In this document: positions 1 to 64,000 of the stretch, piece after piece
Position numbering within the stretch: the first letter of the stretch is position 1
How the letters are laid out: the number at the start of each line of letters is the position of its first letter
From: a virus
Taxonomy: Duplodnaviria; Caudoviricetes
Direction: 5' to 3' (one strand)
Length of the DNA stretch: 64,000 bases
Virus record (IMG/VR): IMGVR_UViG_3300012979_000004
Coordinates: 35,928 to 99,927 of that record
Position numbers and translations under genes: made by a program
Notes under the pieces: generated by a model
Database searches by the model: none
Seen by the model: only the letters and a program-made list of their open reading frames with translations
What the model was told of the DNA's origin: nothing

Positions 1-570
1 GGTACAAAGTATTTCAAGGCAGAAGCACGTGCTGCAATTCTCAATTTTGAGGAACGAAAGGTTGAAGTAGAGCGCAATGGTAACATTGACATGATTCTCA
101 ACCGAACACCACGACGCTTCTATGTCAAGGATTATGATGTACAGAGCGTAGCTCTTGTAACTGATGCGCTCGGTAGTGCAAAAGTAGTCCTCAACCAGGG
201 TAAGGATGAGGCAGTGTCTATTCCAATCTCTAGCGATGGAAAGACATTCAGCAATGTAACAGATGACGCTCTCGGAAAGGCTCTTCGTGGAGATCAGAGT
301 ATTGTATTCAGCAACGCAAAGAAGCTTGTTGATCAGGTCAATACACTCAACCGCGATGAGAAGGAGCGTTTGCTCAAGATTGCAGAAGAGATTAAGAAGT
401 CTATTCAGCAGATTGACTCTGCTATCGCAAGCAACGAAAAGAAGGTATCTGATTACTATAAGGAACTCGCAAAGAGTACTTCTACAGACGATTCTACAAC
501 AGTAGTGTTGAATGTAGATGGTAGTTCAGAAACACTGAAGTCTGACGAAATCATTGTAGTAAATAGCTAA
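1..570 (+). CDS. Early hypothetical protein, 5'-truncated by the window edge
   Basis: Frame 1 is open from base 1 (GTKYFKAEAR...) to TAA at 568-570; coiled-coil-like C-terminal half. Confidence 0.75.
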   Translation, partial: GTKYFKAEARAAILNFEERKVEVERNGNIDMILNRTPRRFYVKDYDVQSVALVTDALGSAKVVLNQGKDEAVSIPISSDGKTFSNVTDDALGKALRGDQSIVFSNAKKLVDQVNTLNRDEKERLLKIAEEIKKSIQQIDSAIASNEKKVSDYYKELAKSTSTDDSTTVVLNVDGSSETLKSDEIIVVNS

Positions 571-572
571 CT

Positions 573-1163
573 ATGAGCAAATCGATCAGTGATCGTAGCA
601 AGCTTGTAATTCAGTTATTACTCACAGACAGTAAAATAGCAGAGAGAGTGTTCGAAAACGTAGACGACAAGGAAAAGTACAAGATTTGTACTATCAAGAA
701 CAGCGGAGCTGTAATCCTTGGTAAGACCAGTTGTCGGTTTTGGAATCAACTGTTAAACTGTCAAGATAAGATACCGTTTGAGAGCTTTGCTCTAAAAGTA
801 TGGGATTCTTTGGTAGATGCTTCAAGTGGTGTAAACAATACCGCTATAATGAAGGGTTTATCTCAAGAAATCATCATGAAGTCTGTTCGTGAACATGAAT
901 ATGACTGGGTTGTAGGGCGTCTTTATGACTGTTGGCGACATGTGGCGCAGAAAAGTGAAGGTTATCAACAAAACGTAGCTCCTGCGGGAGCACCGGTTAA
1001 TCACCAAGGCGTAGAGAAGGTAACAATCACAGATAATGGGCCACGAAAAATCGTCCTCAATATAAACGGTGTAGAAAAGACAATTCCTATTTTAGATAGC
1101 ATTGGAGATACATTCAACATAGGCCTTGATTTTGGTATTACTGGAGTGCATCGAATTTACTAA
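573..1163 (+). CDS. Hypothetical protein (196 aa)
   Basis: ATG 2 nt after the previous stop; ends TAA; no motif recognised. Confidence 0.75.
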   Translation: MSKSISDRSKLVIQLLLTDSKIAERVFENVDDKEKYKICTIKNSGAVILGKTSCRFWNQLLNCQDKIPFESFALKVWDSLVDASSGVNNTAIMKGLSQEIIMKSVREHEYDWVVGRLYDCWRHVAQKSEGYQQNVAPAGAPVNHQGVEKVTITDNGPRKIVLNINGVEKTIPILDSIGDTFNIGLDFGITGVHRIY

Positions 1164-1164
1164 A

Positions 1165-1360
1165 TCTGAGGATTTAAGACAAATTCCTGAGGGACATGCG
1201 TCTATTTGATAAGATGTATAATAGTAAAATCAACATAAGCTGTTGAATTTCTTCAACACGACATAAAACAAAAGGTAAAGTTGCGTGCGCGCAATCTAGC
1301 CTTTTGTTTTTGCTTATTGATATGTGAATATCATTTAGCAACTGGCAAATGACTACTCGA
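1165..1360 (+). ncRNA. Putative structured intergenic RNA or terminator cluster
   Basis: Nested inverted repeats: tgttgaa/ttcaaca, aaaacaaaagg...ttgcg/cgcaa...ccttttgtttt, enclosed by ataagc/gcttat; also tgatat/atatca. Confidence 0.4.
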
Positions 1361-1400
1361 ATTCAACTATAAATTTATGTTTAATTTTAATCAAATCTAT

Positions 1401-1949
1401 ATGAATAAGAAGACATCAATCAAGTTGAACTCAAGTAACATTATTAACATTCGTAAGAACCTTGACACAGAAATAACAAAAGCATGGAAGACAATTCGCA
1501 ATGAAAATGTAATGTCATTCAAGGAAATTAAAGCAGGTCTTGGTTCTGGTAAAGATCTGAAAGCTTTGTATAATTATATCACACAGCTTCAGGAAAAACG
1601 AATTAAAATTAAGGGTATGCTCATGTATCTAAATATGGGTATTACTACATTTAATTTTGATGAATTTGTTAAAACAAATAACTATAATATCTTTGCTGCA
1701 TGTGAGGCTAAGGAAGCAATTACTCAGCTTAGCTTAATACCAACTTTGAATCCAACCGAAAAGGCAAAGAAGGGTAAGAACAACATGACTAAGAAAGAAA
1801 CGTTTACAAGTGCCAAGATTGCTTCATTAAAGAAGAGCTTACAGCTCGAAGCAAATAAGCACGATGCAGCGCTCGAAAAGTTTAACAAAGAAACAGATAT
1901 CGATATCACAGGTCTTGAAGAAGATTTCAAGCTTGAACTTACACTATAA
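1401..1949 (+). CDS. Hypothetical helical protein (start 1401 preferred; alternative 1377)
   Basis: Long ORF ending TAA; AT-rich leader before ATG 1401. Confidence 0.75.
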   Translation: MNKKTSIKLNSSNIINIRKNLDTEITKAWKTIRNENVMSFKEIKAGLGSGKDLKALYNYITQLQEKRIKIKGMLMYLNMGITTFNFDEFVKTNNYNIFAACEAKEAITQLSLIPTLNPTEKAKKGKNNMTKKETFTSAKIASLKKSLQLEANKHDAALEKFNKETDIDITGLEEDFKLELTL

Positions 1950-2053
1950 TATCGATATAGTTTGAAGCATGAGGGCTTTTATGACGGTCGGTTCGTCACA
2001 AACTACAAAATACATATTTTCCCACAGTATTAATTCTCTTAAACATAATCAAT

Positions 2054-2596
2054 ATGAAAACAAAGAAGAAGGTAGATGTAGCAGCAAAACTTGCAGCTCG
2101 TCCAAAAAAATATAACCTTATGGTTGGATACGACGAAATACTTGAAACAGAAATCCAAGCTATATTAAAAGAAAACAAGATAAAGACACAGATCACGACC
2201 GCTTGTTACTTTTATATCAAGGGTTTGACAAAAGAAGAAGCAGAACGTATCGGAAACCTGGTGAAAGATGTGAAATTTGAATTTACATCTCCAAAAACAA
2301 ACAAATCTAAGGTTTATAAGTTACGATATATATCAATACTACTTGCACCAGACCTGGCTCTTGGTAAAATTAAACGAATGCACAAGAAGAAGACATCTGG
2401 AACAATACACAGTGCTGGTACAAAAACTACTACATATCAGAAGAAAGTAAAATCCCGAGCTAAGAAGGCGACATTGGCTATTCTAAAAGCTGAGAAAAAT
2501 AAAAATAATTTAAAGAAAGCTATATCTAAGAAAAGCGAATTACATAAAACAGTAAAGCCGATACAGCAGAAAATTAACTTTAAGAAAGCAGCGTAG
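2054..2596 (+). CDS. Lys-rich basic hypothetical protein; the only early gene ending in TAG
   Basis: 180-aa ORF ending ...FKKAA-TAG; the next ATG follows 2 nt later. Confidence 0.75.
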   Translation: MKTKKKVDVAAKLAARPKKYNLMVGYDEILETEIQAILKENKIKTQITTACYFYIKGLTKEEAERIGNLVKDVKFEFTSPKTNKSKVYKLRYISILLAPDLALGKIKRMHKKKTSGTIHSAGTKTTTYQKKVKSRAKKATLAILKAEKNKNNLKKAISKKSELHKTVKPIQQKINFKKAA

Positions 2597-2598
2597 CC

Positions 2599-3147
2599 AT
2601 GGGAAAGAAGACCGTAAATAAAAAGCTTAAAAAGAAGCTGAATCGTATACGAAATCAGAAAAACTGTATTCCACCTAAAATACAAGCCAATGTTTGGGAT
2701 ATAGATAACGATGGAGTAGAAGCATATCGTAACACACGTCCGTACCAAGAACATGTACCAATAATGGAACGGAAAGGAAAGTTAAATAAAAAACCTTGGT
2801 ATATTCTTACTAAAGAAGAACATATCACAATTGACAAATTACGTAAATCTACAAAGATGACACGTGATGATTACATTAAAGGGTACATAAAACAAAAAAT
2901 GGATAAATGGGAGTTAAAACATAAAAAACCACAAGAAAACGATTTATTCTACAATCAAGAACTCCCAAAATGGACAAGTGACCGTGAACAACATCACGAT
3001 AACATAATGTCTATTATATCTAAAAAGTATATAAAACGTTACACAAAACCGTTAATAAATTATGTATTCGACTCTAAGCATACGTTAAAAAATAATGTAA
3101 CTAAAAAGCAGGTGAGCACCCGATATGGACTGGGAATAGCTGCATAA
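2599..3147 (+). CDS. Lys-rich hypothetical protein (182 aa)
   Basis: Tightly coupled to the upstream gene; ends ...GIAA-TAA. Confidence 0.75.
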   Translation: MGKKTVNKKLKKKLNRIRNQKNCIPPKIQANVWDIDNDGVEAYRNTRPYQEHVPIMERKGKLNKKPWYILTKEEHITIDKLRKSTKMTRDDYIKGYIKQKMDKWELKHKKPQENDLFYNQELPKWTSDREQHHDNIMSIISKKYIKRYTKPLINYVFDSKHTLKNNVTKKQVSTRYGLGIAA

Positions 3148-3226
3148 TTTATAAAACAAAAAGATTTAATAGTTTTCCAGGATACCACTGGGCATGTTAA
3201 AATATAATCTAGGACACCACTAGATT

Positions 3227-3298
3227 TTGGACATTCTGCTGGTAGAAGTAGTTAAATTTAATTTAACTATGATTGGTTCGACTCCGATCTGTCCAACA
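3227..3298 (+). ncRNA. Non-canonical tRNA-like RNA A (Gln-like acceptor, UUA at hairpin apex)
   Basis: Stem tggaca/tgtcca + A + CA; D-like arm ttct-GCTGGT-agaa; long hairpin gtagttaa-ATTTAAT-ttaactat; T arm gattgg-TTCGACT-ccgatc. Confidence 0.6.
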
Positions 3299-3348
3299 TA
3301 TTTATGGTATCTTGCAAAAAATAATAAACAATTTAAAATAATAAAAAG

Positions 3349-3708
3349 ATGAAAAAAACGGAATTACAATTATTACTAAAAGATCTTTGCGCAAGAGTAC
3401 CATATGGCGTAAAGTGCAATGTTGACGGCAGAATAAGACTGTTAACAGGTGTACAATCAGACGGAACATTAAAGTTTAAAAGTTCAAAATTATCATTTTC
3501 GATAAAAGAATGTTGTATAAAACCATATCTATATCCAATAAAAAATATGACAAAAATCGATTTTCTAAAATTTTGCTCTATAACAGCGGATGATACGATG
3601 TTGTTAGTGAAAAAACAAATTGATTTTTTGGAAGAGCACAATTATGATCACGGACATTTGATTGAACACGATTTGGCGATAGACGCTACAGGTTTAGATG
3701 TATACTAA
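3349..3708 (+). CDS. Hypothetical protein of a type common in Bacteroidota phages
   Basis: Motifs LLLKDLCARVPYGVK, IKPYLYP and LIEHDLAI; ends TAA. Confidence 0.75.
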   Translation: MKKTELQLLLKDLCARVPYGVKCNVDGRIRLLTGVQSDGTLKFKSSKLSFSIKECCIKPYLYPIKNMTKIDFLKFCSITADDTMLLVKKQIDFLEEHNYDHGHLIEHDLAIDATGLDVY

Positions 3709-3711
3709 AAT

Positions 3712-3876
3712 ATGATAACAAATGCGATTGTATTAAATAACACAATACATGTGTTTATAAAAAGTGACTCAAATTGTTTAAAGTGTTCATTGCGAAATAA
3801 ATGTAAGTCTTTTCATGAAGATTCACCATGTATGATATTTGAAGATCATGGGCATTTTGAAATAAAAAAGACTTGA
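3712..3876 (+). CDS. Small Cys-rich protein (54 aa)
   Basis: MITNAIVLNNTIHVF...CLKCSLRNKC...C...HF-TGA; starts 3 nt after the previous stop; below the ORF-track cutoff. Confidence 0.55.
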   Translation: MITNAIVLNNTIHVFIKSDSNCLKCSLRNKCKSFHEDSPCMIFEDHGHFEIKKT

Positions 3877-3948
3877 TTTTATCGCAAAATTAAAGTGTAG
3901 GGTTTATACATTCCTATAACAAAGTATTAACGCAAAGAACTATAAGTC

Positions 3949-5826
3949 ATGTGTATACGAAATTGTAGGATAGACGTCTATGATATAGAAGTTTTTCCAA
4001 ATGTATTTCACTGTTGTACAAAAAATACCGAAACTGGAGAAATAAGTAAATTTGAAATATCTGAAAGAAAAAATCAATTAGATGAATTGGTATCATATTT
4101 TACCAATAAAGAATCAAAGATAATCTGCGGATACAACAATCATCATTATGACGATGTTATAATAAATTATATAATAGATTATCATTCTAAACTAATTAGA
4201 TTGCCATACTGGAAGATATGTAAATCTTTATTCGGTTTATCACAAACTATTGTAACAGCAGAAGATGGAGACGTTGACAGATTTAAAAAATGGAAGTATG
4301 CGCATTACTTCTATTCTATAGATTTGTTAACTATGCAATTTAGTTCTAAATTACGAGTAGGTCTAAAAGAACTTCAATTAACCATGCATTATAAAAATGT
4401 GCAGGAATATGAAGGTGATTTTGAAAACAATCTTCCTACAAATGAAATAGACAAAATGATCGCATATAATATAAACGATGTAAATTCTACAACAGAGCTA
4501 TTAAACATTCTTAAAAAAGATATAGAATTACGTTTGTTTATATACGATGAATATCACATTGACGCATTGTCGATGGATAGTGTTAAGTTTGGAGAAAAAC
4601 TACTAGCAGAACGTTATTGTGAAAGCGCACGCATACCAATGCGATTGTTAAAGACAATGCGTTCACCAATGGACAATATCCCTTTAAAAGATGTTATATT
4701 TCCATTTATAGAATATAAAAATCCAAAATTAAAAGACGTTCTCGAAGATATGAAAAGGCAAATAGTATCTTCAAAAGAACGCAAAGGCTACGAGAAGAAG
4801 TTTGTTCTCTCGAACGTGGTGTATTCAATCGGAGTTGGTGGTATACATTCAATACACGATCCAGAAATATTCCATCCGGGACCTGACGAGTATATCGGAC
4901 ACAGTGATGTGGCGTCGATGTATCCGAGCTTACTGATAAAGTATGAACTTACTCCCAGACACTTAGGTAAAACATTTTTGAAAGTCTATTCTAAACTATA
5001 TGAAGAACGAATAGAAGCAAAACATAGCGGACAGAAACTTAAGAATCTTGCCTTAAAATTGACTCTTAACTCTGTTACGGGGAAAATGCAAGAAGAAACA
5101 AGTTGGATGTACGACCCATTTAACGTTTTCAAAATACGTATTAACGGACAGTTGATACTATTGATGTTGGTGGATCGTTTGCTGGAACTTAATTGTAAGA
5201 TTGTACAAGTAAATACAGATGGTGTTGTTTATATCGCTAAGAAAACCGCTTCTGAGGCCATTCAGGGGGCTATTTCAGAAGTAGAGCGTATAACACAACT
5301 TGTTTTTGAAAGCGACAACTATGAGGCGTTTTATCAATACGCAATCAACGATTATTTTGGAGTTGTTGAGGGTTATTCGCAATCTAATGACCCTAAATTG
5401 ATAGAAAAGAAAGGAATGTTTATCACTGAAACAAAAATAGGTAAAGGACTAGCACCGGTTATTATACCTAAAGCAGTGATTAATTATTTCTTAACAAAAC
5501 AGCCTGTATCTGAATATATCAGACAGCAGACCGATATAAAAGATTTCTTAATGGCACAAAGAGTCAATAAGAAATTCAAAGTCCGACACGGCAATCAATT
5601 TGTACAACGTATAAATCGATATTATGCTAGCACAAACGGTTATTCACTTTATAAAGTAGATTCAGACGGTAGTGAAACAAACATGTTAACTAAATCTGGA
5701 GTAACAATACTTAATAAAATGGACGACTTAAATATACAAGACAGGCATATAAATTATAACTATTATATAAGCGAAGCTAATAAGATAGTATATGATTTAG
5801 CTTGTCAACAATTAACTCTATTTTAA
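3949..5826 (+). CDS. polB: Family B DNA polymerase (crAss type)
   Basis: Exo I YDIEV, GYNNHHYD; polymerase motifs DVASMYPS, KLTLNSVTGK and NTDG. Confidence 0.93.
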   Translation: MCIRNCRIDVYDIEVFPNVFHCCTKNTETGEISKFEISERKNQLDELVSYFTNKESKIICGYNNHHYDDVIINYIIDYHSKLIRLPYWKICKSLFGLSQTIVTAEDGDVDRFKKWKYAHYFYSIDLLTMQFSSKLRVGLKELQLTMHYKNVQEYEGDFENNLPTNEIDKMIAYNINDVNSTTELLNILKKDIELRLFIYDEYHIDALSMDSVKFGEKLLAERYCESARIPMRLLKTMRSPMDNIPLKDVIFPFIEYKNPKLKDVLEDMKRQIVSSKERKGYEKKFVLSNVVYSIGVGGIHSIHDPEIFHPGPDEYIGHSDVASMYPSLLIKYELTPRHLGKTFLKVYSKLYEERIEAKHSGQKLKNLALKLTLNSVTGKMQEETSWMYDPFNVFKIRINGQLILLMLVDRLLELNCKIVQVNTDGVVYIAKKTASEAIQGAISEVERITQLVFESDNYEAFYQYAINDYFGVVEGYSQSNDPKLIEKKGMFITETKIGKGLAPVIIPKAVINYFLTKQPVSEYIRQQTDIKDFLMAQRVNKKFKVRHGNQFVQRINRYYASTNGYSLYKVDSDGSETNMLTKSGVTILNKMDDLNIQDRHINYNYYISEANKIVYDLACQQLTLF

Positions 5827-5857
5827 TAACCAACTTGCTAACCTAAGAGTATAAGAG

Positions 5858-6421
5858 ATGATTATTGAAGTAAATACAAAACTCTTGCACATGCAAGAAA
5901 ACATCAATCTGAATCAACTATTCTTCTTAAGTACTGTATTGGATAAGAATCAAAAAACTAATCAAGACGTCCGCAAGATTGTCAGCCTAATTAGCGACGA
6001 CGAAATACAGTATTTAATAAATCAGAATCTAATCTCTTCAACTGTAGAAAGAGATGCTATTATATATCGGCCAACAGAAAAATTAACAAATTTCTTAAAG
6101 CCATCTAAGACTTATTTTGAAGTCTTTAAAGATATATACCCATCATATGTTACACGACCAGATGGTTCGAAAGGATACCTACAAACCAATATAAACAAAT
6201 GTCGTCATTTATTTGATCTGTATACAGGATTAAGTGAAGCGATGGCACAGCATTTAATTGATTGTCTTACATTTGAGATAAACAAGAAGATGAATACTGG
6301 TAAAATAGGATATATGAAAACTATGTATAAATGGTTAATAGAACATCAATGGGAAGAATCTGAAGCGGAAATGCAAGATGAAAGTAAAACAACATCAGCA
6401 TATGGAACAGAACTCGTTTAA
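5858..6421 (+). CDS. Replication-associated protein (possible helicase loader or initiator)
   Basis: Lies between polB and dnaB and overlaps the dnaB start; function inferred from context only. Confidence 0.6.
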   Translation: MIIEVNTKLLHMQENINLNQLFFLSTVLDKNQKTNQDVRKIVSLISDDEIQYLINQNLISSTVERDAIIYRPTEKLTNFLKPSKTYFEVFKDIYPSYVTRPDGSKGYLQTNINKCRHLFDLYTGLSEAMAQHLIDCLTFEINKKMNTGKIGYMKTMYKWLIEHQWEESEAEMQDESKTTSAYGTELV

Positions 6422-7325
6422 AATAAAATCTATGCGAGACGTGACTCAAGAAGCAATCTCGTATATAGCTGGAAGAAGAGAACATAATATAGTCTCTTTA
6501 AAGACCAGATGGAATAAGTTTAACAAACAGTGTATGGGAGGAATTGAACCAAATACTGTTTATACCATAGCAGGCATTTCTGGAAGCGGAAAGAGTTCTA
6601 TTGTAAACTCTATTCAAGTTGATTTAATTGATCTGAATCCTTCAGAAGAGATAATCATTTTATGTTTTTCATTAGAAATGGTTGGATTTAGGCAGGTCGG
6701 AAGAGTACTTTCTAACAGATTAAGAAAGACAACTTCTACCCTGTATAGTGCGGAAACGGACCTCGATGACAAGACATTTAAAGAAGTCATCTATGTATCC
6801 AATCAGCTAAAGGAATACCCAATCTACTTTGTAGACAATCCCGGTACTCCCAAGCAAACAGAAGAGATTATCAATAATTTCTATGAACAGTATGTAAAAA
6901 ATACAAACAAACATTTTGTAATCACATATGACCATACTCTTTTGACAAAACAAGTTGGATCTATTATAGAAACAATTAGTGAATTAGAACGAGTATTTAT
7001 ACAAGCCAAAAAATATCCTTTGACTTCAGTCATACAAATTGCACAAATGAACAGAAACATAGAGCAACCTGAACGGATTAACAACCCTTCGTCACACTAT
7101 CCTATGAGAAGTGACATAAGTTCATCAGACGCTGTGTTTCAAGGTAGCGATTACGTATTTGTAATACACAGACCAGAAACATTAGGTATTCAAGAATACG
7201 GACCAAGTCATTTGCCAACAGAAAACAAGGTTTATTTACACTTAATGAAAAACAGAGACGCAGGTAAACCTTGTATACTTGAATTCGAGAACGATCTTGC
7301 GTACAATAATATTATTGAAACATAA
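6402..7325 (+). CDS. dnaB: DnaB-like replicative helicase (ATPase domain only)
   Basis: Walker A AGISGSGKS, FSLEM, YDHTLL, IAQMNR, SDISSSDAVFQGSD, KNRD; start 6402 preferred over 6378. Confidence 0.9.
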   Translation: MEQNSFKIKSMRDVTQEAISYIAGRREHNIVSLKTRWNKFNKQCMGGIEPNTVYTIAGISGSGKSSIVNSIQVDLIDLNPSEEIIILCFSLEMVGFRQVGRVLSNRLRKTTSTLYSAETDLDDKTFKEVIYVSNQLKEYPIYFVDNPGTPKQTEEIINNFYEQYVKNTNKHFVITYDHTLLTKQVGSIIETISELERVFIQAKKYPLTSVIQIAQMNRNIEQPERINNPSSHYPMRSDISSSDAVFQGSDYVFVIHRPETLGIQEYGPSHLPTENKVYLHLMKNRDAGKPCILEFENDLAYNNIIET

Positions 7326-7361
7326 GCGTTAAGTATTAACAAAAAAATATTTTGGCTGACT

Positions 7362-7853
7362 ATGACAAAGACAACTTTTAAGATTACTAACAATAATTCT
7401 AACAACAATACAACATTTCCCATCACAAACTATTCTACGTTGCTTGATAACATTATTGCTACTAATATAGCAAAGACGAACAAGTATCTGTTTGATGATG
7501 GATCTTCGGATTTCTATACATTGTTGTTGAACGACTCTGCAAAGAAGCATACTTGTAATCTGTGTTGCCTCACAAACAATAACGATAAGTTTACCAAAGC
7601 TGCAAACTTTATTGCTAACTATGGCAAGAATAAGGGTACAAAGCTGCCAATCAGTTTTGGTAAGATTTATAAGCTGTTAGATGGTACACCCATTGCTTTT
7701 TATGAAGATGAAATTCAGATCGGCATGGATTTGTACGCATACAGCGATTTTAAGGACATTACGTTCTTGAATTCTTTGCCTAAGAAGACAAAGAATATCA
7801 TCATTAACATCTTCAATGCTAACGCAAAGAACATTGAGATTAACATCAACTAA
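7362..7853 (+). CDS. Asn-rich hypothetical protein
   Basis: 163-aa ORF ending TAA. Confidence 0.7.
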   Translation: MTKTTFKITNNNSNNNTTFPITNYSTLLDNIIATNIAKTNKYLFDDGSSDFYTLLLNDSAKKHTCNLCCLTNNNDKFTKAANFIANYGKNKGTKLPISFGKIYKLLDGTPIAFYEDEIQIGMDLYAYSDFKDITFLNSLPKKTKNIIINIFNANAKNIEININ

Positions 7854-7868
7854 AGTCTAAGAACTAAT

Positions 7869-8612
7869 ATGATAGTACTACCTACATCTAAAGTCCAAGC
7901 AACTTCTACAAATCCGCAATATTTGATTTTATATGGATTGCCAAAAGCCGGTAAGACATCAGCAGTTGCGCAACTGGAAAATAATCTTATTGTAGACCTC
8001 GAAGGCGGATCCAAATTCATTGACGCACTTGCCGTACAAGCTCGTACAATCAACGATTTAGGAGAAATTGCACAAGCCATTAGAGCTAAGAATGCAGAAG
8101 TAGGACATAATTTTTATAAACACATTACAATAGACAATGCCACCAGATTAGAAGACATTTGTATGAGCTATGCATGTAGTTTGTATCGTAAAACTGAACT
8201 AGGGAAGAACTGGAAAGGAGACGATGTAACAACTCTTGCAAGAGGAGCTGGTTATAAATACCTAAGAGATGCCGTTAAAAAGGTAATCGACATGTTTAAA
8301 GAGCTTTGTGATGAATTCATCTTAATTGGACATGTTAAAGATTCTCTAACAGAAAAAGACGGACAAGAAGTTTCAGCAAAAGAAATAGACCTTGTTGGAA
8401 AACTAGGTAAAATCATTTGCGGAATGGCCGATGCTGTTGGATACGTCTATCGAAAAGACAACGAAACACATATTAGTTTTAAGTCTGGAGGAGATGGAAC
8501 AATCATGGAAGCCCGCGCAAGACATATTGCTGGACAAGATGTCGTTATTGCAACTGGAAACCCAGATGGATCTATAACAACTCATTGGGAACGTGTTTAT
8601 AAACCAGAATAA
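7869..8612 (+). CDS. AAA_24/Sak4-like ATPase (probable single-strand annealing recombinase)
   Basis: YGLPKAGKT Walker A, DLEGGS, ITIDNAT, ILIGHVK; adjacent to SSB as is typical for Sak4. Confidence 0.82.
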   Translation: MIVLPTSKVQATSTNPQYLILYGLPKAGKTSAVAQLENNLIVDLEGGSKFIDALAVQARTINDLGEIAQAIRAKNAEVGHNFYKHITIDNATRLEDICMSYACSLYRKTELGKNWKGDDVTTLARGAGYKYLRDAVKKVIDMFKELCDEFILIGHVKDSLTEKDGQEVSAKEIDLVGKLGKIICGMADAVGYVYRKDNETHISFKSGGDGTIMEARARHIAGQDVVIATGNPDGSITTHWERVYKPE

Positions 8613-8637
8613 TAAGAACTAAAAGTCAAAGGAAATT

Positions 8638-9261
8638 ATGTATAGTACAAAAACAGCAACAACAAACAATAATGAGTTTAATAGCTCATATATGCCCGTA
8701 GGTATCAACGATAACGTAAACTTGAGTGCAGTAAACGTACTTAAATCACAGCAAGGACGTGACTATATTGAGTTTGTATTTACAAACGAAAATGGTCAAA
8801 CTGCATCATTTACGGAATGGAAGAATGAGAAAAACATGTGGATCAAAACTGACGAAGATTTACAACGTCGTGACGATCAGCAGTTTGGTCGAATTCTTCA
8901 AATTATAAACTGTTTTTATGACAAAACTCCAGAATTTGAGGGAGCAAGCTTCTTTGAAATGATCAATTGGGTAAAGGCAAAACTTGACCAATTTATCAAC
9001 AGCAACCTTCCTAAAAAGGATTTACGTCTTAAGGTAGTTTATGACAAAAAGGGATATACAAAAGTATCATCTCTTGGCGTATACGTTGAGCCTATGAGTA
9101 TAGAAAAGTCTCAAATTAAGCTTTGGAAGAACGATCTTCTTGAGCGACCCGTCGTAGCCGATAAGGAAGACGATCCGCTTGTTGCAGCAGCTAATGAAGC
9201 ATTACTGTTGAACACTCCGGTAAATGAGACAACTACAGGTGCTGACGACCTTCCGTTCTGA
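8638..9261 (+). CDS. ssb: Single-stranded DNA-binding protein (putative)
   Basis: Acidic C-terminal tail GADDLPF; follows the Sak4-like ATPase. Confidence 0.72.
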   Translation: MYSTKTATTNNNEFNSSYMPVGINDNVNLSAVNVLKSQQGRDYIEFVFTNENGQTASFTEWKNEKNMWIKTDEDLQRRDDQQFGRILQIINCFYDKTPEFEGASFFEMINWVKAKLDQFINSNLPKKDLRLKVVYDKKGYTKVSSLGVYVEPMSIEKSQIKLWKNDLLERPVVADKEDDPLVAAANEALLLNTPVNETTTGADDLPF

Positions 9262-9314
9262 CAATATTTCAGTAACGACTAATGGTCAGTGGTGGAGGAA
9301 TCTAGTGATTCCCT

Positions 9315-9361
9315 GGAGCATGTAAGGAACGTTGAGGGGTTCGATTCCCCTCCATGCTACA
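9315..9361 (+). ncRNA. tRNA-like minihelix B (acceptor + T arm only)
   Basis: agcatg/catgct + A + CA; T arm gagggg-TTCGATT-cccctc; an 11-nt linker replaces the D and anticodon arms. Confidence 0.55.
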
Positions 9362-9365
9362 AATA

Positions 9366-9471
9366 GCGGTGTCAGGATGTTGTGAAACATATGACAAGAT
9401 AGGTTTTCTAATTTCAGGCATTTTCGACTCATTTTTCCTATCTGTTTGGTTCGATTCCAAACGACCGCACA
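9366..9471 (+). ncRNA. Non-canonical tRNA-like RNA C with a 33-nt loop
   Basis: gcggt/accgc + A + CA; arm gtca..atgtt-gtga-aacat..tgac; stem agatagg/cctatct closing a 33-nt pyrimidine-rich loop; T arm gtttgg-TTCGATT-ccaaac. Confidence 0.55.
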
Positions 9472-9474
9472 ACA

Positions 9475-9660
9475 GTTACTTGAAGTGAGAAAGCCTTGGA
9501 AGACGTATAGTACGAGGTAAATAGAATAGTAACACTCCTTGGTAGACTCACTACGCGAAGGAGGGCGCAGGAAAGATACCTGCAACGAAAGAGTGCCAAA
9601 TAGATCAAATCTCTTTCACTCAGCACACAAGATAGGAGATGAACGCCCTTGCGTGTGCTG
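9475..9660 (+). ncRNA. Putative structured RNA upstream of the tRNA
   Basis: Pairings gttact/agtaac, cactc/gagtg, gtag/ctac, gcagg/cctgc, cagcacac/gtgtgctg; GC-richer than flanks; no credible ORF. Confidence 0.4.
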
Positions 9661-9665
9661 TTTAT

Positions 9666-9739
9666 GGACTTGTAGCTCAGTTGGTTAGAGCAACAGACTC
9701 ATAATCTGGAGGTCCCTGGTTCAAGCCCAGGCTGGTCCA
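9666..9739 (+). tRNA. tRNA with CAT anticodon (Ile2-like; Met not excluded)
   Basis: Full cloverleaf: GGACTTG acceptor, TAGCTCAGTTGGTTAGAGC D arm, cagaCT-CAT-AAtctg, T arm cctgg-TTCAAGC-ccagg; no encoded CCA. The GACTCATAATC arm and GCTCAG..TTAGAGC resemble tRNA-Ile2. Confidence 0.92.
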
Positions 9740-9768
9740 CAACTATAACAATAAAGAGCTATAAGCCT

Positions 9769-10746
9769 ATGTATAGTACAAAAACAGCGATCACAATGAG
9801 TCTGAAAGACTTATTAGAAAAAGTTGATGACTATGCAATATATTCCTACTATCTTGGAGAATTTAAGATAGGACAATTAATGAATAGTCCATTAAGATCT
9901 AACGATAAGATGCCATCTTTCGCTGTATTTAAAGGTAGAAATGGTGTATTGTTATTTAAAGATCATGGGACAGGAGAATATGGTAATGCTCTTAAATTCA
10001 TGAAATTGTATAAAGGAATACAAACAAGAGATGAATTAGAACGAGAACTGTTGCGCATCGTCCGAAAAATGAATCCTATGCGTGGTGAGGTAAAACCAAC
10101 ATACACGAAAACGGTGGATTTAGGGCCAACAGATATTGGAATAGTTCGTCAACCATTCACAGAAGTAGATAAAAGATATTGGAAGCAATTTCATATATCT
10201 TTAGACACTTTACGAAAGTTTAATGTTTTTAGTATAAAATACTTTCTTTGTAATAGAGTCGTCAGAGGAACCTACAAAGAAGCTAATCCTATGTATGCAT
10301 ATAAAGTGTATGATAAATTTAAAATATATCGTCCACTAGCCTCTAAGTATACTAAATGGCGTACCAATTTGACAAATAGGCACGTTCAGGGTTTAGCCGA
10401 GTTGCCTAAAGAGGGTGGTAATCTCTTAATCATTACGAAATCTTTAAAAGACGTAATGTGTTTATATGAGATGGGGTTTTATGCTATATCTCCTTCAAGT
10501 GAAACAACATTTATTCCAAATGATATATTACAATCACTAAAGAATAAATGGAAAAACATTGTTATACTGTTCGATAGAGATAAAACAGGAATGTTAAAGG
10601 CTAGAGAATATAGTAAACAGTATAAGTTTGATGCATTGTTTGTCAATAAGAAATTTAATGCAAAAGACATATCTGATGCAATTATGTATAACACATTCAT
10701 TCAAGTTAGAACCTGGATGATAAAAGAAACTGAAAAATATTTATGA
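9769..10746 (+). CDS. DNA primase (crAss-type DnaG/TOPRIM)
   Basis: SPLRSNDKMPSF, FKDHGTG, IITKSLKDVM and LFDRDKTG (TOPRIM DxD). Confidence 0.88.
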   Translation: MYSTKTAITMSLKDLLEKVDDYAIYSYYLGEFKIGQLMNSPLRSNDKMPSFAVFKGRNGVLLFKDHGTGEYGNALKFMKLYKGIQTRDELERELLRIVRKMNPMRGEVKPTYTKTVDLGPTDIGIVRQPFTEVDKRYWKQFHISLDTLRKFNVFSIKYFLCNRVVRGTYKEANPMYAYKVYDKFKIYRPLASKYTKWRTNLTNRHVQGLAELPKEGGNLLIITKSLKDVMCLYEMGFYAISPSSETTFIPNDILQSLKNKWKNIVILFDRDKTGMLKAREYSKQYKFDALFVNKKFNAKDISDAIMYNTFIQVRTWMIKETEKYL

Positions 10747-10991
10747 TTGAAACTTTGATTCTAGGCACATTAGCCGTTGTAGCAAGTGCCATCGTTGGAT
10801 ATTTTTGCGGTAAAATAAAATCAGACAACCTACGTTGCAAATACAATGGTTGGGAATTCACTGCGTTTAAAGGAAACATTACAGATCGATTCTATTTTGA
10901 TATTCAAAAAGATGAACAACGTATAACTTTAGTTTTTGATTACAATACTGGAAAAGTTAGTATTGATATAACAAAAGAGATCGATGAATAA
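10743..10991 (+). CDS. Small protein with an N-terminal transmembrane helix
   Basis: LILGTLAVVASAIVGYF; ATGA overlap with primase. Confidence 0.7.
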   Translation: MIETLILGTLAVVASAIVGYFCGKIKSDNLRCKYNGWEFTAFKGNITDRFYFDIQKDEQRITLVFDYNTGKVSIDITKEIDE

Positions 10992-11364
10992 CGGTAAAGT
11001 GAAAAATGCGACAAAGGTCGATAAGTATGGGCTACATTTTCGTAGCAAACTCGAATGCTATACTTATGAAGCTTTTATGAAAGCTGGAATACCAGTTAAA
11101 TATGAGCCAAAGCATTTCACATTACTTCCTAAGTTCGAGTATTTAGGGGAAAAATTACGTCCTATAACATATCTTCCAGACTTTATTGGTAAAGGTTTTG
11201 TAGTAGAATGTAAAGGTCTCATTGGAGATTCTTTTCCTCTTAGATATAAACTGTTTAAGTATTATCTAAAAAGGCACAACAGTAAAATGAAGTGCTATCT
11301 TGTTAGAAATCATAAACAGGTAGATGAAATGATTGAAGAACTATTAAGTCAAAAGAAATCATGA
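10984..11364 (+). CDS. T7 endonuclease I-like / DUF1064-like nuclease (putative resolvase)
   Basis: FRSKLE, YEP, TYLPDF and VECKG PD-(D/E)XK motifs. Confidence 0.8.
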   Translation: MNNGKVKNATKVDKYGLHFRSKLECYTYEAFMKAGIPVKYEPKHFTLLPKFEYLGEKLRPITYLPDFIGKGFVVECKGLIGDSFPLRYKLFKYYLKRHNSKMKCYLVRNHKQVDEMIEELLSQKKS

Positions 11365-12146
11365 CGACAAATTTTCTAAAAGTAGGTGATAAGATTATGT
11401 TTAAACCGTCTACAGACGGGTTAGATTATGAATTAGAATGCGGAAAAACATACAATGTAAAATATAATCGTTTTACAGGTGACATTCTGTTTGAACCAGC
11501 ACGTATGTTTACGTTACCACCTAAAATATATAACACTGAAAAAGATATTGCGTTTATCGATAAGATTACAAATCGATATAGTAATATCAACGATGGTGTA
11601 TTAGGTGTAATGCTATCTGGTTTAAAAGGTAGTGGAAAAACAGTTACATTGAAACAAATAGCATTAAAATCAAATTTACCAATTGTATTGTTGGATAATG
11701 AATTTCCAGAATATAAATATAAATCCTTATTTCAAGGATTGGTAAATACAGAGGTATGCTTTGTATTTGATGAATTGGATAAAGCAAATAATCATTTTAA
11801 TATGGGAGATTTACTACAAGTATTAGATGGAATGAATACGGTAGGTAAAAAACTCATGTTGTTTGCATGTAACGATGAAACAAAAATAAACCAATTCTTG
11901 GTTGATCGATGTTCCCGCGTTCGATATTGGAAACGTTTTGAAAAAATGTCAGAAGAAGCAATTCTACAAGTAGTTGAAGATAAAATCGAAGACAAAGAAA
12001 AAGCAATGGAGGTTGGTATATTTATATATAACAACTTCAAATGTGCTAGCTTTGATAATATTTTATCATTTATAGACGAAATTAAAGCATTTCCGAACGA
12101 ACAATTAAAAGATTTGTTCGAAGATATGAATCTAACAAAGAAATGA
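11361..12146 (+). CDS. AAA+ ATPase
   Basis: GLKGSGKT Walker A, FVFDELDK Walker B, LLQVLDG, DRCSRVRY. Confidence 0.85.
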   Translation: MTTNFLKVGDKIMFKPSTDGLDYELECGKTYNVKYNRFTGDILFEPARMFTLPPKIYNTEKDIAFIDKITNRYSNINDGVLGVMLSGLKGSGKTVTLKQIALKSNLPIVLLDNEFPEYKYKSLFQGLVNTEVCFVFDELDKANNHFNMGDLLQVLDGMNTVGKKLMLFACNDETKINQFLVDRCSRVRYWKRFEKMSEEAILQVVEDKIEDKEKAMEVGIFIYNNFKCASFDNILSFIDEIKAFPNEQLKDLFEDMNLTKK

Positions 12147-13144
12147 TGGATTTAAGCATACCTTATTACTCAGATTTTTCGCGCATCAGTAACTCAAATG
12201 TAGGTTGGTTTATAAAAAAAGGACCAACTTATCTACATAAGATGCTCACAGATCCACCTCCAGAGGAAAAAAATAGTACTCTGGAGCGTGGAACTATGAT
12301 ACATTCTTATTTGCTACAACCCGAAGAGTTCCAAAAAGACTATGTAGTCTGGGACAAACGTAGACCATCTTCTGCTCAGCAGGAAAAGTTCTGTCAGGAG
12401 TTAGCAACTAGCCTTGAAATAGAGCCGAATAAGGCCGTTCTAAGCGCATATAAAGCATCTTATAGTACAACTAACAAGTCCGAAGAGAAAATGCTCTCAG
12501 AGGGCCTTAAAATAGCTTCTGAGCTATCTGAATATATTCAATTCTTAAAATCCAATGATAGTCGAAAGATGATTGGAGTTTGGGATGTTAAAATGTTAGA
12601 AACTATCTCACAAAACATTAACGATCATAAACTTGCATGGAAAATTATTAACCCTCCTGAGGTAAATGAAAATGGTGAAAATCATCATGAATTTCATATA
12701 AATTGGGAGTATGAAACACTCGATCAAGGTACGATAAAATGTAAATCATTACTTGACGGTTTTACTATTGATTTTAAAAGCAAAACGATAACTATATACG
12801 ATTTGAAAACTACAGCTAAATTATGGCATTTTGAAGACAGTATGTTAGAATATGACTACTGTCGTCAATTGATGTATTATAAAATGGCAGTAGAATGGTA
12901 TATGTTGAATGAAAGAAATGTTGATGTTTACGATGGTTGGAAATTTATATTTTATGTCATAGGTATAGATACAGTAGAAGATTACTCTATACGTGTATTC
13001 GAAATACCATTTGCTAATATTGCAGAACGTGAATATACTATAATACAAGCGTTAAATAATATTGCATGGCATCAAAATACAAGTAAATGGAGACATTCTA
13101 AAGAATATTACAGTAACAACGGAAGCGAAAAATTAAACTTATAA
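12143..13144 (+). CDS. PD-(D/E)XK exonuclease (RecE/ExoVIII, DUF3799-like)
   Basis: ISNS, GTMIH, KSLLD, YDLKTT, YCRQLMYY. Confidence 0.83.
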   Translation: MMDLSIPYYSDFSRISNSNVGWFIKKGPTYLHKMLTDPPPEEKNSTLERGTMIHSYLLQPEEFQKDYVVWDKRRPSSAQQEKFCQELATSLEIEPNKAVLSAYKASYSTTNKSEEKMLSEGLKIASELSEYIQFLKSNDSRKMIGVWDVKMLETISQNINDHKLAWKIINPPEVNENGENHHEFHINWEYETLDQGTIKCKSLLDGFTIDFKSKTITIYDLKTTAKLWHFEDSMLEYDYCRQLMYYKMAVEWYMLNERNVDVYDGWKFIFYVIGIDTVEDYSIRVFEIPFANIAEREYTIIQALNNIAWHQNTSKWRHSKEYYSNNGSEKLNL

Positions 13145-13158
13145 GAATCTTTGAATCA

Positions 13159-13674
13159 GTGAGTTTACATTTTAAGTTAATAATACCACTATTAGACAAT
13201 TCTATAACAAAAAACAATTTAAGTACTAAAGCTGGATTTGTAGATGCATTTTCTGCAGATATAAATAGGCCATATCTCGATAATCATATATTTTTATTAT
13301 ATGCATACAATGTGTTAACGAATGAAGCTTTTGATACTTATAAAAAACTAAAAAGCGCAAAAGGATTATACGGTGTATATAAGTTTAAAATAAAAGGAAT
13401 CCCATTTATTATGTTTGCTTTTACAATAACAAATAAAACTATTAAAAATATAATGAGTGGAGCAGTAGCATTAAGTGATGTAGAAAAAATGCGAGTTTTT
13501 GCATTTTGGAATTTGCAAGATTCTGATATAAATAGATATATGCTAAATTCAACATATGCTTGGAATAGTAAGTTTGTTAATAATGTGATCCCAGAAGAAG
13601 ATTATCAACCAGATACTGAAATCTTCTGGGATAAAAAAAGCGGAGCACTCCAATACAGGAGTGTCCCGCTTTAA
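13159..13674 (+). CDS. Hypothetical protein, last gene of the + arm
   Basis: GTG start, 171 aa, DINRPYLDNHIFLLY; ends TAA. Confidence 0.7.
   Translation: MSLHFKLIIPLLDNSITKNNLSTKAGFVDAFSADINRPYLDNHIFLLYAYNVLTNEAFDTYKKLKSAKGLYGVYKFKIKGIPFIMFAFTITNKTIKNIMSGAVALSDVEKMRVFAFWNLQDSDINRYMLNSTYAWNSKFVNNVIPEEDYQPDTEIFWDKKSGALQYRSVPL
13633..13672 (-). terminator. Intrinsic terminator at the convergence of the two arms (probably bidirectional)
   Basis: Minus strand: AAAGCGGGACACTCC-TGTATT-GGAGTGCTCCGCTTTTTTT. Confidence 0.8.
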
Positions 13675-13740
13675 TTCTTTATACGCATAATCCATCGTGA
13701 CGATAGATCGGGATGCCAGAAGATAAATTAGAAAGACAAA

Positions 13741-16700
13741 TCAAAAGTTCATTACTGTAGAATTTGCCTTATTTGTTTTTGCTTTATTTGTTTTTCTGGA
13801 ATTGTTTTTGTTCATAGCGTCCGAGTCGTTATCAATGTAACCAAAAAATGTTTGTTTCAATCTCTATTCCACACTGGCGTTAGGATCATAAAAATATTCA
13901 GAAAAACTTGTGCCTTTCGGATTATAAACCATACCGTATACACCACGTTGCGGTTTTAACTCACCGTCTTTTGCTTTACGTAACTGTCCCTTTTCGGTAG
14001 TCACCTAAGGTCTATAAACAAGCATATTTGTAGGAAACACTTGATAATACCAAGTCGCTGTTGAACGTAAACCGTGAACAGATCCGTCAATTGCGCCTTG
14101 TCTATACAGATTGTCAAAACCTAACTCAGATACACCAGGTATCAACGCTGTTGTTCTAGACATGTCTCGCATCCATTTTTCTTTACCTTTATATGAACCT
14201 GTTTTGATTTGCTGGTACGCTTCGATATTCCCATTTCCTCCAGTAGCGTCATCGTAAATCATTGCAGCCAAATCTCTAAGAGCGTCTACAGCGTAACCAA
14301 AATCTTGATAATACGCTGTAAGAACAGCAGGAGATTTTATAATGTCTGTAAGAGTAAACACTAAACCGGCAAACCACAGCTATGCAGAAGTTTCAGAAAT
14401 AGCAGTCGTAGCCGCTGTATATAGCAACCAGTATACCCAATTGTCAGGATCGTCTTCAATAAGCTTTCCGGTTGTAAACGTAAGTAGAGAAGTTGCTAAA
14501 ACAGAGAATATGGTACAATTCATCCTAATGATAACATACTTTTGTTGATCGGTCAACGTACTACTTTCTGCTCCTATTTTATCCAACATAGAATCTGATA
14601 ATGCAAATTTAATAAGATTCCAATCCTAAAATAGTTTTGAGTACGCTTTTATAAACGGTATGACCGTCCAAGCACCCTGTCTCGTACCTCCAGCTAAGAA
14701 GTCATACTATCCTCGGTATTCATCTGCAGCTTCCTGACGTATCAATCCGACACCAGAATCATAAACACTTCTCATAGCTCGCCCATATAATTTTTCTAAC
14801 GCACTCTTACTCATGTCTGTGTTATCGTCGTCATATACAGCAAAGTCGTGTCCGTCTTTATTATAGTCAACCTGTTGAGCAACAGCCCACCCACGCATCT
14901 ATAATACAGCAGCACCTATAAAGGTGGTGTGCATACCATTTCTATCATAGGTATCAAGAATACCATTGATGACCGATACACGTTCTCTAATAAATCCTTC
15001 CACTTGTGTTTCAAGTTTATTTGTTCTACGACCAGTCTCTTCGTTTATTACAGGGCGAACAAGATCTTCGAATTCTGGTTTCAGTGTATATTTACCATCC
15101 TCGTCTACATAAAAAGCATCAGCGAGGGTTGTTCTTGAGTATACGGTTTTACCAAGGTCATCGACATGAGCTATGCCTCTTCGCCATGCTTTTTTACCGT
15201 CGCCTGCCGTGTAACCAGCTCTTGTGTAATAATACTAAGCTTGTTGTTTTGTTGCAAAAACAGGCTTACCACTCTAAGGATCTTCTATCAATCTTACACT
15301 GTTGTAGATCATTTGGGTTATCAACCCTTTGTATAAATAATCCACCAAGTTGTATTCTCCCATAGAGCCATGATTTTTCAGTACTCTACGTACCCACCAT
15401 TTATTGGTATCTTTAAATATTTCGCTTATAGAAGAGCTTATTCCGTTTGCCTACATCATTGCAGCTGTTTCACTACGAGTATTATATCTACCAAGCGGTA
15501 TTGATTTTATAGTATTTGGTATGTCTTTTCCTATTCTTTTAACAGCTTCTTTAAAACAGGAAATATCAAAATCTCGACCTGATGCTATTTCAGCATAAAG
15601 AGTTACGCCAGAACTATACCAGTTTCTAAGTACAGAAGGCCATTTATGTACCATAAGTTTACTATGTGCAAGACCCATCATCTTATATATACTTTTTGAT
15701 ATAAGTTGCTACACACGACCCATTTTTACACCTGGGTTTACGCCCTGACGCATACGGCCATACATATACATACTCTTATGTGTATCAAATCTCTTTGATT
15801 GATCGCTAACGCCCTCAGAGCGGCCTGCAAATCCACCTTTAAGTTGAAATCCAACAAGCTCCCATAAAGGCTACATTATAGACTTGTTTTCGAAGTTACA
15901 AGCCGTTTCTGTAAAGTCTACGAGCAAACTTATGAGATCTGTCTTTATCATGTTTTTATCGTCAAGATCTCTCACACCGCGTATTGGTATTGTTTCTACA
16001 TAGGTTCCGTCAGGTCGTAATTGAAATTCTTCATTGTACTCCAAGTCTGTTTCATTTACACCAGATTCACCTATAATCGCCTTCCACAGTGTCTTAGCTC
16101 CATGTTTTCTTGTAAATAGTGAACCAAACTCGTCTCTTTGTTGCGGTAACCGATACCTGTTTTTTCTATAGGTGGATGGCAGTTTTGCCCACATTTCATC
16201 TAAAACATTTAAACAATCGTCGTAGAAATCCTTTATTTTAGAATTGTTGTTTAATATTTCTTCAAATTCACGATCGCGGTACATTTCTTCGTCGACTTGT
16301 ATGTGCTCTGGTTTCGTAGGGTCATACTTCTAGTCTACAAATAAAGATGATTCTTCGTCTATTTCTGAAAATATACCTGTTCCACTAGGACTTTCAACCC
16401 ACATTGGATTTACAGGAGCGCTGTATGAAAAAGCACTCAACGGTGTTATTACTTTTTTACCGTCTTTGGTAGTTTTTGTATATGTGAATTTGTCATTAAA
16501 TTCACTTTCCTTCCCTGCCGCAACATACTAATCGTATAACCAGCTGTAATACGATTGAGATGTTCCAAACTTTTTAACTTGCAGTCGATTTGTTATCGCA
16601 TTAAGATCCTCAACATCCTGTTTTGTCAACTTTTTAGAAGTGTCGCGATTCTTGTATATCTGCTCATCTATGCGTTTCAATTCAGCCCACGCTTCGTCGT

Positions 16701-19587
16701 TGAGTTTATCCAAATTTGGCTCAAAATACCCACGTCTGTTAAAACACGATCTCAATATTGCATTTTTTCTGGCATTTAACTCCGCAATAATGGGGTTTTT
16801 GTTGTTGCCAATGATTTTGTTTATTTCTTCATAGTACTCCTAAGATAACTAAGTGGTTGAGTTTTCGTAATCAAACGCGTTAAGAAGCTGTTGTACGTCA
16901 AGATCTGTATAAAGCTGGCCTGTTAATGGGTTGGTAGCAACTCCTATTTTAGCAGAATACTCGTTCTCCAGTTTCTCTCTAACTAATTTATAAGCCTGTG
17001 TGTTATTTGAATATGCCACACCTGACGAATTACGTAAGTATGCTTTCCAGTTGATTAATTCTTGTGCAATCCTAGCATCATCGCCAGATTTTGGTATAAA
17101 TTTTGAAATTTTACCATAAGCGTCATGTACAACTACATACGGGTTGGACAGCTCCTCTTTTTGTCTACGAAGTTCTACAAGCCTTTCACGGTCCAATGGT
17201 TTTAATTTATACGTCAAAGGTGCTTTTATTGTGCGAGTTTTTCCATTTGGCAGAGTTATATCTACGTTGTCTATACATTTGTTTTCTATTTCACGTATTT
17301 CTCTGTTGATGCCATCCAATTTGTCAATTGTAGTCTTAGATAGATACTGTCTACGGGTTTTATAATAATCCGCCTTATACCTTCTATGTCCTCCTATTTT
17401 TTCTATATAGTCATCAAGCTCGTCATTATAAGAACGCCAATCGTCACCATTGTTGAACGTTATTGTACCATCGTTTTCATCTACTTCGGCATTGTACTTC
17501 TCTAAAAGCTACTTCTTCTTACTTTCAATCTTTTTATCAAACGCACCTCTGTTTATAGAAGATCTAAGATTTCCAGTATAATCTCCATCTTCGTCGCGTT
17601 CGTATAACAATTTTACATAATTGCTAAACGGACCCATTATTTTCCTAAATTCTTTTTCTGCAGCTTTATATGATTTACCAAGCCGCCTTCCTACAGTATC
17701 AACTTGATTTCTAGTAAGAGCGTTCTATTGCCTTAACGCAAAATCAAACATTCTTATTATCGGCGAATCTGATGCAAATCCTCCTTTCAACAACCTGTCA
17801 AAAAACGACAAGTGTCCGCCGTTAATCTTGTTCTATAACCATTCAACCATGTTGTATATAAACCTGTCTTTATCCCCAACAACAAGTTCTTCGGCTTTAT
17901 TCTAAAGCATCTACTGTGTATACAACAGGTTTAGCTTATCGAACTCGTCTTCAATAATGCCCATCTTACCTCGAATAAGATCTACAGCATCCATAAACGA
18001 AGTTCCTTCTGAAGCAACACCGGTGGTATCCTCTTTAGCCCATTTTATAACCCATTCTTTGATAAGGTTTTTGTAAAAACCAATAACATTATGCCTAATA
18101 TTATCAAGCTGCGCAGCATTAATTTGTTCTATTGGCATATTCTTCATCTGTTCGATTAACTAATACGCATTAGCAGTTTCTGACAAACCCTTTATGACAA
18201 ACTATTCCATAGCGACAATTCTTGCAGAATCTTGTCGTGATTTATCTAGATTTTCAATAGCGTCTAATTGTGCTATTGTTTTCTTTAACTCTGCAATTTG
18301 TTCTAATTCGTTGCCAAGTAGTGCAGCAGGCTAAGATTTCTCTAAAGCTGTTATTCTAGAAACAAGGCCGCTTCTGATACGTGACACAACATTTTTTATC
18401 GTAACGTGCTGACTCTTTGGTCTAGTTATATAAAATATCGTGTTCAGCTCTTTGTCTGTAGATCTAATTAGGTCTTGAGCACAAGAAAAATATACAGCCA
18501 ATGCGTCAAGCGTATTGCGTTGCAACTGCCTGTTTTCAGCACTTGTTTTACGTCTAAACAGCTCACGAAAAAATTGTCCAACGCTAAACCAAAAGTTATT
18601 TAACTTTTGTTGTTTTTCAGTACGCTTAAGTTTACCAACTACATAATCCGTGGAAAGTTTTACTAATCTTTCTGGTCCGAGATCATTTCCGTGAACATCT
18701 TTAATAGTCTAAAACAATTTCTGCATGAAATCAGCATCGTAGAACATACGTATGTACTATTCTACTATGATTGGAATTGTGGTTGAAAGATCTCTGTTGT
18801 TTAAAACACTATTTAGAAGATGGACGCTTATAAGATGTTGTGTGTTCTAAACTACGGTAGACATGCCTGGATTAGCGAATCTGTATGATAAAGAGTTTAA
18901 GAAAGTTGCTCGCATGCTACCAAGTTTTGTAGAACCTGTATATCCGTCTAATGGGTTTCCATGAACGTCTACAAAACCTTCAGCAAGGTGTGTCTGAATG
19001 GTTGTTATTGCTTTATCTAGAGTTCTTTTATCGTAATCAGCTTCAGCCAACTATCTAACTCTTGCTATCTGTTCTGTCGTAGCGTCTGGGTTGTTATTTA
19101 ATAAGTCTTCAACAGCCTGTTTGGCTTCAGCATCACGCTCTTCTCGCACAGCACTCAACACGACAGGTGTGCTGTTTACTACGTTAGACAGCTCTAGATT
19201 GGCCAATCGTTCCACAACCACCTAGTGGTTACTAAGTATGTCTTTTATAGCGGTATGATCAACCAATACTGGATCCGACTACAATGTTGTTATAGACGGT
19301 TCTTCGCTACCGTTGGAGGCGTCATAGTTTTCATGCCAATTTCCATATTTGTCTACATATAAAGGAGTATAAATTACAGATTTTGCAAACACTGCTTCCT
19401 CCTCTGTCATTCCGCTTGAAATTAGAGCTGAATATAATTCTGATTGGGTTCCGTCAGGAGCCTAATCCAAAGGCAGTCCATTATTCATAGACACAACATA
19501 ATAGGCAGCACTTTCGCTGCCTAATATGTCTGTGTATTTTTTAAGTAATGCCTTAATTTCTGGGTGTGATTTTACTAAACATTGCAT
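13741..19587 (-). CDS. Large virion cargo/ejection protein, 1948 aa (TAG read as Gln)
   Basis: Ten ORF-track fragments share one frame and are separated by TAG. Runs from ATG 19587 (MQCLVKSHPEIK..NNGLPLDQAPDG..SELY) to TGA 13741, with a hydrophobic segment near the C-terminus. Most inter-fragment gaps were checked by hand and had no TAA/TGA. Confidence 0.85.
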
Positions 19588-19603
19588 AATTTATCATCCT
19601 TTA

Positions 19604-22600
19604 TTAAAATGGAAGATCTTCAAATCCGCCATTACATTTATCCTCTTGTTTTTTACCCAAATTGGACAAGTAAACAATCTATTCCTTTCGTATCTCATCA
19701 TCCAATTCGCTTATTTGCTAGCGAATGGCATCGGCAGAAGCATTAAGTTTTTCCATCGCTTCTCTGCCTGTCGATATATCTTCTTCAGACCTATCATACT
19801 ATTTAGAAATAGCACTTTTCACAAGTTGTATAACATCATTATCTACGTTTACGTCGTGGTTGCTTGCAATAAGATTTGAAAATTTAGAAACGTTAATGAC
19901 GAACTTGTAGAATGGTACAGTGACTTTCCCAAATACGGGGCTATACTCTTCTCTAACATCTTCTTGTATGTTTATTAGATTTTCGATATCGTTTCCAAAC
20001 ATCTTTTTAAGATTTTCAACTCTCTCGTTCTTTTCGCTTTTTCCACGGTACCACTCAGACTCTACAGATTTAAAGCCGTTTAACTCTAAATAGTTCAAAA
20101 TATTATACGCAATTGTGAAATAATTACTTTTTACGGAATTGTCCAATCTTGCAAAATTGTATTTATTGTCAAATAGATGTTCTGTTGGAAATATGAAAGG
20201 TGAAGTAACAACATTTTCACTGATATTAATTCTCATACTAACGAGACCAAATATACTTTTACCGTTGTCTATAAATCCGTTTATACCTCTAAGCTTTCCT
20301 GCGGGAGTATTTATAACAAACGGATCGTGTTCTATCGGAGATATAAACTACTTTTGTACTACCTGTTTTTTATTTACGACCTCTCTTAGTCGATTTGTTA
20401 AAATCCAACGTTGTTCGTGTAATGCTCCAATGCGGCCTTCGCCAAACGGAGATACTGGTTCTGAAACATCGTCAAAGATTTTCTGATCGTCATAAACAGA
20501 CTTGGACGACGTAATCACCGGTCTTCCGTATTCATCGTTCTTGATTTCAAATATTGTAGACTATATCGCTTCAAGACTATATACTCTGAATGTAATTCTT
20601 GCGCTGGATTGGTCTTGTGTTAATTTTTCCACATTGCCTACAATAGACATAAACATAGGACCATCTCTAAAGACTACTATTTGTCCGTCATTTAATTTAC
20701 CTTCTTTGCCAGGCTCGGCCTCAAAAGAATAGTCTACTATATCTCTAGGAATATTTACAGTTACGTCTGCTGTACTATTAGCAGAATCTAAATACTCATC
20801 AAAGCGTTCAAGTTGTGGCAATATCTGTTCGTATACAACCTTCTTGTTTACAAAAGACACTGTGTTGCTAGATATAAACAACTTGTAGTTTTCCTTAGCC
20901 CTGCGATTTTCTTCGGCATATTTGTCCATCAATTCCTTACTTGGATTTGTAAGAAGAGTGACCATTGCGTCTTTTATAGTCTTTTCTACAGATTTATATT
21001 CTTTCTATACTCCAAACAGTTTTAGTATTGCAGAAATAAGTTTGTCGAATATATTCTTACCTTTGTGTCTTCTATCAAAATCACGAATGTGCGCCAAGAA
21101 TTCAGGTTTTGATATTTCTGCAATCATTTCAATAGGGCTAGAATACCCGTAAAGATCGTCAGACTGTATCCAAAATTCAAACGCTTTTTCAACATTCATT
21201 CCACGACTCGATATACCTTTTTTATCGAAATGTTGTTCTATGAAATCTTGTTTAAGAAGGTCGTAGCAATATTCTATTTCTGTTATAGCTTGTTGAATTT
21301 CTTTAGGTAGATTAGACCTGTTTGCAGTTTTTAGATAATAACAAGTAACTGCATGAACGGATTCGTGTAATAATGTATTTGGCTACAATGCGTCCGGGTT
21401 ATACAATATCTTATTCTCACTAGCAACAAATCTACCACTAACCCCTTCTCCAAGATCTGCGGATTCAAACGTGACACCAGTACCATCTAACGCATTAAAT
21501 ACAAGTTCTGTTAATTTTGCATTAGGCGCGCCTTCTCCGAATTGCTATATTAACTGTTGCTTAACACCTTGTATAGAACTTTCACCGCGTTTTCTGTCGT
21601 CAAGTTCTATCGGGGTTTCGATATAAGAAGAGCCATATAACTCTCCGTCATAAAATTGAGAATCTCTAATAGGAGCATCTATATTATAAAACTCTTTTAT
21701 ATATTTTACAACAAACGGTGTGTGTAAATCTTTATAATTTTTATAAATATTTGCGTATTTGTATAAATCAGATGGTTCTTTTGTTCTAGAACCAAGCATT
21801 AAATTGGCGTGTTCGGCAGAATTCTATAATTCTTTCAACTGTTTATGAAGTGATAATAACTGTTGTGATGCATTATCCGGTAATTGAACATCTGCGGCGC
21901 TAAACATGTTTTCCATAATTTTTCGTAGCACGACATATGTTTTGGATCTACGAGCTATTCTATTATAGTCGCGTCTGCTTTTATCCAGATCTCTCACAAC
22001 ATTTAACACACTAGGGTCTACTTCTTTTGACCTTCCGGCATGCATTCTTGCGAGAACGGATGGCGGCAATGATCTTTCATCGGTTACACTATTCTACTTC
22101 TTCCACTCTTCATATTCAGAATCCGTCATATTCTAGTATACGTTTTCATACTCAGTAGCTCCTTTCTTGATAAGTCTCGGTTTGCGTTCTTCTTGTACAC
22201 TATTTTGTTCTGCTCTAAGTTCTTCGCGTACTTCCATGAGAATTCTTGGGAACTCCCTAGAATATTCTTTTCTGCCACGAGTATGTGTCAACTTAACATT
22301 ACCGGTAGAAAGAAGTCTATTTCGTGCAGTTTCATTTTGTTCAAACGAAGCCTTGATAAGATCTTTCAATATCTCATATTTATAAGTATTCCAATCTGTT
22401 ATATCTAACTTAGGAACTTCTCCTCCTAATTGTTTAGCTTTTGCAGAAGTAGCGGCGTTCTATATGCTTTTAAACCATTGATCTCTTTCTTCTGCCATCA
22501 TGTCTGTATAGAACACCTTTGCAGCCTGGAAAGCTCTTTCTACAGATTTAAATTCATATTCTTCGTTGCTACCAGGAGCTCCTATAACAGAACCTTTAAT

Positions 22601-25600
22601 CTTGAACGGACGTTCCGCAAAATTACTTAAATCTGGATTAGATCTGTTAGGATCGTTGTCACTACTACCATACCATATTTCCATTGGTCTTACCCCGTTT
22701 GCTCCGCCAGAATGAAGAGTATGACCGTCATATGGCATGTCATATGTACCAGGAGTATTTACTTTAGGTTCCTGTATCGTCTAATCAAACATTCCTGTAC
22801 TAACCCACGCTCTACTAAAATGCACATTTGTTGGAATTGGGCCAGCTTCTTTGAACATGGCGATCATTTCGGCACCAACATAACCATTGAGTGTCAATTC
22901 TGTCAACCCGTTTGTATATGCGACTTTAAATACTTTTTCAGGAGTTTGTCTAGCAGCTTCATATAAACTCTTTATTGATTTTACTATGTCGTCTGGAGAA
23001 ATAGTACGTTTTACAGGATTGCTCTTAACCTGGTCGTATGTAATATTAGAAGGATCGAACTCAAATCCACTTTGTTCTGCACGATAATGATCTAATACTT
23101 TTTGTCTTTGACGTTCACCTGGTCTATACCATTCAGTGCCTTTAGAAGCTTCTATATCTTTTGTAGGTAACGCGTAGGCGTTTCCGGTCATACCTTCTCC
23201 GACTCCTATTTTTGCTCCAAACATATCTTTAGCATATCGTGCAGCTCCAGCTCCATGGATACCCTAAGGATTACTACCAAACACCATTATCGTACTTCCA
23301 TCTGGAACAATATTACCGTCATAGTAGTTTGGTCGCTGAGTAAACGTTTGGTCGGATTCATATGAAGCTCCGGCAGATCTTTGTCTGTTTACACCCTCTA
23401 CCATTGCTGCAAGGGTTTTGTCGACAATGTTGCTTTGCACAAGCACTGACAAATTTGTTTTGTGTTCATAAACATAATCTGCGATTGTAAGCAGCGCGTC
23501 TCCTGGAGTTGTTGCAGTTACACCTAATATGTCAAGTAGTGTTTTTAAACTACGATTCACCAACTCTTCTGAATTACTACGCTCATTTGCATAATACTAT
23601 AGAACACGCTCGCGCTTGTCATACACGCCACCTTTGTGATCTACTAACTAGTATATTGGGTAATTACTACCTGTTTTACTGCTGCCTGAGCTAACAAGCT
23701 TGTACATATTATATGCGTCCCTTCCTTTTATGGCACTCTGACTGTCGTACTTAGGAATCTTTATGTAAGTTTTTGGATTAGTTATTGTAGAATTTCCACT
23801 ATTGTCAATACCTGCAATTAATAATGGAGTTCCGTTTACGTCCTTACCTGATGTAAACGATTGGAACACCGGCTTGTTCTTGTTATACATATTGTACTTT
23901 GGAACAATGCTATCGTTATACCAATTGTTTAAGACGATGTCTTCTATATCTTGGTCAGATATAACCTAAAAACCATTCACACACTGTGTGTGCTAGTTTC
24001 TCATATGTTCCGAATACGAATTATCGTCATTATCAATCTTTCCAAGTTTCCAAGAGTTTGGTACGTATTTGAACAGATTTTTACCTCCGTAATCTCCTGA
24101 AGTTATGAACGCGTATACAATCAACTCTCTTGCAAACTGTTGCAACTCTGGGTATCTTGAATCCGACAATAAATCCTCCCAAGCCTAAGTAAGATCGTCA
24201 GCGTTAAATGTATCGTCTATTACAAAGTCTAATGACTAAATAAACTTAACTCCTCCGTCATATTCATATTTATTGCCGCTAACCAACGCCTAAAGCAGGT
24301 AATTAATCGGACCACCGGTTCTACTATCGATCAGCTACCTGTATTTCTAATCGTTTATAAGGTTTGTCTTAATCTACAACAGTTTGTCATATATTGTAGA
24401 GCTGCCTGAAATAAGACTTTCAGGATTTATTTTATACCTTTCACAGTATCCATTTTGACCGAAGAAGTATTTAGATTTAATCTTTGCCATAATGGCGTTT
24501 TGCACAAGATTGATAACCTTAGGATCTTTTCCTGTATTTCCAACTGTTGTCAACACTCTGTCTACATCCTATACAAATTGATCGGTAGCTTCTATCATTT
24601 GATTACCAAGGACTTGTCTAAACAGGTTTGTTGCCACCTATGTTTGATGTTGTATGTAACTTTTTTGATACATATTATCTAGACTCTGTGTGTCAAATAG
24701 AGCTCTGTATTCACCTTGTGCATCTGGTTCAAACAATTCAGCAACACCCTACAAATACTTCTGCTATTCTACCAAGTTTTTACCTTGCTTCTTAGTATCA
24801 ATTTTTGTATGTTGTACCAACGAAGATAGTGCCTTAGCATAAGGTTTAAATTGGGTATTAGCAAAATATACGATCATCTGGATATCAAATGCAGACATTT
24901 TGTGTTTTTCGCCGTTTATTGTCAACTCATAGTCTTCAACATCGTCTTCTACACTAGTATACTTAGAACCAAATTCTCCAATGTGCTTTTTTGCAACTTT
25001 TCGCATCACATCGCAGTCTTTTGCAAAAAGAGCCTGAATTGCATCATCTATGTTGAAATCGCACGTTCCTTGGTAGTACTTTATCGCAACGTCGTACGAT
25101 TTGAACGCTTGACCAAAATGTGCGTCTATCATATTTTTTACAACAGCCTATTCAGCCTCTTCAGAAATCTTAGTCTTACTCTTAGACTAATCGTTCATGT
25201 ATATACCATTTGCATTTTGATACGATATTGCCAATTGTCGCATTATAGGCTGAGTTGTAAAATAGAACGTGTCTTTTCCAAGACCAGCATGCGTTAACAA
25301 AGATACAAGATTATACGTATACTAATTAACATTCAGCTCCGGTATCCACGGATCTTTTGCTGCATCGACGTGAGCATTAATCAACCCTGAGAACCAACTC
25401 ATGATAGATTTACCATATCTATCTTGATATCCACCTAAGTTTGTAAGACCAAGCCTTGTCATAATAGATTCACTGTCGTCGAGCTTAACGTTATACAACT
25501 GCATCAATATATGCGTGTTGTTATTAAGTGCAAACGGGGCTATTCCGAATTTACCAGAAATAAATACATTCTTTGTGTTAGATTGTTCCCTAAGTATATA

Positions 25601-28600
25601 TCCACTATACGGCATTAGCGTTTCTTTCTGAATACCTTCTCTGAGATCGTCTCGTATTTCAGTAAGAAATGATGTATCGTTGTCAATGGAACCATTTAAA
25701 TCTTGGAACGAGTGATCAGAATCTTTAAGTACAGAAAGATATGCATTTATCAACCTGTTTGCATACCATTCATGAGTGCGCTCTTCAAAATCAACAGTTC
25801 CCTGTGGATTATAATATAATCTAGACAGGAACATCTTATCGATATCGTAGTCGGATCCAGTAATAGAGGTGATTGCTTTAGGCATTATGATAGTGTCTCT
25901 AATCACCGGAATCACATCTACACAACGCATAGCGTGGATAGAAGATACAGCCTGTGTTGGGATACGGTATCCTATTATATTTGCACTTGCGCCGGTACCA
26001 GGTATCGGTTTACCATCTTCATCATATTTAGGTCCGCCTATTATCTTATGATCAATGAGCCATTGACGTTGTTCTTCAAAAGACAAGCTGCTTACAGAAA
26101 CATATTCATCTGTTTCATATTCTTCTTCAACTTGAACGTCGTGTGTGCGCGTATAGTCTGTATGCGGTACGCCGTATTTTTCGTACGTGTCGTATTCTTT
26201 CTTGACTACTTTTCTTGTCTTCTTGATTTTTTTTCCAGTCTTTACCTTGGCTTTCTTAAGAATATCTTCAAAATAATCAATCGAAAGCACAACGTCCATA
26301 GAACCATCTTCATTCTTAACCTGTAACGGCTTTCCGTCATTTAACGACGGTGGTATATTTTCATCGCTGAGCACAGATACACCCTCCATACCCCAAGGAG
26401 ATCTTTGATAAAACGCCTTACCTGGTGTGTTCGTGTCTATCACACGCTTGTCTATCATAGACTTAATGATACTCTATATCCAATTCATTCCAGATAAAGC
26501 AGCCAAAGGAACTTTAAGTTGCCCGTTTTCAACGCTCACTGCGTCTATCATTTCTGCACTAGCCCCCCTGCCAACAAGCTCTTTTGTAAGAACGCTGCTG
26601 AACTTATTAACGTCAAACTAGCCATCGGTAAAAAACAATTCTTTAGTAATCTACATGCCGCTATCACTCATAGCGTTGAGACATTCCATGATCCTGTTTC
26701 TAACCTATGTTGCGCTCAGATTCTCTCCACCAACAACATATGTTCTACCAGGAACCAGTGTAGACAAAGCAACCTTTTTTGTTTGCGTACCGATAGACAT
26801 TTCTTCTTTATCTTTCGGATCGGTGTTAAATTGCTTGCGAAGATACTTGATTTTCTGTGTATATGTATTAAACTTAAGACTATCAATGTTGTTCCAATCT
26901 ACAGAAACAGAACCCTGTCCTCCTACTTTCACAGCAGAACGCATCATGATCATATCTATATGATTGTTTTGCATCTTTTGATAAAAATCTGCCAACGGTC
27001 CTGTTGCTATAGATTTGAATATTGGGAATAATGCGGTTTTGTTATAATAAGGAATATGTGTAATAGTTGTGTTTCCTTCAGCGTCTGTATGTTTGCGTTC
27101 TCTAAATCCAAATGCTGTGTATTTTTGTGCACCTATTACTGAAGTAAGCACAAGTTGATATGCTTTTGCCAACTCTCGAATATCTTTAGTAGTGTATACT
27201 TTGCCATCTACTTCTTTGCCGGTAAGTATGTCGAATGCTCGTTTCACATCACCGTTGAAAGATCCAGCCATTCTGAGAAGGTTTTCACACATCTATTCAG
27301 ATATATATGACGCACCGTCTGTTACGTTTATTTTCTTAAACGCGTTTACTTTTGAATTGACTGAGTTAGTAATGACAGTTTTTACAACATCATCAAAAGT
27401 ATTCCAAATGTCTTCGATTTCCATCTCATCCACCTCTTTTGACAACTGTTCGGCACGATCAACATCGTCGAAAGAAATACCTTCTTCAGCAATCCTGTTT
27501 TTCAGATAGGTATCACGAATAGTCCCTTCGTGTATAAGTTTATATAGTTCGTCGATATTATCCTCAGAAGCTTTTTCATCGTTGACTTCGGCGCAAACAT
27601 AATCTTCTTCTATCCCAGGTAAAATAACGTTGTTAAAACCAGTAGACACAAGACCTCCGAGTCGTTTAGATTGGTCGTCGGTTCTGTTGTAAAGATGACC
27701 ATTCTTGTCGTACTTAAAGCCGTAGAACGATGGGTGTCCGCTAAATACACGTTCGTACTCGTTCATAGATATGATTCCCTTTGCAACAACATCGCCGACA
27801 AGCATCATCAATGCGGTTCTACGTAGTTTATCTTGATCTCCGTTTGGATACTTTGCTGCAAGTACGCCATAAATAGAATCCAACTTTTTGTAATCCAGTC
27901 CGACGTTTTGGTATCTAAGCATGTTAGAATCTTGTTGGTTTTGTTTCCCCACATCCTGAATGATGCCTAGTTCGCATATATACTACAATTCTTTTTCGAC
28001 CTGTCTTAAAAGAATCTCATTTATCATGTTTCTCTATTCTTCAGGACTCTTGTCGAAGAAATATTCATGCGCGATTCTCTAGCACATTTGCTCATCCTGG
28101 TACACACCGTTTTCATCAAACAGCTTATTAAACTCTATGAACCTACCGTTATCCCACACGCCAAGCAGAGTACTAAACCTACCTCCTTGTTTTACAGTAT
28201 GTTTTATTTTTTCACCGTTTGGAAGAACTTCTTCTACTACTGCAGATTCGTCATAATTCTAAACGCGTTCTGAATCAGGAATAGACTCTGATAAGAATCT
28301 TGTTATCGATGCGTCTTCTGTCTTAGCATAAGCAATAAGTTGATCTAATACCTCATCATTAACAATTCTTCCCTTTTTCGAAGGCACTGTGTCTGGTAGC
28401 TTGTTAAAATCCAATCCTGGTAAGAAAAGGCCTTTTATATAACCCCAAGTCTTTTTGTCAGATTGTGTTGGGAATAACATTCTTCCTGATGACAATGCTG
28501 AGAATTTAGAAACATAGTCTTCTCTTGCACTCATATGTGCATAATCAACGTCTTCTACACCAGCATCACTACTACTAAAACCTATAAGAGTTGCTATTTC

Positions 28601-31600
28601 CAATTTACCTTTGTTTTTATCTACATGTTGAACAAGCAAACTTCCGTATGCAACACTTTCTCCAATCATTTGTTGTTCTACATTATAGATATATGGATTC
28701 GACTTCATCGAAGATAACACGGCTGGATCATTTTGAATTTCAAACAACCTATCGTTCAGGAAGTTGTTTTCGGACATAACGTAAAACGTTTTATTATTTG
28801 TTGTCAGGATAGACAGCTGATCAAACGAATGTCTATATTCGTACTTATAGTTGGCCAAGTTAGAAATAAAACCAATCTTTGTAAATACTTCAGATATACC
28901 CACATAAGCTCGCTGATTTGGCAACAGGACAGTTCCATTTGTGATATTAAGTTTTCCGTTGTAGTTAAGAGATGAAACAAAATCAAGGAATCCTTTAAAG
29001 CTTCCAAATCGCTAGTCTGTCAAGAATTCATATAAGCCTTTTGCCCCAACATCTTGATATCGCTGCAACAATGTGTAATCTAACGCATCTTTTTCGAAGT
29101 TTATTCCGAACCAACTAAGCGTACGAACTACGTAGTTTTTACACATTTCGACATGCTGTGCGTTGTTTAGATCGATCTGTACACCATTTAATTCAAATGG
29201 CTTCGGGCTTTGATTGTTCGGGCTAAGTGCCTACAACATACCATTTGCTCCAATAAACGAATCGACAATTGCTGTAAAAACATATGGGGACATCCCGTTT
29301 TTCATAACATAATCGCCTCTTTCGTTCTATTTGATAAAATAGCCAACACCGGCTGCAAGATTTTGCTACCAATCTTTAGTAAATTTTGTTGCAGCGTGCT
29401 GAGAACCAGACGACGTGATATATACAGTATATCCGTATTTGCTCTTTTTCATTTTAGCGATCTCAAACACGTTTTTATTTTGACGAACGGTTTGTGTAAT
29501 TTGAACTAATAGCTGTTCCGCATCGTAATCTACTGGAGTCCCGTTTGTCGGATCTACGGCATCCCATACTTTTTCAAAACGTCTAGAAATCACATTATAC
29601 ATATAGTTCTTTTCTCCAAGACGCTTGAGTTCTTTTCTTAGATCACTAACGCTAGATATTTCGTGTAAATCGTTCAGCATTCTAGCATAAACCTGTGCAG
29701 CAGGCATCAATTCTGGCAGACCGCAGTCGTTTAACCTAGGCACCTTTTTTCCGCCAGCGTTAAATGTATAGTCCGGTATTCCAGCGAAAAAGAATTTTAC
29801 CTTCTCACTAGCTCTATTAAACGGATTAAATTCATATGACGCCTTAATATGTCCATCCACCGCTTCAGCACCAGAGTTAGCAGGATCATCGTCATCAATT
29901 GTACTATCGGCATCGTCTGGTGTAGTTGGATCTGGAACAGCCGTGTCTAGTACAGAATGATTTGCTTCTTCATACTTAACTTTAAAATCGGTAGAGAACT
30001 ATGCAATATGACTAGCAATATCTGGCTAAACAACATCCCAGTTGTCCATCAATTCTTTTAACGCAGTCCTTGTTTCATACGGAATACGATACACAGGTGT
30101 TCCGTTCTTCATGCCAATCGGTTCCATCCACTGCTTCCAGATTGCAGATTTCATAGCCAACTCTTTGTCTACACTTAGTTCAGATATATTTGCTCCAGAC
30201 CATTCTATTCTTTGTGTAGATGGGTTCATAAACAAATATGTCAAACTTTTAACAAGAGTTCTATAGTGTCGTTCGTTAACAATATTTGGCAACTTCCTCT
30301 CACGTTTTGTAAAATTGAGCCCGTTTGCAGCAAATGCTTTGAATCGTTCTTGAGCCTCTTTTGTAGGCTATACATCCCTGAATTTACCTAAAGATGTTAC
30401 TGTATATAAGTAGAACAGTCTTAAGCTTCCAACGGATTTTAACATCTCTACCCAATCTTTAATTTGAGTATACATCTGTTTGAGATTGAACGTAAACTTA
30501 AACGTTGGCTTATTCATCATGAAGTACATAAAATTATCTGCCAACGCCTCGGCAACCTACTTGTCAGTAAGAGTCTTTCTACCTTTTTTGGCATTACGGT
30601 AAGCAGAATAAACCTTATCACGTTGTTTTGACGTAAGAAGTAATTCTACAACTCTATGGAACGCTTCGTGATATTCTACTCCAGATTCCGCTTTTCTAGA
30701 AAGGATTATAGAATCGCTATAACAACTACCTACAACAGAAGCTCCGCTACGCAACATTGCTATAACATCGTCTACGAATTCAATCTTTACTCCATTTGAC
30801 CCAAATATTTTCTCCAGACGGGCTCTTGCTTTCTGCTCACTGATTTTTTCACCATTTGACTACGTAGTAATACGCTTATCCATGCGTTCAACATCAAAGG
30901 CAAACGCATCATCGATTACGTCATCTATACCGTATGTTATGCCGTTGTTTTGTGCTTCTGTTACGGATACTTCCACTGGATTGTTTGTGACTTGTGCAGA
31001 AGTTGGTTCATCCACAGGAATGTCGTCAACGATTTTAACCTAAGCAGTATCATCAAAATTAAGCAGTGTGTTATCTACACCATCAAAACGTGTTTCTATA
31101 AATCCACGTTTCATGTACCATCCGAGTCCAGTTAAACCAAGCACGTCGTTTGGATTGGAAGGATCTTTAAAATCGTCTAAGTCAAATACAATACTACTGT
31201 TTCCAAACTAAATCTGCTTTTTTTGTCTCAACAACTATTGTCCTGACGGATTATTTAAAAACCCAAGAAGTTTACTAAACGGATTGTTTCTGTCTCGGCT
31301 ACCCAATCTATGTTGCATTACAACATCGCTTAGATTTCTACTAACGTTGTCCATAAGGAAATCCCTCAGCGCCTACTTTCCGCTTGGTGTATCTAAGTAA
31401 TACGTTCGTTCTGTCAAATCGTCTCCAGCAACTTTTCCAATAAGTTTTACTGCCTTTTTATGCAACTTATCGTATTCCACATGTAACATTTGTTTTCCGG
31501 TTTGCGGTCCAAATGGAATCAACAAACTTAAAACTTGATCGTTTGTAAGGCCGTATTGTATGTTGTTTTGTACAAATACCTAAGAGAGATCTGTAGAACC

Positions 31601-34600
31601 ATCCGCTGTGTGCTATCCGTCGAGAATTTCTATAATAAGATTTGCGTCACCTTGCGTCATTTTTGACGGACTCATTACAACTGGTATTTTTGTTTGCGAG
31701 TTTGGCTCTTCGTAATGAAGATCTAGAGCCATTCCGTACATGCCTGACAACCCCTCTGTGTTTTCACGGAACGGTAATAACGGTATGTTTTGCCCACCGT
31801 TTATACCAGGAACAACGATTGCGTACATGCCACCCTGTTCTACAATTCTACCAAACGGTTGACTTGGATTGAGCTGTACATCGTATAAATACACTTCGCC
31901 TTCCCCAGGTTTTGTGCCAACCAATGGTTTTCTTCCAGGAGTGGTTTCTGTCATTAAGCTAAGAGATGTACCTGCGTGCATTTTACCACCTGTTCTTCTT
32001 ACTACAGTAGGTACTACAACCTGTCCAGCTTTAGCTTTACGTAGAGCGTTCATTACTCTACCGTAGAATTTTTCACCGATTGGATTTCTTGCATTAGAAA
32101 TAGTAACAGGCTGATATGTAACACCTTTGTACGTAATCTGAACCGTTAGTTTTTGCTGACCGTTCACCATTACAGTTCCAAAAACCATTTTAGATTTCGT
32201 TATGAAATCCTTTTCTCCAGTAACATACTTAAGTTTTTTAGAAGGATCATCTATTGCTACAGCGTCTTCTATGCCTATAGAGTTCTCAAAAGTGTGAGTA
32301 TAAGTGGTTGTATGTTGTGTCCAATCGTCAACCTACACTTCACCCTTAGCCTTATTCTTCGCTTGAGCAGCACTGTCTGTCAGTTGCTTATGTGCTGCGT
32401 CCGTAGCTTGCTATTCTGCTTCTTCGGCCAATTGCTGTGCTTCTGCTGCATTTTTTTCAGACTGCTTATAAGCATTATCGTGCACAACTGCATCTGTTGT
32501 TGATTCTGCAGCATCTGCTATGTCTCTCTGATCATCGGAAACTCTTGCAGCAGCGTCCTTAACGTCATCAGTAACATTCTAGTTGTTATCATCTATAACA
32601 ACGTTCATGTTATCTATTGCTGACTTTGCTCGATCTGTAGCATCTTTTGTTTTTTGCAGATCAGCTTGTTTCCTGGTTGTGTACTGATCTAATACATCGT
32701 TTGATCGCTCAAGCTCTAGCAACACAGGTCTCTTGACATCCTACCCTGCTTCGTCTTTTACGTACCCATTTTGCTCATCATTGATCACTACATCAAAGTT
32801 AGACGCCCCATATTCATCACCGTCATCCTATAACTATACGTTCTCATCTGACCTTTTATAATTCAACACCCACGGTAGTATTAAAAGAGACCCGACATTA
32901 CCGTCTAAGTTGTCATTAAGCATAATGCTGTACATAGTAAGCTGGTTTGAATATTGTCGCCTATATGTACGCTTTGCAGTACGAGGCTCACTCGTATCCC
33001 AATCCAATGTACGATAAGCTTGTGAGAATCGGTCGTACACAATGTTGTGATTTCTGCTATTGATTTTTGGTACAAACGAGTCGGTTGATGTCTTAAAGTC
33101 TATTATGTGGTATTTTCCGTCAGAATCAACCACAATCATATCGGTTTCACCAGCTACTCGAACGACATCACCATTTGCGTATTGTAGTTCTGAATATAAA
33201 AATACAGGATCTGTGATTAAAATCCAACCACGACTGTCAAACAATTTTTTTATCTCCGAAAGCTGTCTTACAATTTCATTATAAGTTCTTTCAGACATGT
33301 TGTCTTTATATTTAGAATAAGATGCTAATTTTCCAGCAAAGAATGTTCTACAGATTTCATCTATTAGGTTTCCATACTTAACAGATATGTGTACTGTTTC
33401 GTTACTACAGATGTCAGCTATAGAATCCTCCACATCGCCAATTTGATCAGGATTATCTTTCACATATTGAATATACGTATCTACCACAACCGGCTCTTCG
33501 TCTGGGAACTGTTTATTATGTTCTTCAGCGGCTTTTCTTGCAGCCTTTTCCCACTCGTTCATGTCAGATCTGAGTGATAATAATTGCTGCTTTATACGGT
33601 GCTCGTTTTTCCTTTTTGAAGATGTGTTGACAAACATTTCATCAAGAACGCTGTGCACCCTTCGGTACATTACAAGTTTACCATCACGCTCAATAAAATA
33701 ATCATGACCTGTACGCAAATCTATTCTGACTCTTTCCTTGTCTTCTGCTATTTTATCCAACAAAGCCTTTACTGCAGCTTGTTGTGCATTACTGTGTAAC
33801 ACTTCGTCAGCAGAAGCTACTGATGCAGCTGTAGATGAAGATGGTGCTAGCGGGGGAGTTGTTTCAACACTGACTGTAGGATTACCAACAGTTTTATTTT
33901 TAAGCGGTACTTTAGTCCTAAATGTTTCACTAACCCCGTTTTGTTCCGTTTTGTATTCAATCTCTGCAGTTTTTCCGTCAGAAGAAATCACTTTAGCTAT
34001 ACCGCCGTTTATATCTTGATCTATCCAATCCGCAACCATAGAATAATAGGCGCTAGCTCTATCGATGTCATCACTGGTGACAAAAGCAGGTTGTTCTACC
34101 ACATCTTTATTTTGTTCTGGCAGATTGGGTTTGTCGATTTCTTGTTCAGCAACCTCTTTCACTTCTTGCGGAACAGTCTACGGTGTTTTAGAATCGTCAA
34201 TAGCATTGTCGACTGTACTTTTTATTGTTCTTGGTTTTCTTGTAGGAATAATCTGACCATCTGAATCAAATTCCAAAGAATCAAACCTCTTTGCTAATTT
34301 TTTACCAGCGACGTTTTTACGTTCGTCGTTAGGAATAAACACCAACGCTAGTTCTTTTTCGTTTATATACCCGTTGGTATAAGCATCGTACAACTTCTTA
34401 AATCTACCGCCATACTGCGTAGACATTGCAAAGCCAGCTTGTTCTAACAACTGTAAGAAATCAGTATATGTTTTTGCCTAACTTGCGTATTTTATTGCGT
34501 TGATTGCATTATTATAAGTTTTCTAAGAATTACTCCTATTTGGTACAATAGGGCCTTCTCCGTTTTCTACAACACCCCTTCTCCCGGACGGAATGTATTC

Positions 34601-37600
34601 TGTAGGGTTACGCAAAGACTCTTCTGCGCTACGGTTTATTAATTCCGCAACTTCGTCTGCTACTTCGTCTGTAGTTTTATCTGACACCGGTTGATCTATG
34701 TCAGGTTTATTCAACTGTTTTGCAGCAGCCTCTATATACTTTATAGAAATTGCATTTTGACGTTCATTATTTGCGTCTCGAATAATGTCCATCATTTCAG
34801 CAGTAGACTCAGCTTTGAATTGAGTTTCTTTTGTTATTCCTGTTTTTGGATCAACCTCTTTGACTGAATACAAAACACCGCCGTCTCTGGCAGTTCCCAA
34901 TACGGTAAGAGTACCTCCAGCGGATACACCGTCGAGTGTCGGACCCAATTGTACCGTAGACCCTGTTCTTACATCAGGGCTTGCGTTCATTCGTTTGGCA
35001 TCTCTTTCCGCGTAATCAGCAAGTACTCTTCGCTGCTGTTCTCTTACGAAATCACCAACATCATACTCGTCGATTACATATTTACCTTTTTCGTCAGTAG
35101 CTAAATTTTCACGATCTAATACAAAACGTTGTCCGTCGATAGTAGACGCCATAAGATTCTCATGCTCATCGTTGACGTCTCCGTTTGTTAAAAATACAAC
35201 ACTTCCGTTTTTAAGTTGTGCAGCCTTTACTTTATTCTTACCGTCACGGTAACGTATACGCATTACGTCTGATTCGGCCTGTTGTAATAATATATTAAGA
35301 TCGTCATTCTATCTCTGATTGGCACCTTCTCTTGTTGCCAACATGTTGTCGTACGCAACCAGAGCTCTTTTTATATTTATGTCTTCTGTAGACAAGTATT
35401 CATTTAAAAACCCGTCTATTCCACCATACGCATCTGCCAAATCGTCAATGTCTGTACCAAATACAGAATCTAAATTTGCCTTCATTGCGGATATAGCTCT
35501 GTCCAAATCGTTTCTTTCGTTTTGAGTGGTAATCATGTACCCAGTCTAATACGAATCTCTAACAGCCTTTGCGTGATTAGAACTATCGCGATTCTGCTGT
35601 TCTATCTGCTGTGCATAGGACGCACCTCTATATGACATCAATTCAGTATAGTAATCAAACAGGTGTTGTTTGTCTTCAACAGACGTCATTGTTCCAGCCA
35701 TACGACTTACAATAGAAGCAACGTTTTCACTAGAAGCGTTTACTATAGCATCTTCAATAGCTTGCCAATTGTCTCCGAAGTGTTTCGATGCTTTTTTTTG
35801 TGCATTTTTGTAACGATATCTTGCACTTAATACGTTCACGCCACCTGCAGAACCAAGTACGAATTGCGACAACGCCACACCACCTACAATATCCCAGAAG
35901 TTGTCTTCGCTAGTAATGTCTTCCCAAAACGATTTGCCAGAATCACTCACTCCAAACGCGTATTCTAACGCCATTCCATAATACTCTTCAAGCGACTCTC
36001 CTACAAATCCGTGATATTTCGCAGCATGTAAGAAATCGCTGACTTTTCCTTTTGCAAGCGGGTTGTACTTTTGGAATATGTCAATCGCATCATTAATAGC
36101 TTTGGCGCCACGTAGCATGTTCTTAGCAACAGCGTTCACACCAACAACGTCCGCGAGAGATTGATCTTTTTTAGACTTATATATCGCTTTTCTTACAGTA
36201 CGATTGAGTGGTTTGAACATGTTTGTAAAAATATTGTATTCACCCAAAGCCTCTGAAAAGTTTTCAATCCAAGCTCTTGTCTCAGCCTGCCATACCGCTT
36301 CTTGCCAATCCAAACCTTTTTTAAACCCTGTACCTGTAATCTTACCGCTTTGGTCGATGTTGTAATCTATCAAACCTGTATGTAATTCCAATACGTCGGA
36401 GGCGGTTTTTGCAGATTGTACGGTGTTAGATAACGCTAACGCTTGCAACGCATCGCCACTAAGTCTAGTTGCAAGTCCAGGAATTTGTTTTATATTTCTA
36501 GCAAGGATTGCTTTAACGCCACTCTTTCCATACTGCTCAATTGCTTCACGAACAGCTGCTTTCTGCATAGATTTTCCAAGTTCTCCAGACAAGAATTTTA
36601 CAGCACTCTTTACGCCTGCTTTAGCGGATGATTTTGCAACACTGGCCAAACCATGGCTACCTATCGCCATATCCAACATAAACGGAAGCGATTCTGCAAA
36701 CATTTCTCCAGCACTTACACCCCACGCGTCCTGATATTCATCGTATTTATCGTTTAACACTGCGTCAAGCGCAGCTGCGTTTAAGAAGTCCTGTTGCTCG
36801 TTATTTAAAGTAAATCCTTTGTCTTTAACGTCTTTTATTTCTGCAGCAACTATAGCTTTTTTTATATCAGACACTCCAAAATCCCATAATGTAGGATCGG
36901 TGACCTTTTTGAAAAACGATACACCAACGTTAGACGCTTTTTCTAATAAATTTGTATCACCCTTATAGAAGAGATCGTTTATTTCTTGGTATTTCAACGC
37001 CTTGTCCACAGTGTGCAAGCTTTCCACCAAGGTGTTGTATCGCTCACGATCTTCTCCCAATGCCATCTAATATACGCCAGCTCTCAAAGCACTAAAAGGC
37101 AAACTCGCACCTTTAAGAGCTCGACCGACAATGCTTTCATCGTTTTCAAATTGCGCAACGGCTTTAGGTATGTTGTGAGCATCTTCTATGATACGCATTT
37201 CGTTTTCAATCTGACTTTTTAACTACACCGCCTGTTGATCTGCATTTGGGTTCGTGGAAGACCCAAGACGATTTGCGTTCTTAGTGATATCCTTTATCCT
37301 GTTTACGCGGGCTTGTATTTCGCTTGGGGTCAACTACCCGTTGTCCAAGTCACCGCCTTTTGAAAAAATATCTTTTGCAACGCTACGCAGAGTTTCTGGA
37401 AGTTCGTTAATGCTGTTTGGTAAACCGTTCACCGATATCCATTTTTCAATTAGATCGATCTTAGTTTGTCTTGCGTTATTTCTTCGCTCTAGTTCATTGA
37501 TTCTTTTAGCAAGCGGTTTAAGCTGTGTTTTATCAGAGTTTGGGTTTTTATCTATATCCAAATACTGCTGTTTTAACCGCTTTGTTAGTGCTATATCGTC

Positions 37601-38263
37601 CTTATAACGTTTTGTAGCCAAAGCGTGAAAGCTGTCTGCAGCAATGCCACCACGCGCTACATACTTGTTAATGAGATCTACATTTAATTCATATTCCTCT
37701 TGTAGTTGTTGCAACTAATTGTCTATCTTATCAATCTGTGCCGACTCGTTGGCATTATTGCTTTTTTGTAATATAGTTCCACCGTCTACAGGAGATACGC
37801 CTACAACCTGTAACTATGCACTATCTTGAATTTGTTTTTTCTTATTCTCTAATACGTCACGTCGTTTTTTGTAATCGGTTTCTATCTTTTTGAGCTCTGC
37901 CGTAATTGTATCACGCTGTATTTTGCTACTTGTTTTTTCTGTAGTGTTACCAATCACAATATCTCTCTCGTCAGACTTAGCTGTTTGTCTACGTGCTTGT
38001 GGTTCGGCAGAAGATTCAGTTTTAATACTTGACGATGTAACGCCTTCGATCGAACTAGCGTCAATTTTATTCTACTCAGCACGTCTTCTATCTTCTTCCT
38101 ATTCGGCTTTACGTTTCGCCTCCAAGATTTCAAGCTAGGCTTCCATTGCATCATATTCTGCTATTCGCCTACGTCTTTCGTTATTGACTGCTTCCATTTC
38201 GCGCCGCATTGCGCTACTGTATCTTTGCAAACCGTCGCCGTTAAAATTATATCGTGTCACCAT
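19604..38263 (-). CDS. Giant virion RNA polymerase polyprotein, 6219 aa (TAG read as Gln)
   Basis: 26 ORF-track fragments in one frame, from ATG 38263 to TAA-TAA at 19604. Two-barrel RNAP motifs GYRIPTQ, GSDYDIDK (25838-25852) and HVDAAKDP. Also HExxH twice, PD-(D/E)XK, macro-like and NADAR domains. Confidence 0.92.
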
Positions 38264-38265
38264 AA

Positions 38266-40011
38266 TTAAAAGTTTATATCTTTTGCGTCACTTGTCCCAA
38301 CAATGTCTGTAGATTCAACACGGTCGAGTTCTGACATGTATGTATTCCATCCTGGAGTTGGTGTGTAATAATAAGGACTGTTGATATTACCATCGTATTC
38401 TCCGACTTTGACAAGCATTGGTATCTTTTCGCCACCTAGATCAAATACATATTCTTTATATTTGTCAATAGTCTCAGGGGTTCCGTTTTTACCTTTCATA
38501 GAAATGTCTGCGGAATATCCGATTTCATATACAGACAACGGGTAATCAACGGAATTGTTCTTTGCGTTACTTAAATACTATAGAATATCTTGTCTATCTC
38601 TATTGTCAACCTTGCCCAAAGTGTTTGACGCTCCATATGCGTTTGACATAACCTGATTGGGACTATACATGTTGTTTAACATTTTTTCATCAACAATAAC
38701 CGGCTTTACATTTTGACTATATGATGTCCTAATATTCTTCCATACGTCATATGCATTTGCACCTTTTTTACCGACTACACCTTTTAACGCCATTTTTTGA
38801 GCTTTTTCAAGAGTTAACATCTCATAGCGTTTTCCGTCATCATCGACATAATCTCCACCGTGTTGTGTAGGAATGAATACCGACGTTACCTATCTTCCGT
38901 CTTTACCTGTCAGTGTCATTGTTTTTGCATAAACAGGTTCTTTGTGAACGCTTCCATCTTTCGTCTTGGTCGTCTTGTAGTATGCAACTGCATTTCTAGA
39001 AAGATCCCTAATGTGTTCTAGCGAGCTTGCTGTCATAGATGCAAATCTAGAATAGCCATCAGGGTTGTCTTTTCTTGCGCCACCTTGGCTTTTTCCCGTA
39101 TGCTTTACGTTTGTATTGTCGCCTGTGTTGTCTTTTGGATAACCAGTGGTACTCCAATATTGGTTTATAGCCTGTTGTGTGTCGTACGCACTCTTATAAT
39201 AAGGATTCACCTCTCTGTCTATCATGAGTCTGTCGCTGTTCCTATTTACAACCATGTCTTCAAATATGGTTTTTGCGACATCTTTGTCACCCCCTGCTGC
39301 TTCTAACGCCTGTTCATAAAAAAACTGACCTTGTCCACCGTCGTTAATTATATCTGGAACGTTTTGACGTATTACATTACGCAAATCATCTTCTGTTATA
39401 GTGCTATAATTGTATCCGTCTCTCTTTGATTTAGTCAAAGCATCATCGTACTTTGGCTTGAGGTGCTTAAACCAATCATCTGAAAACGTATGTAGATCTT
39501 GGTACATGCCTGGTGCTAATCTATCCCACACCCTAACCTCTTCTGTATTTGGATCTATTGTCTAAAAATTGTTCAGCTTTGCGTTCTTCAACAACCAATC
39601 TTCATATTCTTTATTATACGTGCCATTTGCTACGGCTTCAGCTACGGCTCTATCGTATATTTTTCTGTTTTCTGCATTTTGACGTATTACATTGAGTTCT
39701 GCTGTAGGTACACCTGCTATATACCTGCTGATGGCAGCTCTAGCTTCTGGGTTCTTAAAAGGATCGCCACCCATTGCGTATATTTGATCGATTAGCTATT
39801 TAGCTCCACCAACGGTCATCTTGTAATAAGTTTCTGTATCACCTTCAATAGGACTATAGAAATCGCTGTAAGATTTCAAAAAGTCCTTATATTCCTCTTG
39901 ACCTTTTTCATATTGGTCTTTAACCCCTGCGATGTACATCTTCATAAGGTCTGTATCGTATACTCCCATAGAAGGCATCTAAACAGGGGTTTCATATCCC
40001 ATAAATACCAT
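38266..40011 (-). CDS. Virion cargo protein, 581 aa (TAG read as Gln)
   Basis: Five fragments in one frame; ATG 40011 (MVFMGYETPVQMPS) to TAA 38266; lies immediately upstream of the RNAP gene. Confidence 0.8.
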
Positions 40012-40021
40012 AATAAATTAC

Positions 40022-41872
40022 TTATTTAATTCCCTTGAGATCTAAATCTTCGCGATATAATCCAATGTTTTTGTTACCCCAATATGTGTTATACAACGTT
40101 TGGAACATGTTGTTGAGATCGCCCCTTCTTGTAGCGTTGATAGAATCCAGTGTTGCTCGTTTTTGAGCATATGCCCTAGCTTTATCCTGATTGTATGCAG
40201 ATCTAGACTGTTGCCTACGACTAGCATCTGATTCACCCATCTGCATTAACATCTGTGCATACTGCTGTCTCATTACGTTTTCTCGATCTTGTTTGTTTGC
40301 AACAACATTCGATTTGTTTTTAATTACATTGTTGTAAAGCTGACCAAGCATAGCCATCTTTTGACCTGGTGAATACGCAGACTGTGAGATTGCATAACGT
40401 GCTTTACTAGCTTCGTCGTCAATCATCTGTATCTCAGGTAAGATGTTTACAGTAGATGGCATAAACTAACCTATCTGAGATGCGTATCTATTCGGTGCGT
40501 AAGATTCATTTACATGTATTGGTTGTTTTTCTATAGCTTTTATTCTAGCCCTGCTATCGATATCGTTCAGCAGATAATTAAAGGCTGGTATCGCATAACC
40601 ATAATCATACATCGGTATACCGTTGTTGTGTTTTGGTGCTACTTTGTTTGTCATATTTTGTCTATTTAAAAGCTCTCTAAGGCCTGTTTTAGCCCACTCA
40701 CGCTGTTCTTTTGTTGCATATGGACTATTTAACAACTCTACCATAGAACGTCCTTCTACGGCCAATCTTTCGCCTGTATAAGGGTCTATTTTATTTCCAA
40801 TTACTCCTTCTTTTGTACTTCCTTTATCTAGTTTTACTGGGATGTTGTCTACCCTCTCTGGTGTAAACGGTGTGATAGGAAACATGTCTGCTGCTATTAC
40901 GTTACCGCGTTTGTCTACTTTCACTATAGGCTCACCTCCCTGTACAAGAGCATTTGGGTTCTTTGTTTCTACAGACAATCCCTTGTCTGCATGCTTTGCA
41001 TAAAATTCATTTCTAATGCCTTCAGATGCAGCTTCAGATGCAGATTGTGTGTTGTAAGCATCGGCTGCTTGTGCGTAAGTACGTTTAGCTTCTTCTATCT
41101 TTCTTTGGCGTTCACGTCTAGCTTTATTCCCACCAAACAAACCTCCGATCGTACCAATAACACCTCCTATACCGGCTCCTAAAATAGTACCTAAGCCAGG
41201 CACAACAGATCCTACTATACTACCCAATCCAGCGCCTGCTTCAAACCCAGACACTGCTCCTTGTATCTTACTGGCCTTGTTTTGATCTTTAACATATTTA
41301 TCAACACCGGCTACGTCATATCCTCCCATTGTGTCATACGCAACACCGTTGACGTATTCTGTATTTCTAGCTGCAGTATTTGATATATCTCCTGCCGATA
41401 GTGTTTCGGAATCATTCCAGTTCTAAATCATGTTGTATCCACCGTGCAGAACGTTGTACGCACTAAGTGCTAAGTTGGCAGCGCCTACAGCTTTAGAAGC
41501 AGCTGATTTGGCACCTTCTTTTGCTACTTTTAAACCTTCCTGATACACTGCGTTTTGTGCGGCTTCTCCTGTCTGTTTCGCAGCAAGACTACCAAACTTT
41601 TCTCCTATGTCAGCTGCTGTTTTATTGAACGTAGTTACGTATTTGGAAGCATCTTTACCTATCTGCATTAGCGGTTGTGATACACTCTGTATTCCAGATG
41701 ATATTGCATTCGGCACAAATGAATTTGTAATACGTTCTGCATTTTTTGTAGAATATCCAACCTAAACCTAATTTGGGTTTGTTTGATAACCGCTACTTAT
41801 TGGCTAAGTGCCAATGTCGTATTTAGGGACATTCGAGTATTTCCTTAAACGGCTGTAATCTATTTCTTTCAT
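40022..41872 (-). CDS. Ejection/cargo protein with a glycine-zipper membrane segment, 616 aa (TAG read as Gln)
   Basis: Three fragments in one frame; GAVSGFEAGAGLGSIVGSVVPGLGTILGAGIGGVIGTIGGLFGG followed by a coiled coil. Confidence 0.8.
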
Positions 41873-41874
41873 TG

Positions 41875-44800
41875 TTAACTATACGATTGTCTAAATTTAG
41901 TAATTATGTGAGAGATACAATAATCTTTTTGTGGGTTGCTGTCTGTGATACGTTCTACCATCCATTTACCTCTCAACCTGCCTCCATAATACCCGTTTTG
42001 TACTACATCTGTAGATCTAGGTATACTATAGCAAATATTACCCTCCCTGTCGGTAAGCTTTTCTGGCTTGGTGCCACTTTCTGTTCTACATACATCTGTC
42101 TCAAACGCGTATTCTTTACCTTCAAAATAACCATCGGCAAATTCCGAATGCTCGTCATTCAAATAATCGGGCATAAGGTTTAACGAACCTTTGTTGGTTC
42201 TATCCTTTTTCAACACTACTACTTTTTGATTATCGAACACTTTGGTTTGAGATGGAGATGAATTTACTACAAATTCTAGAATTGTAGGAGATAGAAATTT
42301 ATTTCCGTTTGCTTCACCTGCTTTTATATAGTTGTATTTATTACACAACAGCTACAACTCATCGTTTATTTCTAATCCGATTAACACGTTTTCAAAAGAG
42401 ATTATATCAGAATAACTTCTCGTATATACAGATTGTGCAACGTTTAATTTAGTATTAAACACCAATTGTTGACGTGTTGAATTTGAAAACGGAGTCTGTA
42501 AAAAGTTGCAAAGAAGTTCATTATGCTGAATGTCGTAATGAATTGTTGGAGTCGTGTTTGTGTCTATGTACTTATTTATCACATTTTGAACATTTAGCAA
42601 CTCTCCGTAATTTACGACATTGTTGGAATCGTACATTACAACTGCTCTGTTTTCTATATCTATCCAAAATATAGAATTTTCTGTAAGTGTGTCGCAGAAA
42701 GCATGTTTCTACATTCCGTATTTAGTGCTTATGTAATCTACATTTTGCAAAACACCGCCTTTTCCAAGAACTATTTGTTCTCCGTTGTCGTCTGTGACAA
42801 GACTTCTTTCATTTACACTCAACTTTCCAAATGCTGAATTTTGCCAAAAGTACACATTTGAGTCTTTTGATTTAAGTTCTGTAACATCACCAAAATTCGT
42901 ATCAGCGTCTATGAAATCTGCGGGTTTGAATATCTACCAATTGTCTATCTTTTCTCCATTTGTCTTAAACTGAGAATACGCTATTCTTTGAGGATAGTTT
43001 GTTATATCTTCTTCTGATTCCTGTTTAAGAAAATGTGTACTTATACTCCAATCGTTATCCGAATATATTCTATTGTATTGATGCAACGGCCTTGACTGAG
43101 ATGTTACACCTTCTATTTGTCCTGGCTCCAACATTAGATTAGGAGATTCTGTATTTCTATAGTTCATACCATAATCAAACATAACGTTTATCTTTGATTC
43201 GGTAGGAATATAATACACAACCTATCCTGATTGTATTGTATACTTTCTGTCGTTGAAGTCGTACGTTTTAAATAGATTTGTAAATTCGGAGTAGTTCTAA
43301 TAAACGTCACCGTCGAATACGTATGCAGTGTATTGAGAACCGACTCCTGTTGACTTAGGCAGTTCAAAATAATTACCAAATCCGTAGTAAGGATCTCTAG
43401 TGTCGTATGGGGTTGGGTTGTGTTGTATGTTTGCTACAATCGTTCCGTGTTCGTGATATGATATTTGTGTATCGCCGAATCCAGGTCTAGACGGAGCCTC
43501 GTTTTCTAATCCCGATGGTACAAACTTAACAAATACATCTGGGCGCCCTTCTGCAGCGTAACTAAAAGCAATTATTTTAGATTCGGTACTAGATAGATTG
43601 TTCATCAGTTCGTAATATTGCGCTCCTTCTCCAAAGTTGTCGACTATCTGATCTATAGTCAACTCATATACGCGATTATATCCGATGAACAATTCCATTG
43701 CGCTAGAACTTACATTCCTTATTACATAATCTGCAACAGGGTCTTTATCTTCAGTCTCTCCGGTAACATAATACAGCTCCCACCCGTATTGTTCACTCGG
43801 TAAGTCTGGCTCTTGTGGGGTGTCAGGTTCTTGTGGTGTGTCTGGTTCTGTCTAATTTTCCTATGGTGTAAATTGTACAAATACATCAGGCCTACCACTA
43901 GTTGCCACGCTGAACGCGATTATCTTAGATTCTGTTTCAGATAACTTGTCCATTAAGTCGACGTATTGTGCTTCTGTAAACAACCCCTCGAGTACAAAAT
44001 CATCAGCCTGAGGCAATGCATTATTTTTAAATATCTATACAACTTCTTCATCAACCTCCCTGATTACGTGATCTGCAACAGGATCTTTGTCTTCTGATGC
44101 TCCTGTTACATTTAACAACTCCCATACAATTGTTGTAGCTACGGCATACGAAGCAGGAGTGCTTCTTAAAGAGAATGTGTTTACTGTCGATTGTACAGGC
44201 CAGTGGGTATACAACGATGTTCCAGTTGGGGGTTTTTCTGTTTTTAGCAATAAACATACTGGCCCCGGTCCAATCCATCCGTATGAATTTTGAAACGTCC
44301 TGTCTCCTGGGAGTTGATATACATAATCAGAGCCGTCTTCTGTGTTTCCTGGTTGAGTCGCTGCTTCGTTTTTAGACGCAGCCAGGTTGTACATGCCACA
44401 TGCGCACCAATTTACATATGTATCCCCGTGTATAGGAGTAGAATACGATTTGTACTGCTTAACTGCTTGTTCCACACGCATTTTATTGCTAGAATCAAGC
44501 TACACAGAAGAGAACCCATCACTCCATTCTGGGTTTTTTACATCAGCCGATGCTAAAATATTAATATTTTCTGCTCCGTTTATTACCGTATTTCCGAACA
44601 ATGTAAATACTGTGCACCTGTCTACTTTTTCAGAAGGATCTGCGAACTTTATATTGTCTATAAAATCTTTTTGGCCACCGTCACCAATTGCATTTGGAGT
44701 TATAGCTGCATTTGCGCACGTACCAGGCGATAAAAGATGTTTATTAAATAGGTAAAATCCGTCTTTTATTTCATGCACATCTGAACCATCACTGTTTTCC

Positions 44801-46890
44801 AATCTGGATGTATATCCTACACCTGTGCCGTTAGATACATTGTCCAGAATCGAAAGACTTGTTGGATATGATGCCGTGGCATTCATGGTAAATTTCTTAG
44901 GATATATCATTGTATCTGCCACATGTTCCCCATAGGTGTAGTAATATGAAAATGGGCTAATCCATGTTTTTTCACCAGACAAACTAGACTACACATCGTT
45001 TCTATATATATTTATTTCTGGACAAAATGCCTGATACAATGTGAAGTTTTCAACATTGGTGGCTCCTTTATCGAAATTCACTCTCTTTCGCATCACGCTT
45101 TCGCCGTTGATATCTGGCCTGGTTGCTGTACCTGATTCGTCTACATCTGACCATAACTCGTCTACAGGTGTTATGTTTGAAAGATTGGAATCTGTGTGAA
45201 TGTCCAACTGTTGTCTAAACGTAGACGCGTAATACATGAACTGTGTAGTTAATAATACATTTGGGTAATATGGCGTTCTATATGAATCGGACATATATTT
45301 ACCCTGTCTAGATGGTCTAGATAATGCTACTTGAAATAAATTTTTAGAGTGTGCATACGACTTATCTCTTCTTACTATTTCAAATCCAACAATGTTTCTA
45401 GCACTCCAATTCCCGCTGATTGTAAACTACATGCCGATCGGTGATGCAGTGTGCATGTTTGAAAAAGGTCTTACACCTGCTGTACTTGTGTCGGGCGTTG
45501 ATATTTGCTATACGTAAGACTTTCTGCCGTACTTGTCATAGAATACAATTCCGTAATCGTATTTTTCGTCATATCTGAGGGATCTTAATAAACTAGATGT
45601 AAACATTTCGTCGTAGTTTATGTGCCCTTTATAATCCACACCGCAATTCTACAAATATGTGCCAATTGTAACATGTGTTGCTGAAGATCGTATCTAGCCT
45701 TCATGATCTGTGTGAGATGTTTCAACGTGCGGTATCTAATCCTTGTTTGACTCGGTGTTGTACAAATCAACATCGCTCAATCTTATATCGGTCTAAGCAA
45801 TAGAAGCATAACAATTTATACCACTGACATCGTTCATTACAGTGTCATCTTTGACAGATGCTTGAAACAAGTATCCTTGATTTGATTCTATGATCTATGG
45901 TATCAATATCTACTAAAACAGTGCCGAAAACTCATCTATTGTGTATGTTTGTAATTCTGTACCGCCGTTGTCTATAAACTGTATATCTTGCGCACCAGCT
46001 GGTATTTTTTTATCACATATCAGATATATATTTGGTTTTTCTCCGTGTTTTATGTAGCTGATTCTAAATATCTAGCAGTAGTCGAATATATTAGAAGCTT
46101 CTGTAGGAACTACAATTTTTATTTTCATTCCTATGTTTGTTACAGTGTCTTCTGCGTTTCCTATCTCTGTGTGACGATTGTCTCCAATTATGTGTATTTT
46201 ATTAGTAAGCGGAGACAGTTTGCTAGTGCTTCCGTATTTTTTATAGAATCTATATGCGTATTGCACCTGTTGTGTTTTAAGAGATCCTCTATCTTTAGAT
46301 AGTATTGGTTTCTTAGAAGGGAAGTATGAACTGTTGCTTAAATAACGTTCGTTGCTTATATTGCTATAGTATTCTTGTATGTCGGTGTCGCCGTTTTTTA
46401 TAAAAAACTACATCACAGGATTTACTCCATCTGCAACATATAGTTTTATAACATCTTCTGTTTCTTTTATTATTACAGTAGAGAATTTATCTACACCCTC
46501 TTCTACCAATCTGGACGATGTGAATATGCGTTTTGTTGAAATGTATTCTTTGGATACAAACTCTACCACATACACACTCCAGTTCCCTTCTAATTCTTCT
46601 ACTATAACGGCGCCTATTGTACCAATAGAAGCAGTCGCCAACACCTTCAGCACGTTTTCGATCGCAAATTTATCGCCTAATACGTACACGCCGTCAACAA
46701 CAGGCGCTATAATATGTTCAGTGTTGTTAGAATCTATATCTCCGAACAAAAGTGTGTTGTTTGTAATTCGTATATTTTGACCAAATAAGTACTAATCCGA
46801 CCCAACCATGTCGTAAGAAGTATCAGAATTCATACCTTTTATAAAGGAGTTTATCTGATAATTGTTTGCAGTTCTTTGATTAGTATCCAT
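41875..46890 (-). CDS. Tail muzzle/stabilization protein (P22 gp10-like), 1671 aa (TAG read as Gln)
   Basis: Nine fragments in one frame; N-terminal INSFIKGMNSD...YLFGQNIRI, RSLRYDEKYDYGIVFYD, C-terminal TKVFDN and RLRGKWM. Confidence 0.85.
43804..43848 (-). repeat. 18-nt tandem repeat encoding the EPDTPQEPDTPQEPD linker
   Basis: gtctggctcttgtggggt / gtcaggttcttgtggtgt / gtctggttc. Confidence 0.75.
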
Positions 46891-47854
46891 AATAATAATC
46901 GTTTATAATTGTTTGTCTAGCACCCTGGTTTGTAAAGAACGCATCGTCTGAATCCCAATCAGGGATAAGTTTTGTCCAATCGTTCTTGATTGCTTTCATT
47001 TCACCAGCGTCTGGCATCATACACTCCGCATATGCTTGATTTCTGTAGAAGTGCCACTGTTGTTGTATATACTAGTATGTGTTAGCTGCTGTATTGACTC
47101 CTCGTTTACCACCAAGCTTACCTTTAAGGTATTTAGGGAAGCTTAGCTTCATGACCACATACCAGTAAACAGCTTCTTGATATGATGCTAAATCTGGTAT
47201 AACTGGATAACCCTTTTCGTCAACAAGTGTTCTTTTATAAGATAGCTTAATATACCCTTTTGGCATATTTGAAACAATCCATCCTGGTTTTATAAAATAA
47301 GTACAATCGTTGAACGGAAATCCTTTTGGGAACATTGTATCAAAGTACTTCATTCCGTTTTTAGTATACAATTGTGCATTACTTGTAATAGGCTGTTCTA
47401 TAAAACCCTCATGCTTTTCTTCATGTACACACGGCACTGTGTATTTTATAGCACACGCTGTACATTGACAATCTTCAGGGTGGTTTGGACAACTGTTGTC
47501 TTCTGGATCTTTTGGTACATTTGGGTGTTTTGGTTTATTGTTCCATAAATCATGAAAAGATCCTGTGTCTTTTCTCATGGGGTACCAAGGTCCGTTTGGA
47601 CTTGGACTATATGCCACAGCATCCAAGGCTTGTAATCCTCTAGGTATCGGTACCTGTCTGTTGTGGATTTTTAGTATAGGTTCGTGCCCTACTCCAGATT
47701 CTACTTGTTCGTACTAAGTAGGTGCCCCTATCTTATCAACAGCCTCGAAGATCCATTCTTTTATGTCTGTAATCTTTACATTCTTTTCAGACATATCTAA
47801 GTCCGCCATTATCTTAGCTATGACAGACTCACATCTTGTATAATTGTATATCAT
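46880..47854 (-). CDS. Tail tubular/ring protein, 324 aa (TAG read as Gln)
   Basis: MIYNYTRCESVIAKIMADLD...IKEWIFEAVDKIGAPTQY; DEKGYPVIPDLASYQEAVYWY; W.FYRNQAYAECMMP; ends TAA. Confidence 0.82.
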
Positions 47855-48287
47855 CGATGTTTATATAATCGTGTTTGTTAAATATTAGTTGAGCTAATTT
47901 ACGTTTGTTTTGACGCACTAAACTTAATTGATACATATAACGAGGTGAGAATGTCTTTGGTAACTTAGACCAGTATAATCTAAATTTATAACCATCAGAA
48001 TGCTCATTTAAGTGATATATACGTTTGCCGTATTCGTTACTAGCTTTGTAGTCTACAGATAATGATTTTGCAGTCATTGTCTTTGGTCTGTATTTACACA
48101 CTTGAATTAAACCTAGTCCGTACGGCATTTTAAAGCCCTCTGAGCGCTATAAAATCATTTCGCTTATAACTTCACACATTGTGTCTAAAATGCGCTTATA
48201 TACGCTGTATGGCACTTCTATTGGCACTTCGTTATACATATCGTAAAACGTATACGATTTCTTATTTTTCCTGATCTTGTGGGCCAT
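47829..48287 (-). CDS. IHF/HU-like protein of the crAss tail module, 152 aa (TAG read as Gln)
   Basis: FKMPYGLGLIQVCK...YHLNEHSDGYKFRLYWSK; one TAG at 48147; ends TGA. Confidence 0.75.
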
Positions 48288-48948
48288 GTGGTTTAATACC
48301 GTCTAATGTAGCGTTATTGTCATCATCGCTTGGCATCCTAACCATGAACGCTAGCTCGTTCTTAAATATTCTATTCTTAATCTCAGGTATCATCCAATTC
48401 GGTATCTCTACATCATCTTCGTTCATATCTTCGTCTATTGTTTCTTCAGCGATGTACTTAACCCAAATATAACCAAGGTATTCCATATCAACATTACCTG
48501 TTATGTATATAGTTCCGTTTTTGTAATACCATGTTAGGTCTCTACCTGTGTATTTTCTGTGCCAATGAAAATGTCTTCTTATATTGTTCATCAGCTGTAT
48601 TGGACACCCTTCTTGATCGAATACTGATATTATATTTACTGGATCCTTCTCAAACAAGTCTGGTATTTCTTCTGTAGTTTTTCTTAAGAACAGCGGTGTA
48701 GCATCCAATGATTTTACCATTTCCAATTGTAGGGGTCCTATCGTTTTAGTCAAACCTTCATCTACAAAATCATCATTGCCGTCTTCGTTTTCCTATCGTT
48801 CTTTTTCTTGCTTAGTTAATAATGCTTTATAGTGCATTACCCAAGCTATGATCTACGCTCTTGAGAAGTCTTCAGATTCGCTTATGTTATTGTTTCTTAC
48901 AATAAGCAGTATATCGTCAACAAGAGTACGTAATGAAAACATACTCAT
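48262..48948 (-). CDS. Tail ring/adaptor protein, 228 aa (TAG read as Gln)
   Basis: MFSLRTLVDDILLIVRNNNISESEDFSRA(Q)IIAW...PSDDDNNA; two TAGs; ends TAA. Confidence 0.78.
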
Positions 48949-48949
48949 A

Positions 48950-49603
48950 TTATTCAATTATTTCTACTACTCTTACATCAGATGTATTTACTAAATCATT
49001 AGTGTTTACTATCTCGTATTTATGTTTCCATACCTTCTTAAAGTCTAATGTGAGTAGTCTTTTTATAAAACTCTTTTTATTCTTATACTGTTGCTACTTA
49101 TATGTATAGACATACTAAGTATTCTGTAGTTCTATACCTACATTTACTGTATCTCTACCTATAGTATAGTGTACTTTAGTAAGAGGGTTGTATATAATAC
49201 TATCTGAGTAAGTAGTATCTTTTAATACTTCTACTAAGTCTACCTATACCCCCTTACCCCCATTAACGCTTACAGTTTGCGTTTGAGTTGCGGCAGCTTT
49301 TAACTTTGCCTATTTTATCTTGTTGTCAGCTATTACACTGTCCAACTATTGAAGTAATCTGTCGTTAGAAGCTTGCATGTCTTCTATGGTTAACCTAAGA
49401 GTATTGTTTTGGTATTTATTTTCAGCCAACATGCCTTCATACGCCTCTATATTATTAGAGGCCGTTTCAAGCCTCTCTGAGAGCTTTTTATTCTACTTGT
49501 GTAGATTTATACTCCACATAAGTAAAAGTGCCACAGAGAGCCCGAAAACGGCCTTTAATACGGTTTTAGGATTCTTCAATAACTACAGTATTGTTGTTAT
49601 CAT
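48950..49603 (-). CDS. Putative Rz-like spanin, 217 aa (TAG read as Gln)
   Basis: N-terminal TM (AVFGLSVALLLMWSI), coiled coil (NNIEAYE), C-terminal KSFIKRLLTLDFKK..YEIVNTN; directly downstream of holin; absent from the ORF track because of multiple TAGs. Confidence 0.68.
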
Positions 49604-50093
49604 GTTCCTATTTGTTTAAATCTATTTCTATACCAACATAATCTTCACCTTTCTTCTTTAAGAATTTACCTAAAGATTTCCACGGTCCGTCTGGATTTAA
49701 AGTGTTTAAATTCTCAAGTATAGACCATAGTTCGGTGAGTGTTATTATAGCGGCTGTTCCGCTACTAAGTATACATACGTCTCCTCCAAATGTAACATAT
49801 TCTATTAAGTGCGCCAAAAGAATGAGTACAAACTCGTCTCTTATTTTTAGTAAAGTGCCGTTCCAACTCTTTGCACTAGTTATCTTCTTATGTTGTTTCT
49901 TGGCTACTTTTATGCCGTATACCATATCTATTATAGAACAACAAAAACACGCTGTCAACAATCCTGTTATAGGTGAGAAAAAAGAAGATGCCAATGCGGT
50001 AGTTGCTATTGCGAATTTACCCATAGTAGTGTTGGCACTAAGGCCGTTAAACATGTTTACGATAGATTGTATGATACAAGGTATCTTAATCAT
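49566..50093 (-). CDS. Holin (phage holin 4-like), 175 aa with TAG read-through
   Basis: Several TM segments; IDMVYGIKVA, ITS, TELWSILENL; TAG at codon 162, TAA at 49566. Confidence 0.82.
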
Positions 50094-50434
50094 TTTTCTT
50101 TATTATATTCATTTATTATCTCATCTGCAAGCTCTTTGGCTTTCTTTCTCCATGCTTGCATATTGAGGTACTCTTTAGTATACTCTTCAGTCTTATCTCC
50201 AGCTGAACCATCACGAACAAGGTCGTAGTTGTTGCGTATAGCATCCATTTTATCCGATGGATAGTTTGCTGTTATTAGTGTGTCTATTAAAACGTTTTTA
50301 TTGACGATCTTTGTTTTTAACTCACTATAAAACACAATCCCGTTTTTTTCACGAATGTTGATTCTTAACACAACAGTGTTGTCGACTATAGTATACGGAA
50401 CAAAATCACGTTCTTTTGTGTATAAATTTATCAT
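50090..50434 (-). CDS. Small tail-fibre-associated protein (possible assembly chaperone)
   Basis: LITANYPSDKMDAIRNNY...EYLNMQAWRKKAKELA; follows the fibre gene; no TAG. Confidence 0.65.
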   Translation of the reverse strand: MINLYTKERDFVPYTIVDNTVVLRINIREKNGIVFYSELKTKIVNKNVLIDTLITANYPSDKMDAIRNNYDLVRDGSAGDKTEEYTKEYLNMQAWRKKAKELADEIINEYNKEK

Positions 50435-53334
50435 ATCTAATATAGAATAAAACTATTACAATATGCTAACAATTGATCTTCGGAGTATGCTCCATTTCTA
50501 TCCATTCCGAATACATACAGATCAACCGGATTTGTTTGTTGTTGCGATGTTGGAACAGTGACAGTGCACGATCTTACATTACTTGAACCAAGGTCTATTT
50601 TAAAATCCGAACTAGTAACAGCAGACCCAACCAACTGTATATCCAATAGGTTGTCGTATACCATCTATAATTCTCCAAGAGATGCGACGTACCAGTCTAA
50701 TTCAACACCGCCTATATTAAACTCTACATTATCCTTCATGTAAACAGATAAAGGTGATGTGTATTGCAACCTAGGAGAGTTTGTAAGTAGATCTACTAAT
50801 CGCTTAGTTTCATTATAACCGTCAAAATCCATGAGTGCACTTTCTGTTGTATCATATGTTTGTACGCCTGGTATGTCTGTAAGTGTTGCAGCAGGACCTT
50901 CACTCCTGTCGAGCAACACTCCTGTTACCTAACGGTTAATTTTTGTAATGTTTGGATTTATCACAAACTAGGCATTTTCACTAACAACCAATGCCCCCTT
51001 TGGTGTTTTATTTTCTAATGGTTTATACCCAGAGTTTTTATATTCATCCACACTCTGTAAAGATGAATCTTCATATATAATGTAAACGCCGTTGTCCATT
51101 TTTTTATACTCCACATTGACTGTAGTAAGATTACCTTCTGGTACAACAGTTTTATTGTAACTCAATATATATCCTTTGATACTAGGTGCAGATATAGTAT
51201 ATTCTTCAGAACCATCTCCTAATACTTCAATGCTCTAGCCATCGGTAAGGTCTGTTGTATTTCCATCCTTGTCTGTTACAGTTATCACCTGAGATTTAAT
51301 AGTAGCTAACTTATCAGCGTCTTCTTCGTTAGAACTAATGGTAACTTTAAGCTTAGGTTTACCTATACCTACTCTAGCTTTAAATTCATCAATATCTATG
51401 TGAATCATAGGTAAGATGCTCATAGAATACCATCCTGTTGCGTTTTCTCTTGCAGTATACCACCTAAATTCTCCAGGTGTTGTTTCATTGCCACCAGCAC
51501 TAGCCCATATCGACAAATTGTTATATACATTGCTGGTAGCAACCGAGTCTGGTGAATCATACGTCTATCCGAGTGCAAATGTTATATTTGTATCCAAACC
51601 TATACTACGTATCTTGTCTATAAAATAATTATAACTATCTCGATACAAATAAGCTTCGCCAACAGTTTGTATATAACCTTTTGCAGGAATCCCCATAAAC
51701 GTAGTATCTAGATATGCCAATACATTGAATAAAGGACCTCTCCACGGACCCTACATTCCCAGCTGCTCTTGTGTGTACATTGCTATTTGTTCAAATGCTG
51801 AGATTAAATCCTATGTATTTCTAAATCCATTATAGTCGTTTATTGCAAGACTGGCTAGCGGGTATGAGTATTTTACATAATTCAAAATATTCACATTTCT
51901 TTGTAACCAATTCTGTATATCCTATGTATAATACGGTTCGCTGTATACCTGCCATTTCATGTTATCGTTTTCAGTTGATATATAAGGAGCATTCAGCTCA
52001 ACACATATACACCTTTCTCCATATATATCACCCAAACCATCTTCGTAGACAACTATATACTTTGGAACAAGTGTTGTACGACCTCTTTCCACAGCATCTT
52101 CTAATTTGTCAAACTTAGAACCGTCTTCATTAGCTAAATATATAGCAGGTTTTTTTAATACATATACAACATCGACATTATTGACAACACCGGTTGGTAC
52201 AATTGTAATATCATCCACATAGTTGTATTTGTTAACGTCTCCAAATGAAGCCACGTACGTTTCTTTACCATCGGCTTTTACATTTCCTCCGCCGTACGTG
52301 TATATAATGCGGTCTTCACCAACTGTTTTTGTAAGTTGTAAGTTGTCCTCAAGAACACTTCCGTCAGAATCAAGTTTCTTAAGAGTTACCTTAGGACCAT
52401 TACCACCATTGGCACCGCTTATATCTGAAAACGTACCGTCAGTAGTAACAGTAAACTGTATATACGGGTGTTTACAAGCTATATCTACAGATGGCGTAGC
52501 TATAGTAGATTGGTCTGTAAATGCGTAAACGTCACAACTGATAGAATAGTAAGAATCTACTTCTGTTTCTGTAACAGGAGCTACCGCTACTATAGTCTTA
52601 GAATCACGTTTTGAAACAATAAAATTATCACTTCTAGGAATAAAGCATATACCTTTTTTCTAAGCCGCTTCTTCCAAAGTGTGTACAATCGGTTTAGTAT
52701 GTCCAGCTGGAACAAAGTTTACAGTAGGATAAAAAGTCTAAGACGGACCTACCACATCGGGAGCGGTTATTGTAACATCTGTTACTTGCTGTGCGTTTAC
52801 CGTAATATCAAATGTACGAATGGATGAGTTTACACCATCCCAGTCTTCCCAAACAGGGCACGTCTGTATGGTAACAACATCGCTCCATGTTGCATTTTCT
52901 CTAGCTGGTTCTACTACAATATAACCGAGCTTAGTGTCAATACTTGTTCTATTTTGATATTCTTCAGTCTGAACAGTATGGTTGACAATTCTGAATTTAA
53001 GCGCGTCCAAAGCTATATTGTTGACGTTTATCTTAACTCGATCACCCTCGTTTACTTTGTTTGAGCTGGGTGTAACGTTGTATTCTATAGCCGATACATT
53101 AACGTCTACAAGATGTAAAAGGGGTTGGCCAGAACTGTCTTTTGCTAATTCTACCAAATACTTCTCATACGAAGTAACGTCTCGTGTTGGGCGAATCCAA
53201 CCCCTAATGTCTTTATTTATACGTTCTGTTTTAATAAGGTCTATCAGCCAACCAAATTCATCAGACGTAAGGGTTACAGGGTTATTCTAAGAACCCTGCT
53301 CCCATTTATATGTTTTAAGTCTATTAAGTGTCAT
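50431..53334 (-). CDS. Putative tail fibre / receptor-binding protein, 967 aa (TAG read as Gln)
   Basis: Six fragments in one frame, ATG 53334 to TGA 50431; beta-rich Ig-like N-terminal half; two related C-terminal modules (DYNGFRNT.. and DFDGYNET..WYVASLGEL). Confidence 0.72.
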
Positions 53335-53344
53335 ACGTCAATTG

Positions 53345-56300
53345 TTATAGATTTTCAAGAATGCTGATTACCTTTTTGGCAACTGTATCTGATGTGTTCT
53401 TACATGTTACACTTTCAAGATTGTCTGTACCGTCAAAACTTACAGTAGTGAGTTTTGGTTTATCGACAATACTGATCTCTGATATTTGAGCTGGGTAGTT
53501 AACCTCAGTAAGAGCTGCTGAGTTAGGCAGAGTCACAGATGGTATGCTAGTATCTCTAATATTAATCTTTTCAAGTCTAACGCATTTGCTAAGATCCACA
53601 TTATTTTTAACAGTATTCACACCCCTTACTATAAACTCTTTTATGTTTATAGCATCACCTATTGTAATATTTTGTGTAATAAATAGATTTTTGTCTGCAT
53701 TCTGTGGGTTGATTGTTATCCTTTGCAATTTTTTACCATTAAACATAAAGCTGGTCTGGTCTGCAGACAAAGGTATATTCATGTCACCGAGTTCAAGATA
53801 ATAATTTATACCCTTGATTGCTACAGCGGAGTCACTCGCGAGCTAAAAGCTCTTGTAGTTAAACAGCTAACCAGCTTCAACTCTAGTCCTTCTAGAAGTT
53901 TCTGATGAGTCCAGATTTGATTCACCTTGGCTTATTCTTGGATACAACCATTTTGCAGGACGTAACTAAAAACTGTATGTATTAGAATTACCCTGTGTTG
54001 CTCCAGCTCCTCGGAATCCAAGTGCACCAGAAGCATCACTCGTTCCTGTGAATTCACCGAACTCACACCAAGAACTGATGTACATGATTCTATCTTTCAA
54101 CCATTGATATTCACTCCACCGTTGGCTACCGTTACTCTGAGTTATGGCTTTAGCGTTGTTGTTTTTGTAAGTTCCGTCATTCTGCGCAACAGCTGCGTTT
54201 TCATAAACAGTTCGAGCCGTTTCATTGAACGCTGTTGCTGGGAAATAATCCTGAGCAAATAATACATAATCAACCATAAACTACATTGCACTACCACTTT
54301 TTGCAGCAGCTGCAGACAGCATGTTCTTCATTAAGTCTGTCATTTCTGAACTAAATGCATCTTCAAGAAGATTATAGAAGCCGTTGCTTTCACCCTGCCA
54401 ATAAAACGAACCTGTTGCATTTTTATCATGTTCTTCCACATAATAAGGTTTTCTATTCTAACCGACGTTGTTCGTTTTTATAGTTGTATCAAGGTCGTCT
54501 TGTTCAAACCTAATCTTAAGGGTTTTTGGGTCTGTGTAATAATATGTATTTTTGGCTCTGTTATCCGTAGCGGCGAAGAATTTAACGAAACATGAGTGAT
54601 ACAAAGCATCGTCTATGTGTATGTAGTCTGCTGCTTTTGCTCTAAAATGTTGGGTATATTCATACTTAATATCGCTAGCTATCTTAGACCACTGTCCTAC
54701 TGCCCATGAAGATGGACTCTTTTGTAAATCCTAACAGTATTGTTCGTACACAGATCTTACATTTAATTCTGCACCGTCAATACCAGCTCCGATCCATTCT
54801 GCGGTATTGGCGTTGTACTTATACATGTTGTACCTGTTGTTAGAATCTGTAAGCCAGTATACAAGCTCTTTAGATGGTTTAGCACTACCTGTAACACCTT
54901 GCTGCGGCCTTGCCACATCTTGTTTTAATTGCTCCAACGTGCCATCGTAATACCTGATCACGGATGTATTGTGTAGATATACAAAGTTCCAGAAGTTCTT
55001 AATTGCAGCAAATCCATCGTTTTGTTCAGGATATTCTGTACCATCTATTTCTTCTGTTCGGCCAAAACCAAAGTCAATGCTTGCTCTGTTGCCATACATC
55101 CAAGACTCTTCATCTGGATCGTAAGTAACGCTGCTGTCCCATGGTGTTGAAAACAATGCCAAAGGTACGTCGTTGTCTGCACCTTCAACCATCATCATGT
55201 TTGGAGTCGTTTTCTTATTAAACCCAAATGTAGGTTTATCACCTTTACCTGCTCCAAAAGTCATGAGGTACTTAAATGTCCACGGTTGTTCTTCAGTTTC
55301 TCTATGGAAGAATAAGAATGGTTTTTGATAAACAGATATACGTGCATTGCTTTGATCCTGAATCTGACCAGGAGTAGACATGTTGCCTCTGTTTATCATA
55401 GCTTTAAACAAGTCTGTATATGCCCACGTAAGTCCTAATTTATGACCTTGCTGACTACTAGCAAAGTTTATTTTACCAACTAGTTTCTTAGCAAACGCCT
55501 CGCCATCAGCGATAGCGTACCCATCAGCACCAAATGCATACTTATCCCCGTCGCTAAAACTAGGAGCCTCATCTGGAGTCCATGTTGTATCATCAGTAAT
55601 CTTATATTGCTGGTTCCAGTGATAGTATGTCATCGCTGTTGTACCTTGTCCTTTACCTTCAAGATGAGTTAACGTTCCACTTCTTTTTGGATCTCCTGCA
55701 ATACCTACATAGATTTTAATACCGTCTGTTTCACCCTTATTCTCGTCTCCGTATGTAGGAAGATGTCCAGTGTGACCTATTACATTATACCCAGCTTGCT
55801 GAGCTTTTACAAATGAAATCATGTCGTCGTCACCAAGAATATCATTTTTACGATGCCATTGGCTTTTTTCCTTAGACGTCGTAAGGCCAGATACATAATC
55901 CTGCATTACTTCATTAGTAGACAATGCTTTTTGATAACAACGTATTCCAAATATATCCACATCTGAACCAACTGCACCTATTACAATATTTGTGTCACCT
56001 TCTAAGAAACTATCGTTAGCATTGTAGAAAAACTCTCTTTCGATTTTATCGTTTATAAACATTCGAACGTAGTTGTAGTTTACAAGTCGATTTGGATCGT
56101 TGTCTGGGTTCAGGCCATATAAAATATTTAACGTAAATCTAGTGCGCTCTCCTTCTGCCCAACTTACATTCTGGTCATCTCTTACACGAGTTCCTTTTGT
56201 CAATAACGCTGCTTCAAGTGGTCTCATTTCGAAACCGTATACATCTCCATCGGTATGAGTACTACCTATTTTAACAATAGGTTCGTTTTCGTCAAGAATG

Positions 56301-57733
56301 TTATATGCCCTGAAGTCAATCTCAAGTGTCATGTTTTTACCAACAAGACCTGTATCAGATCCGTTTGCGTTTATAAACTTATACAACGGATTGTAGTTAA
56401 TTGTGAGCTTTCTATTGGCAGGGATGTGCAATGCCCTTACTTTTTCTGCATTTGCTGATACGTTGTCTACATCTTTATTTACAGACATGTATCCATCACT
56501 CTACATATCGAAGTTAACCCATTCAGATTCTACAATAGACGCGTTTGCTGCATTTATAATCGTCTTCGGATTGTCCTCATCGTTACTCCTGTTTGAAGGA
56601 GATAATATAAACTCAGCTCCCTTTACAGGTGCATATTTAGCTTCATTGTTGATTGTAATAAACACCTTATCTGAAATCTGGTTGCCGTTAATATCTTCCG
56701 CATACATATACGCATACTTGACATCTTCTTCTATTTCAATAGATAAATCTGTAGAGAATGTATATCTGATGTTGTTTTTTGTAGTAAACTCCCAGCTGTT
56801 CAACAGTTCTTCAGAAGTGCTGTCGGTAAGCTTAAAGATGATCGGAAGAGTCTCTTCGGTTGTATACACAGAGTAGTTAAAAAACGTAACATCTGTGTAA
56901 TTATCAAGAACACTGTTTACATTGTTGATTATGACCATGTTATGATCTCCAGCAATCATGTACTAAGACTCTAATACATCGGTCTTAACGGTGCTATCAC
57001 CATCTGCTTGTAAATAGGCACGTATGGTATGTGTTCCTTCTGCCATAACAGATTCCGGTGCAGCCTCGAACGTGAAGTTTCGACCTGTCGTCAGGTTTAC
57101 ATCCTCACCCAAAGCTATCTGTGTTCCATATTCTGTCATGAAACTAGTTCCTAAACCTGTTCCTATTTCAACGTACAATGTTTTTGATACAGCTCCTCCT
57201 ATGAGATAATTAACCGTAAGCTGATCGCCCATCATCGGTATTTCAAATGGCGTGTTTACATACAGTTGAAGATTTACTACACGTATTGTATACGACTTCC
57301 AGAAACTTGAAGCGTATTCGCCAACTGCTCTTATCCTGACATAGTTGTCTCCATTCTCTAAATATGGTGAGAAATCTATGTCCGTGAAATCAGATTTGTT
57401 AGACTGTATGACTACGCTTTGTTTTGGTACATAATTTCCAGTAGCCGATGTTTTGGTTTGTATTTCAATAACAAGAGCTTCTTGTACATCTTCTTCTACG
57501 TTTCCCGGGTGTATTACAATACTTCGACCTTTTACCTTTAGTGTAAAATTACGGTCTTTAAGAAGTTCTGGAACTGTATCTACAGTCAGTGTGACGTTAA
57601 ACGCATCTGTTGTGCCGATTGCGTCTCCGAATTCACGAAGCTTATCTTTTAACGCTGTTTCAACAGCGTTTTTGGTATGCCCTTCCCAAGATTCGTTTAT
57701 GACGTCTACTATAACGTCGTTTGTGTTCGTCAT
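53345..57733 (-). CDS. Large tail-associated protein with a CotH-kinase-like domain and C-terminal LRR-like repeats, 1462 aa (TAG read as Gln)
   Basis: Five fragments in one frame; GQGTTAMTY, KINFASS, ATDNRAKNTY, DDLDT; LSKCVRLEKINIRDTSIPSVTLP repeats; ends TAA. Confidence 0.78.
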
Positions 57734-57753
57734 ATTATTTATGTATTAGATTA

Positions 57754-57897
57754 TTACCACAGTTCTTTCTTTTTCCACACATCGCGTTTCTTCCAGTATT
57801 TAGAAACCGCGATCCAAACTAAATCAGATCCTCTGTACACAGCTTGTATTCTCTTTTCACCAAGCCTTACAGATGACCAATTTTTATTACCTGTCAT
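57754..57897 (-). CDS. Small Trp-rich protein (47 aa)
   Basis: MTGNKNWSSVRLGEKRIQAVYRGSDLVWIAVSKYWKKRDVWKKKELW-TAA; fills the gap before the CotH-like gene. Confidence 0.6.
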   Translation of the reverse strand: MTGNKNWSSVRLGEKRIQAVYRGSDLVWIAVSKYWKKRDVWKKKELW

Positions 57898-57909
57898 AAT
57901 AATGTATTT

Positions 57910-58428
57910 TTATTCTGTTTCTGTATCTTCAGTTTCTTCTACAAAATATAGCGTATTTTCGTCAATCTATCCTGTAGAAACTAACTCTTCGTATTCTAAT
58001 TCTGTCACACTTCTCAACGAGTACCCGTTTAGTTGACTTTGGATCGCAACAACAGCTTCTGCTACAGACAACGCATTTTGTTGATTTGGAGACAGCATTG
58101 ATATAGCTTTTCTCATGATAGACATTTCCTCTCCGACTCTATCATCTATCTTTTCGGAAAGAGCGTCGTTGGTTTCATCTATTTTGCTGTCTAATGATTC
58201 TTTAATCTCTGTTTCAGCCTGTGTTGCTCTAACGATCTCTGCGTTTAATATGCGCTACATTTCATTCAGCGACACTGTGCAATGTTTATGTGCGGCAGGA
58301 TGAAAAGGATCCCAGTTGTACAGCCTGTATCCCGGATTTGCGCAACCGTGTATAGTTACGCCACTACAGCGTATGTCCTCCATGTCTGGTATACAACAGT
58401 TTTTTATTTCTTCATTTTGATTATTCAT
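57910..58428 (-). CDS. Fibre-associated coiled-coil protein, 172 aa (TAG read as Gln)
   Basis: Cys/His-rich N-terminus, EIVRATQAE coiled coil, C-terminal TELEYEEL...DENTLYFV motif; two TAGs. Confidence 0.68.
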
Positions 58429-58440
58429 ACGCGTATAAAT

Positions 58441-58480
58441 AAAAAATGCACCACAGCGGCAATTTGCCGCCGCAGTGCAC
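58441..58480 (-). terminator. Intrinsic terminator after the capsid/ring gene block
   Basis: Minus strand: TGCACTGCGGCGGCA-AAT-TGCCGCTGTGGTGCA-TTTTTT. Confidence 0.85.
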
Positions 58481-58490
58481 TAGATTAAAA

Positions 58491-59516
58491 TTAACCCTCA
58501 GTTGTAGCAGTATTAGCACCACTAACGAAGTTCTGGAGAGCTGTTAAAATATTAGTAGCCTTACCAGTCTCTTCGTAGATCTCAACAGTCTGCTTTGTCT
58601 TACGGAAGATGTCATCAGCAGCTCTGTACATATTCTCGAATTCGAGAGTAATAGCATCGTAATGCTTAGAGAGATCTGTGTTCATAGCAGGCTTAACGAT
58701 TGGCCAAGTACCCTCACCGCGGTTGAGAATTCCTTCATAACCCATAGCCTGTGCCTCACGGTCACGAACAAGCTTAGCTGAAGCCTGATACATGTCACCA
58801 GGAGTCTTTTCGATAGATACACCGCTAAGACCGTACTTGTTCTTAGAAGAGAAGCCTTCTCCGTTTGGATTAGTAAAGTATACGTTAGCGTTAAAACGAA
58901 CCTGTCCAGCCTGATTGATACTGTCTACAGAATTGTCATCATCGTATGCCTTAGCTGTAAGTGTAAGAACACCTGCAGAAGCTGCAGCATTAACGCGAGA
59001 ACGCTTGTTGTTCTTAGCGATAGCCTTCTTGAAACCTTCTGCGATTTCAGTAGCTGTGTCGCCAGGAGCTGTTACATACTCATATGAATCTGTCCACTTG
59101 CGGTAACGAGTTGGAAGATCTTTGTAAGTAAGGCGAAGGATTACGCAGTAACCGCCTTTGCTGATCTCTTCCATAGAAGCGCTTGTAAAGTCAACAGTTA
59201 CTGTCTCCAGTTTGTCTGCTGCATATTCAGAAAAAGCGAGAGACTTAACATCGCTCTTCTTAATGTTGTTAGACCACTTAACTACAGGAATTGTAGTCAT
59301 TTCACCAGAAGGATCTACGTAAGAAGTAGTGTTTGCGGTAACAAGACCGATCTTTACTTCATTAGCTGCAGCCATGTCGCTAGCTGCGAGATAACCCTTC
59401 TCAATAGCTGGATCAAGATTCATGATGATGTACTGACCAGCTGTAGCGCCCTTAATGTCGCTTGCGATTGAACCGACACCCTTACCTACGAGTACGGTAT
59501 TTACATATGTAATCAT
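58491..59516 (-). CDS. Abundant structural protein, probably the auxiliary capsid protein (341 aa)
   Basis: TAG-free; followed by a terminator; position after the MCP and ring genes matches the crAss auxiliary capsid gene. Confidence 0.7.
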   Translation of the reverse strand: MITYVNTVLVGKGVGSIASDIKGATAGQYIIMNLDPAIEKGYLAASDMAAANEVKIGLVTANTTSYVDPSGEMTTIPVVKWSNNIKKSDVKSLAFSEYAADKLETVTVDFTSASMEEISKGGYCVILRLTYKDLPTRYRKWTDSYEYVTAPGDTATEIAEGFKKAIAKNNKRSRVNAAASAGVLTLTAKAYDDDNSVDSINQAGQVRFNANVYFTNPNGEGFSSKNKYGLSGVSIEKTPGDMYQASAKLVRDREAQAMGYEGILNRGEGTWPIVKPAMNTDLSKHYDAITLEFENMYRAADDIFRKTKQTVEIYEETGKATNILTALQNFVSGANTATTEG

Positions 59517-59592
59517 AATATTAAATAAATTTTTTCTACTCCCCCTATATTACTAAGACTCTACCTAAAGAGCTGGGGTTTCCACGTTAAAA

Positions 59593-60282
59593 TTATTCTT
59601 GTGTTGCGACTTCGTTGATCAACGTTTTATAACGAGGGTCAGATTGATTTTCTGCGTACATTTGAGCCGCTATCTTAATGATTTCTAACCAAATATAGTC
59701 ATCGAAGTCGTTATATTCCGTATACGGACTTTTATTTGTTATTTCTTCAGGAGTCTTTAAATACCCAACGGTATATAAAGAGATCTTGTAATTCTTATCT
59801 GTTAACAGACGGAAGCCGTCCCTTGTTTTAACTCTAAGGGGTCTTGCTCTTTTAAACCTGTAATGAAAGTCTGTTAGTTTGTTCATCACACGATACATAA
59901 AACTATCTGCAGTACATTCGAAACAACATACGTCTAGAGCATTTTCGCCATCGTTGTCTGTTATTATGACGTTTTCGTTTAATACATATAACATATCAGA
60001 TGGGTACGCATAGTCATAGCTGTTGTACGATGGATGTGATTTATCTGGATATGGTGTTTCGATATCCTGTGTCTTAAACAGCCTTATGAGATCTTTTGTG
60101 CGTTTTTCTGTTTGTTCATAAGACGTGTAATGCGGAGCATTACCGTTAAATCTTTCTTTGGTAAACTTCATGACCGCTTGGTTGATCCAATATATAGAGT
60201 CGTCTGTAACAGGCTTTTCTAAAGCGTCGTCTATCTTATTTATTTCGATTTCAAACGCTGCAATCAAATCAATCGTCCTCAT
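59593..60282 (-). CDS. Tail ring protein (229 aa)
   Basis: WINQAVMKFTKERF...SYEQTEKRTKDL, YLKTP, EIIKIAAQ. Confidence 0.78.
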   Translation of the reverse strand: MRTIDLIAAFEIEINKIDDALEKPVTDDSIYWINQAVMKFTKERFNGNAPHYTSYEQTEKRTKDLIRLFKTQDIETPYPDKSHPSYNSYDYAYPSDMLYVLNENVIITDNDGENALDVCCFECTADSFMYRVMNKLTDFHYRFKRARPLRVKTRDGFRLLTDKNYKISLYTVGYLKTPEEITNKSPYTEYNDFDDYIWLEIIKIAAQMYAENQSDPRYKTLINEVATQE

Positions 60283-60284
60283 TG

Positions 60285-61418
60285 TTATTCACTGTTTCTA
60301 CCACGTCGTGCATTATTTCTCTCAGCTTCTTTTGCTGCTTCTGCTCTAGCTCTCTGTATTCGTTCCTTGTTAGCAACTGCACCAGCTACATACTGTACAT
60401 ACAAATCAACTGCTCCGCTAACTAATTCTTCAAATGCGTCTAATGGTAATTGACATGGTGTTGAAGTCATCAGACTAAATCTTGCCGGTTGTTTGTAATA
60501 AGTAATGCTTACTCCAGTAGGATCTGTATACTAGTCGTATATTACAGTCATTGTAGGATTACCATCAGCGTATTTATTCAACACTGCTGCTGGATACCTC
60601 AATATCCTAAGACTGTCGTGTGGTGTTTCTATTAAACGCCATACATCTGACTGAGAAACAAGCTTGTTTGGAATAACACGAATTGGTAATTGAGCATCTC
60701 TGTTTTCAGTATCGCTGACATCAGCTTTAAAAGAAAAAGATTTGCTTACCTGAGAAGCACTTCTTATATACATATAGAAGTTGTTTGGTAATGTATATGT
60801 AATACATCTACCCGTGTCGATGATCTCAAATCCATATTCAGGTTTGAAATCAAACTTACCATCCTCAACAATATCTTCGTTTATATAATATTGAGGTTCT
60901 TCTGGTACAATTGGAGTAAATGTAAACCAAACTGAATGTGCTGGAATTGCCACTGAAAACTCATCCATATCATATATGCTTTTTCCAAACAGCTTCTTAA
61001 ACTATTTTCTGTCAAGTTGCAATTGCTTGAGAACCTCATCTATCGAATAATCACCACCTCCTTCGAATTCTGGTCTACTCTCTACCTAAATTTCTACCAA
61101 ATTCTCAGTTGGAGGTTGTCCAGCACCAATTGCCACGTGTATCTTATCAACGCTGTACTTAGCCTTAATTCGTATACTCATGTCTGTCTTATCCATTAAA
61201 GATTGTAAAACAGATTCTACGTGTGCTGAAAGATGAGAGCCTGATTGTATTTGATCAAGGTTTCTATAGATCTCGTGAACGTACTAATCTTGATATTGAT
61301 TTAAGTACGAATATATCGTTTCCGTATCGAGTTTTTCTAAAAACTCTGTATCTGGAATCATGGTTTGAATTCGCCTTTCGAATTCAATACCGAGTCGCCT
61401 AGTGTCTTCTAATGTCAT
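60285..61418 (-). CDS. Tail ring protein paralog, 377 aa (TAG read as Gln)
   Basis: MTLEDTRRLGIEFERR...YLNQYQD; YYKQP; CQLPLDAFEELVSGAV; ends TAA. Confidence 0.75.
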
Positions 61419-62626
61419 GCTTCAAGCCCCCTCATGTTAAGTTTTGAATTTAAACGCTGTGATTCTACATTCTCCAATGCAAACGAAACAGCTAAGCTAA
61501 CCAGTTCTTCAGCCACAGTGCTGTTGCATTCAAATTGATACAGACTGTTTTGTACGTCTGTAGCATTCTTGTCTGGTGTAAAATATGTCCAAGTTCCAGA
61601 TGTAAACTGTGACAAATCTTTAACAAACGTATTGGGCTGTTTTATAAATGTAACTCTAAGTGTATCCGCAGGAGGATTGAGTAAATCGTATACCACAAAT
61701 ACATCGGATCCTTCTATAAAACATACTGGTTCTTTTATCCATGGTATATTTGAAGCTGTAGTAAAGAATTTTTGAGCAATTTCGTGATTTACCAATTTAA
61801 CTGGAATACCTCGCCCGGTCACAACACCATCTACTGGTTTATAGTCAACTTCACCAAGATTTGAAACAGCGTTATAATATTTGCCATTTATGTCTTTTGG
61901 CCCGTCATACAACATACTACCTTGAAGAAAGTACAAAAAGTTCTTACGTAGCCAAAAAGATTCAGTTTTTCCGTTGTTTTCAATATTAGCAGCTATTGGC
62001 TTATACACAATACTAGAGCTTCCTGTAAATATAAAACCACGACCAGGAATCTGGCTGTATGCTATGTAAAAAGGAGTTTTTGAATGTACATAACCATTCA
62101 ATGTAGTCAACACTGCTTGTTTTTCATCGTTGCTCACACTTGTATAATAAGTGGTGGCAAAATTAGCCCCCATGATCATATACGCAAATATCTTTTTACT
62201 ATCGACCCATACTAAATAATAAGACTGACTATTAACACTGTCTGATGTAAATTCACCGCCGTCGCGCACCTATTCTGTTGACGGAATAAATATTCTCAAT
62301 ACCGTGTCGGAAGTCGAATTGCTTACTGATTCGACATATTCATCTGCAATATTGTACCTATATATATTAGGAGCGATTGAATTATCCTGTATTCCCGGCA
62401 GCATGAGCGTGTTTACAAGTGGGCCAAGATCTGCAATTGATTTTATATCTGATTCAAAAGTAGCACCACGAACGTTGTTACCAGTAACCTTTTGTGCAAT
62501 CAGTGCGTTGTATGCTTTATCTAAGAACGTAGCGACTTCATATTCTGTTAACGACGGATATGACGTTGAGGCTCCTGCCTTGTCATATTCAATCATAAAC
62601 TTAGTATAAATATCCTTGTGCGTCAT
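61415..62626 (-). CDS. Tail ring protein paralog, 403 aa (single TAG at 62270)
   Basis: Two track ORFs abut in frame at the TAG; FLDKAY..FESDIKSIADL, FIKQP, EELVSLAVSFALENVESQR. Confidence 0.8.
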
Positions 62627-62642
62627 ATGTCGTTATGATATA

Positions 62643-63395
62643 TTACTTATTTTCTACTTGATTGATTATAGAAAGCTTTAAGTCTTGGTTTTTCTTAGCG
62701 TCCAGATATGCAATGGCGTCTGTTAAAGAGTCTGCAAATAGTTCTGTACCATAATAATATTGTGTACGATCTTTACGGATAATTCCTTTTGCGATTGCAG
62801 ATTCCAACAAGAATTCAGTCTCCTTTGATTTATTATCGACCCACTTAACAAAGAACTGTTTTGGGTTTTTATCAACCATTGAGAACAGAGTAGATTCAAC
62901 AAGTTCGTTTGACATCGTATCTGCTTTAACACCAAAGATACGCAAACATTTACGCATTTGTTCAAGAGACATCTTGTCAAATTCCTTAATGGCGCTACGA
63001 CGGAGCTTGTTGAGTTTATTTGCTTCTACAGCCTCTGCTTCACGATTGATCAACAGATAATCTTTGCCAGCGTCCATTTTATCTAATGATGTTGCAACAC
63101 GTTTATGTCCACTTAAGAACTTAATTATCATCTGTTGGCGTGGAATCGAATCGTCTAACAATACGGTTCTAGAACCAACCTTTACGCAAAAAGTAGTCCA
63201 AAAGTCACTAGCCTTAGAAAGGTGTCCTTCTGGATAACCAAGAGCTTTCTCATAATATTTTTCTTCCTCAGGCGTCAAGCCTGTGTAAATCGACCCAGAA
63301 CGAGTAAAGTATGGTGAGATATAATCAAAACATGACTTATATTTCAATAACCCCGCCCAGGGATTCTTCTTTTTAATCTTTAATTCAACTACCAT
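62643..63395 (-). CDS. Conserved crAss protein downstream of the MCP (gene-75-like)
   Basis: IYTGLT..EKALG...FW; AIAKGIIRK..YYYG; YLDAKKNQDLK; TAG-free. Confidence 0.75.
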   Translation of the reverse strand: MVVELKIKKKNPWAGLLKYKSCFDYISPYFTRSGSIYTGLTPEEEKYYEKALGYPEGHLSKASDFWTTFCVKVGSRTVLLDDSIPRQQMIIKFLSGHKRVATSLDKMDAGKDYLLINREAEAVEANKLNKLRRSAIKEFDKMSLEQMRKCLRIFGVKADTMSNELVESTLFSMVDKNPKQFFVKWVDNKSKETEFLLESAIAKGIIRKDRTQYYYGTELFADSLTDAIAYLDAKKNQDLKLSIINQVENK

Positions 63396-63410
63396 AATCT
63401 TTCAATTAGT

Positions 63411-63462
63411 ATGTTGCAATGCCGGTTGCGGGGTATGAAACCCCGCTCGGACATTGTAATAT
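63411..63462 (-). promoter_or_regulatory. Long stem-loop just after the MCP stop (mRNA stabiliser or attenuator)
   Basis: ttgcaatg-ccg..gcgggg-loop-ccccgc..cgg..cattgtaa inverted repeat; no clear U tract. Confidence 0.55.
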
Positions 63463-63475
63463 CTTAGTGTGTTAA

Positions 63476-64000
63476 TTATGCAGCAACGATGTTATCGAGT
63501 TCGTTGCTAATTTCTGCATCTTCAGCATCGCAGTACAGAATACCGCAAGACAGTGGATTGCGAAGCATGATACCCATTTCACCAAGGAAGTGAACCTGGT
63601 AACCGTCGCGGCTGTTAGAACGCAGTGTATTGATGCTGTTAGCATAACCGTTAGGTGCTACAGAACCACCAGTAAACCACTGTACGAATTCACGACCCTT
63701 GCGACAAACCTTAACCACGTTAGCCTGTCCATCACGCTGACCGAGATCAACGAAGAGGAATGTGTATGACATAAGTGGCTTGCCTGTCAGTGGGTGTAAC
63801 TGACGGAAGAGTTCCATGTTATCAAACAGAGCGCAACGCTTAACTGTAAGTTCGATACCGTTAGTCATCTTATATGTAGTGAACTGACCACCGAGTGTAA
63901 GTTCCTGACCAGAACCAGTTACAAACTTAGTATCGATGAGGTTGAAGCTTGCTGCCTTCTCCTTAAGAATGCGGTCGAATTCTCTGATACCCATTTCTCC
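63476..64000 (-). CDS. Major capsid protein, C-terminal part (truncated by the window edge)
   Basis: GEMGIREFD, LGGQFTTYKMTNGIELTV, LFDN..HPLTGKPLMSY, DGYQVHFL: crAss MCP motifs. Confidence 0.88.
   Translation of the reverse strand, partial: GEMGIREFDRILKEKAASFNLIDTKFVTGSGQELTLGGQFTTYKMTNGIELTVKRCALFDNMELFRQLHPLTGKPLMSYTFLFVDLGQRDGQANVVKVCRKGREFVQWFTGGSVAPNGYANSINTLRSNSRDGYQVHFLGEMGIMLRNPLSCGILYCDAEDAEISNELDNIVAA

Follow-up and report, generated by a model that had tools for sequence, protein, structure and literature searches.

A tRNA-like element with a UUA loop, best read as derived from tRNA-Gln(UUG), in a TAG-recoded crAss-like phage

Introduction

The classical Gln-inserting ochre suppressor of E. 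coli, supB (glnU UUA), reads UAA and, by wobble, UAG. Suppressor tRNA(CUA) genes are known from phages that read TAG as Gln (code 15) (Borges et al., bioRxiv 10.1101/2021.08.26.457843; Peters et al. 2022, PMC9523058), and Borges et al. also tabulated the share of phage genomes with tRNAs predicted to suppress TAA. The change of a tRNA-Gln to a UUA anticodon in a crAss-like phage without TAA reassignment has already been published, as a TTG(Gln)-to-TTA(Sup) point mutant in the alpha-group phage OKSC01000115 (Yutin et al. 2021, PMC7886860), and "unused" second suppressor tRNAs of crAss-like phages have been discussed (PMC12386605). Sequences that resemble tRNAs can also act as processing signals: RNase P and RNase Z cleave the t-elements of plant mitochondria (Forner et al. 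2007, PMC1920247).

We analyzed a tRNA-like element located in a stretch of 64,000 nucleotides (hereafter the window), which corresponds to positions 35928-99927 of the circular 99.9-kb genome of a crAss-like phage. Positions are those of the window unless marked as genome positions. An earlier note made from the letters of the window had described the element as a non-canonical RNA with a Gln-type acceptor and UUA at the anticodon position, and had proposed that it could be an unusual suppressor, a decoy for a synthetase or an anticodon nuclease, or a decayed suppressor.

Results

Source phage and use of stop codons

The DNA polymerase of this phage shares 73% identity with the polymerases of cr130_1 and cr131_1, the latter phage being classified in the Crassvirales (Suoliviridae, Oafivirinae), and strains of the phage are found in bovine gut metagenomes from several studies. 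In the first 13.7 kb of the window, the genes lie on the + strand and use the standard code. The late genes, on the - strand, require read-through of TAG, with TAG-recoded reading frames of up to 6228 codons. At most of their 243 in-frame TAG codons, the aligned position of the closest relative (G001) is Q or TAG, in agreement with the earlier proposal that this phage reads TAG as Gln.

TAA terminates 60 of the 84 genes and is the main true stop of the genome. We found no in-frame TAA in real reading frames, either in the genome or in alignments with G001, where apparent in-frame TAA and TGA codons fall solely in spurious off-frame ORFs, and back-up stops after TAA were not commoner than in G001, which is without the element. 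With TAA as the main stop, no real in-frame TAA and no surplus of back-up stops, the genome shows no sign of being dependent on, or adapted to, ochre read-through.

A separate amber suppressor tRNA

The earlier statement that no canonical CUA tRNA is visible in the window holds. Genome-wide, a Gln-type tRNA(CUA) gene is located ~19.4 kb before the window start (Table 1). It is missed by ARAGORN with default settings and called as tRNA(cta) at -ps85, and the Rfam tRNA family (RF00005) matches it at genome 16509-16577 (-) with 24.2 bits. It aligns with a default-called tRNA(cta) of G001 and with one in G004, and the three genes share U1-G72, G2-C71, A73, a Gln-type D arm and the loop CUCUAAC. 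The CUA genes differ by compensatory changes, such as G2-C71 against C2-G71 among those of the acceptor stem and GGGAG/CUCCC against GGAGG/CCUCC in the anticodon stem, so that this gene, unlike the element, is conserved with covariation among related recoded genomes. All three have a degenerate T stem, the version in G005 being more ordinary; that of the present genome lacks a proper T stem, and its near-universal U55 is replaced by C. Despite this odd T arm, its orthologues and paired substitutions make the tRNA(CUA) very likely to be functional.

The gene lies near the head of a - strand block, with TAG-free genes before it and TAG-containing genes after it. Heading the TAG-containing late block, this Gln-type tRNA(CUA) explains TAG decoding without the element, and with its orthologues and compensatory changes it removes the premise that the phage needs the element to decode TAG. 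Adjoining the suppressor, at genome 16768-16844 (-), is a tRNA-like gene (ARAGORN Cys(aca), 36.2 bits), whose counterpart in G001 (50789-50877) keeps acceptor, D and T arms and has a longer unrelated segment as its anticodon domain.

Table 1. Coordinates of the element, its parts and the other features discussed.
Feature	Position	Strand	Description and basis
Twin hairpins, loop GAYACCA	3176-3192 and 3206-3226	+	Immediately 5' of the element; no others in the genome
Putative tRNA-Gln-derived tRNA-like gene (the element)	3228-3297	+	Sequence, relaxed ARAGORN call, fold, Gln-type model (32.3 bits), strain invariance
Acceptor	3228-3233 (TGGACA) paired with 3290-3295 (TGTCCA)	+	6 bp; sequence
Degenerate D region	3234-3251	+	Holds GCTGGT/TGGTAG; model alignment, ARAGORN drawing, minimum-energy fold
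Anticodon-like arm	3251-3267	+	5-bp stem, G3251-C3267 to A3255-U3263; sequence, ARAGORN, fold
T arm	3271-3289	+	GATTGG / TTCGACT / CCGATC; 6-bp stem, canonical UUCGACU loop; sequence, relaxed ARAGORN call
3' tail	3296-3298	+	A3296 at the discriminator position, C3297, then A3298; sequence
o3349	3349-3708	+	Downstream small gene, 119 aa; ORF
Top-half tRNA mimics	genome 26977-27016, 29676-29735, 45244-45285, 45293-45395	+	Genome scan
Gln-type tRNA(CUA)	genome 16508-16578 (L084:1500-1570)	-	RF00005, ARAGORN -ps85, orthologues

Fold of the element

The element is located on the coding strand of a 201-nt spacer (3148-3348). The four-arm fold, the Gln-like acceptor, the UUCGACU T loop, the AU-UUA-AU apex and the 6+6 stack that had been described are all present in the sequence, with the start shifted by 1 nt, from 3227 to the T at 3228 where the acceptor begins. 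The T stem is stacked directly on the 6-bp acceptor, and a 7/5 reading would place a U3234-C3289 mismatch between them. The anticodon-like arm carries a 7-nt loop, AUUUAAU (3256-3262), with U33, UUA at 3258-3260 and A37. Through the palindrome TAGTTAAAT-TTA-ATTTAACTA at 3249-3269, this arm can be extended to a perfect 9 bp closed by a 3-nt loop, and the apex is indeed zipped up in this way in the minimum-energy fold, as the earlier note had cautioned. In the D region the Gln-type UGGUAG is kept, and ~3 nt are lost together with the canonical D stem. Bases of this region can pair instead as UUCU/AGAA, UGC/GUA or CUGC/GUAG, giving a D stem that is shifted or has 3 bp, and an alternative cloverleaf of 6+4+4+6 bp has zero mismatches. 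RNAfold predicted a four-way junction at -21.3 kcal/mol (z = -3.6), and none of 200 shuffled sequences was equally stable. Canonical features are thus the anticodon stem GUUAA/UUAAC, the 7-nt loop with U33 and a purine at 37, and the T loop, while the 7+5 acceptor/T geometry, a 4-bp D stem, A14/R15 and nucleotide 26 are lacking.

Detection by tRNA finders

The prediction that tRNA scanners may miss the element proved correct for standard settings: ARAGORN made no call by default, and RF00005 did not match it at E<=10, whether 321 nt or the whole genome was searched (family threshold 29 bits; the Met, Leu and CUA tRNAs of the phage score 64.6, 54.4 and 24.2 bits). With relaxed settings (-ps, 95%, and -ps90), ARAGORN called a tRNA-Stop(tta) at 3228-3297 and no tRNA on the minus strand. 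Over the whole 99.9-kb genome, -ps90 yielded just two calls beyond the default ones (a relaxed false-call rate of ~2 per 200 kb), so the call at the element is not background noise. As a control, we kept the acceptor/T half and shuffled the 37-nt middle 3000 times. ARAGORN still called a tRNA in 15-17% of these sequences at -ps90 and in ~3% at -ps95, with a UUA or CUA anticodon in ~1-1.5%. The call on the element rests mostly on its acceptor/T half, and the lower half is more tRNA-like than chance, if not overwhelmingly so.

Relationship to tRNA-Gln(UUG)

Among the distinct tRNAs and tRNA-like genes of the relatives (80 loci and G001), only tRNA-Gln(UUG) genes match the ends of the element (TG(G/A)...(C/T)CA-A-C). 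Like phage tRNA-Gln, the element has U1-A72 (a weak first pair), G2-C71, G3-C70 and an A-C tail, so that the Gln-type acceptor of the earlier note stands and is, among the relatives' tRNAs, exclusive to tRNA-Gln(UUG) genes. A scan with the acceptor pattern also retrieved natural tRNA-Gln(UUG) genes with identical TGGACAT...TGTCCAA ends; the acceptor is not diagnostic by itself, as the 18 other contigs selected by the same acceptor include Ile-like anticodons. We aligned the element to a model of phage Gln-type tRNAs, which it matched with 32.3 bits (E = 7e-9); relatives' non-Gln tRNAs score 30-50 bits on this model, so that the score by itself is not specific for Gln. In this alignment the element shows three broken D-stem pairs, a 3-nt deletion and the loss of the 5' D-stem strand; from the Gln-type D arm with G10 (GUGUAAUGGUARCAC), UGGUAG alone remains.

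The closest natural match was a tRNA-Gln(UUG) in L129 (68% identical), which has in common with the element the 5' TGGACATT, the 3' TGTCCAA, the D-loop TGGTAG and A32-U33-U34-U35 of the anticodon loop. From the L129 loop AUUUGGC to AUUUAAU there are three G/C-to-A/T transitions. The anticodon stems differ by two double changes, both of which keep the pairing and hint at selection on the anticodon arm. At position 66 the element has C instead of the A of Gln tRNAs, by which the 7/5 stack becomes 6/6. From these comparisons, the element is best read as derived from a phage tRNA-Gln(UUG). Elsewhere, a fully canonical Gln-type tRNA(UUA) was called by default on a 178-kb IMG/VR contig (L140:6337-6409, -), ~700 nt from a tRNA-Gln(UUG) and within the 16-gene tRNA array of a large phage.

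Conservation among relatives and strains

No orthologue of the element was found in G001 or in the 80 related loci. A blastn search with the 201-nt spacer against 50,697 phage records and a search for an exact 21-nt pattern in IMG/VR yielded nothing, and blastn-short and nhmmer searches against the 80 loci matched a generic T loop and nothing more. Covariation in relatives, which the earlier note had raised, is therefore absent, and identity is seen at the strain level only.

In the contigs of three strains (runs X1, X4 and X11), the 70 nt at 3228-3297 contain 0 variable sites, against 6 in the 131 nt of flanking spacer (3163, 3195, 3205, 3217, 3299 and an A inserted at 3342), of which 3299 lies one base beyond the 3' tail of the element. 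The difference from the spacer has P ~0.04 and that from neighboring coding sequence is not significant (~1.6 changes expected), which makes this a weak statistic of conservation. A long-range helix that would enclose the element (3194-3197 with 3296-3299) was considered and discarded, its pairs being broken by the variants at 3195 and 3299.

Several strains have one extra A in the homopolymer at 3342, before the start of o3349, and gene callers then extend the o3349 ORF across 3269-3349 to an ATG inside the T arm, giving proteins of 146 aa. The N-terminus of these calls (MIGSTPICPT...) is the translated tRNA-like element and thus an annotation artefact, in which the T arm and the 3' acceptor translate identically in three strains. 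The strain of run X4 also lacks 30 nt at 3108-3137, near the 3' end of o2599, an in-frame length variant.

These data bear on the view that the element is a plain pseudogene, a dying copy of tRNA-Gln with no remaining role and deletion pending. The damaged D arm, the mismatched 7-66, the three GC-to-AT changes in the loop, the absence from relatives at slots whose tRNA content turns over fast, and a conservation that reaches P ~0.04 against spacers and no significance against coding sequence would all fit simple decay. Against it, every helix still pairs, including the 12-bp top half and the perfect 9-bp palindrome of the anticodon arm; a pair of matched changes is needed for the 6+6 shift, the variable sites reach exactly to the edges of the element and no further, and dense phage genomes seldom retain dead DNA. 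We consider simple decay rather unlikely.

Neighborhood of the element

The loop of hairpin A of the twin hairpins (GATACCA) shows full complementarity to TGGTATC at 3306-3312 and partial complementarity to UGGUA in the D-loop of the element. A scan for promoters and terminators detected no terminator-like site on the + strand here, and no T run follows the hairpin. Downstream, the two small genes o3349 and o3712 (3712-3876) have been inserted between the tRNA slot and the DNA polymerase gene (3949-5826), an arrangement seen in no genome but this one. Used as anchors, o3349 and o2599 retrieved no relatives from IMG/VR, JGI metagenome contigs or GenBank phages. As o3349 and o3712 are in one frame with a single TAA between them, we also considered a TAA-gated fusion of the two; all o3349 homologues end at the same C-terminus (...AIDATGLxIY), so the shared frame is a coincidence and this candidate was rejected.

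It is very improbable that the locus holds no RNA gene and that the fold instead reflects a palindrome acting as DNA, such as an operator or another site bound by a protein, or else a terminator or mere chance. Such a view could point to the perfect AT-rich palindrome TAGTTAAATTTAATTTAACTA and to the twin hairpins just upstream, but it leaves aside that the T arm and the complementary acceptor strands lie on the coding strand and match natural tRNA-Gln genes, and it runs against the low rate of relaxed false calls genome-wide and the hairpin's want of both a T run and a terminator-like site.

Other tRNA-shaped elements in the genome and in relatives

Four further elements of the genome mimic the top half of a tRNA (Table 1). 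They are located in early-region spacers and consist of a TTCGANT loop and a 6-7-bp T stem on a 5-6-bp acceptor, with no anticodon arm. The 3' tail of the mimics and of the real tRNAs of the phage is a purine, C, then A or G, mostly A-C-A. The element resembles the four mimics in its ~12-bp acceptor/T stack, canonical T loop, intergenic position on the coding strand and A-C-A tail, and unlike them keeps an anticodon-like arm of canonical form, closable to a 3-nt loop. Two top-half mimics, at 9314-9363 and 9377-9462 (+) of the window, stand just before a genuine tRNA-Met (9666-9740) and score 10.7 and 12.6 bits on the Gln-type model.

In relatives, varied tRNA genes (Gln+Asn, Met, Leu, "His") lie between the o2599 homologue and the gene for the polymerase, together with tRNA-shaped genes, which have good acceptor, D and T arms together with 6- or 8-nt "anticodon" loops, truncated arms, and large or hairpin inserts. 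In the clearly non-decoding elements of the lineage, the anticodon arm is the variable part. In nearly all relatives (L001-L080; also L141:3223-3500, from cr131_1), the 30-170 nt that precede the polymerase start contain a tRNA or tRNA-shaped gene, or two of them, ending ~27 nt before the ATG. One sub-family of slot genes has the common sequence GCRCACTAC...GGTTCTTCG...GGAGAGTGGTTCGATTCC, and a conserved leader, TAGTATTAACTAAAGAACCTTAGAGTC-ATG, follows the slot genes and is found in the window at 3923-3948.

Discussion

We favor, tentatively and at somewhat less than even confidence, the reading that the element is a tRNA-Gln which has been remodelled and retained, in tRNA-like form, for RNA processing or as a small RNA. 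An ancestral phage tRNA-Gln(UUG) gene would have been remodelled with its top half left intact (the 12-bp acceptor/T stack, the T loop and the A-C-A tail), while the D stem collapsed after the loss of ~3 nt and the anticodon loop drifted from (A)UUUGG(C) to AUUUAAU by G/C-to-A/T transitions, arriving at UUA by happenstance. We infer that the element is transcribed within the early + strand operon, that it is processed, and that it does not decode efficiently. The top half would be recognized by the host's RNase P and RNase Z (or, in place of the latter, by 3' trimming with CCA addition), and the element would mark a cleavage point in the polycistronic early transcript, releasing a small stable RNA, as the top-half mimics of the lineage may do; decoding of UAA or UAG would be at most a weak side activity.

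This reading is suggested by the Gln ancestry of the element, by its poor quality as a tRNA (no RF00005 match, a broken D stem, no nucleotide 26), by the separate CUA suppressor, which leaves the element unneeded for TAG, and by TAA being a real stop, the four top-half mimics, the odd slot genes of relatives and the 0 variable sites in 70 nt. Counting against it are the fully canonical anticodon arm (5 bp, 7-nt loop, U33, A37), the hint of selection on that arm from the two pair-keeping double changes relative to L129, and the weakness of the conservation statistic. Nor does an odd shape prove inactivity, given that the accepted CUA suppressor, without a T stem, is itself non-canonical.

A rival reading, in which the element is an active, compact, Gln-accepting ochre suppressor, draws on the canonical anticodon stem-loop with U33, UUA and A37. 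Expressed early, such a tRNA would read UAA, and UAG by U-G wobble, adding TAG=Gln capacity or disturbing host termination. The Gln-type acceptor end with the discriminator A of phage tRNA-Gln genes, the four helices that can all pair (6+4+4+6 bp) and the invariance in three strains also speak for this function, and a single CUA tRNA with a degenerate T arm and C for U55 has to serve 243 in-frame TAGs. Precedents exist in the tRNA-Gln-derived suppressors of E. coli genetics that read both UAA and UAG (supB), in the canonical Gln-type tRNA(UUA) of the 178-kb phage contig and in the published crAss-like phage tRNA whose anticodon changed from TTG(Gln) to TTA(Sup) (PMC7886860). An active suppressor is nonetheless unlikely in our assessment, if a serious contender. 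The element gives no RF00005 score, has lost the D stem, G10, A14/R15 and nucleotide 26, can close its loop to 3 nt and has no orthologue in G001 or the 80 related loci; TAA is the main stop of a genome with neither ochre recoding nor signs of adaptation to it. UUA pairs directly with UAA, which is never in frame in real genes, and the 243 UAG codons would be readable by wobble only. The stop anticodon, seen in ~1-1.5% of the shuffled middles, is unusual and not extreme.

A bolder form of this idea, which we regard as improbable, holds that the phage has two Gln-type readers of stop codons, a tRNA(CUA) without a T stem that heads the late block and an early-operon tRNA(UUA) of 70 nt without a D stem, the latter being charged with Gln despite its compact shape, starting UAG/UAA read-through early in infection and so priming the code switch or sabotaging host termination. 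Were this true, bacterial translation could use truncated tRNAs like those of mitochondria.

Of the three options first proposed, a decayed suppressor or tRNA comes closest to the evidence and an unusual suppressor keeps the low standing just given. The decoy idea, for an anticodon nuclease or a synthetase, was set aside: no host tRNA has a UUA anticodon, which leaves the nuclease version with nothing in its favor.

If the element decodes, it is a second, structurally minimal suppressor in a recoded phage, and bears on the timing of the code switch and on the tRNA shape that bacterial ribosomes and GlnRS need. If it does not, as we think more likely, it offers a snapshot of a phage tRNA gene turning into a tRNA-shaped processing element, one whose parent (tRNA-Gln) can be traced, whose top half is intact and whose lower half is drifting. 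Annotators should note that the tRNA responsible for a code switch is not necessarily the one that a low-threshold search labels tRNA-Sup(TTA) in a recoded crAss-like phage, and that tRNA finders run with default settings overlook this lineage's real CUA suppressor.

Compared with known systems, the element shares with supB a tRNA-Gln body and UUA, supB being fully canonical with an intact D arm and G10. It is like the tRNA of OKSC01000115 in being a Gln-type phage tRNA with a UUA anticodon in a crAss-like phage in which TAA is not reassigned. That tRNA is canonical, one base from its sisters and in a standard-code genome, whereas the element is remodelled (D stem lost, 6+6 stack, three loop changes), scores below threshold and resides in a TAG-recoded genome with a CUA suppressor. 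With the CUA suppressors of code 15 phages it shares the phage group and the amino-acid type, but its anticodon is UUA and relatives carry the CUA gene and not the element. Its resemblance to the top-half mimics of its own genome lies in the TTCGANT-type loop, the T stem stacked on the acceptor and the location in a + strand early spacer; the mimics have unrelated inserts or an 11-nt linker where the element keeps D and anticodon arms and a traceable tRNA-Gln ancestry. Like plant mitochondrial t-elements, finally, it is apparently tRNA-derived, keeps the acceptor/T domain and lies between genes of a polycistronic unit, where decoding is unneeded; it differs from them in its complete anticodon-like arm and its phage setting, and its cleavage, established for t-elements, is here a presumed step.

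Follow-up and report, generated by a model that had tools for sequence, protein, structure and literature searches.

Evidence for a family of tRNA-like elements with a 12-bp acceptor/T helix in the replication module of a gut crAss-like phage

Genome and gene context

The replication module of a gut crAss-like phage contains, between its genes, short sequences that have the T arm and the 3' end of a tRNA but not its decoding arm. Are these tRNA genes in decay, or RNAs in their own right? Few viruses of the human and animal gut are as abundant as the crAss-like phages, and hardly any of the intergenic RNA of these phages has been annotated. The genome studied here (G000) comprises 99,927 bp, and the window is the stretch of 64,000 nucleotides formed by its bases 35928–99927; coordinates refer to the window unless given as genome positions. 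The genome is that of a Suoliviridae-type phage, its closest public relatives being Suoliviridae/Oafivirinae crAss-like phages from pig and human faeces. On the plus strand, positions 1–13.7 kb of the window hold the replication module, which uses the standard code and includes DUF1064 and AAA ATPase genes as well as the following:

3949–5826 (+), polB
6378–7325 (+), DnaB-like helicase
7869–8612 (+), AAA_24 protein
9666–9740 (+), tRNA-Met(CAT), canonical 7+5, with an A-CA tail (ARAGORN; Rfam 64.6 bits)
9769–10746 (+), primase

The 3' end of the tRNA-Met lies 29 nt upstream of the primase start codon at 9769. From 13700 to 64000 the minus strand, which carries the late genes, is coding only with TAG read-through: coding coverage rises from 0.49 to 0.986 when TAG is read through, and a frame of 6227 codons opens. 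This strand has 249 in-frame TAG codons, the true stops of its 43 late ORFs being TAA (33) and TGA (10). ARAGORN detected no tRNA with a CUA anticodon across the 99.9-kb genome, and the same gap, recoded Suoliviridae without a detectable suppressor tRNA, has been remarked elsewhere (bioRxiv 10.64898/2026.08.21.746148). The permuted tmRNA of the phage was located by ARAGORN at genome positions 29408–29717, 16 kb upstream.

Three tRNA-like elements

Three elements were delimited in the window:

9317–9361 (+), E1, a 42-nt tRNA minihelix followed by an A-CA tail (sequence, MFE fold)
9366–9471 (+), E2, a tRNA-like RNA with a four-way junction (fold, covariation, synteny)
3228–3298 (+), E3, a 68-nt tRNA-like element followed by A-CA (sequence, fold)

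Each has an exact GGTTCGAYTCC T arm, a coaxial acceptor stem and, 12 nt past the T loop, the sequence A-CA, a 3' end shared with the real tRNA-Met. An earlier note on this DNA had described three elements with a perfect T arm, a stacked acceptor and the A-CA of the tRNA-Met, and sequence and folding bear the description out; the '6+6' geometry that it gave to all of them (acceptor plus T stem) holds for E1 and E3 but not for E2, which is 5+6/7, and the wider family also includes 7+5 and 8+4 forms. None of the three has the connector nucleotides 8–9. The exact motif occurs at only 3 sites in the 64 kb, all of them intergenic and on the plus strand, and when up to one mismatch is allowed there are 5 matches against 0.74 expected.

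These elements escape standard annotation. ARAGORN and Rfam at its gathering score called only the tRNA-Met at 9666–9740 and missed E1, E2 and E3; an Rfam search was among the checks that the earlier note had proposed. In a permissive Rfam search (E up to 10), E2 and E3 matched no model of tRNA or of the tRNA clan, and E1 with its upstream flank matched tRNA-Sec at 21 bits, the gathering score being 47. A tRNA-Sec-like reading of 9288–9358 was rejected, given this low score and a pairing that is not kept in relatives. In none of the MFE structures is there an anticodon stem of 5 bp with a 7-nt loop; the D and anticodon domains have either given way to other sequence or been lost. The analysis supports the view that E1, E2 and E3 form a real family of tRNA mimics, with a 12-bp acceptor/T stack, a shifted junction and variable payload domains.

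E1 and the minihelix class

In E1, the acceptor strand AGCATG (9317–9322) pairs with CATGCT (9353–9358) and the T stem GAGGGG (9334–9339) with CCCCTC (9347–9352), enclosing the T loop TTCGATT (9340–9346; UUCGAUU in RNA). Between the two 5' strands lies an 11-nt, GG-containing linker (9323–9333), there is no anticodon arm, and the discriminator A9359 is followed by CA. The MFE structure is exactly the 6+6 minihelix (ensemble frequency 0.83, z −2.4).

Relatives retain this design. The orthologue of E1 in locus L121 (3337–3381) carries two compensatory T-stem changes, and in the closest relative (L004, at 2378) the slot of E1 is taken by a 61-nt version with an extra hairpin; among three copies of this 61-nt version there are compensating acceptor changes, and the sixth T-stem pair changes from G:C to A:U. 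Acceptors of E1 type covary as GGCATG, GGTATG and GGTGTG with matching 3' strands. Minihelices of 33–47 nt occur among the relatives in at least 8 independent, unrelated sequence lineages, and most of their linkers contain GG; their base pairs were counted by script, MAFFT having misaligned the 5' strands. E1 is thus a member of a recurrent class, and the GG of the linkers would fit a D-loop remnant touching the T loop. The most reduced form was seen at L064 2445–2487, where the linker is missing altogether and the 5' acceptor strand runs directly into the T stem, leaving a single hairpin of about 12 bp (two mismatches) capped by the T loop and followed by A-CG.

A further conserved segment abuts the 5' end of E1:

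9284–9316 (+), conserved 5' module consisting of GGTCAGTGGTGGAGG, a hairpin (9297–9312) and CCCTGG (alignment A2)

Its flanks are kept in 6 relatives, and the hairpin varies in sequence but still pairs. The module, a possible promoter, leader or protein site, precedes different tRNA look-alikes in L118, L121, L005, L044 and L064.

E2, a conserved RNA in the SSB-primase gap

The acceptor of E2 is formed by GCGGT (9366–9370) and ACCGC (9464–9468), and it has 5 bp rather than 6 because G9371 faces G9463. A D-arm-like hairpin (9371–9395) with an unpaired GG and a GUGA tetraloop is followed by a 7-bp stem (9397–9403/9437–9443) closing a 33-nt U-rich loop (9404–9436), then by the T arm (9444–9462; stem 9444–9449/9457–9462, with a T9443-G9463 wobble possible), the discriminator A9469 and CA. 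The fold has a z of −3.0, and none of 200 shuffled sequences folds as well.

Relatives of E2 were fetched from IMG/VR by the motif of the first hairpin, a choice independent of acceptor pairing, and 10 distinct members were obtained. RNAalifold folded them into a four-way junction with 27 pairs. Compensatory changes affect 12 of these pairs; the changes come mainly from a few clades and therefore represent few independent events. Over the alignment, 98.9% of the cells pair; none of 500 shuffles reached the observed pairing or covariation score, and pairing fell to 30–41% in slid-partner controls. Covariation, which the earlier note had proposed to look for among crAss-like relatives, is present in E2. 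Longer members have a seventh T-stem pair (U-A or C-G) and again a 5-bp acceptor. A covariance model derived from E2 (R1) scores true members at 50–120 bits and also matches E3 (23 bits) and other look-alikes at lower scores, but not the tRNA-Met.

Members of the E2 family are always found in the SSB-primase gap, even where the SSB is only about 60% identical to that of the window. Judged from sequence, E2 is a syntenic RNA gene between SSB and primase. Its first hairpin looks like a D arm, with a 4-bp stem, the unpaired GG and an inserted hairpin with a GNRA loop. In the second arm the stem is kept by covariation, and the loop in relatives keeps only its U-richness and a short AUUUUC-like core. 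Since the interior is under selection, E2 probably has an additional, trans-acting role, and the likeliest guess for the U-rich loop is a putative protein-binding site. The antisense role that the earlier note had suggested for the 33-nt loop found no backing among the phage's own translation start regions, where there was no significant match: the best duplex (−21.8 kcal/mol) was equalled by 19% of shuffled loops. A reading of the loop as an anticodon loop, or of E2 as an intron-bearing suppressor (UUCUAAU), was rejected as well, the CUA being absent from the closest homologue (L004/L250). An exact search of metagenome contigs, assemblies that rarely hold small RNAs, yielded no E2-type 3' end with CCA.

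E2 is followed by 194 nt of non-coding RNA, most of which belongs to another conserved element:

9475–9660 (+), conserved multi-hairpin RNA between E2 and tRNA-Met (BLAST, RNAalifold A5)

It is 76–78% identical to sequences in L005, L008 and L126 (BLAST), and RNAalifold gave 34 pairs, 12 of which show compensatory changes; it has no T arm and no Rfam match. With E1 and E2 only 6 nt apart, this RNA downstream and the conserved module 5' of E1, the SSB-primase gap is an RNA array delimited by tRNA-shaped units.

E3

In E3, TGGACA (3228–3233) and TGTCCA (3290–3295) form a 6-bp acceptor. Next come a hairpin (3234–3247), an AT-rich hairpin with UUA at its apex (3248–3270) and a T arm (3271–3289) with a 6-bp stem (GATTGG/CCGATC), and A3296 is followed by CA. 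There are no unpaired junction nucleotides, and the fold has a z of −3.6. The second hairpin has a 10-bp stem and a 3-nt loop in the MFE structure, an alternative with 6 bp and 7 nt being possible. R1 matches E3 over its full length (23 bits, E 0.011). Blastn against phage records and a look at 80 polB-anchored loci gave no sequence relatives, and none could be reached through the ORF upstream of E3, which has no relatives at all; the structure therefore rests on one sequence. The case for E3 would accordingly be built on its own predicted fold, its exact T loop and the architecture that it shares with the others.

A 12-bp helix with a sliding junction in relatives

About 260 related crAss-like loci from IMG/VR, anchored on homologues of primase, SSB and polB, were scanned by script, with a T-arm pattern that overlooks some variants, for example the UCCGAUU loop of L121. 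T-arm motifs next to an acceptor stem were abundant, and ARAGORN did not call most of them. Elements lay on the gene strand in 124 of 125 cases, and 83 of the 125 had the tail ACA. In the intergenic regions of the replication genes there were 196 distinct uncalled T-arm sites and 44 called tRNAs; look-alikes thus outnumber called tRNAs by about 4 to 1, and phage "tRNA counts" therefore understate the actual content. The first half of the crAss001 genome contains ordinary tRNAs almost exclusively, so the survey does not establish such abundance for Crassvirales as a whole.

The helix that continues the T stem was measured without presupposing 12 bp, shuffled upstream sequence serving as control. 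At the 196 uncalled sites, the total of acceptor and T helix peaks at 12 (80 observed, 20.7 expected), in line with the total of 12 bp and the shifted geometry that the earlier note had described for the three elements. A second peak at 13 (34 observed, 8.3 expected) suggests, from the tails, pairing of the discriminator by chance. The uncalled sites with a total of 12 are split as 6+6 (37), 7+5 (27), 5+7 (10), 8+4 (4) and 4+8 (2), whereas all 16 of the ARAGORN tRNAs with this total are 7+5. The total is therefore conserved, and the junction can move only in elements that no longer decode. This amounts to a natural experiment on tRNA recognition, in which selection holds the acceptor/T helix at 12 bp without decoding and only decoding tRNAs keep strictly to the 7/5 split.

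Position before primase and polB

A T-arm element, either a tRNA or a look-alike, ends 16–28 nt before the start codon at 48 of 65 distinct primase loci and 22 of 39 polB loci. In the window the slot before primase is filled by the tRNA-Met. Across relatives the slots before primase and polB contain tRNA-Leu, -Lys, -Trp, -Gln or -Met, or unrelated look-alikes, and their contents appear to be replaced in the manner of cassettes (L004-L083 at about 2950–2980, L163-L242 at about 2450–2480). The fixed spacing before start codons favours the reading of the elements as putative processing signals; the fixed position could instead mark a recombination hot spot at which cassettes are exchanged. E1, E2 and E3 themselves are not placed 16–28 nt before a start codon, E3 ending 52 nt before the ORF at 3349, and this counts against the processing reading.

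Proposed function

A tRNA is recognised by RNase P, RNase Z, the CCA-adding enzyme and EF-Tu through its acceptor/T helix and its elbow, not through its anticodon. The features kept in the elements are exactly those so recognised, and the elements would therefore act as handles for host maturation. On balance, and with moderate confidence, we regard E1–E3 as non-decoding tRNA-like RNA genes or transcript segments, phage "t-elements" that would act as processing handles. On this reading they are members of a large class that turns over quickly in Suoliviridae-type crAss-like phages. Since no tRNA-related enzyme gene was found among the ORFs neighbouring E1–E3, host enzymes would have to act on them.

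In the proposed mechanism, the elements would be co-transcribed with the early replication genes, RNase P would cut at their 5' ends, and RNase Z or exonucleases, followed by the CCA-adding enzyme, would finish the 3' ends, giving for example a CCA-matured end ...CATGCTACCA where the genome reads ...CATGCTACAA. The expected mature RNAs would start at 9317, 9366 and 3228 and have their genomic 3' ends at A9359, A9469 and A3296, respectively. The cuts would punctuate the early polycistronic RNA into mRNAs with short, defined leaders and would free the neighbouring non-coding RNAs, 9475–9660 being released if both flanking units were processed, and the excised look-alikes would persist as stable small RNAs. 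If the elements are such processing signals, they would represent gene expression by tRNA punctuation in a phage.

A pure processing signal, however, would not need the conserved interior of E2. A broader proposal, which we hold to be possible though doubtful, is that Crassvirales keep a large, rapidly diversifying set of anticodon-less 'tRNA-handle' RNAs, in which the 12-bp minihelix serves as a universal ticket to host processing, CCA addition and tRNA-binding proteins, and the payload or the minihelix itself acts in trans, e.g. as a decoy for a defence nuclease or as a translation regulator in TAG-recoded infection. Action in trans would add an RNA layer of counter-defence or translation control in stop-recoded phages that have no detectable suppressor tRNA, and if the 'tRNA-handle' reading is true, these RNAs would define a new class among the regulatory or counter-defence RNAs of phages.

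Alternative explanations

The alternative that survives best, though we consider it unlikely, is that the elements are putative trans-acting decoys or sponges: CCA-tailed minihelices would bind host factors that recognise the acceptor, T arm or CCA, shielding the real tRNAs during infection from defence enzymes that cleave or modify tRNA tails, or engaging tRNA-binding proteins. The portion of a tRNA that such enzymes grip is the only one conserved. An enzyme of this kind is Cas12a3, including a Bacteroidetes version: it binds tRNAs by T arm, acceptor stem and CCA tail, and truncated tRNAs are among the substrates that it cleaves (PMC12851939). The elements are moreover numerous, diverse and quick to turn over, like counter-defence genes, and they sit in the early region. 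Against this, decoys leave the strict spacing before start codons unexplained, and very high expression would be needed to compete stoichiometrically with the host tRNA pool.

That the elements are functionless, decaying pseudogenes left by a rapid turnover of tRNAs appears very improbable, although the same slots carry ordinary tRNAs (Leu, Lys, Trp, Gln, Met) in some relatives, E1 looks like what a deletion would leave of the 61-nt element that the closest relative has at the same place (L004 2378), and E3 is an orphan. Decay would not be expected to leave perfect, covarying stems and exact T loops, a helix total that stays at 12 while the junction moves, or a minihelix design that arose in at least 8 sequence lineages; nor would it account for E2 being retained at one locus although the SSB is only about 60% identical, or for 196 uncalled elements against 44 called tRNAs. 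The earlier note had argued against random tRNA decay, and covariation, synteny and recurrence in relatives uphold that argument. It had also foreseen that relatives might carry ordinary tRNAs at these loci, with the present elements as random deletions: ordinary tRNAs do occur in the relatives' slot before primase, but the look-alikes in that slot, being conserved and covarying, are not the random deletions in question.

It is hardly credible that the elements are non-canonical decoding tRNAs, E3 being a derived tRNA-Gln with the anticodon UUA that helps to read the TAG codons of the late genes. In its favour, the late strand with its 249 in-frame TAG codons requires read-through, and no CUA tRNA was found in the 99.9-kb genome; E3 also has U1:A72, G2:C71 and G3:C70 as in the phage tRNA-Gln genes of relatives, and a possible 7-nt loop, AUUUAAU. 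In the MFE structure, however, this loop is closed to 3 nt, the connector nucleotides 8–9 are missing, the variable region has only 2 nt, no tRNA model scores E3, and there are no relatives with a conserved anticodon. A UAA reader would furthermore be harmful, since TAA ends 33 of the 43 late ORFs. E1 is entirely without an anticodon arm, and the CUA in the loop of E2 is not conserved in the closest homologue.

A DNA-level role, as recombination or integration hot spots built on tRNA 3' halves, is barely plausible: tRNAs and look-alikes do swap at the same distance from primase and polB, but both acceptor strands are present and covary, which is an RNA-level constraint, the strand bias is 124/125, and no integrase is found among the neighbouring ORFs.

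Comparison with known systems

Possible counterparts in T4 are the species 1 and 2 RNAs (rnaC, rnaD), small and stable molecules with tRNA-like termini whose genes sit within a tRNA cluster and whose maturation goes along with that of the tRNAs. No 6+6 geometry or minihelix form is known to us in them, and host and phage lineage differ. The tRNA-like domain of tmRNA likewise consists of an acceptor and a T arm with a reduced D region and no anticodon arm, and the GG-containing linker of E1 resembles a D-loop remnant. Unlike tmRNA, however, E1 (C3:G70), E2 (G3:C70) and E3 (G3:C70) have no G3:U70, and there are no tag frame and no pseudoknots. Relatives have an ARAGORN "permuted tmRNA" beside tRNA-Met, and we considered whether E1–E3 are part of a tmRNA; this was rejected, the tmRNA of this genome lying 16 kb upstream and E1–E3 having neither G3:U70 nor a tag frame.

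The closest parallel to the processing reading is offered by the t-elements of plant mitochondria (Forner et al. 2007, PMC1920247), which were found by the same T-arm motif, GGTTCRANYCC, and direct cleavage by RNase P and RNase Z that makes mRNA ends; an excised t-element can be stable and receive C/A additions. Both groups combine a non-canonical fold with the T-arm motif and an acceptor-like stem. The t-elements lie in transcribed intergenic regions beside gene starts, and the phage elements in intergenic regions that are presumably transcribed, many of them beside gene starts. The phage elements differ in belonging to a phage of Bacteroidales and not to an organelle, in being far more numerous and diverse, in a junction that slides to 6+6 and 5+7, and in that some interiors (E2) are conserved. 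Allo-tRNAs (Mukai et al. 2017, PMC5389517), some of them from phages, have acceptor branches of 8/4 or 9/3; they retain anticodon arms and possibly a decoding function. They share with the phage elements a 12-bp acceptor/T branch whose split departs from 7/5, but their acceptor is longer and their T stem shorter, whereas the phage shift is the opposite (6/6, 5/7) and leaves no usable anticodon arm. Known non-7/5 tRNAs being 8/4 and 9/3 (PMC5389517), anticodon-less scaffolds with branches of 6/6 or 5/7 make up a new variant.

The mascRNA of MALAT1, the TMERs of gammaherpesviruses and the bacterial Y RNA YrlA (PMC4201824) are also tRNA mimics that serve as RNase P/Z handles or scaffolds, but those are eukaryotic or Ro60-dependent. 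E1 scored 15.7 bits with the Rfam model mascRNA-menRNA (threshold 42.5), and there was no match of Y-RNA type at E up to 10. In the literature we found no published description of such elements in crAss-like or other phages.

Other non-standard elements

A script scan of the whole genome revealed a further, clean 6/6 element at genome positions 29677–29734 and a weaker one near 27017. In Bacteroides phage crAss001 (L262, MH675552), the interval between the annotated tRNA-Lys and tRNA-Phe contains an unannotated 94-nt element (4141–4234, plus strand), in which a 7-bp acceptor and a T arm are combined with a long extra arm and an anticodon arm bearing GUA (Tyr); no D arm is evident. A 6+6 look-alike family, AATCAG...CTGATT, was noted in L008 (2635–2714), L023 (2738–2817), L024 (2267–2345), L048 (2907–2986) and L066 (2379–2457). 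Its members have a 3-bp D arm and a long hairpin always containing CTA (in the context CUCUAAA in L008), and they are candidates for an unusual amber reader in TAG-recoded phages, although the CTA mostly pairs with TAG in the stem. Outside the window, ARAGORN called a 'tRNA-Cys(aca)' on the minus strand (G000:C1:16766-16844) with an 8+5 acceptor/T stack; by hand reading its anticodon arm is irregular, and this sole tRNA-shaped element of the late strand is probably another non-standard element.

Follow-up and report, generated by a model that had tools for sequence, protein, structure and literature searches.

The 64,000-nucleotide stretch of phage DNA analyzed here (the window) carries on its minus strand a giant ORF of 6219 aa (19604..38263), which its frame and homology identify as a crAss-type virion RNA polymerase (RNAP) polyvalent protein. 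The frame is open only if TAG encodes an amino acid; translated with TAG as Gln, it is a single ORF with 74 TAG codons and no TAA or TGA. In alignments with homologues, Gln is the commonest residue opposite the 74 TAGs (5.4-fold enriched), supporting TAG = Gln in this ORF. A suppressor tRNA was sought in the phage genome and none was found. The ORF lies in a TAG-recoded minus-strand gene block, and the plus-strand replication genes are free of TAG. TAG recoding in crAss phages occurs mainly in late genes (PMC10136315), and location in a recoded, probably late block would fit a packaged protein.

The predicted catalytic metal-binding motif of the RNAP, DYDID (aa 4138-4142; 25838..25852, minus strand), was located by alignment with crAss RNAP genes. 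The stretch containing it aligns with the DFDID-bearing parts of cr130_1 gp79 (motif at 4229) and of a gp50-like protein of Kolpuevirus frurule (1344); crAss001 gp50 has DFDVD at 1483, and the DxDxD motif of crAss RNAP has been described previously (PMC10136315). Residues 2359-4891 align to cr130_1 gp79, a giant RNAP gene of the Suoliviridae, with E-values of 8e-156 and 1e-97. Judging from this homology, the protein is a crAss-type giant virion RNAP, homologous to crAss001 gp50. RNAP proteins of crAss phages have been found in virions, gp50 by mass spectrometry, and ejection of gp50 has been proposed (PMC10172136).

C-terminal to the DYDID core, and in the same frame, are two adjacent domains, as had been claimed in an earlier sequence-only reading of this DNA. 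All of the motifs quoted there occur in the TAG = Gln translation, and the domain limits that we obtained using profiles and models fall within ~10-40 nt of its ranges. The two-domain module holds three TAG codons (all minus strand): Q5000 in the active-site loop of domain 1 (23264..23266), Q5161 in the linker (22781..22783), and Q5268 inside domain 2 (22460..22462). These terminate the standard-code ORFs 23264..23563, 22781..23224, and 22460..22738, respectively, so standard annotation splits the module into pieces of 99, 147, and 92 aa, as that reading had anticipated. Exactly the 92-aa fragment is present in the public protein set (P0359, identical to the standard-code ORF 22460..22738).

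Domain 1 (aa 4979-5158; 22799..23326, minus strand, which codes for aa 4980-5155) was assigned, based on profiles and an AF2 model, to the A1S_2505 family and to DarG/TARG1-like macrodomains. It matches NCBIfam A1S_2505_Nterm (NF049995; E 5.5e-23, 81 bits, cut-off 45) and phrog_2072 (E 2.6e-26); by sequence, it has no match to Pfam Macro or to any solved macrodomain. The predicted structure (pLDDT 94.6, pTM 0.90) retrieves macrodomains as 28 of its 31 top matches in a wide VIA-align search (Z 8.9-6), with Z values of 8.9 for 4gua, 8.5 for 2afc, 8.4 for DarG of Mtb (5m3i), and 8.0 for TARG1 (2lgr). Foldseek E-values are weak (0.03-0.1). When the domain 1 family profile was compared with that of the AdfM/DarG2 macro family using hhalign, the probability was 81.8% (E 1.1e-5, 129 columns), against 0.1-0.2% for the controls.

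The hhalign register places the Asn, the GxG loop, and the catalytic PTK lysine of domain 1 opposite those of the DarG2/AdfM family. N4998 (FGSN, within IMVFGSNP(Q)GIHGAG at aa 4992, window 23290) faces the near-invariant Asn of the AdfM/DarG VN motif, and the LPTK that includes the predicted catalytic lysine K5035 (23159..23161, minus strand) faces an FPTK in which T and K are invariant. The domain 1 copy retains N4998, the G-x-H-G-A-G loop, K5035, and the NGYxG loop; the motif PIPTNVHF follows at aa 5142. Within the A1S_2505 family, P and T of the PTK motif are invariant and the Lys occurs in 62 of 76 members; the other 14 have Thr at the catalytic position, so the chemistry of the family is not uniform. 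Directly after PTKD is a lineage-specific helical insertion of ~52 aa (22994..23152, minus strand), which is missing in standalone ~142-aa homologues and in the relative L003 and is modeled as helices 71-84 and 97-102 (pLDDT 88-97). Adjoining the catalytic Lys, it could change the specificity of domain 1. The macro-like assignment made from the letters alone is borne out by the modeled fold and by homology to the DarG2/AdfM family with an aligned Lys, which support a divergent macrodomain of DarG/TARG1 (catalytic-lysine) type with a predicted macro fold.

Domain 2 (aa 5193-5350; 22214..22687, minus strand) was identified by profiles and modeling as a phage-type (His) NADAR, and here too the earlier assignment to NADAR stands. 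It matches Pfam NADAR PF08719 (E 3.1e-14, 54 bits, cut-off 35.1), phrog_1017 (E 5e-17) and, by sequence, PDB 8bau (E 1.4e-4) and 2b3w, and weakly Pfam Phage_30_3. Foldseek recovers YbiA (2b3w, E 2.5e-5) and PnNADAR with ADPr (8bau, E 4.4e-5), both with probability 1.00, and pLDDT is ~85-98 over most of the NADAR part of the tandem model. The motifs LSNFAERPF and ILMEVREEL lie at aa 5212 and 5341. The predicted catalytic pair E5242 and K5249 (VERAFQAAK; 22517..22540, minus strand) aligns to E36 and K43 of T4 gp30.3 (AdfN), the residues mutated in that protein (PMC11825919), and has as its counterparts E43/K50 in PnNADAR and E88/K95 in the C7 NADAR from E. coli (PMC11543638). At the third catalytic position is H5327 (LTHT; 22283..22285, minus strand), opposite the His of T4 gp30.3; histidine is known to replace the third catalytic residue in phage NADARs (PMC11543638). 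None of the three residues varies across the 60 related NADAR segments. The evidence thus places domain 2, with a predicted activity, in the phage type of NADAR to which T4 AdfN belongs. Between the domains is a putatively flexible linker of ~40 aa (aa 5156-5192; 22688..22798, minus strand). With pLDDT under 50 at linker residues 185-211 and a pTM of 0.55, the tandem model predicts no fixed domain arrangement, although the linker sequence is conserved in L003 despite its predicted disorder.

Among relatives, the module behaves as a cassette that is gained and lost. A set of 47 metagenomic proteins with the same RNAP core, each chosen for carrying domain 1 or domain 2, has domain 1 only, NADAR only, or both in the slot after the core, and there are also relatives with neither at this slot. 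In GenBank crAss genomes, NADAR occupies this slot in cr130_1, cr131_1, and cr272_1 and the N-terminus in cr126_1, and domain 1 occurs in cr112_1, cr116_1, and frurule. In the frurule gp50-like protein, domain 1 is a ~160-aa insertion between blocks conserved with crAss001 gp50, which has ~22 aa there. Kolpuevirus frurule is a phage cultured on Bacteroides cellulosilyticus. Both domains occur together in 23 proteins, in either order and in ~10 architectures, and this co-occurrence argues for a functional linkage of macro and NADAR. In other giant phage proteins, the pair is accompanied by SLOG (of the cpYpsA type), DUF488-N3, helicase, or primase domains.

It is established that NADAR reverses guanine-ADP-ribosylation by DarT1 (PMC11543638), that DarG macrodomains reverse the thymidine-ADP-ribosylation of DarT2, and that DarTG1 and DarTG2 are countered by the phage proteins AdfN and AdfM, respectively (PMC11825919, PMC13309987); the background that the sequence-only reading gave on NADAR, DarG, and crAss RNAP in virions is accurate (PMC11543638, PMC11825919, PMC13309987, PMC10172136). 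We give roughly even odds (about 0.5) to an eraser pair, carried on the virion RNAP and delivered ahead of or with the DNA, that strips host-added ADP-ribose from phage nucleic acid. The carrier, by homology to crAss001 gp50, would be loaded into the capsid and enter the cell bearing two independent hydrolase domains on a flexible linker, directly C-terminal to the RNAP catalytic core. Both would remove ADP-ribose placed on phage nucleic acid by host ADP-ribosyltransferases, the macro domain most likely from DarT2-type thymidine adducts and the NADAR most likely from guanine-type or cytidine-type adducts, so that early transcription and replication could proceed before any phage gene expression. 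With both domains part of an RNAP of the kind that crAss-like phages load into the capsid, this gut phage probably carries ready-made antidotes to ADP-ribosylation defenses. On the host side, 37 of 401 sampled genomes of Bacteroidales, the likely host order, encode DarT, which is accompanied by a macro-type DarG in 12 of the 14 loci examined; DarTG2 is present in this order. No NADAR-partnered DarT (DarTG1) was seen among those 14 loci, which leaves the NADAR half of the anti-DarTG proposal without an identified host target.

This gap also speaks for a rather unlikely alternative, in which the domains degrade soluble ADP-ribose-derived molecules (cyclic ADPR isomers, ADPr-1''-phosphate, or O-acyl-ADPr) and would thereby weaken NADase-based immunity such as TIR, Thoeris, or sirtuin systems. 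From the contexts in which Macro, NADAR, and SLOG domains occur in phages, Iyer et al. (2022) arrived at such a reading and proposed distinct bond specificities for tandem NADAR+Macro proteins (PMC9503650), and the presence of cpYpsA-type SLOG and DUF488-N3 beside the pair elsewhere is in keeping with it. However, DNA adducts are the substrates of the closest characterized relatives of the two domains: AdfN for the NADAR, with the E, K, and His identical in the alignment, and the DarG2/AdfM family for domain 1, with the catalytic Lys aligned. DarT1 was neutralized by each of the three phage NADARs assayed to date (PMC11825919), and DarTG2 is common in Bacteroidales.

The pair might instead be a true eraser that is not delivered with the DNA, a reading we regard as quite improbable. 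Expressed along with the recoded, probably late genes, it would act late in the infected cell, cleaning DNA before packaging or reversing ADP-ribosylation of RNA or protein, or would be cleaved off before packaging. phiKZ AdfM is expressed late, and in its absence DarT2 blocks DNA packaging (PMC13309987); NADARs are also reported to remove ADP-ribose linked to cytidine and to RNA (PMC12945103, PMC11833690). Two HExxH motifs in the ORF (one is HESVHAV) may leave room for proteolytic release of the domains, as would the disordered linker, but a Pfam profile search gave no support for a protease domain in the ORF. Moreover, virions carry crAss RNAP proteins as cargo (PMC10172136), and domain 1 of frurule, inserted between gp50-conserved blocks, would be packaged unless cut at both ends. 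Very unlikely, finally, is that one domain or both lack catalytic activity and either bind ADP-ribose or nucleotides, as sensors or docking modules for the polymerase, or are plain structural inserts. Some macrodomains are only readers (PMC9503650), the Lys-lacking members show that domain 1 relatives can diverge at this position, and alignment shows that the NADAR lacks a loop which YbiA has before the last helix. Against this, the catalytic residues of both domains and the loops of domain 1 are retained, and T4 AdfN is active with the same short architecture (PMC11825919).

Compared with known systems, domain 2 shares with AdfN, which strips DarT1 ADP-ribose from DNA (Johannesman et al. 2025, PMC11825919), the NADAR fold, a Glu and Lys seven residues apart, the third-position His, and the short C-terminal architecture. 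AdfN is a standalone protein of ~150 aa from the gene 30 (DNA ligase) region of T4, whereas domain 2, with a predicted activity, is embedded in a 6219-aa TAG-recoded virion RNAP protein and adjoins a macrodomain. Domain 1 has the macro fold of AdfM (phiKZ gp104), which strips DarT2 ADP-ribose (PMC13309987), and of the DarG2 macrodomain (PDB 5m3i, 5m31, 7omu), with the Asn, G-x-x-G-A-G loop, PTK lysine, and second Gly-rich loop in register. Unlike these, it belongs to a separate A1S_2505 family without a Pfam Macro match, lacks a DarT-binding domain, and has the ~52-aa insertion after the Lys; it is also fused, whereas AdfM is standalone and imported into a phage nucleus, a structure missing in crAss phages. 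The carrier has the two-barrel DxDxD RNAP core and giant size of phi14:2 gp66 and crAss001 gp47/gp49/gp50, for which up to ~6000 aa have been reported (PMC10172136, PMC10136315). Functions split over several crAss001 proteins form one ORF here, plus extra domains, and crAss001 gp50 has neither of the two described above. A 2022 survey had already described tandem viral NADAR+Macro proteins and ADPr-processing domains packaged in virions (Iyer, Burroughs, Anantharaman, Aravind, PMC9503650; for polyvalent proteins, see Iyer et al. 2017, as cited there), so the novelty first claimed for this module was overstated. As here, those proteins are very large and multidomain, hold two ADPr-processing domains per polypeptide, and are presumed to enter the virion and be injected; partner domains, SLOG and helicase among them, are shuffled in both cases. 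That survey favors soluble substrates and makes no mention of crAss phages, whereas the carrier here is the virion RNA polymerase itself. The phage anti-DarT factors AdfN and AdfM, the tandem of NADAR and Macro in viral proteins, and the delivery of such domains in virions are already known; this particular carrier protein has no published description.

From 19.6 to 38.3 kb of the window, the minus strand yields dozens of short ORFs under the standard code. When TAG is read as an amino acid, the region becomes a single ORF of 6219 codons (38263..19604, minus strand) with 74 in-frame TAGs and no TAA or TGA. The residue most commonly found opposite these TAGs in alignments with homologues is Gln (5.4-fold over background). 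Across the genome, which the IMG/VR record gives as complete (99,927 bp, with terminal repeats present) and of which the window covers bases 35928-99927, TAG-bearing long frames occur on the minus strand only, alongside genes of structural size, and the plus-strand long frames of the replication-gene region have no TAG at all. Such strand-limited use is the pattern known for crAss-like phages, in which TAG is recoded to Gln mainly in late genes (PMC10136315), and thus supports the assignment of Gln here. ARAGORN found no suppressor tRNA (CTA anticodon) in the whole genome, its only calls being tRNA-Cys(aca), tRNA-Leu(taa), tRNA-Met, and a tmRNA-like sequence at genome 29408-29717; a suppressor tRNA is likewise missing from most recoded genomes (PMC10136315). 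Two domains of this ORF are our main concern, a macro-like domain (domain 1, aa 4979-5158) and a NADAR domain (domain 2, aa 5193-5350), each present once in the genome according to genome-wide searches. Standard annotation misses such domains in recoded crAss genomes.

The giant protein belongs with the virion RNA polymerases (RNAPs) of crAss phages. Its residues 2359-4891 align with gp79 of cr130_1 (Suoliviridae, 5801 aa; E 8e-156 and 1e-97), and the DYDID at aa 4138 lies within the stretch aligned to that part of gp79 in which its DFDID is found. A further match to this region is a 2385-aa “putative RNA polymerase” of frurule, a cultured Kolpuevirus (DFDID at 1344); this gp50-like protein is the homologue of crAss001 gp50 (DFDVD at 1483). 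A DxDxD motif is therefore found in a region homologous to the catalytic subunits of crAss RNAPs, and giant RNAP genes of up to ~6000 aa with this motif are a hallmark of the order (PMC10136315). The sequence-only reading had called the protein a virion RNAP polyprotein, a label that the homology to gp79, frurule, and crAss001 gp50 appears to justify. The protein is also polyvalent, combining in 6219 aa an RNAP core, the macro-like domain, NADAR, weak PD-(D/E)XK / SduA_C similarity, and HExxH motifs; relatives exchange DprA-like, helicase, SLOG, and NADAR domains.

Two other parts of the protein should be mentioned. At window 33011-33259 (minus strand, aa 1669-1751), there is a weak match to Pfam SduA_C (Shedu nuclease C-terminal; E 2.7e-5, just under the cut-off), and a weak Pfam match to PD-(D/E)XK_1 as well. 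Judging by these similarities, the N-terminal half of the RNAP protein may contain a nuclease-like domain. Past NADAR, there is an extension of ~860 aa (window 19607-22213, minus strand, aa 5351-6219) that includes HESVHAV (21347-21367), has no match in Pfam, PHROG, or NCBIfam, and is without counterpart in L003 (of the metagenomic relatives fetched, the nearest).

Domain 2 is an AdfN-type NADAR (AdfN being T4 gp30.3). It matches Pfam PF08719 with 54 bits (cut-off 35.1; E 3.1e-14), a result that the whole-genome search reproduced, and among sequences with a solved structure, Phytophthora NADAR (8bau) and E. coli YbiA (2b3w) are nearest. An AF2 model of the tandem has pLDDT ~85-98 across most of the NADAR part, and Foldseek places this part with YbiA 2b3w (E 2.5e-5) and with PnNADAR bound to ADP-ribose, 8bau (E 4.4e-5), both at probability 1.00, so the expected alpha+beta fold is present. 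In an alignment of 60 sequences (the window copy, T4 gp30.3, and 58 related segments), E5242 and K5249 correspond to E36 and K43 of the T4 protein and H5327 to its His, and each of the three is invariant (60/60). The Glu and Lys occupy the positions of the catalytic Glu and phosphate-binding Lys (E43/K50 of PnNADAR), and E36 and K43 are the residues that were mutated in AdfN (PMC11825919). In phage NADARs, Schuller et al. state, the third catalytic acid is “replaced ... with histidine” (PMC11543638), and H5327 is this phage-type histidine. By analogy with AdfN, domain 2 is a putative remover of the guanine-ADP-ribose made by DarT1, and so a putative counter to DarTG1.

Assignment of domain 1 is less direct. 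It clearly belongs to the A1S_2505 family: NCBIfam NF049995 (A1S_2505_Nterm) scores 81.3 bits (cut-off 45; E 5.5e-23; E 4.9e-62 in the genome-wide search), and phrog_2072 matches with E 2.6e-26. There is no Pfam model for this family, domain 1 has no match in Pfam at all, and the Pfam Macro model PF01661 matched neither the window copy, nor the 76 family members, nor anything in the whole genome. When PDB sequences were searched with the family profile, no macrodomain, and indeed no match of any kind, was returned, and a single-sequence hhalign to AdfM (phiKZ gp104) gave 1.6% only. Because neither PF01661 nor PDB sequences are matched, we file the domain as macro-like, that is, as a divergent macro family rather than a PF01661 member. 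Its connection to macrodomains is visible only by fold and by comparison of a pair of family profiles.

As regards fold, an AF2 model of domain 1 (from an alignment of 75 standalone homologues) has pLDDT 94.6 and pTM 0.90. Foldseek against the PDB puts macrodomains on top (alphavirus, TARG1, and others), but weakly (E 0.03-0.1). In an exhaustive VIA-align search, macrodomains make up 28 of the 31 top entries (Z 8.9-5.9, rmsd ~3 A over ~120 residues), among them alphavirus nsP3 (8.9 for 4gua and 8.3 for 3gpg), B. thetaiotaomicron 2afc (8.5), the M. tuberculosis DarG macrodomain (8.4), TARG1 (8.0), and Thermosipho DarTG (7.0). These Z values are close to the tool's stated background ceiling, and the weight lies in the uniformity of the list and in no single score. 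Taken together, the model and the structure searches indicate the three-layer alpha/beta/alpha fold of macrodomains.

An independent test used a second profile, built from 67 sequences of the AdfM/DarG2-like family, which are PF01661 members (AdfM itself matches the DarG structure 5m3i with E 9e-25). Aligned by hhalign, the A1S_2505 profile and this profile give a probability of 81.8% (E 1.1e-5) over 129 columns, which is the entire domain; controls with reversed columns or with the unrelated NADAR family give 0.1-0.2%. The motifs fall into register: FGSN with VN, G-x-H-G-A-G with G-V-M-G-A-G, LPTK with FPTK (an invariant motif in which the catalytic Lys of DarG lies), and LNGYxG with LGCGxGG. 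The FPTK Lys is assigned as K80 of DarG (from PMC11543638, and by counting in the 5m31 alignment), and the residue aligned to it in the window copy is K5035. Mutation of a conserved catalytic-site Asn lowers the activity of AdfM (PMC13309987); we infer that this is the Asn of the VN motif. All members of the A1S_2505 family keep the P and T of PTK, and 62 of 76 also keep its K. In the window lineage, a helical insertion of ~52 aa comes straight after PTKD; it is missing from the standalone homologues and from L003.

Profiles and model together place domain 1 among macrodomains of the DarG/TARG1 (catalytic-Lys) type, as a divergent member and a predicted hydrolase. The sequence-only reading of a tandem macro-like and NADAR module was thus right, both in the observation and in the two domain calls, which now rest on tests. 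We had also considered a SLOG/LOG-like Rossmann fold for domain 1, given its FGSN..G.HG.G motif, and rejected it: the structural matches are macrodomains and leucine-aminopeptidase N-domains, with no SLOG proteins among them. Nor is this a DarG antitoxin proper. The phage genome has no DarT, and domain 1 is followed by a linker and NADAR, not by the DarT-binding C-domain of DarG, so that it is better described as an orphan AdfM-like eraser. AdfB of phage ICP1 was set aside as a relative, as it acts by binding DarT.

The A1S_2505 family as a whole thereby acquires a working assignment, as DarG-like macro hydrolases. It is large and, judging by ESM Atlas clusters, mainly viral; an Atlas search with a standalone homologue of domain 1 returned unnamed viral clusters only. 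It should be noted that 14 of the 76 proteins have Thr at the column of the catalytic Lys (K56 of the family profile, aa 5035 in the window copy), and that 14 of 76 have Cys for Asn in the LNGY loop. The subgroup with Thr may, by its sequence, be a variant with different chemistry.

In the tandem AF2 model, linker residues 185-211 are disordered (pLDDT <50) and the pTM is 0.55, suggesting a beads-on-a-string arrangement of the two domains, although the shallow alignment of the NADAR half and linker may contribute to the low pTM as well. The same tandem is present in L003, a TAG-recoded ENA scaffold of 95.8 kb, whose protein stops ~75 residues past NADAR with a similar ...KC.G tail, whereas the window protein runs on for ~860 residues more. 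A search of IMG/VR viral contigs with the tandem found no relative. When 1.84 billion representative proteins were searched with the two-domain query, there were 3083 matches at E <1e-3, most with the A1S_2505 domain. Among 244 proteins fetched, domain 1 is found in 205, NADAR in 62, and both in 23, the pair occurring in either order and in ~10 architectures. The partner domains are cpYpsA-SLOG, DUF488-N3, DUF1848, RecD/PIF1 helicase, and primase.

The RNAP core is shared by 47 of the fetched proteins, and what lies beyond it (domain 1 only, NADAR only, or both) differs even between nearest relatives; as these 47 were chosen for carrying one of the domains, they show variability, not prevalence. 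GenBank Crassvirales have NADAR after the core in cr130_1, cr131_1, and cr272_1, NADAR at the N terminus in cr126_1 (annotated as DUF1768), and domain 1 in cr112_1, cr116_1, and frurule; none of these seven has both. In frurule, domain 1 is a clean insertion of ~160 aa, flanked by blocks conserved with crAss001 gp50, which itself has neither domain. Given this varying content among relatives, we regard the module as a cassette that is swapped at one defined site of the polymerase.

Some individual proteins deserve comment. In three close relatives (P0124, P0125, and P0127), domain 1 and NADAR are separated by ~230 additional residues; this stretch is without a Pfam match and may represent one more cassette domain, the third, at this site. 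One metagenomic protein of 889 aa (P0136) is made up of NADAR, domain 1, a second NADAR, and a cpYpsA SLOG, and in another of 867 aa (P0141), domain 1 and NADAR are inserted between the zinc ribbon and Toprim of a DnaG-type primase. From these architectures, the eraser pair is grafted onto replication enzymes too. In L003, the RNAP frame stops and restarts ~760 nt on (the gap being 6842-7603, with two small ORFs inside), precisely at the catalytic motif (ORF start MFDIDK), and the ORFs of many metagenomic relatives (P0122-P0135, P0143, and others) start at the same residue (their aligned range begins at position 2, opposite aa 4139 of the window protein). The pattern suggests that in L003 and such relatives the DxDxD motif is where an intervening element sits or the gene is split, something that a Crassvirales review mentions for some groups. 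The window protein has the motif without interruption.

For the host side, we took the likely host order of gut crAss phages to be that containing Bacteroides hominis. The DarT family occurs in 37 of 401 species genomes sampled from that order (~9%). At 12 of 14 DarT loci examined, DarT is followed by a Macro-domain protein of ~345 aa (DarTG2 type). The remaining two are unusual: in one, DarT has a UvrD-like helicase fragment and an ARH-type ADP-ribosylglycohydrolase (PF03747) as neighbors (L145, genome G100), and in the other, from Segatella copri, DarT forms the N-terminal portion of a protein of 487 aa, beside a DUF6939 gene (L129, genome G003). A DarT partnered with NADAR was found at 0 of the 14, a sample too small to be proof of absence. 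With most loci of DarTG2 type, the macro half of the phage module has an obvious target in likely hosts, and the NADAR half does not yet.

The best-supported reading, we infer, is that the phage may inject a pair of DNA ADP-ribose erasers, possibly tethered. One main rival is that the pair degrades soluble signals; soluble ADPr substrates were favored by Iyer et al. (2022) for viral proteins of this kind (PMC9503650), and on the side of DNA are the AdfN-type and DarG-like residues of the two domains and the DarTG2 loci of likely hosts. The other is late action by protein that is not injected. Bearing on this is that crAss001 gp47, gp49, and gp50 are in virions by mass spectrometry, with ejection ahead of the DNA proposed (PMC10172136). 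Self-immunity against an ADP-ribosyltransferase of the phage's own was rejected, as there is no ART-PolyVal or DarT in the genome (the two families looked for).

The injected-eraser reading can be extended to a self-cleaning entry machine, to which we give a rough probability of one in four. The macro domain would be a thymidine-type eraser and NADAR a guanine/cytidine-type eraser, both staying covalently tethered to the injected RNAP. They would clear DarT-type lesions from the very ssDNA opened up by the polymerase, ahead of all phage gene expression, and the cassette slot past the RNAP core would be tuned per lineage to the ADP-ribosylation defenses of local Bacteroidales hosts. No phages of the human gut are more abundant than Crassvirales, and to our knowledge, their means of overcoming Bacteroidales immunity are poorly understood. 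If true, an eraser pair in a pre-packaged polymerase would be on hand as soon as infection starts, a testable form of counter-defense that would link crAss biology to DarTG-type defense (found in ~9% of sampled Bacteroidales species genomes). Kolpuevirus frurule, which grows on Bacteroides cellulosilyticus and has domain 1 in its gp50-like protein, offers a cultured and direct experimental system.

Phage NADARs were published as anti-DarTG1 factors in 2025 (AdfN, PMC11825919), and a phage DarG2-like macrodomain as an anti-DarTG2 factor in 2026 (AdfM, PMC13309987). Tandem NADAR+Macro viral proteins were described by Iyer et al. (2022), with no mention of crAss (PMC9503650). Our literature search found no paper linking crAss with NADAR or DUF1768, and the combination of crAss-like, RNA polymerase, ADP-ribose, and macro led to a single general review of phage resistance, with each term used once or twice; the label “DUF1768 domain-containing” does appear on a crAss RNAP-type protein in one GenBank record. 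Thus the eraser families and the delivery strategy are known, and what is new is the carrier, the crAss virion RNAP, which has not been described before.
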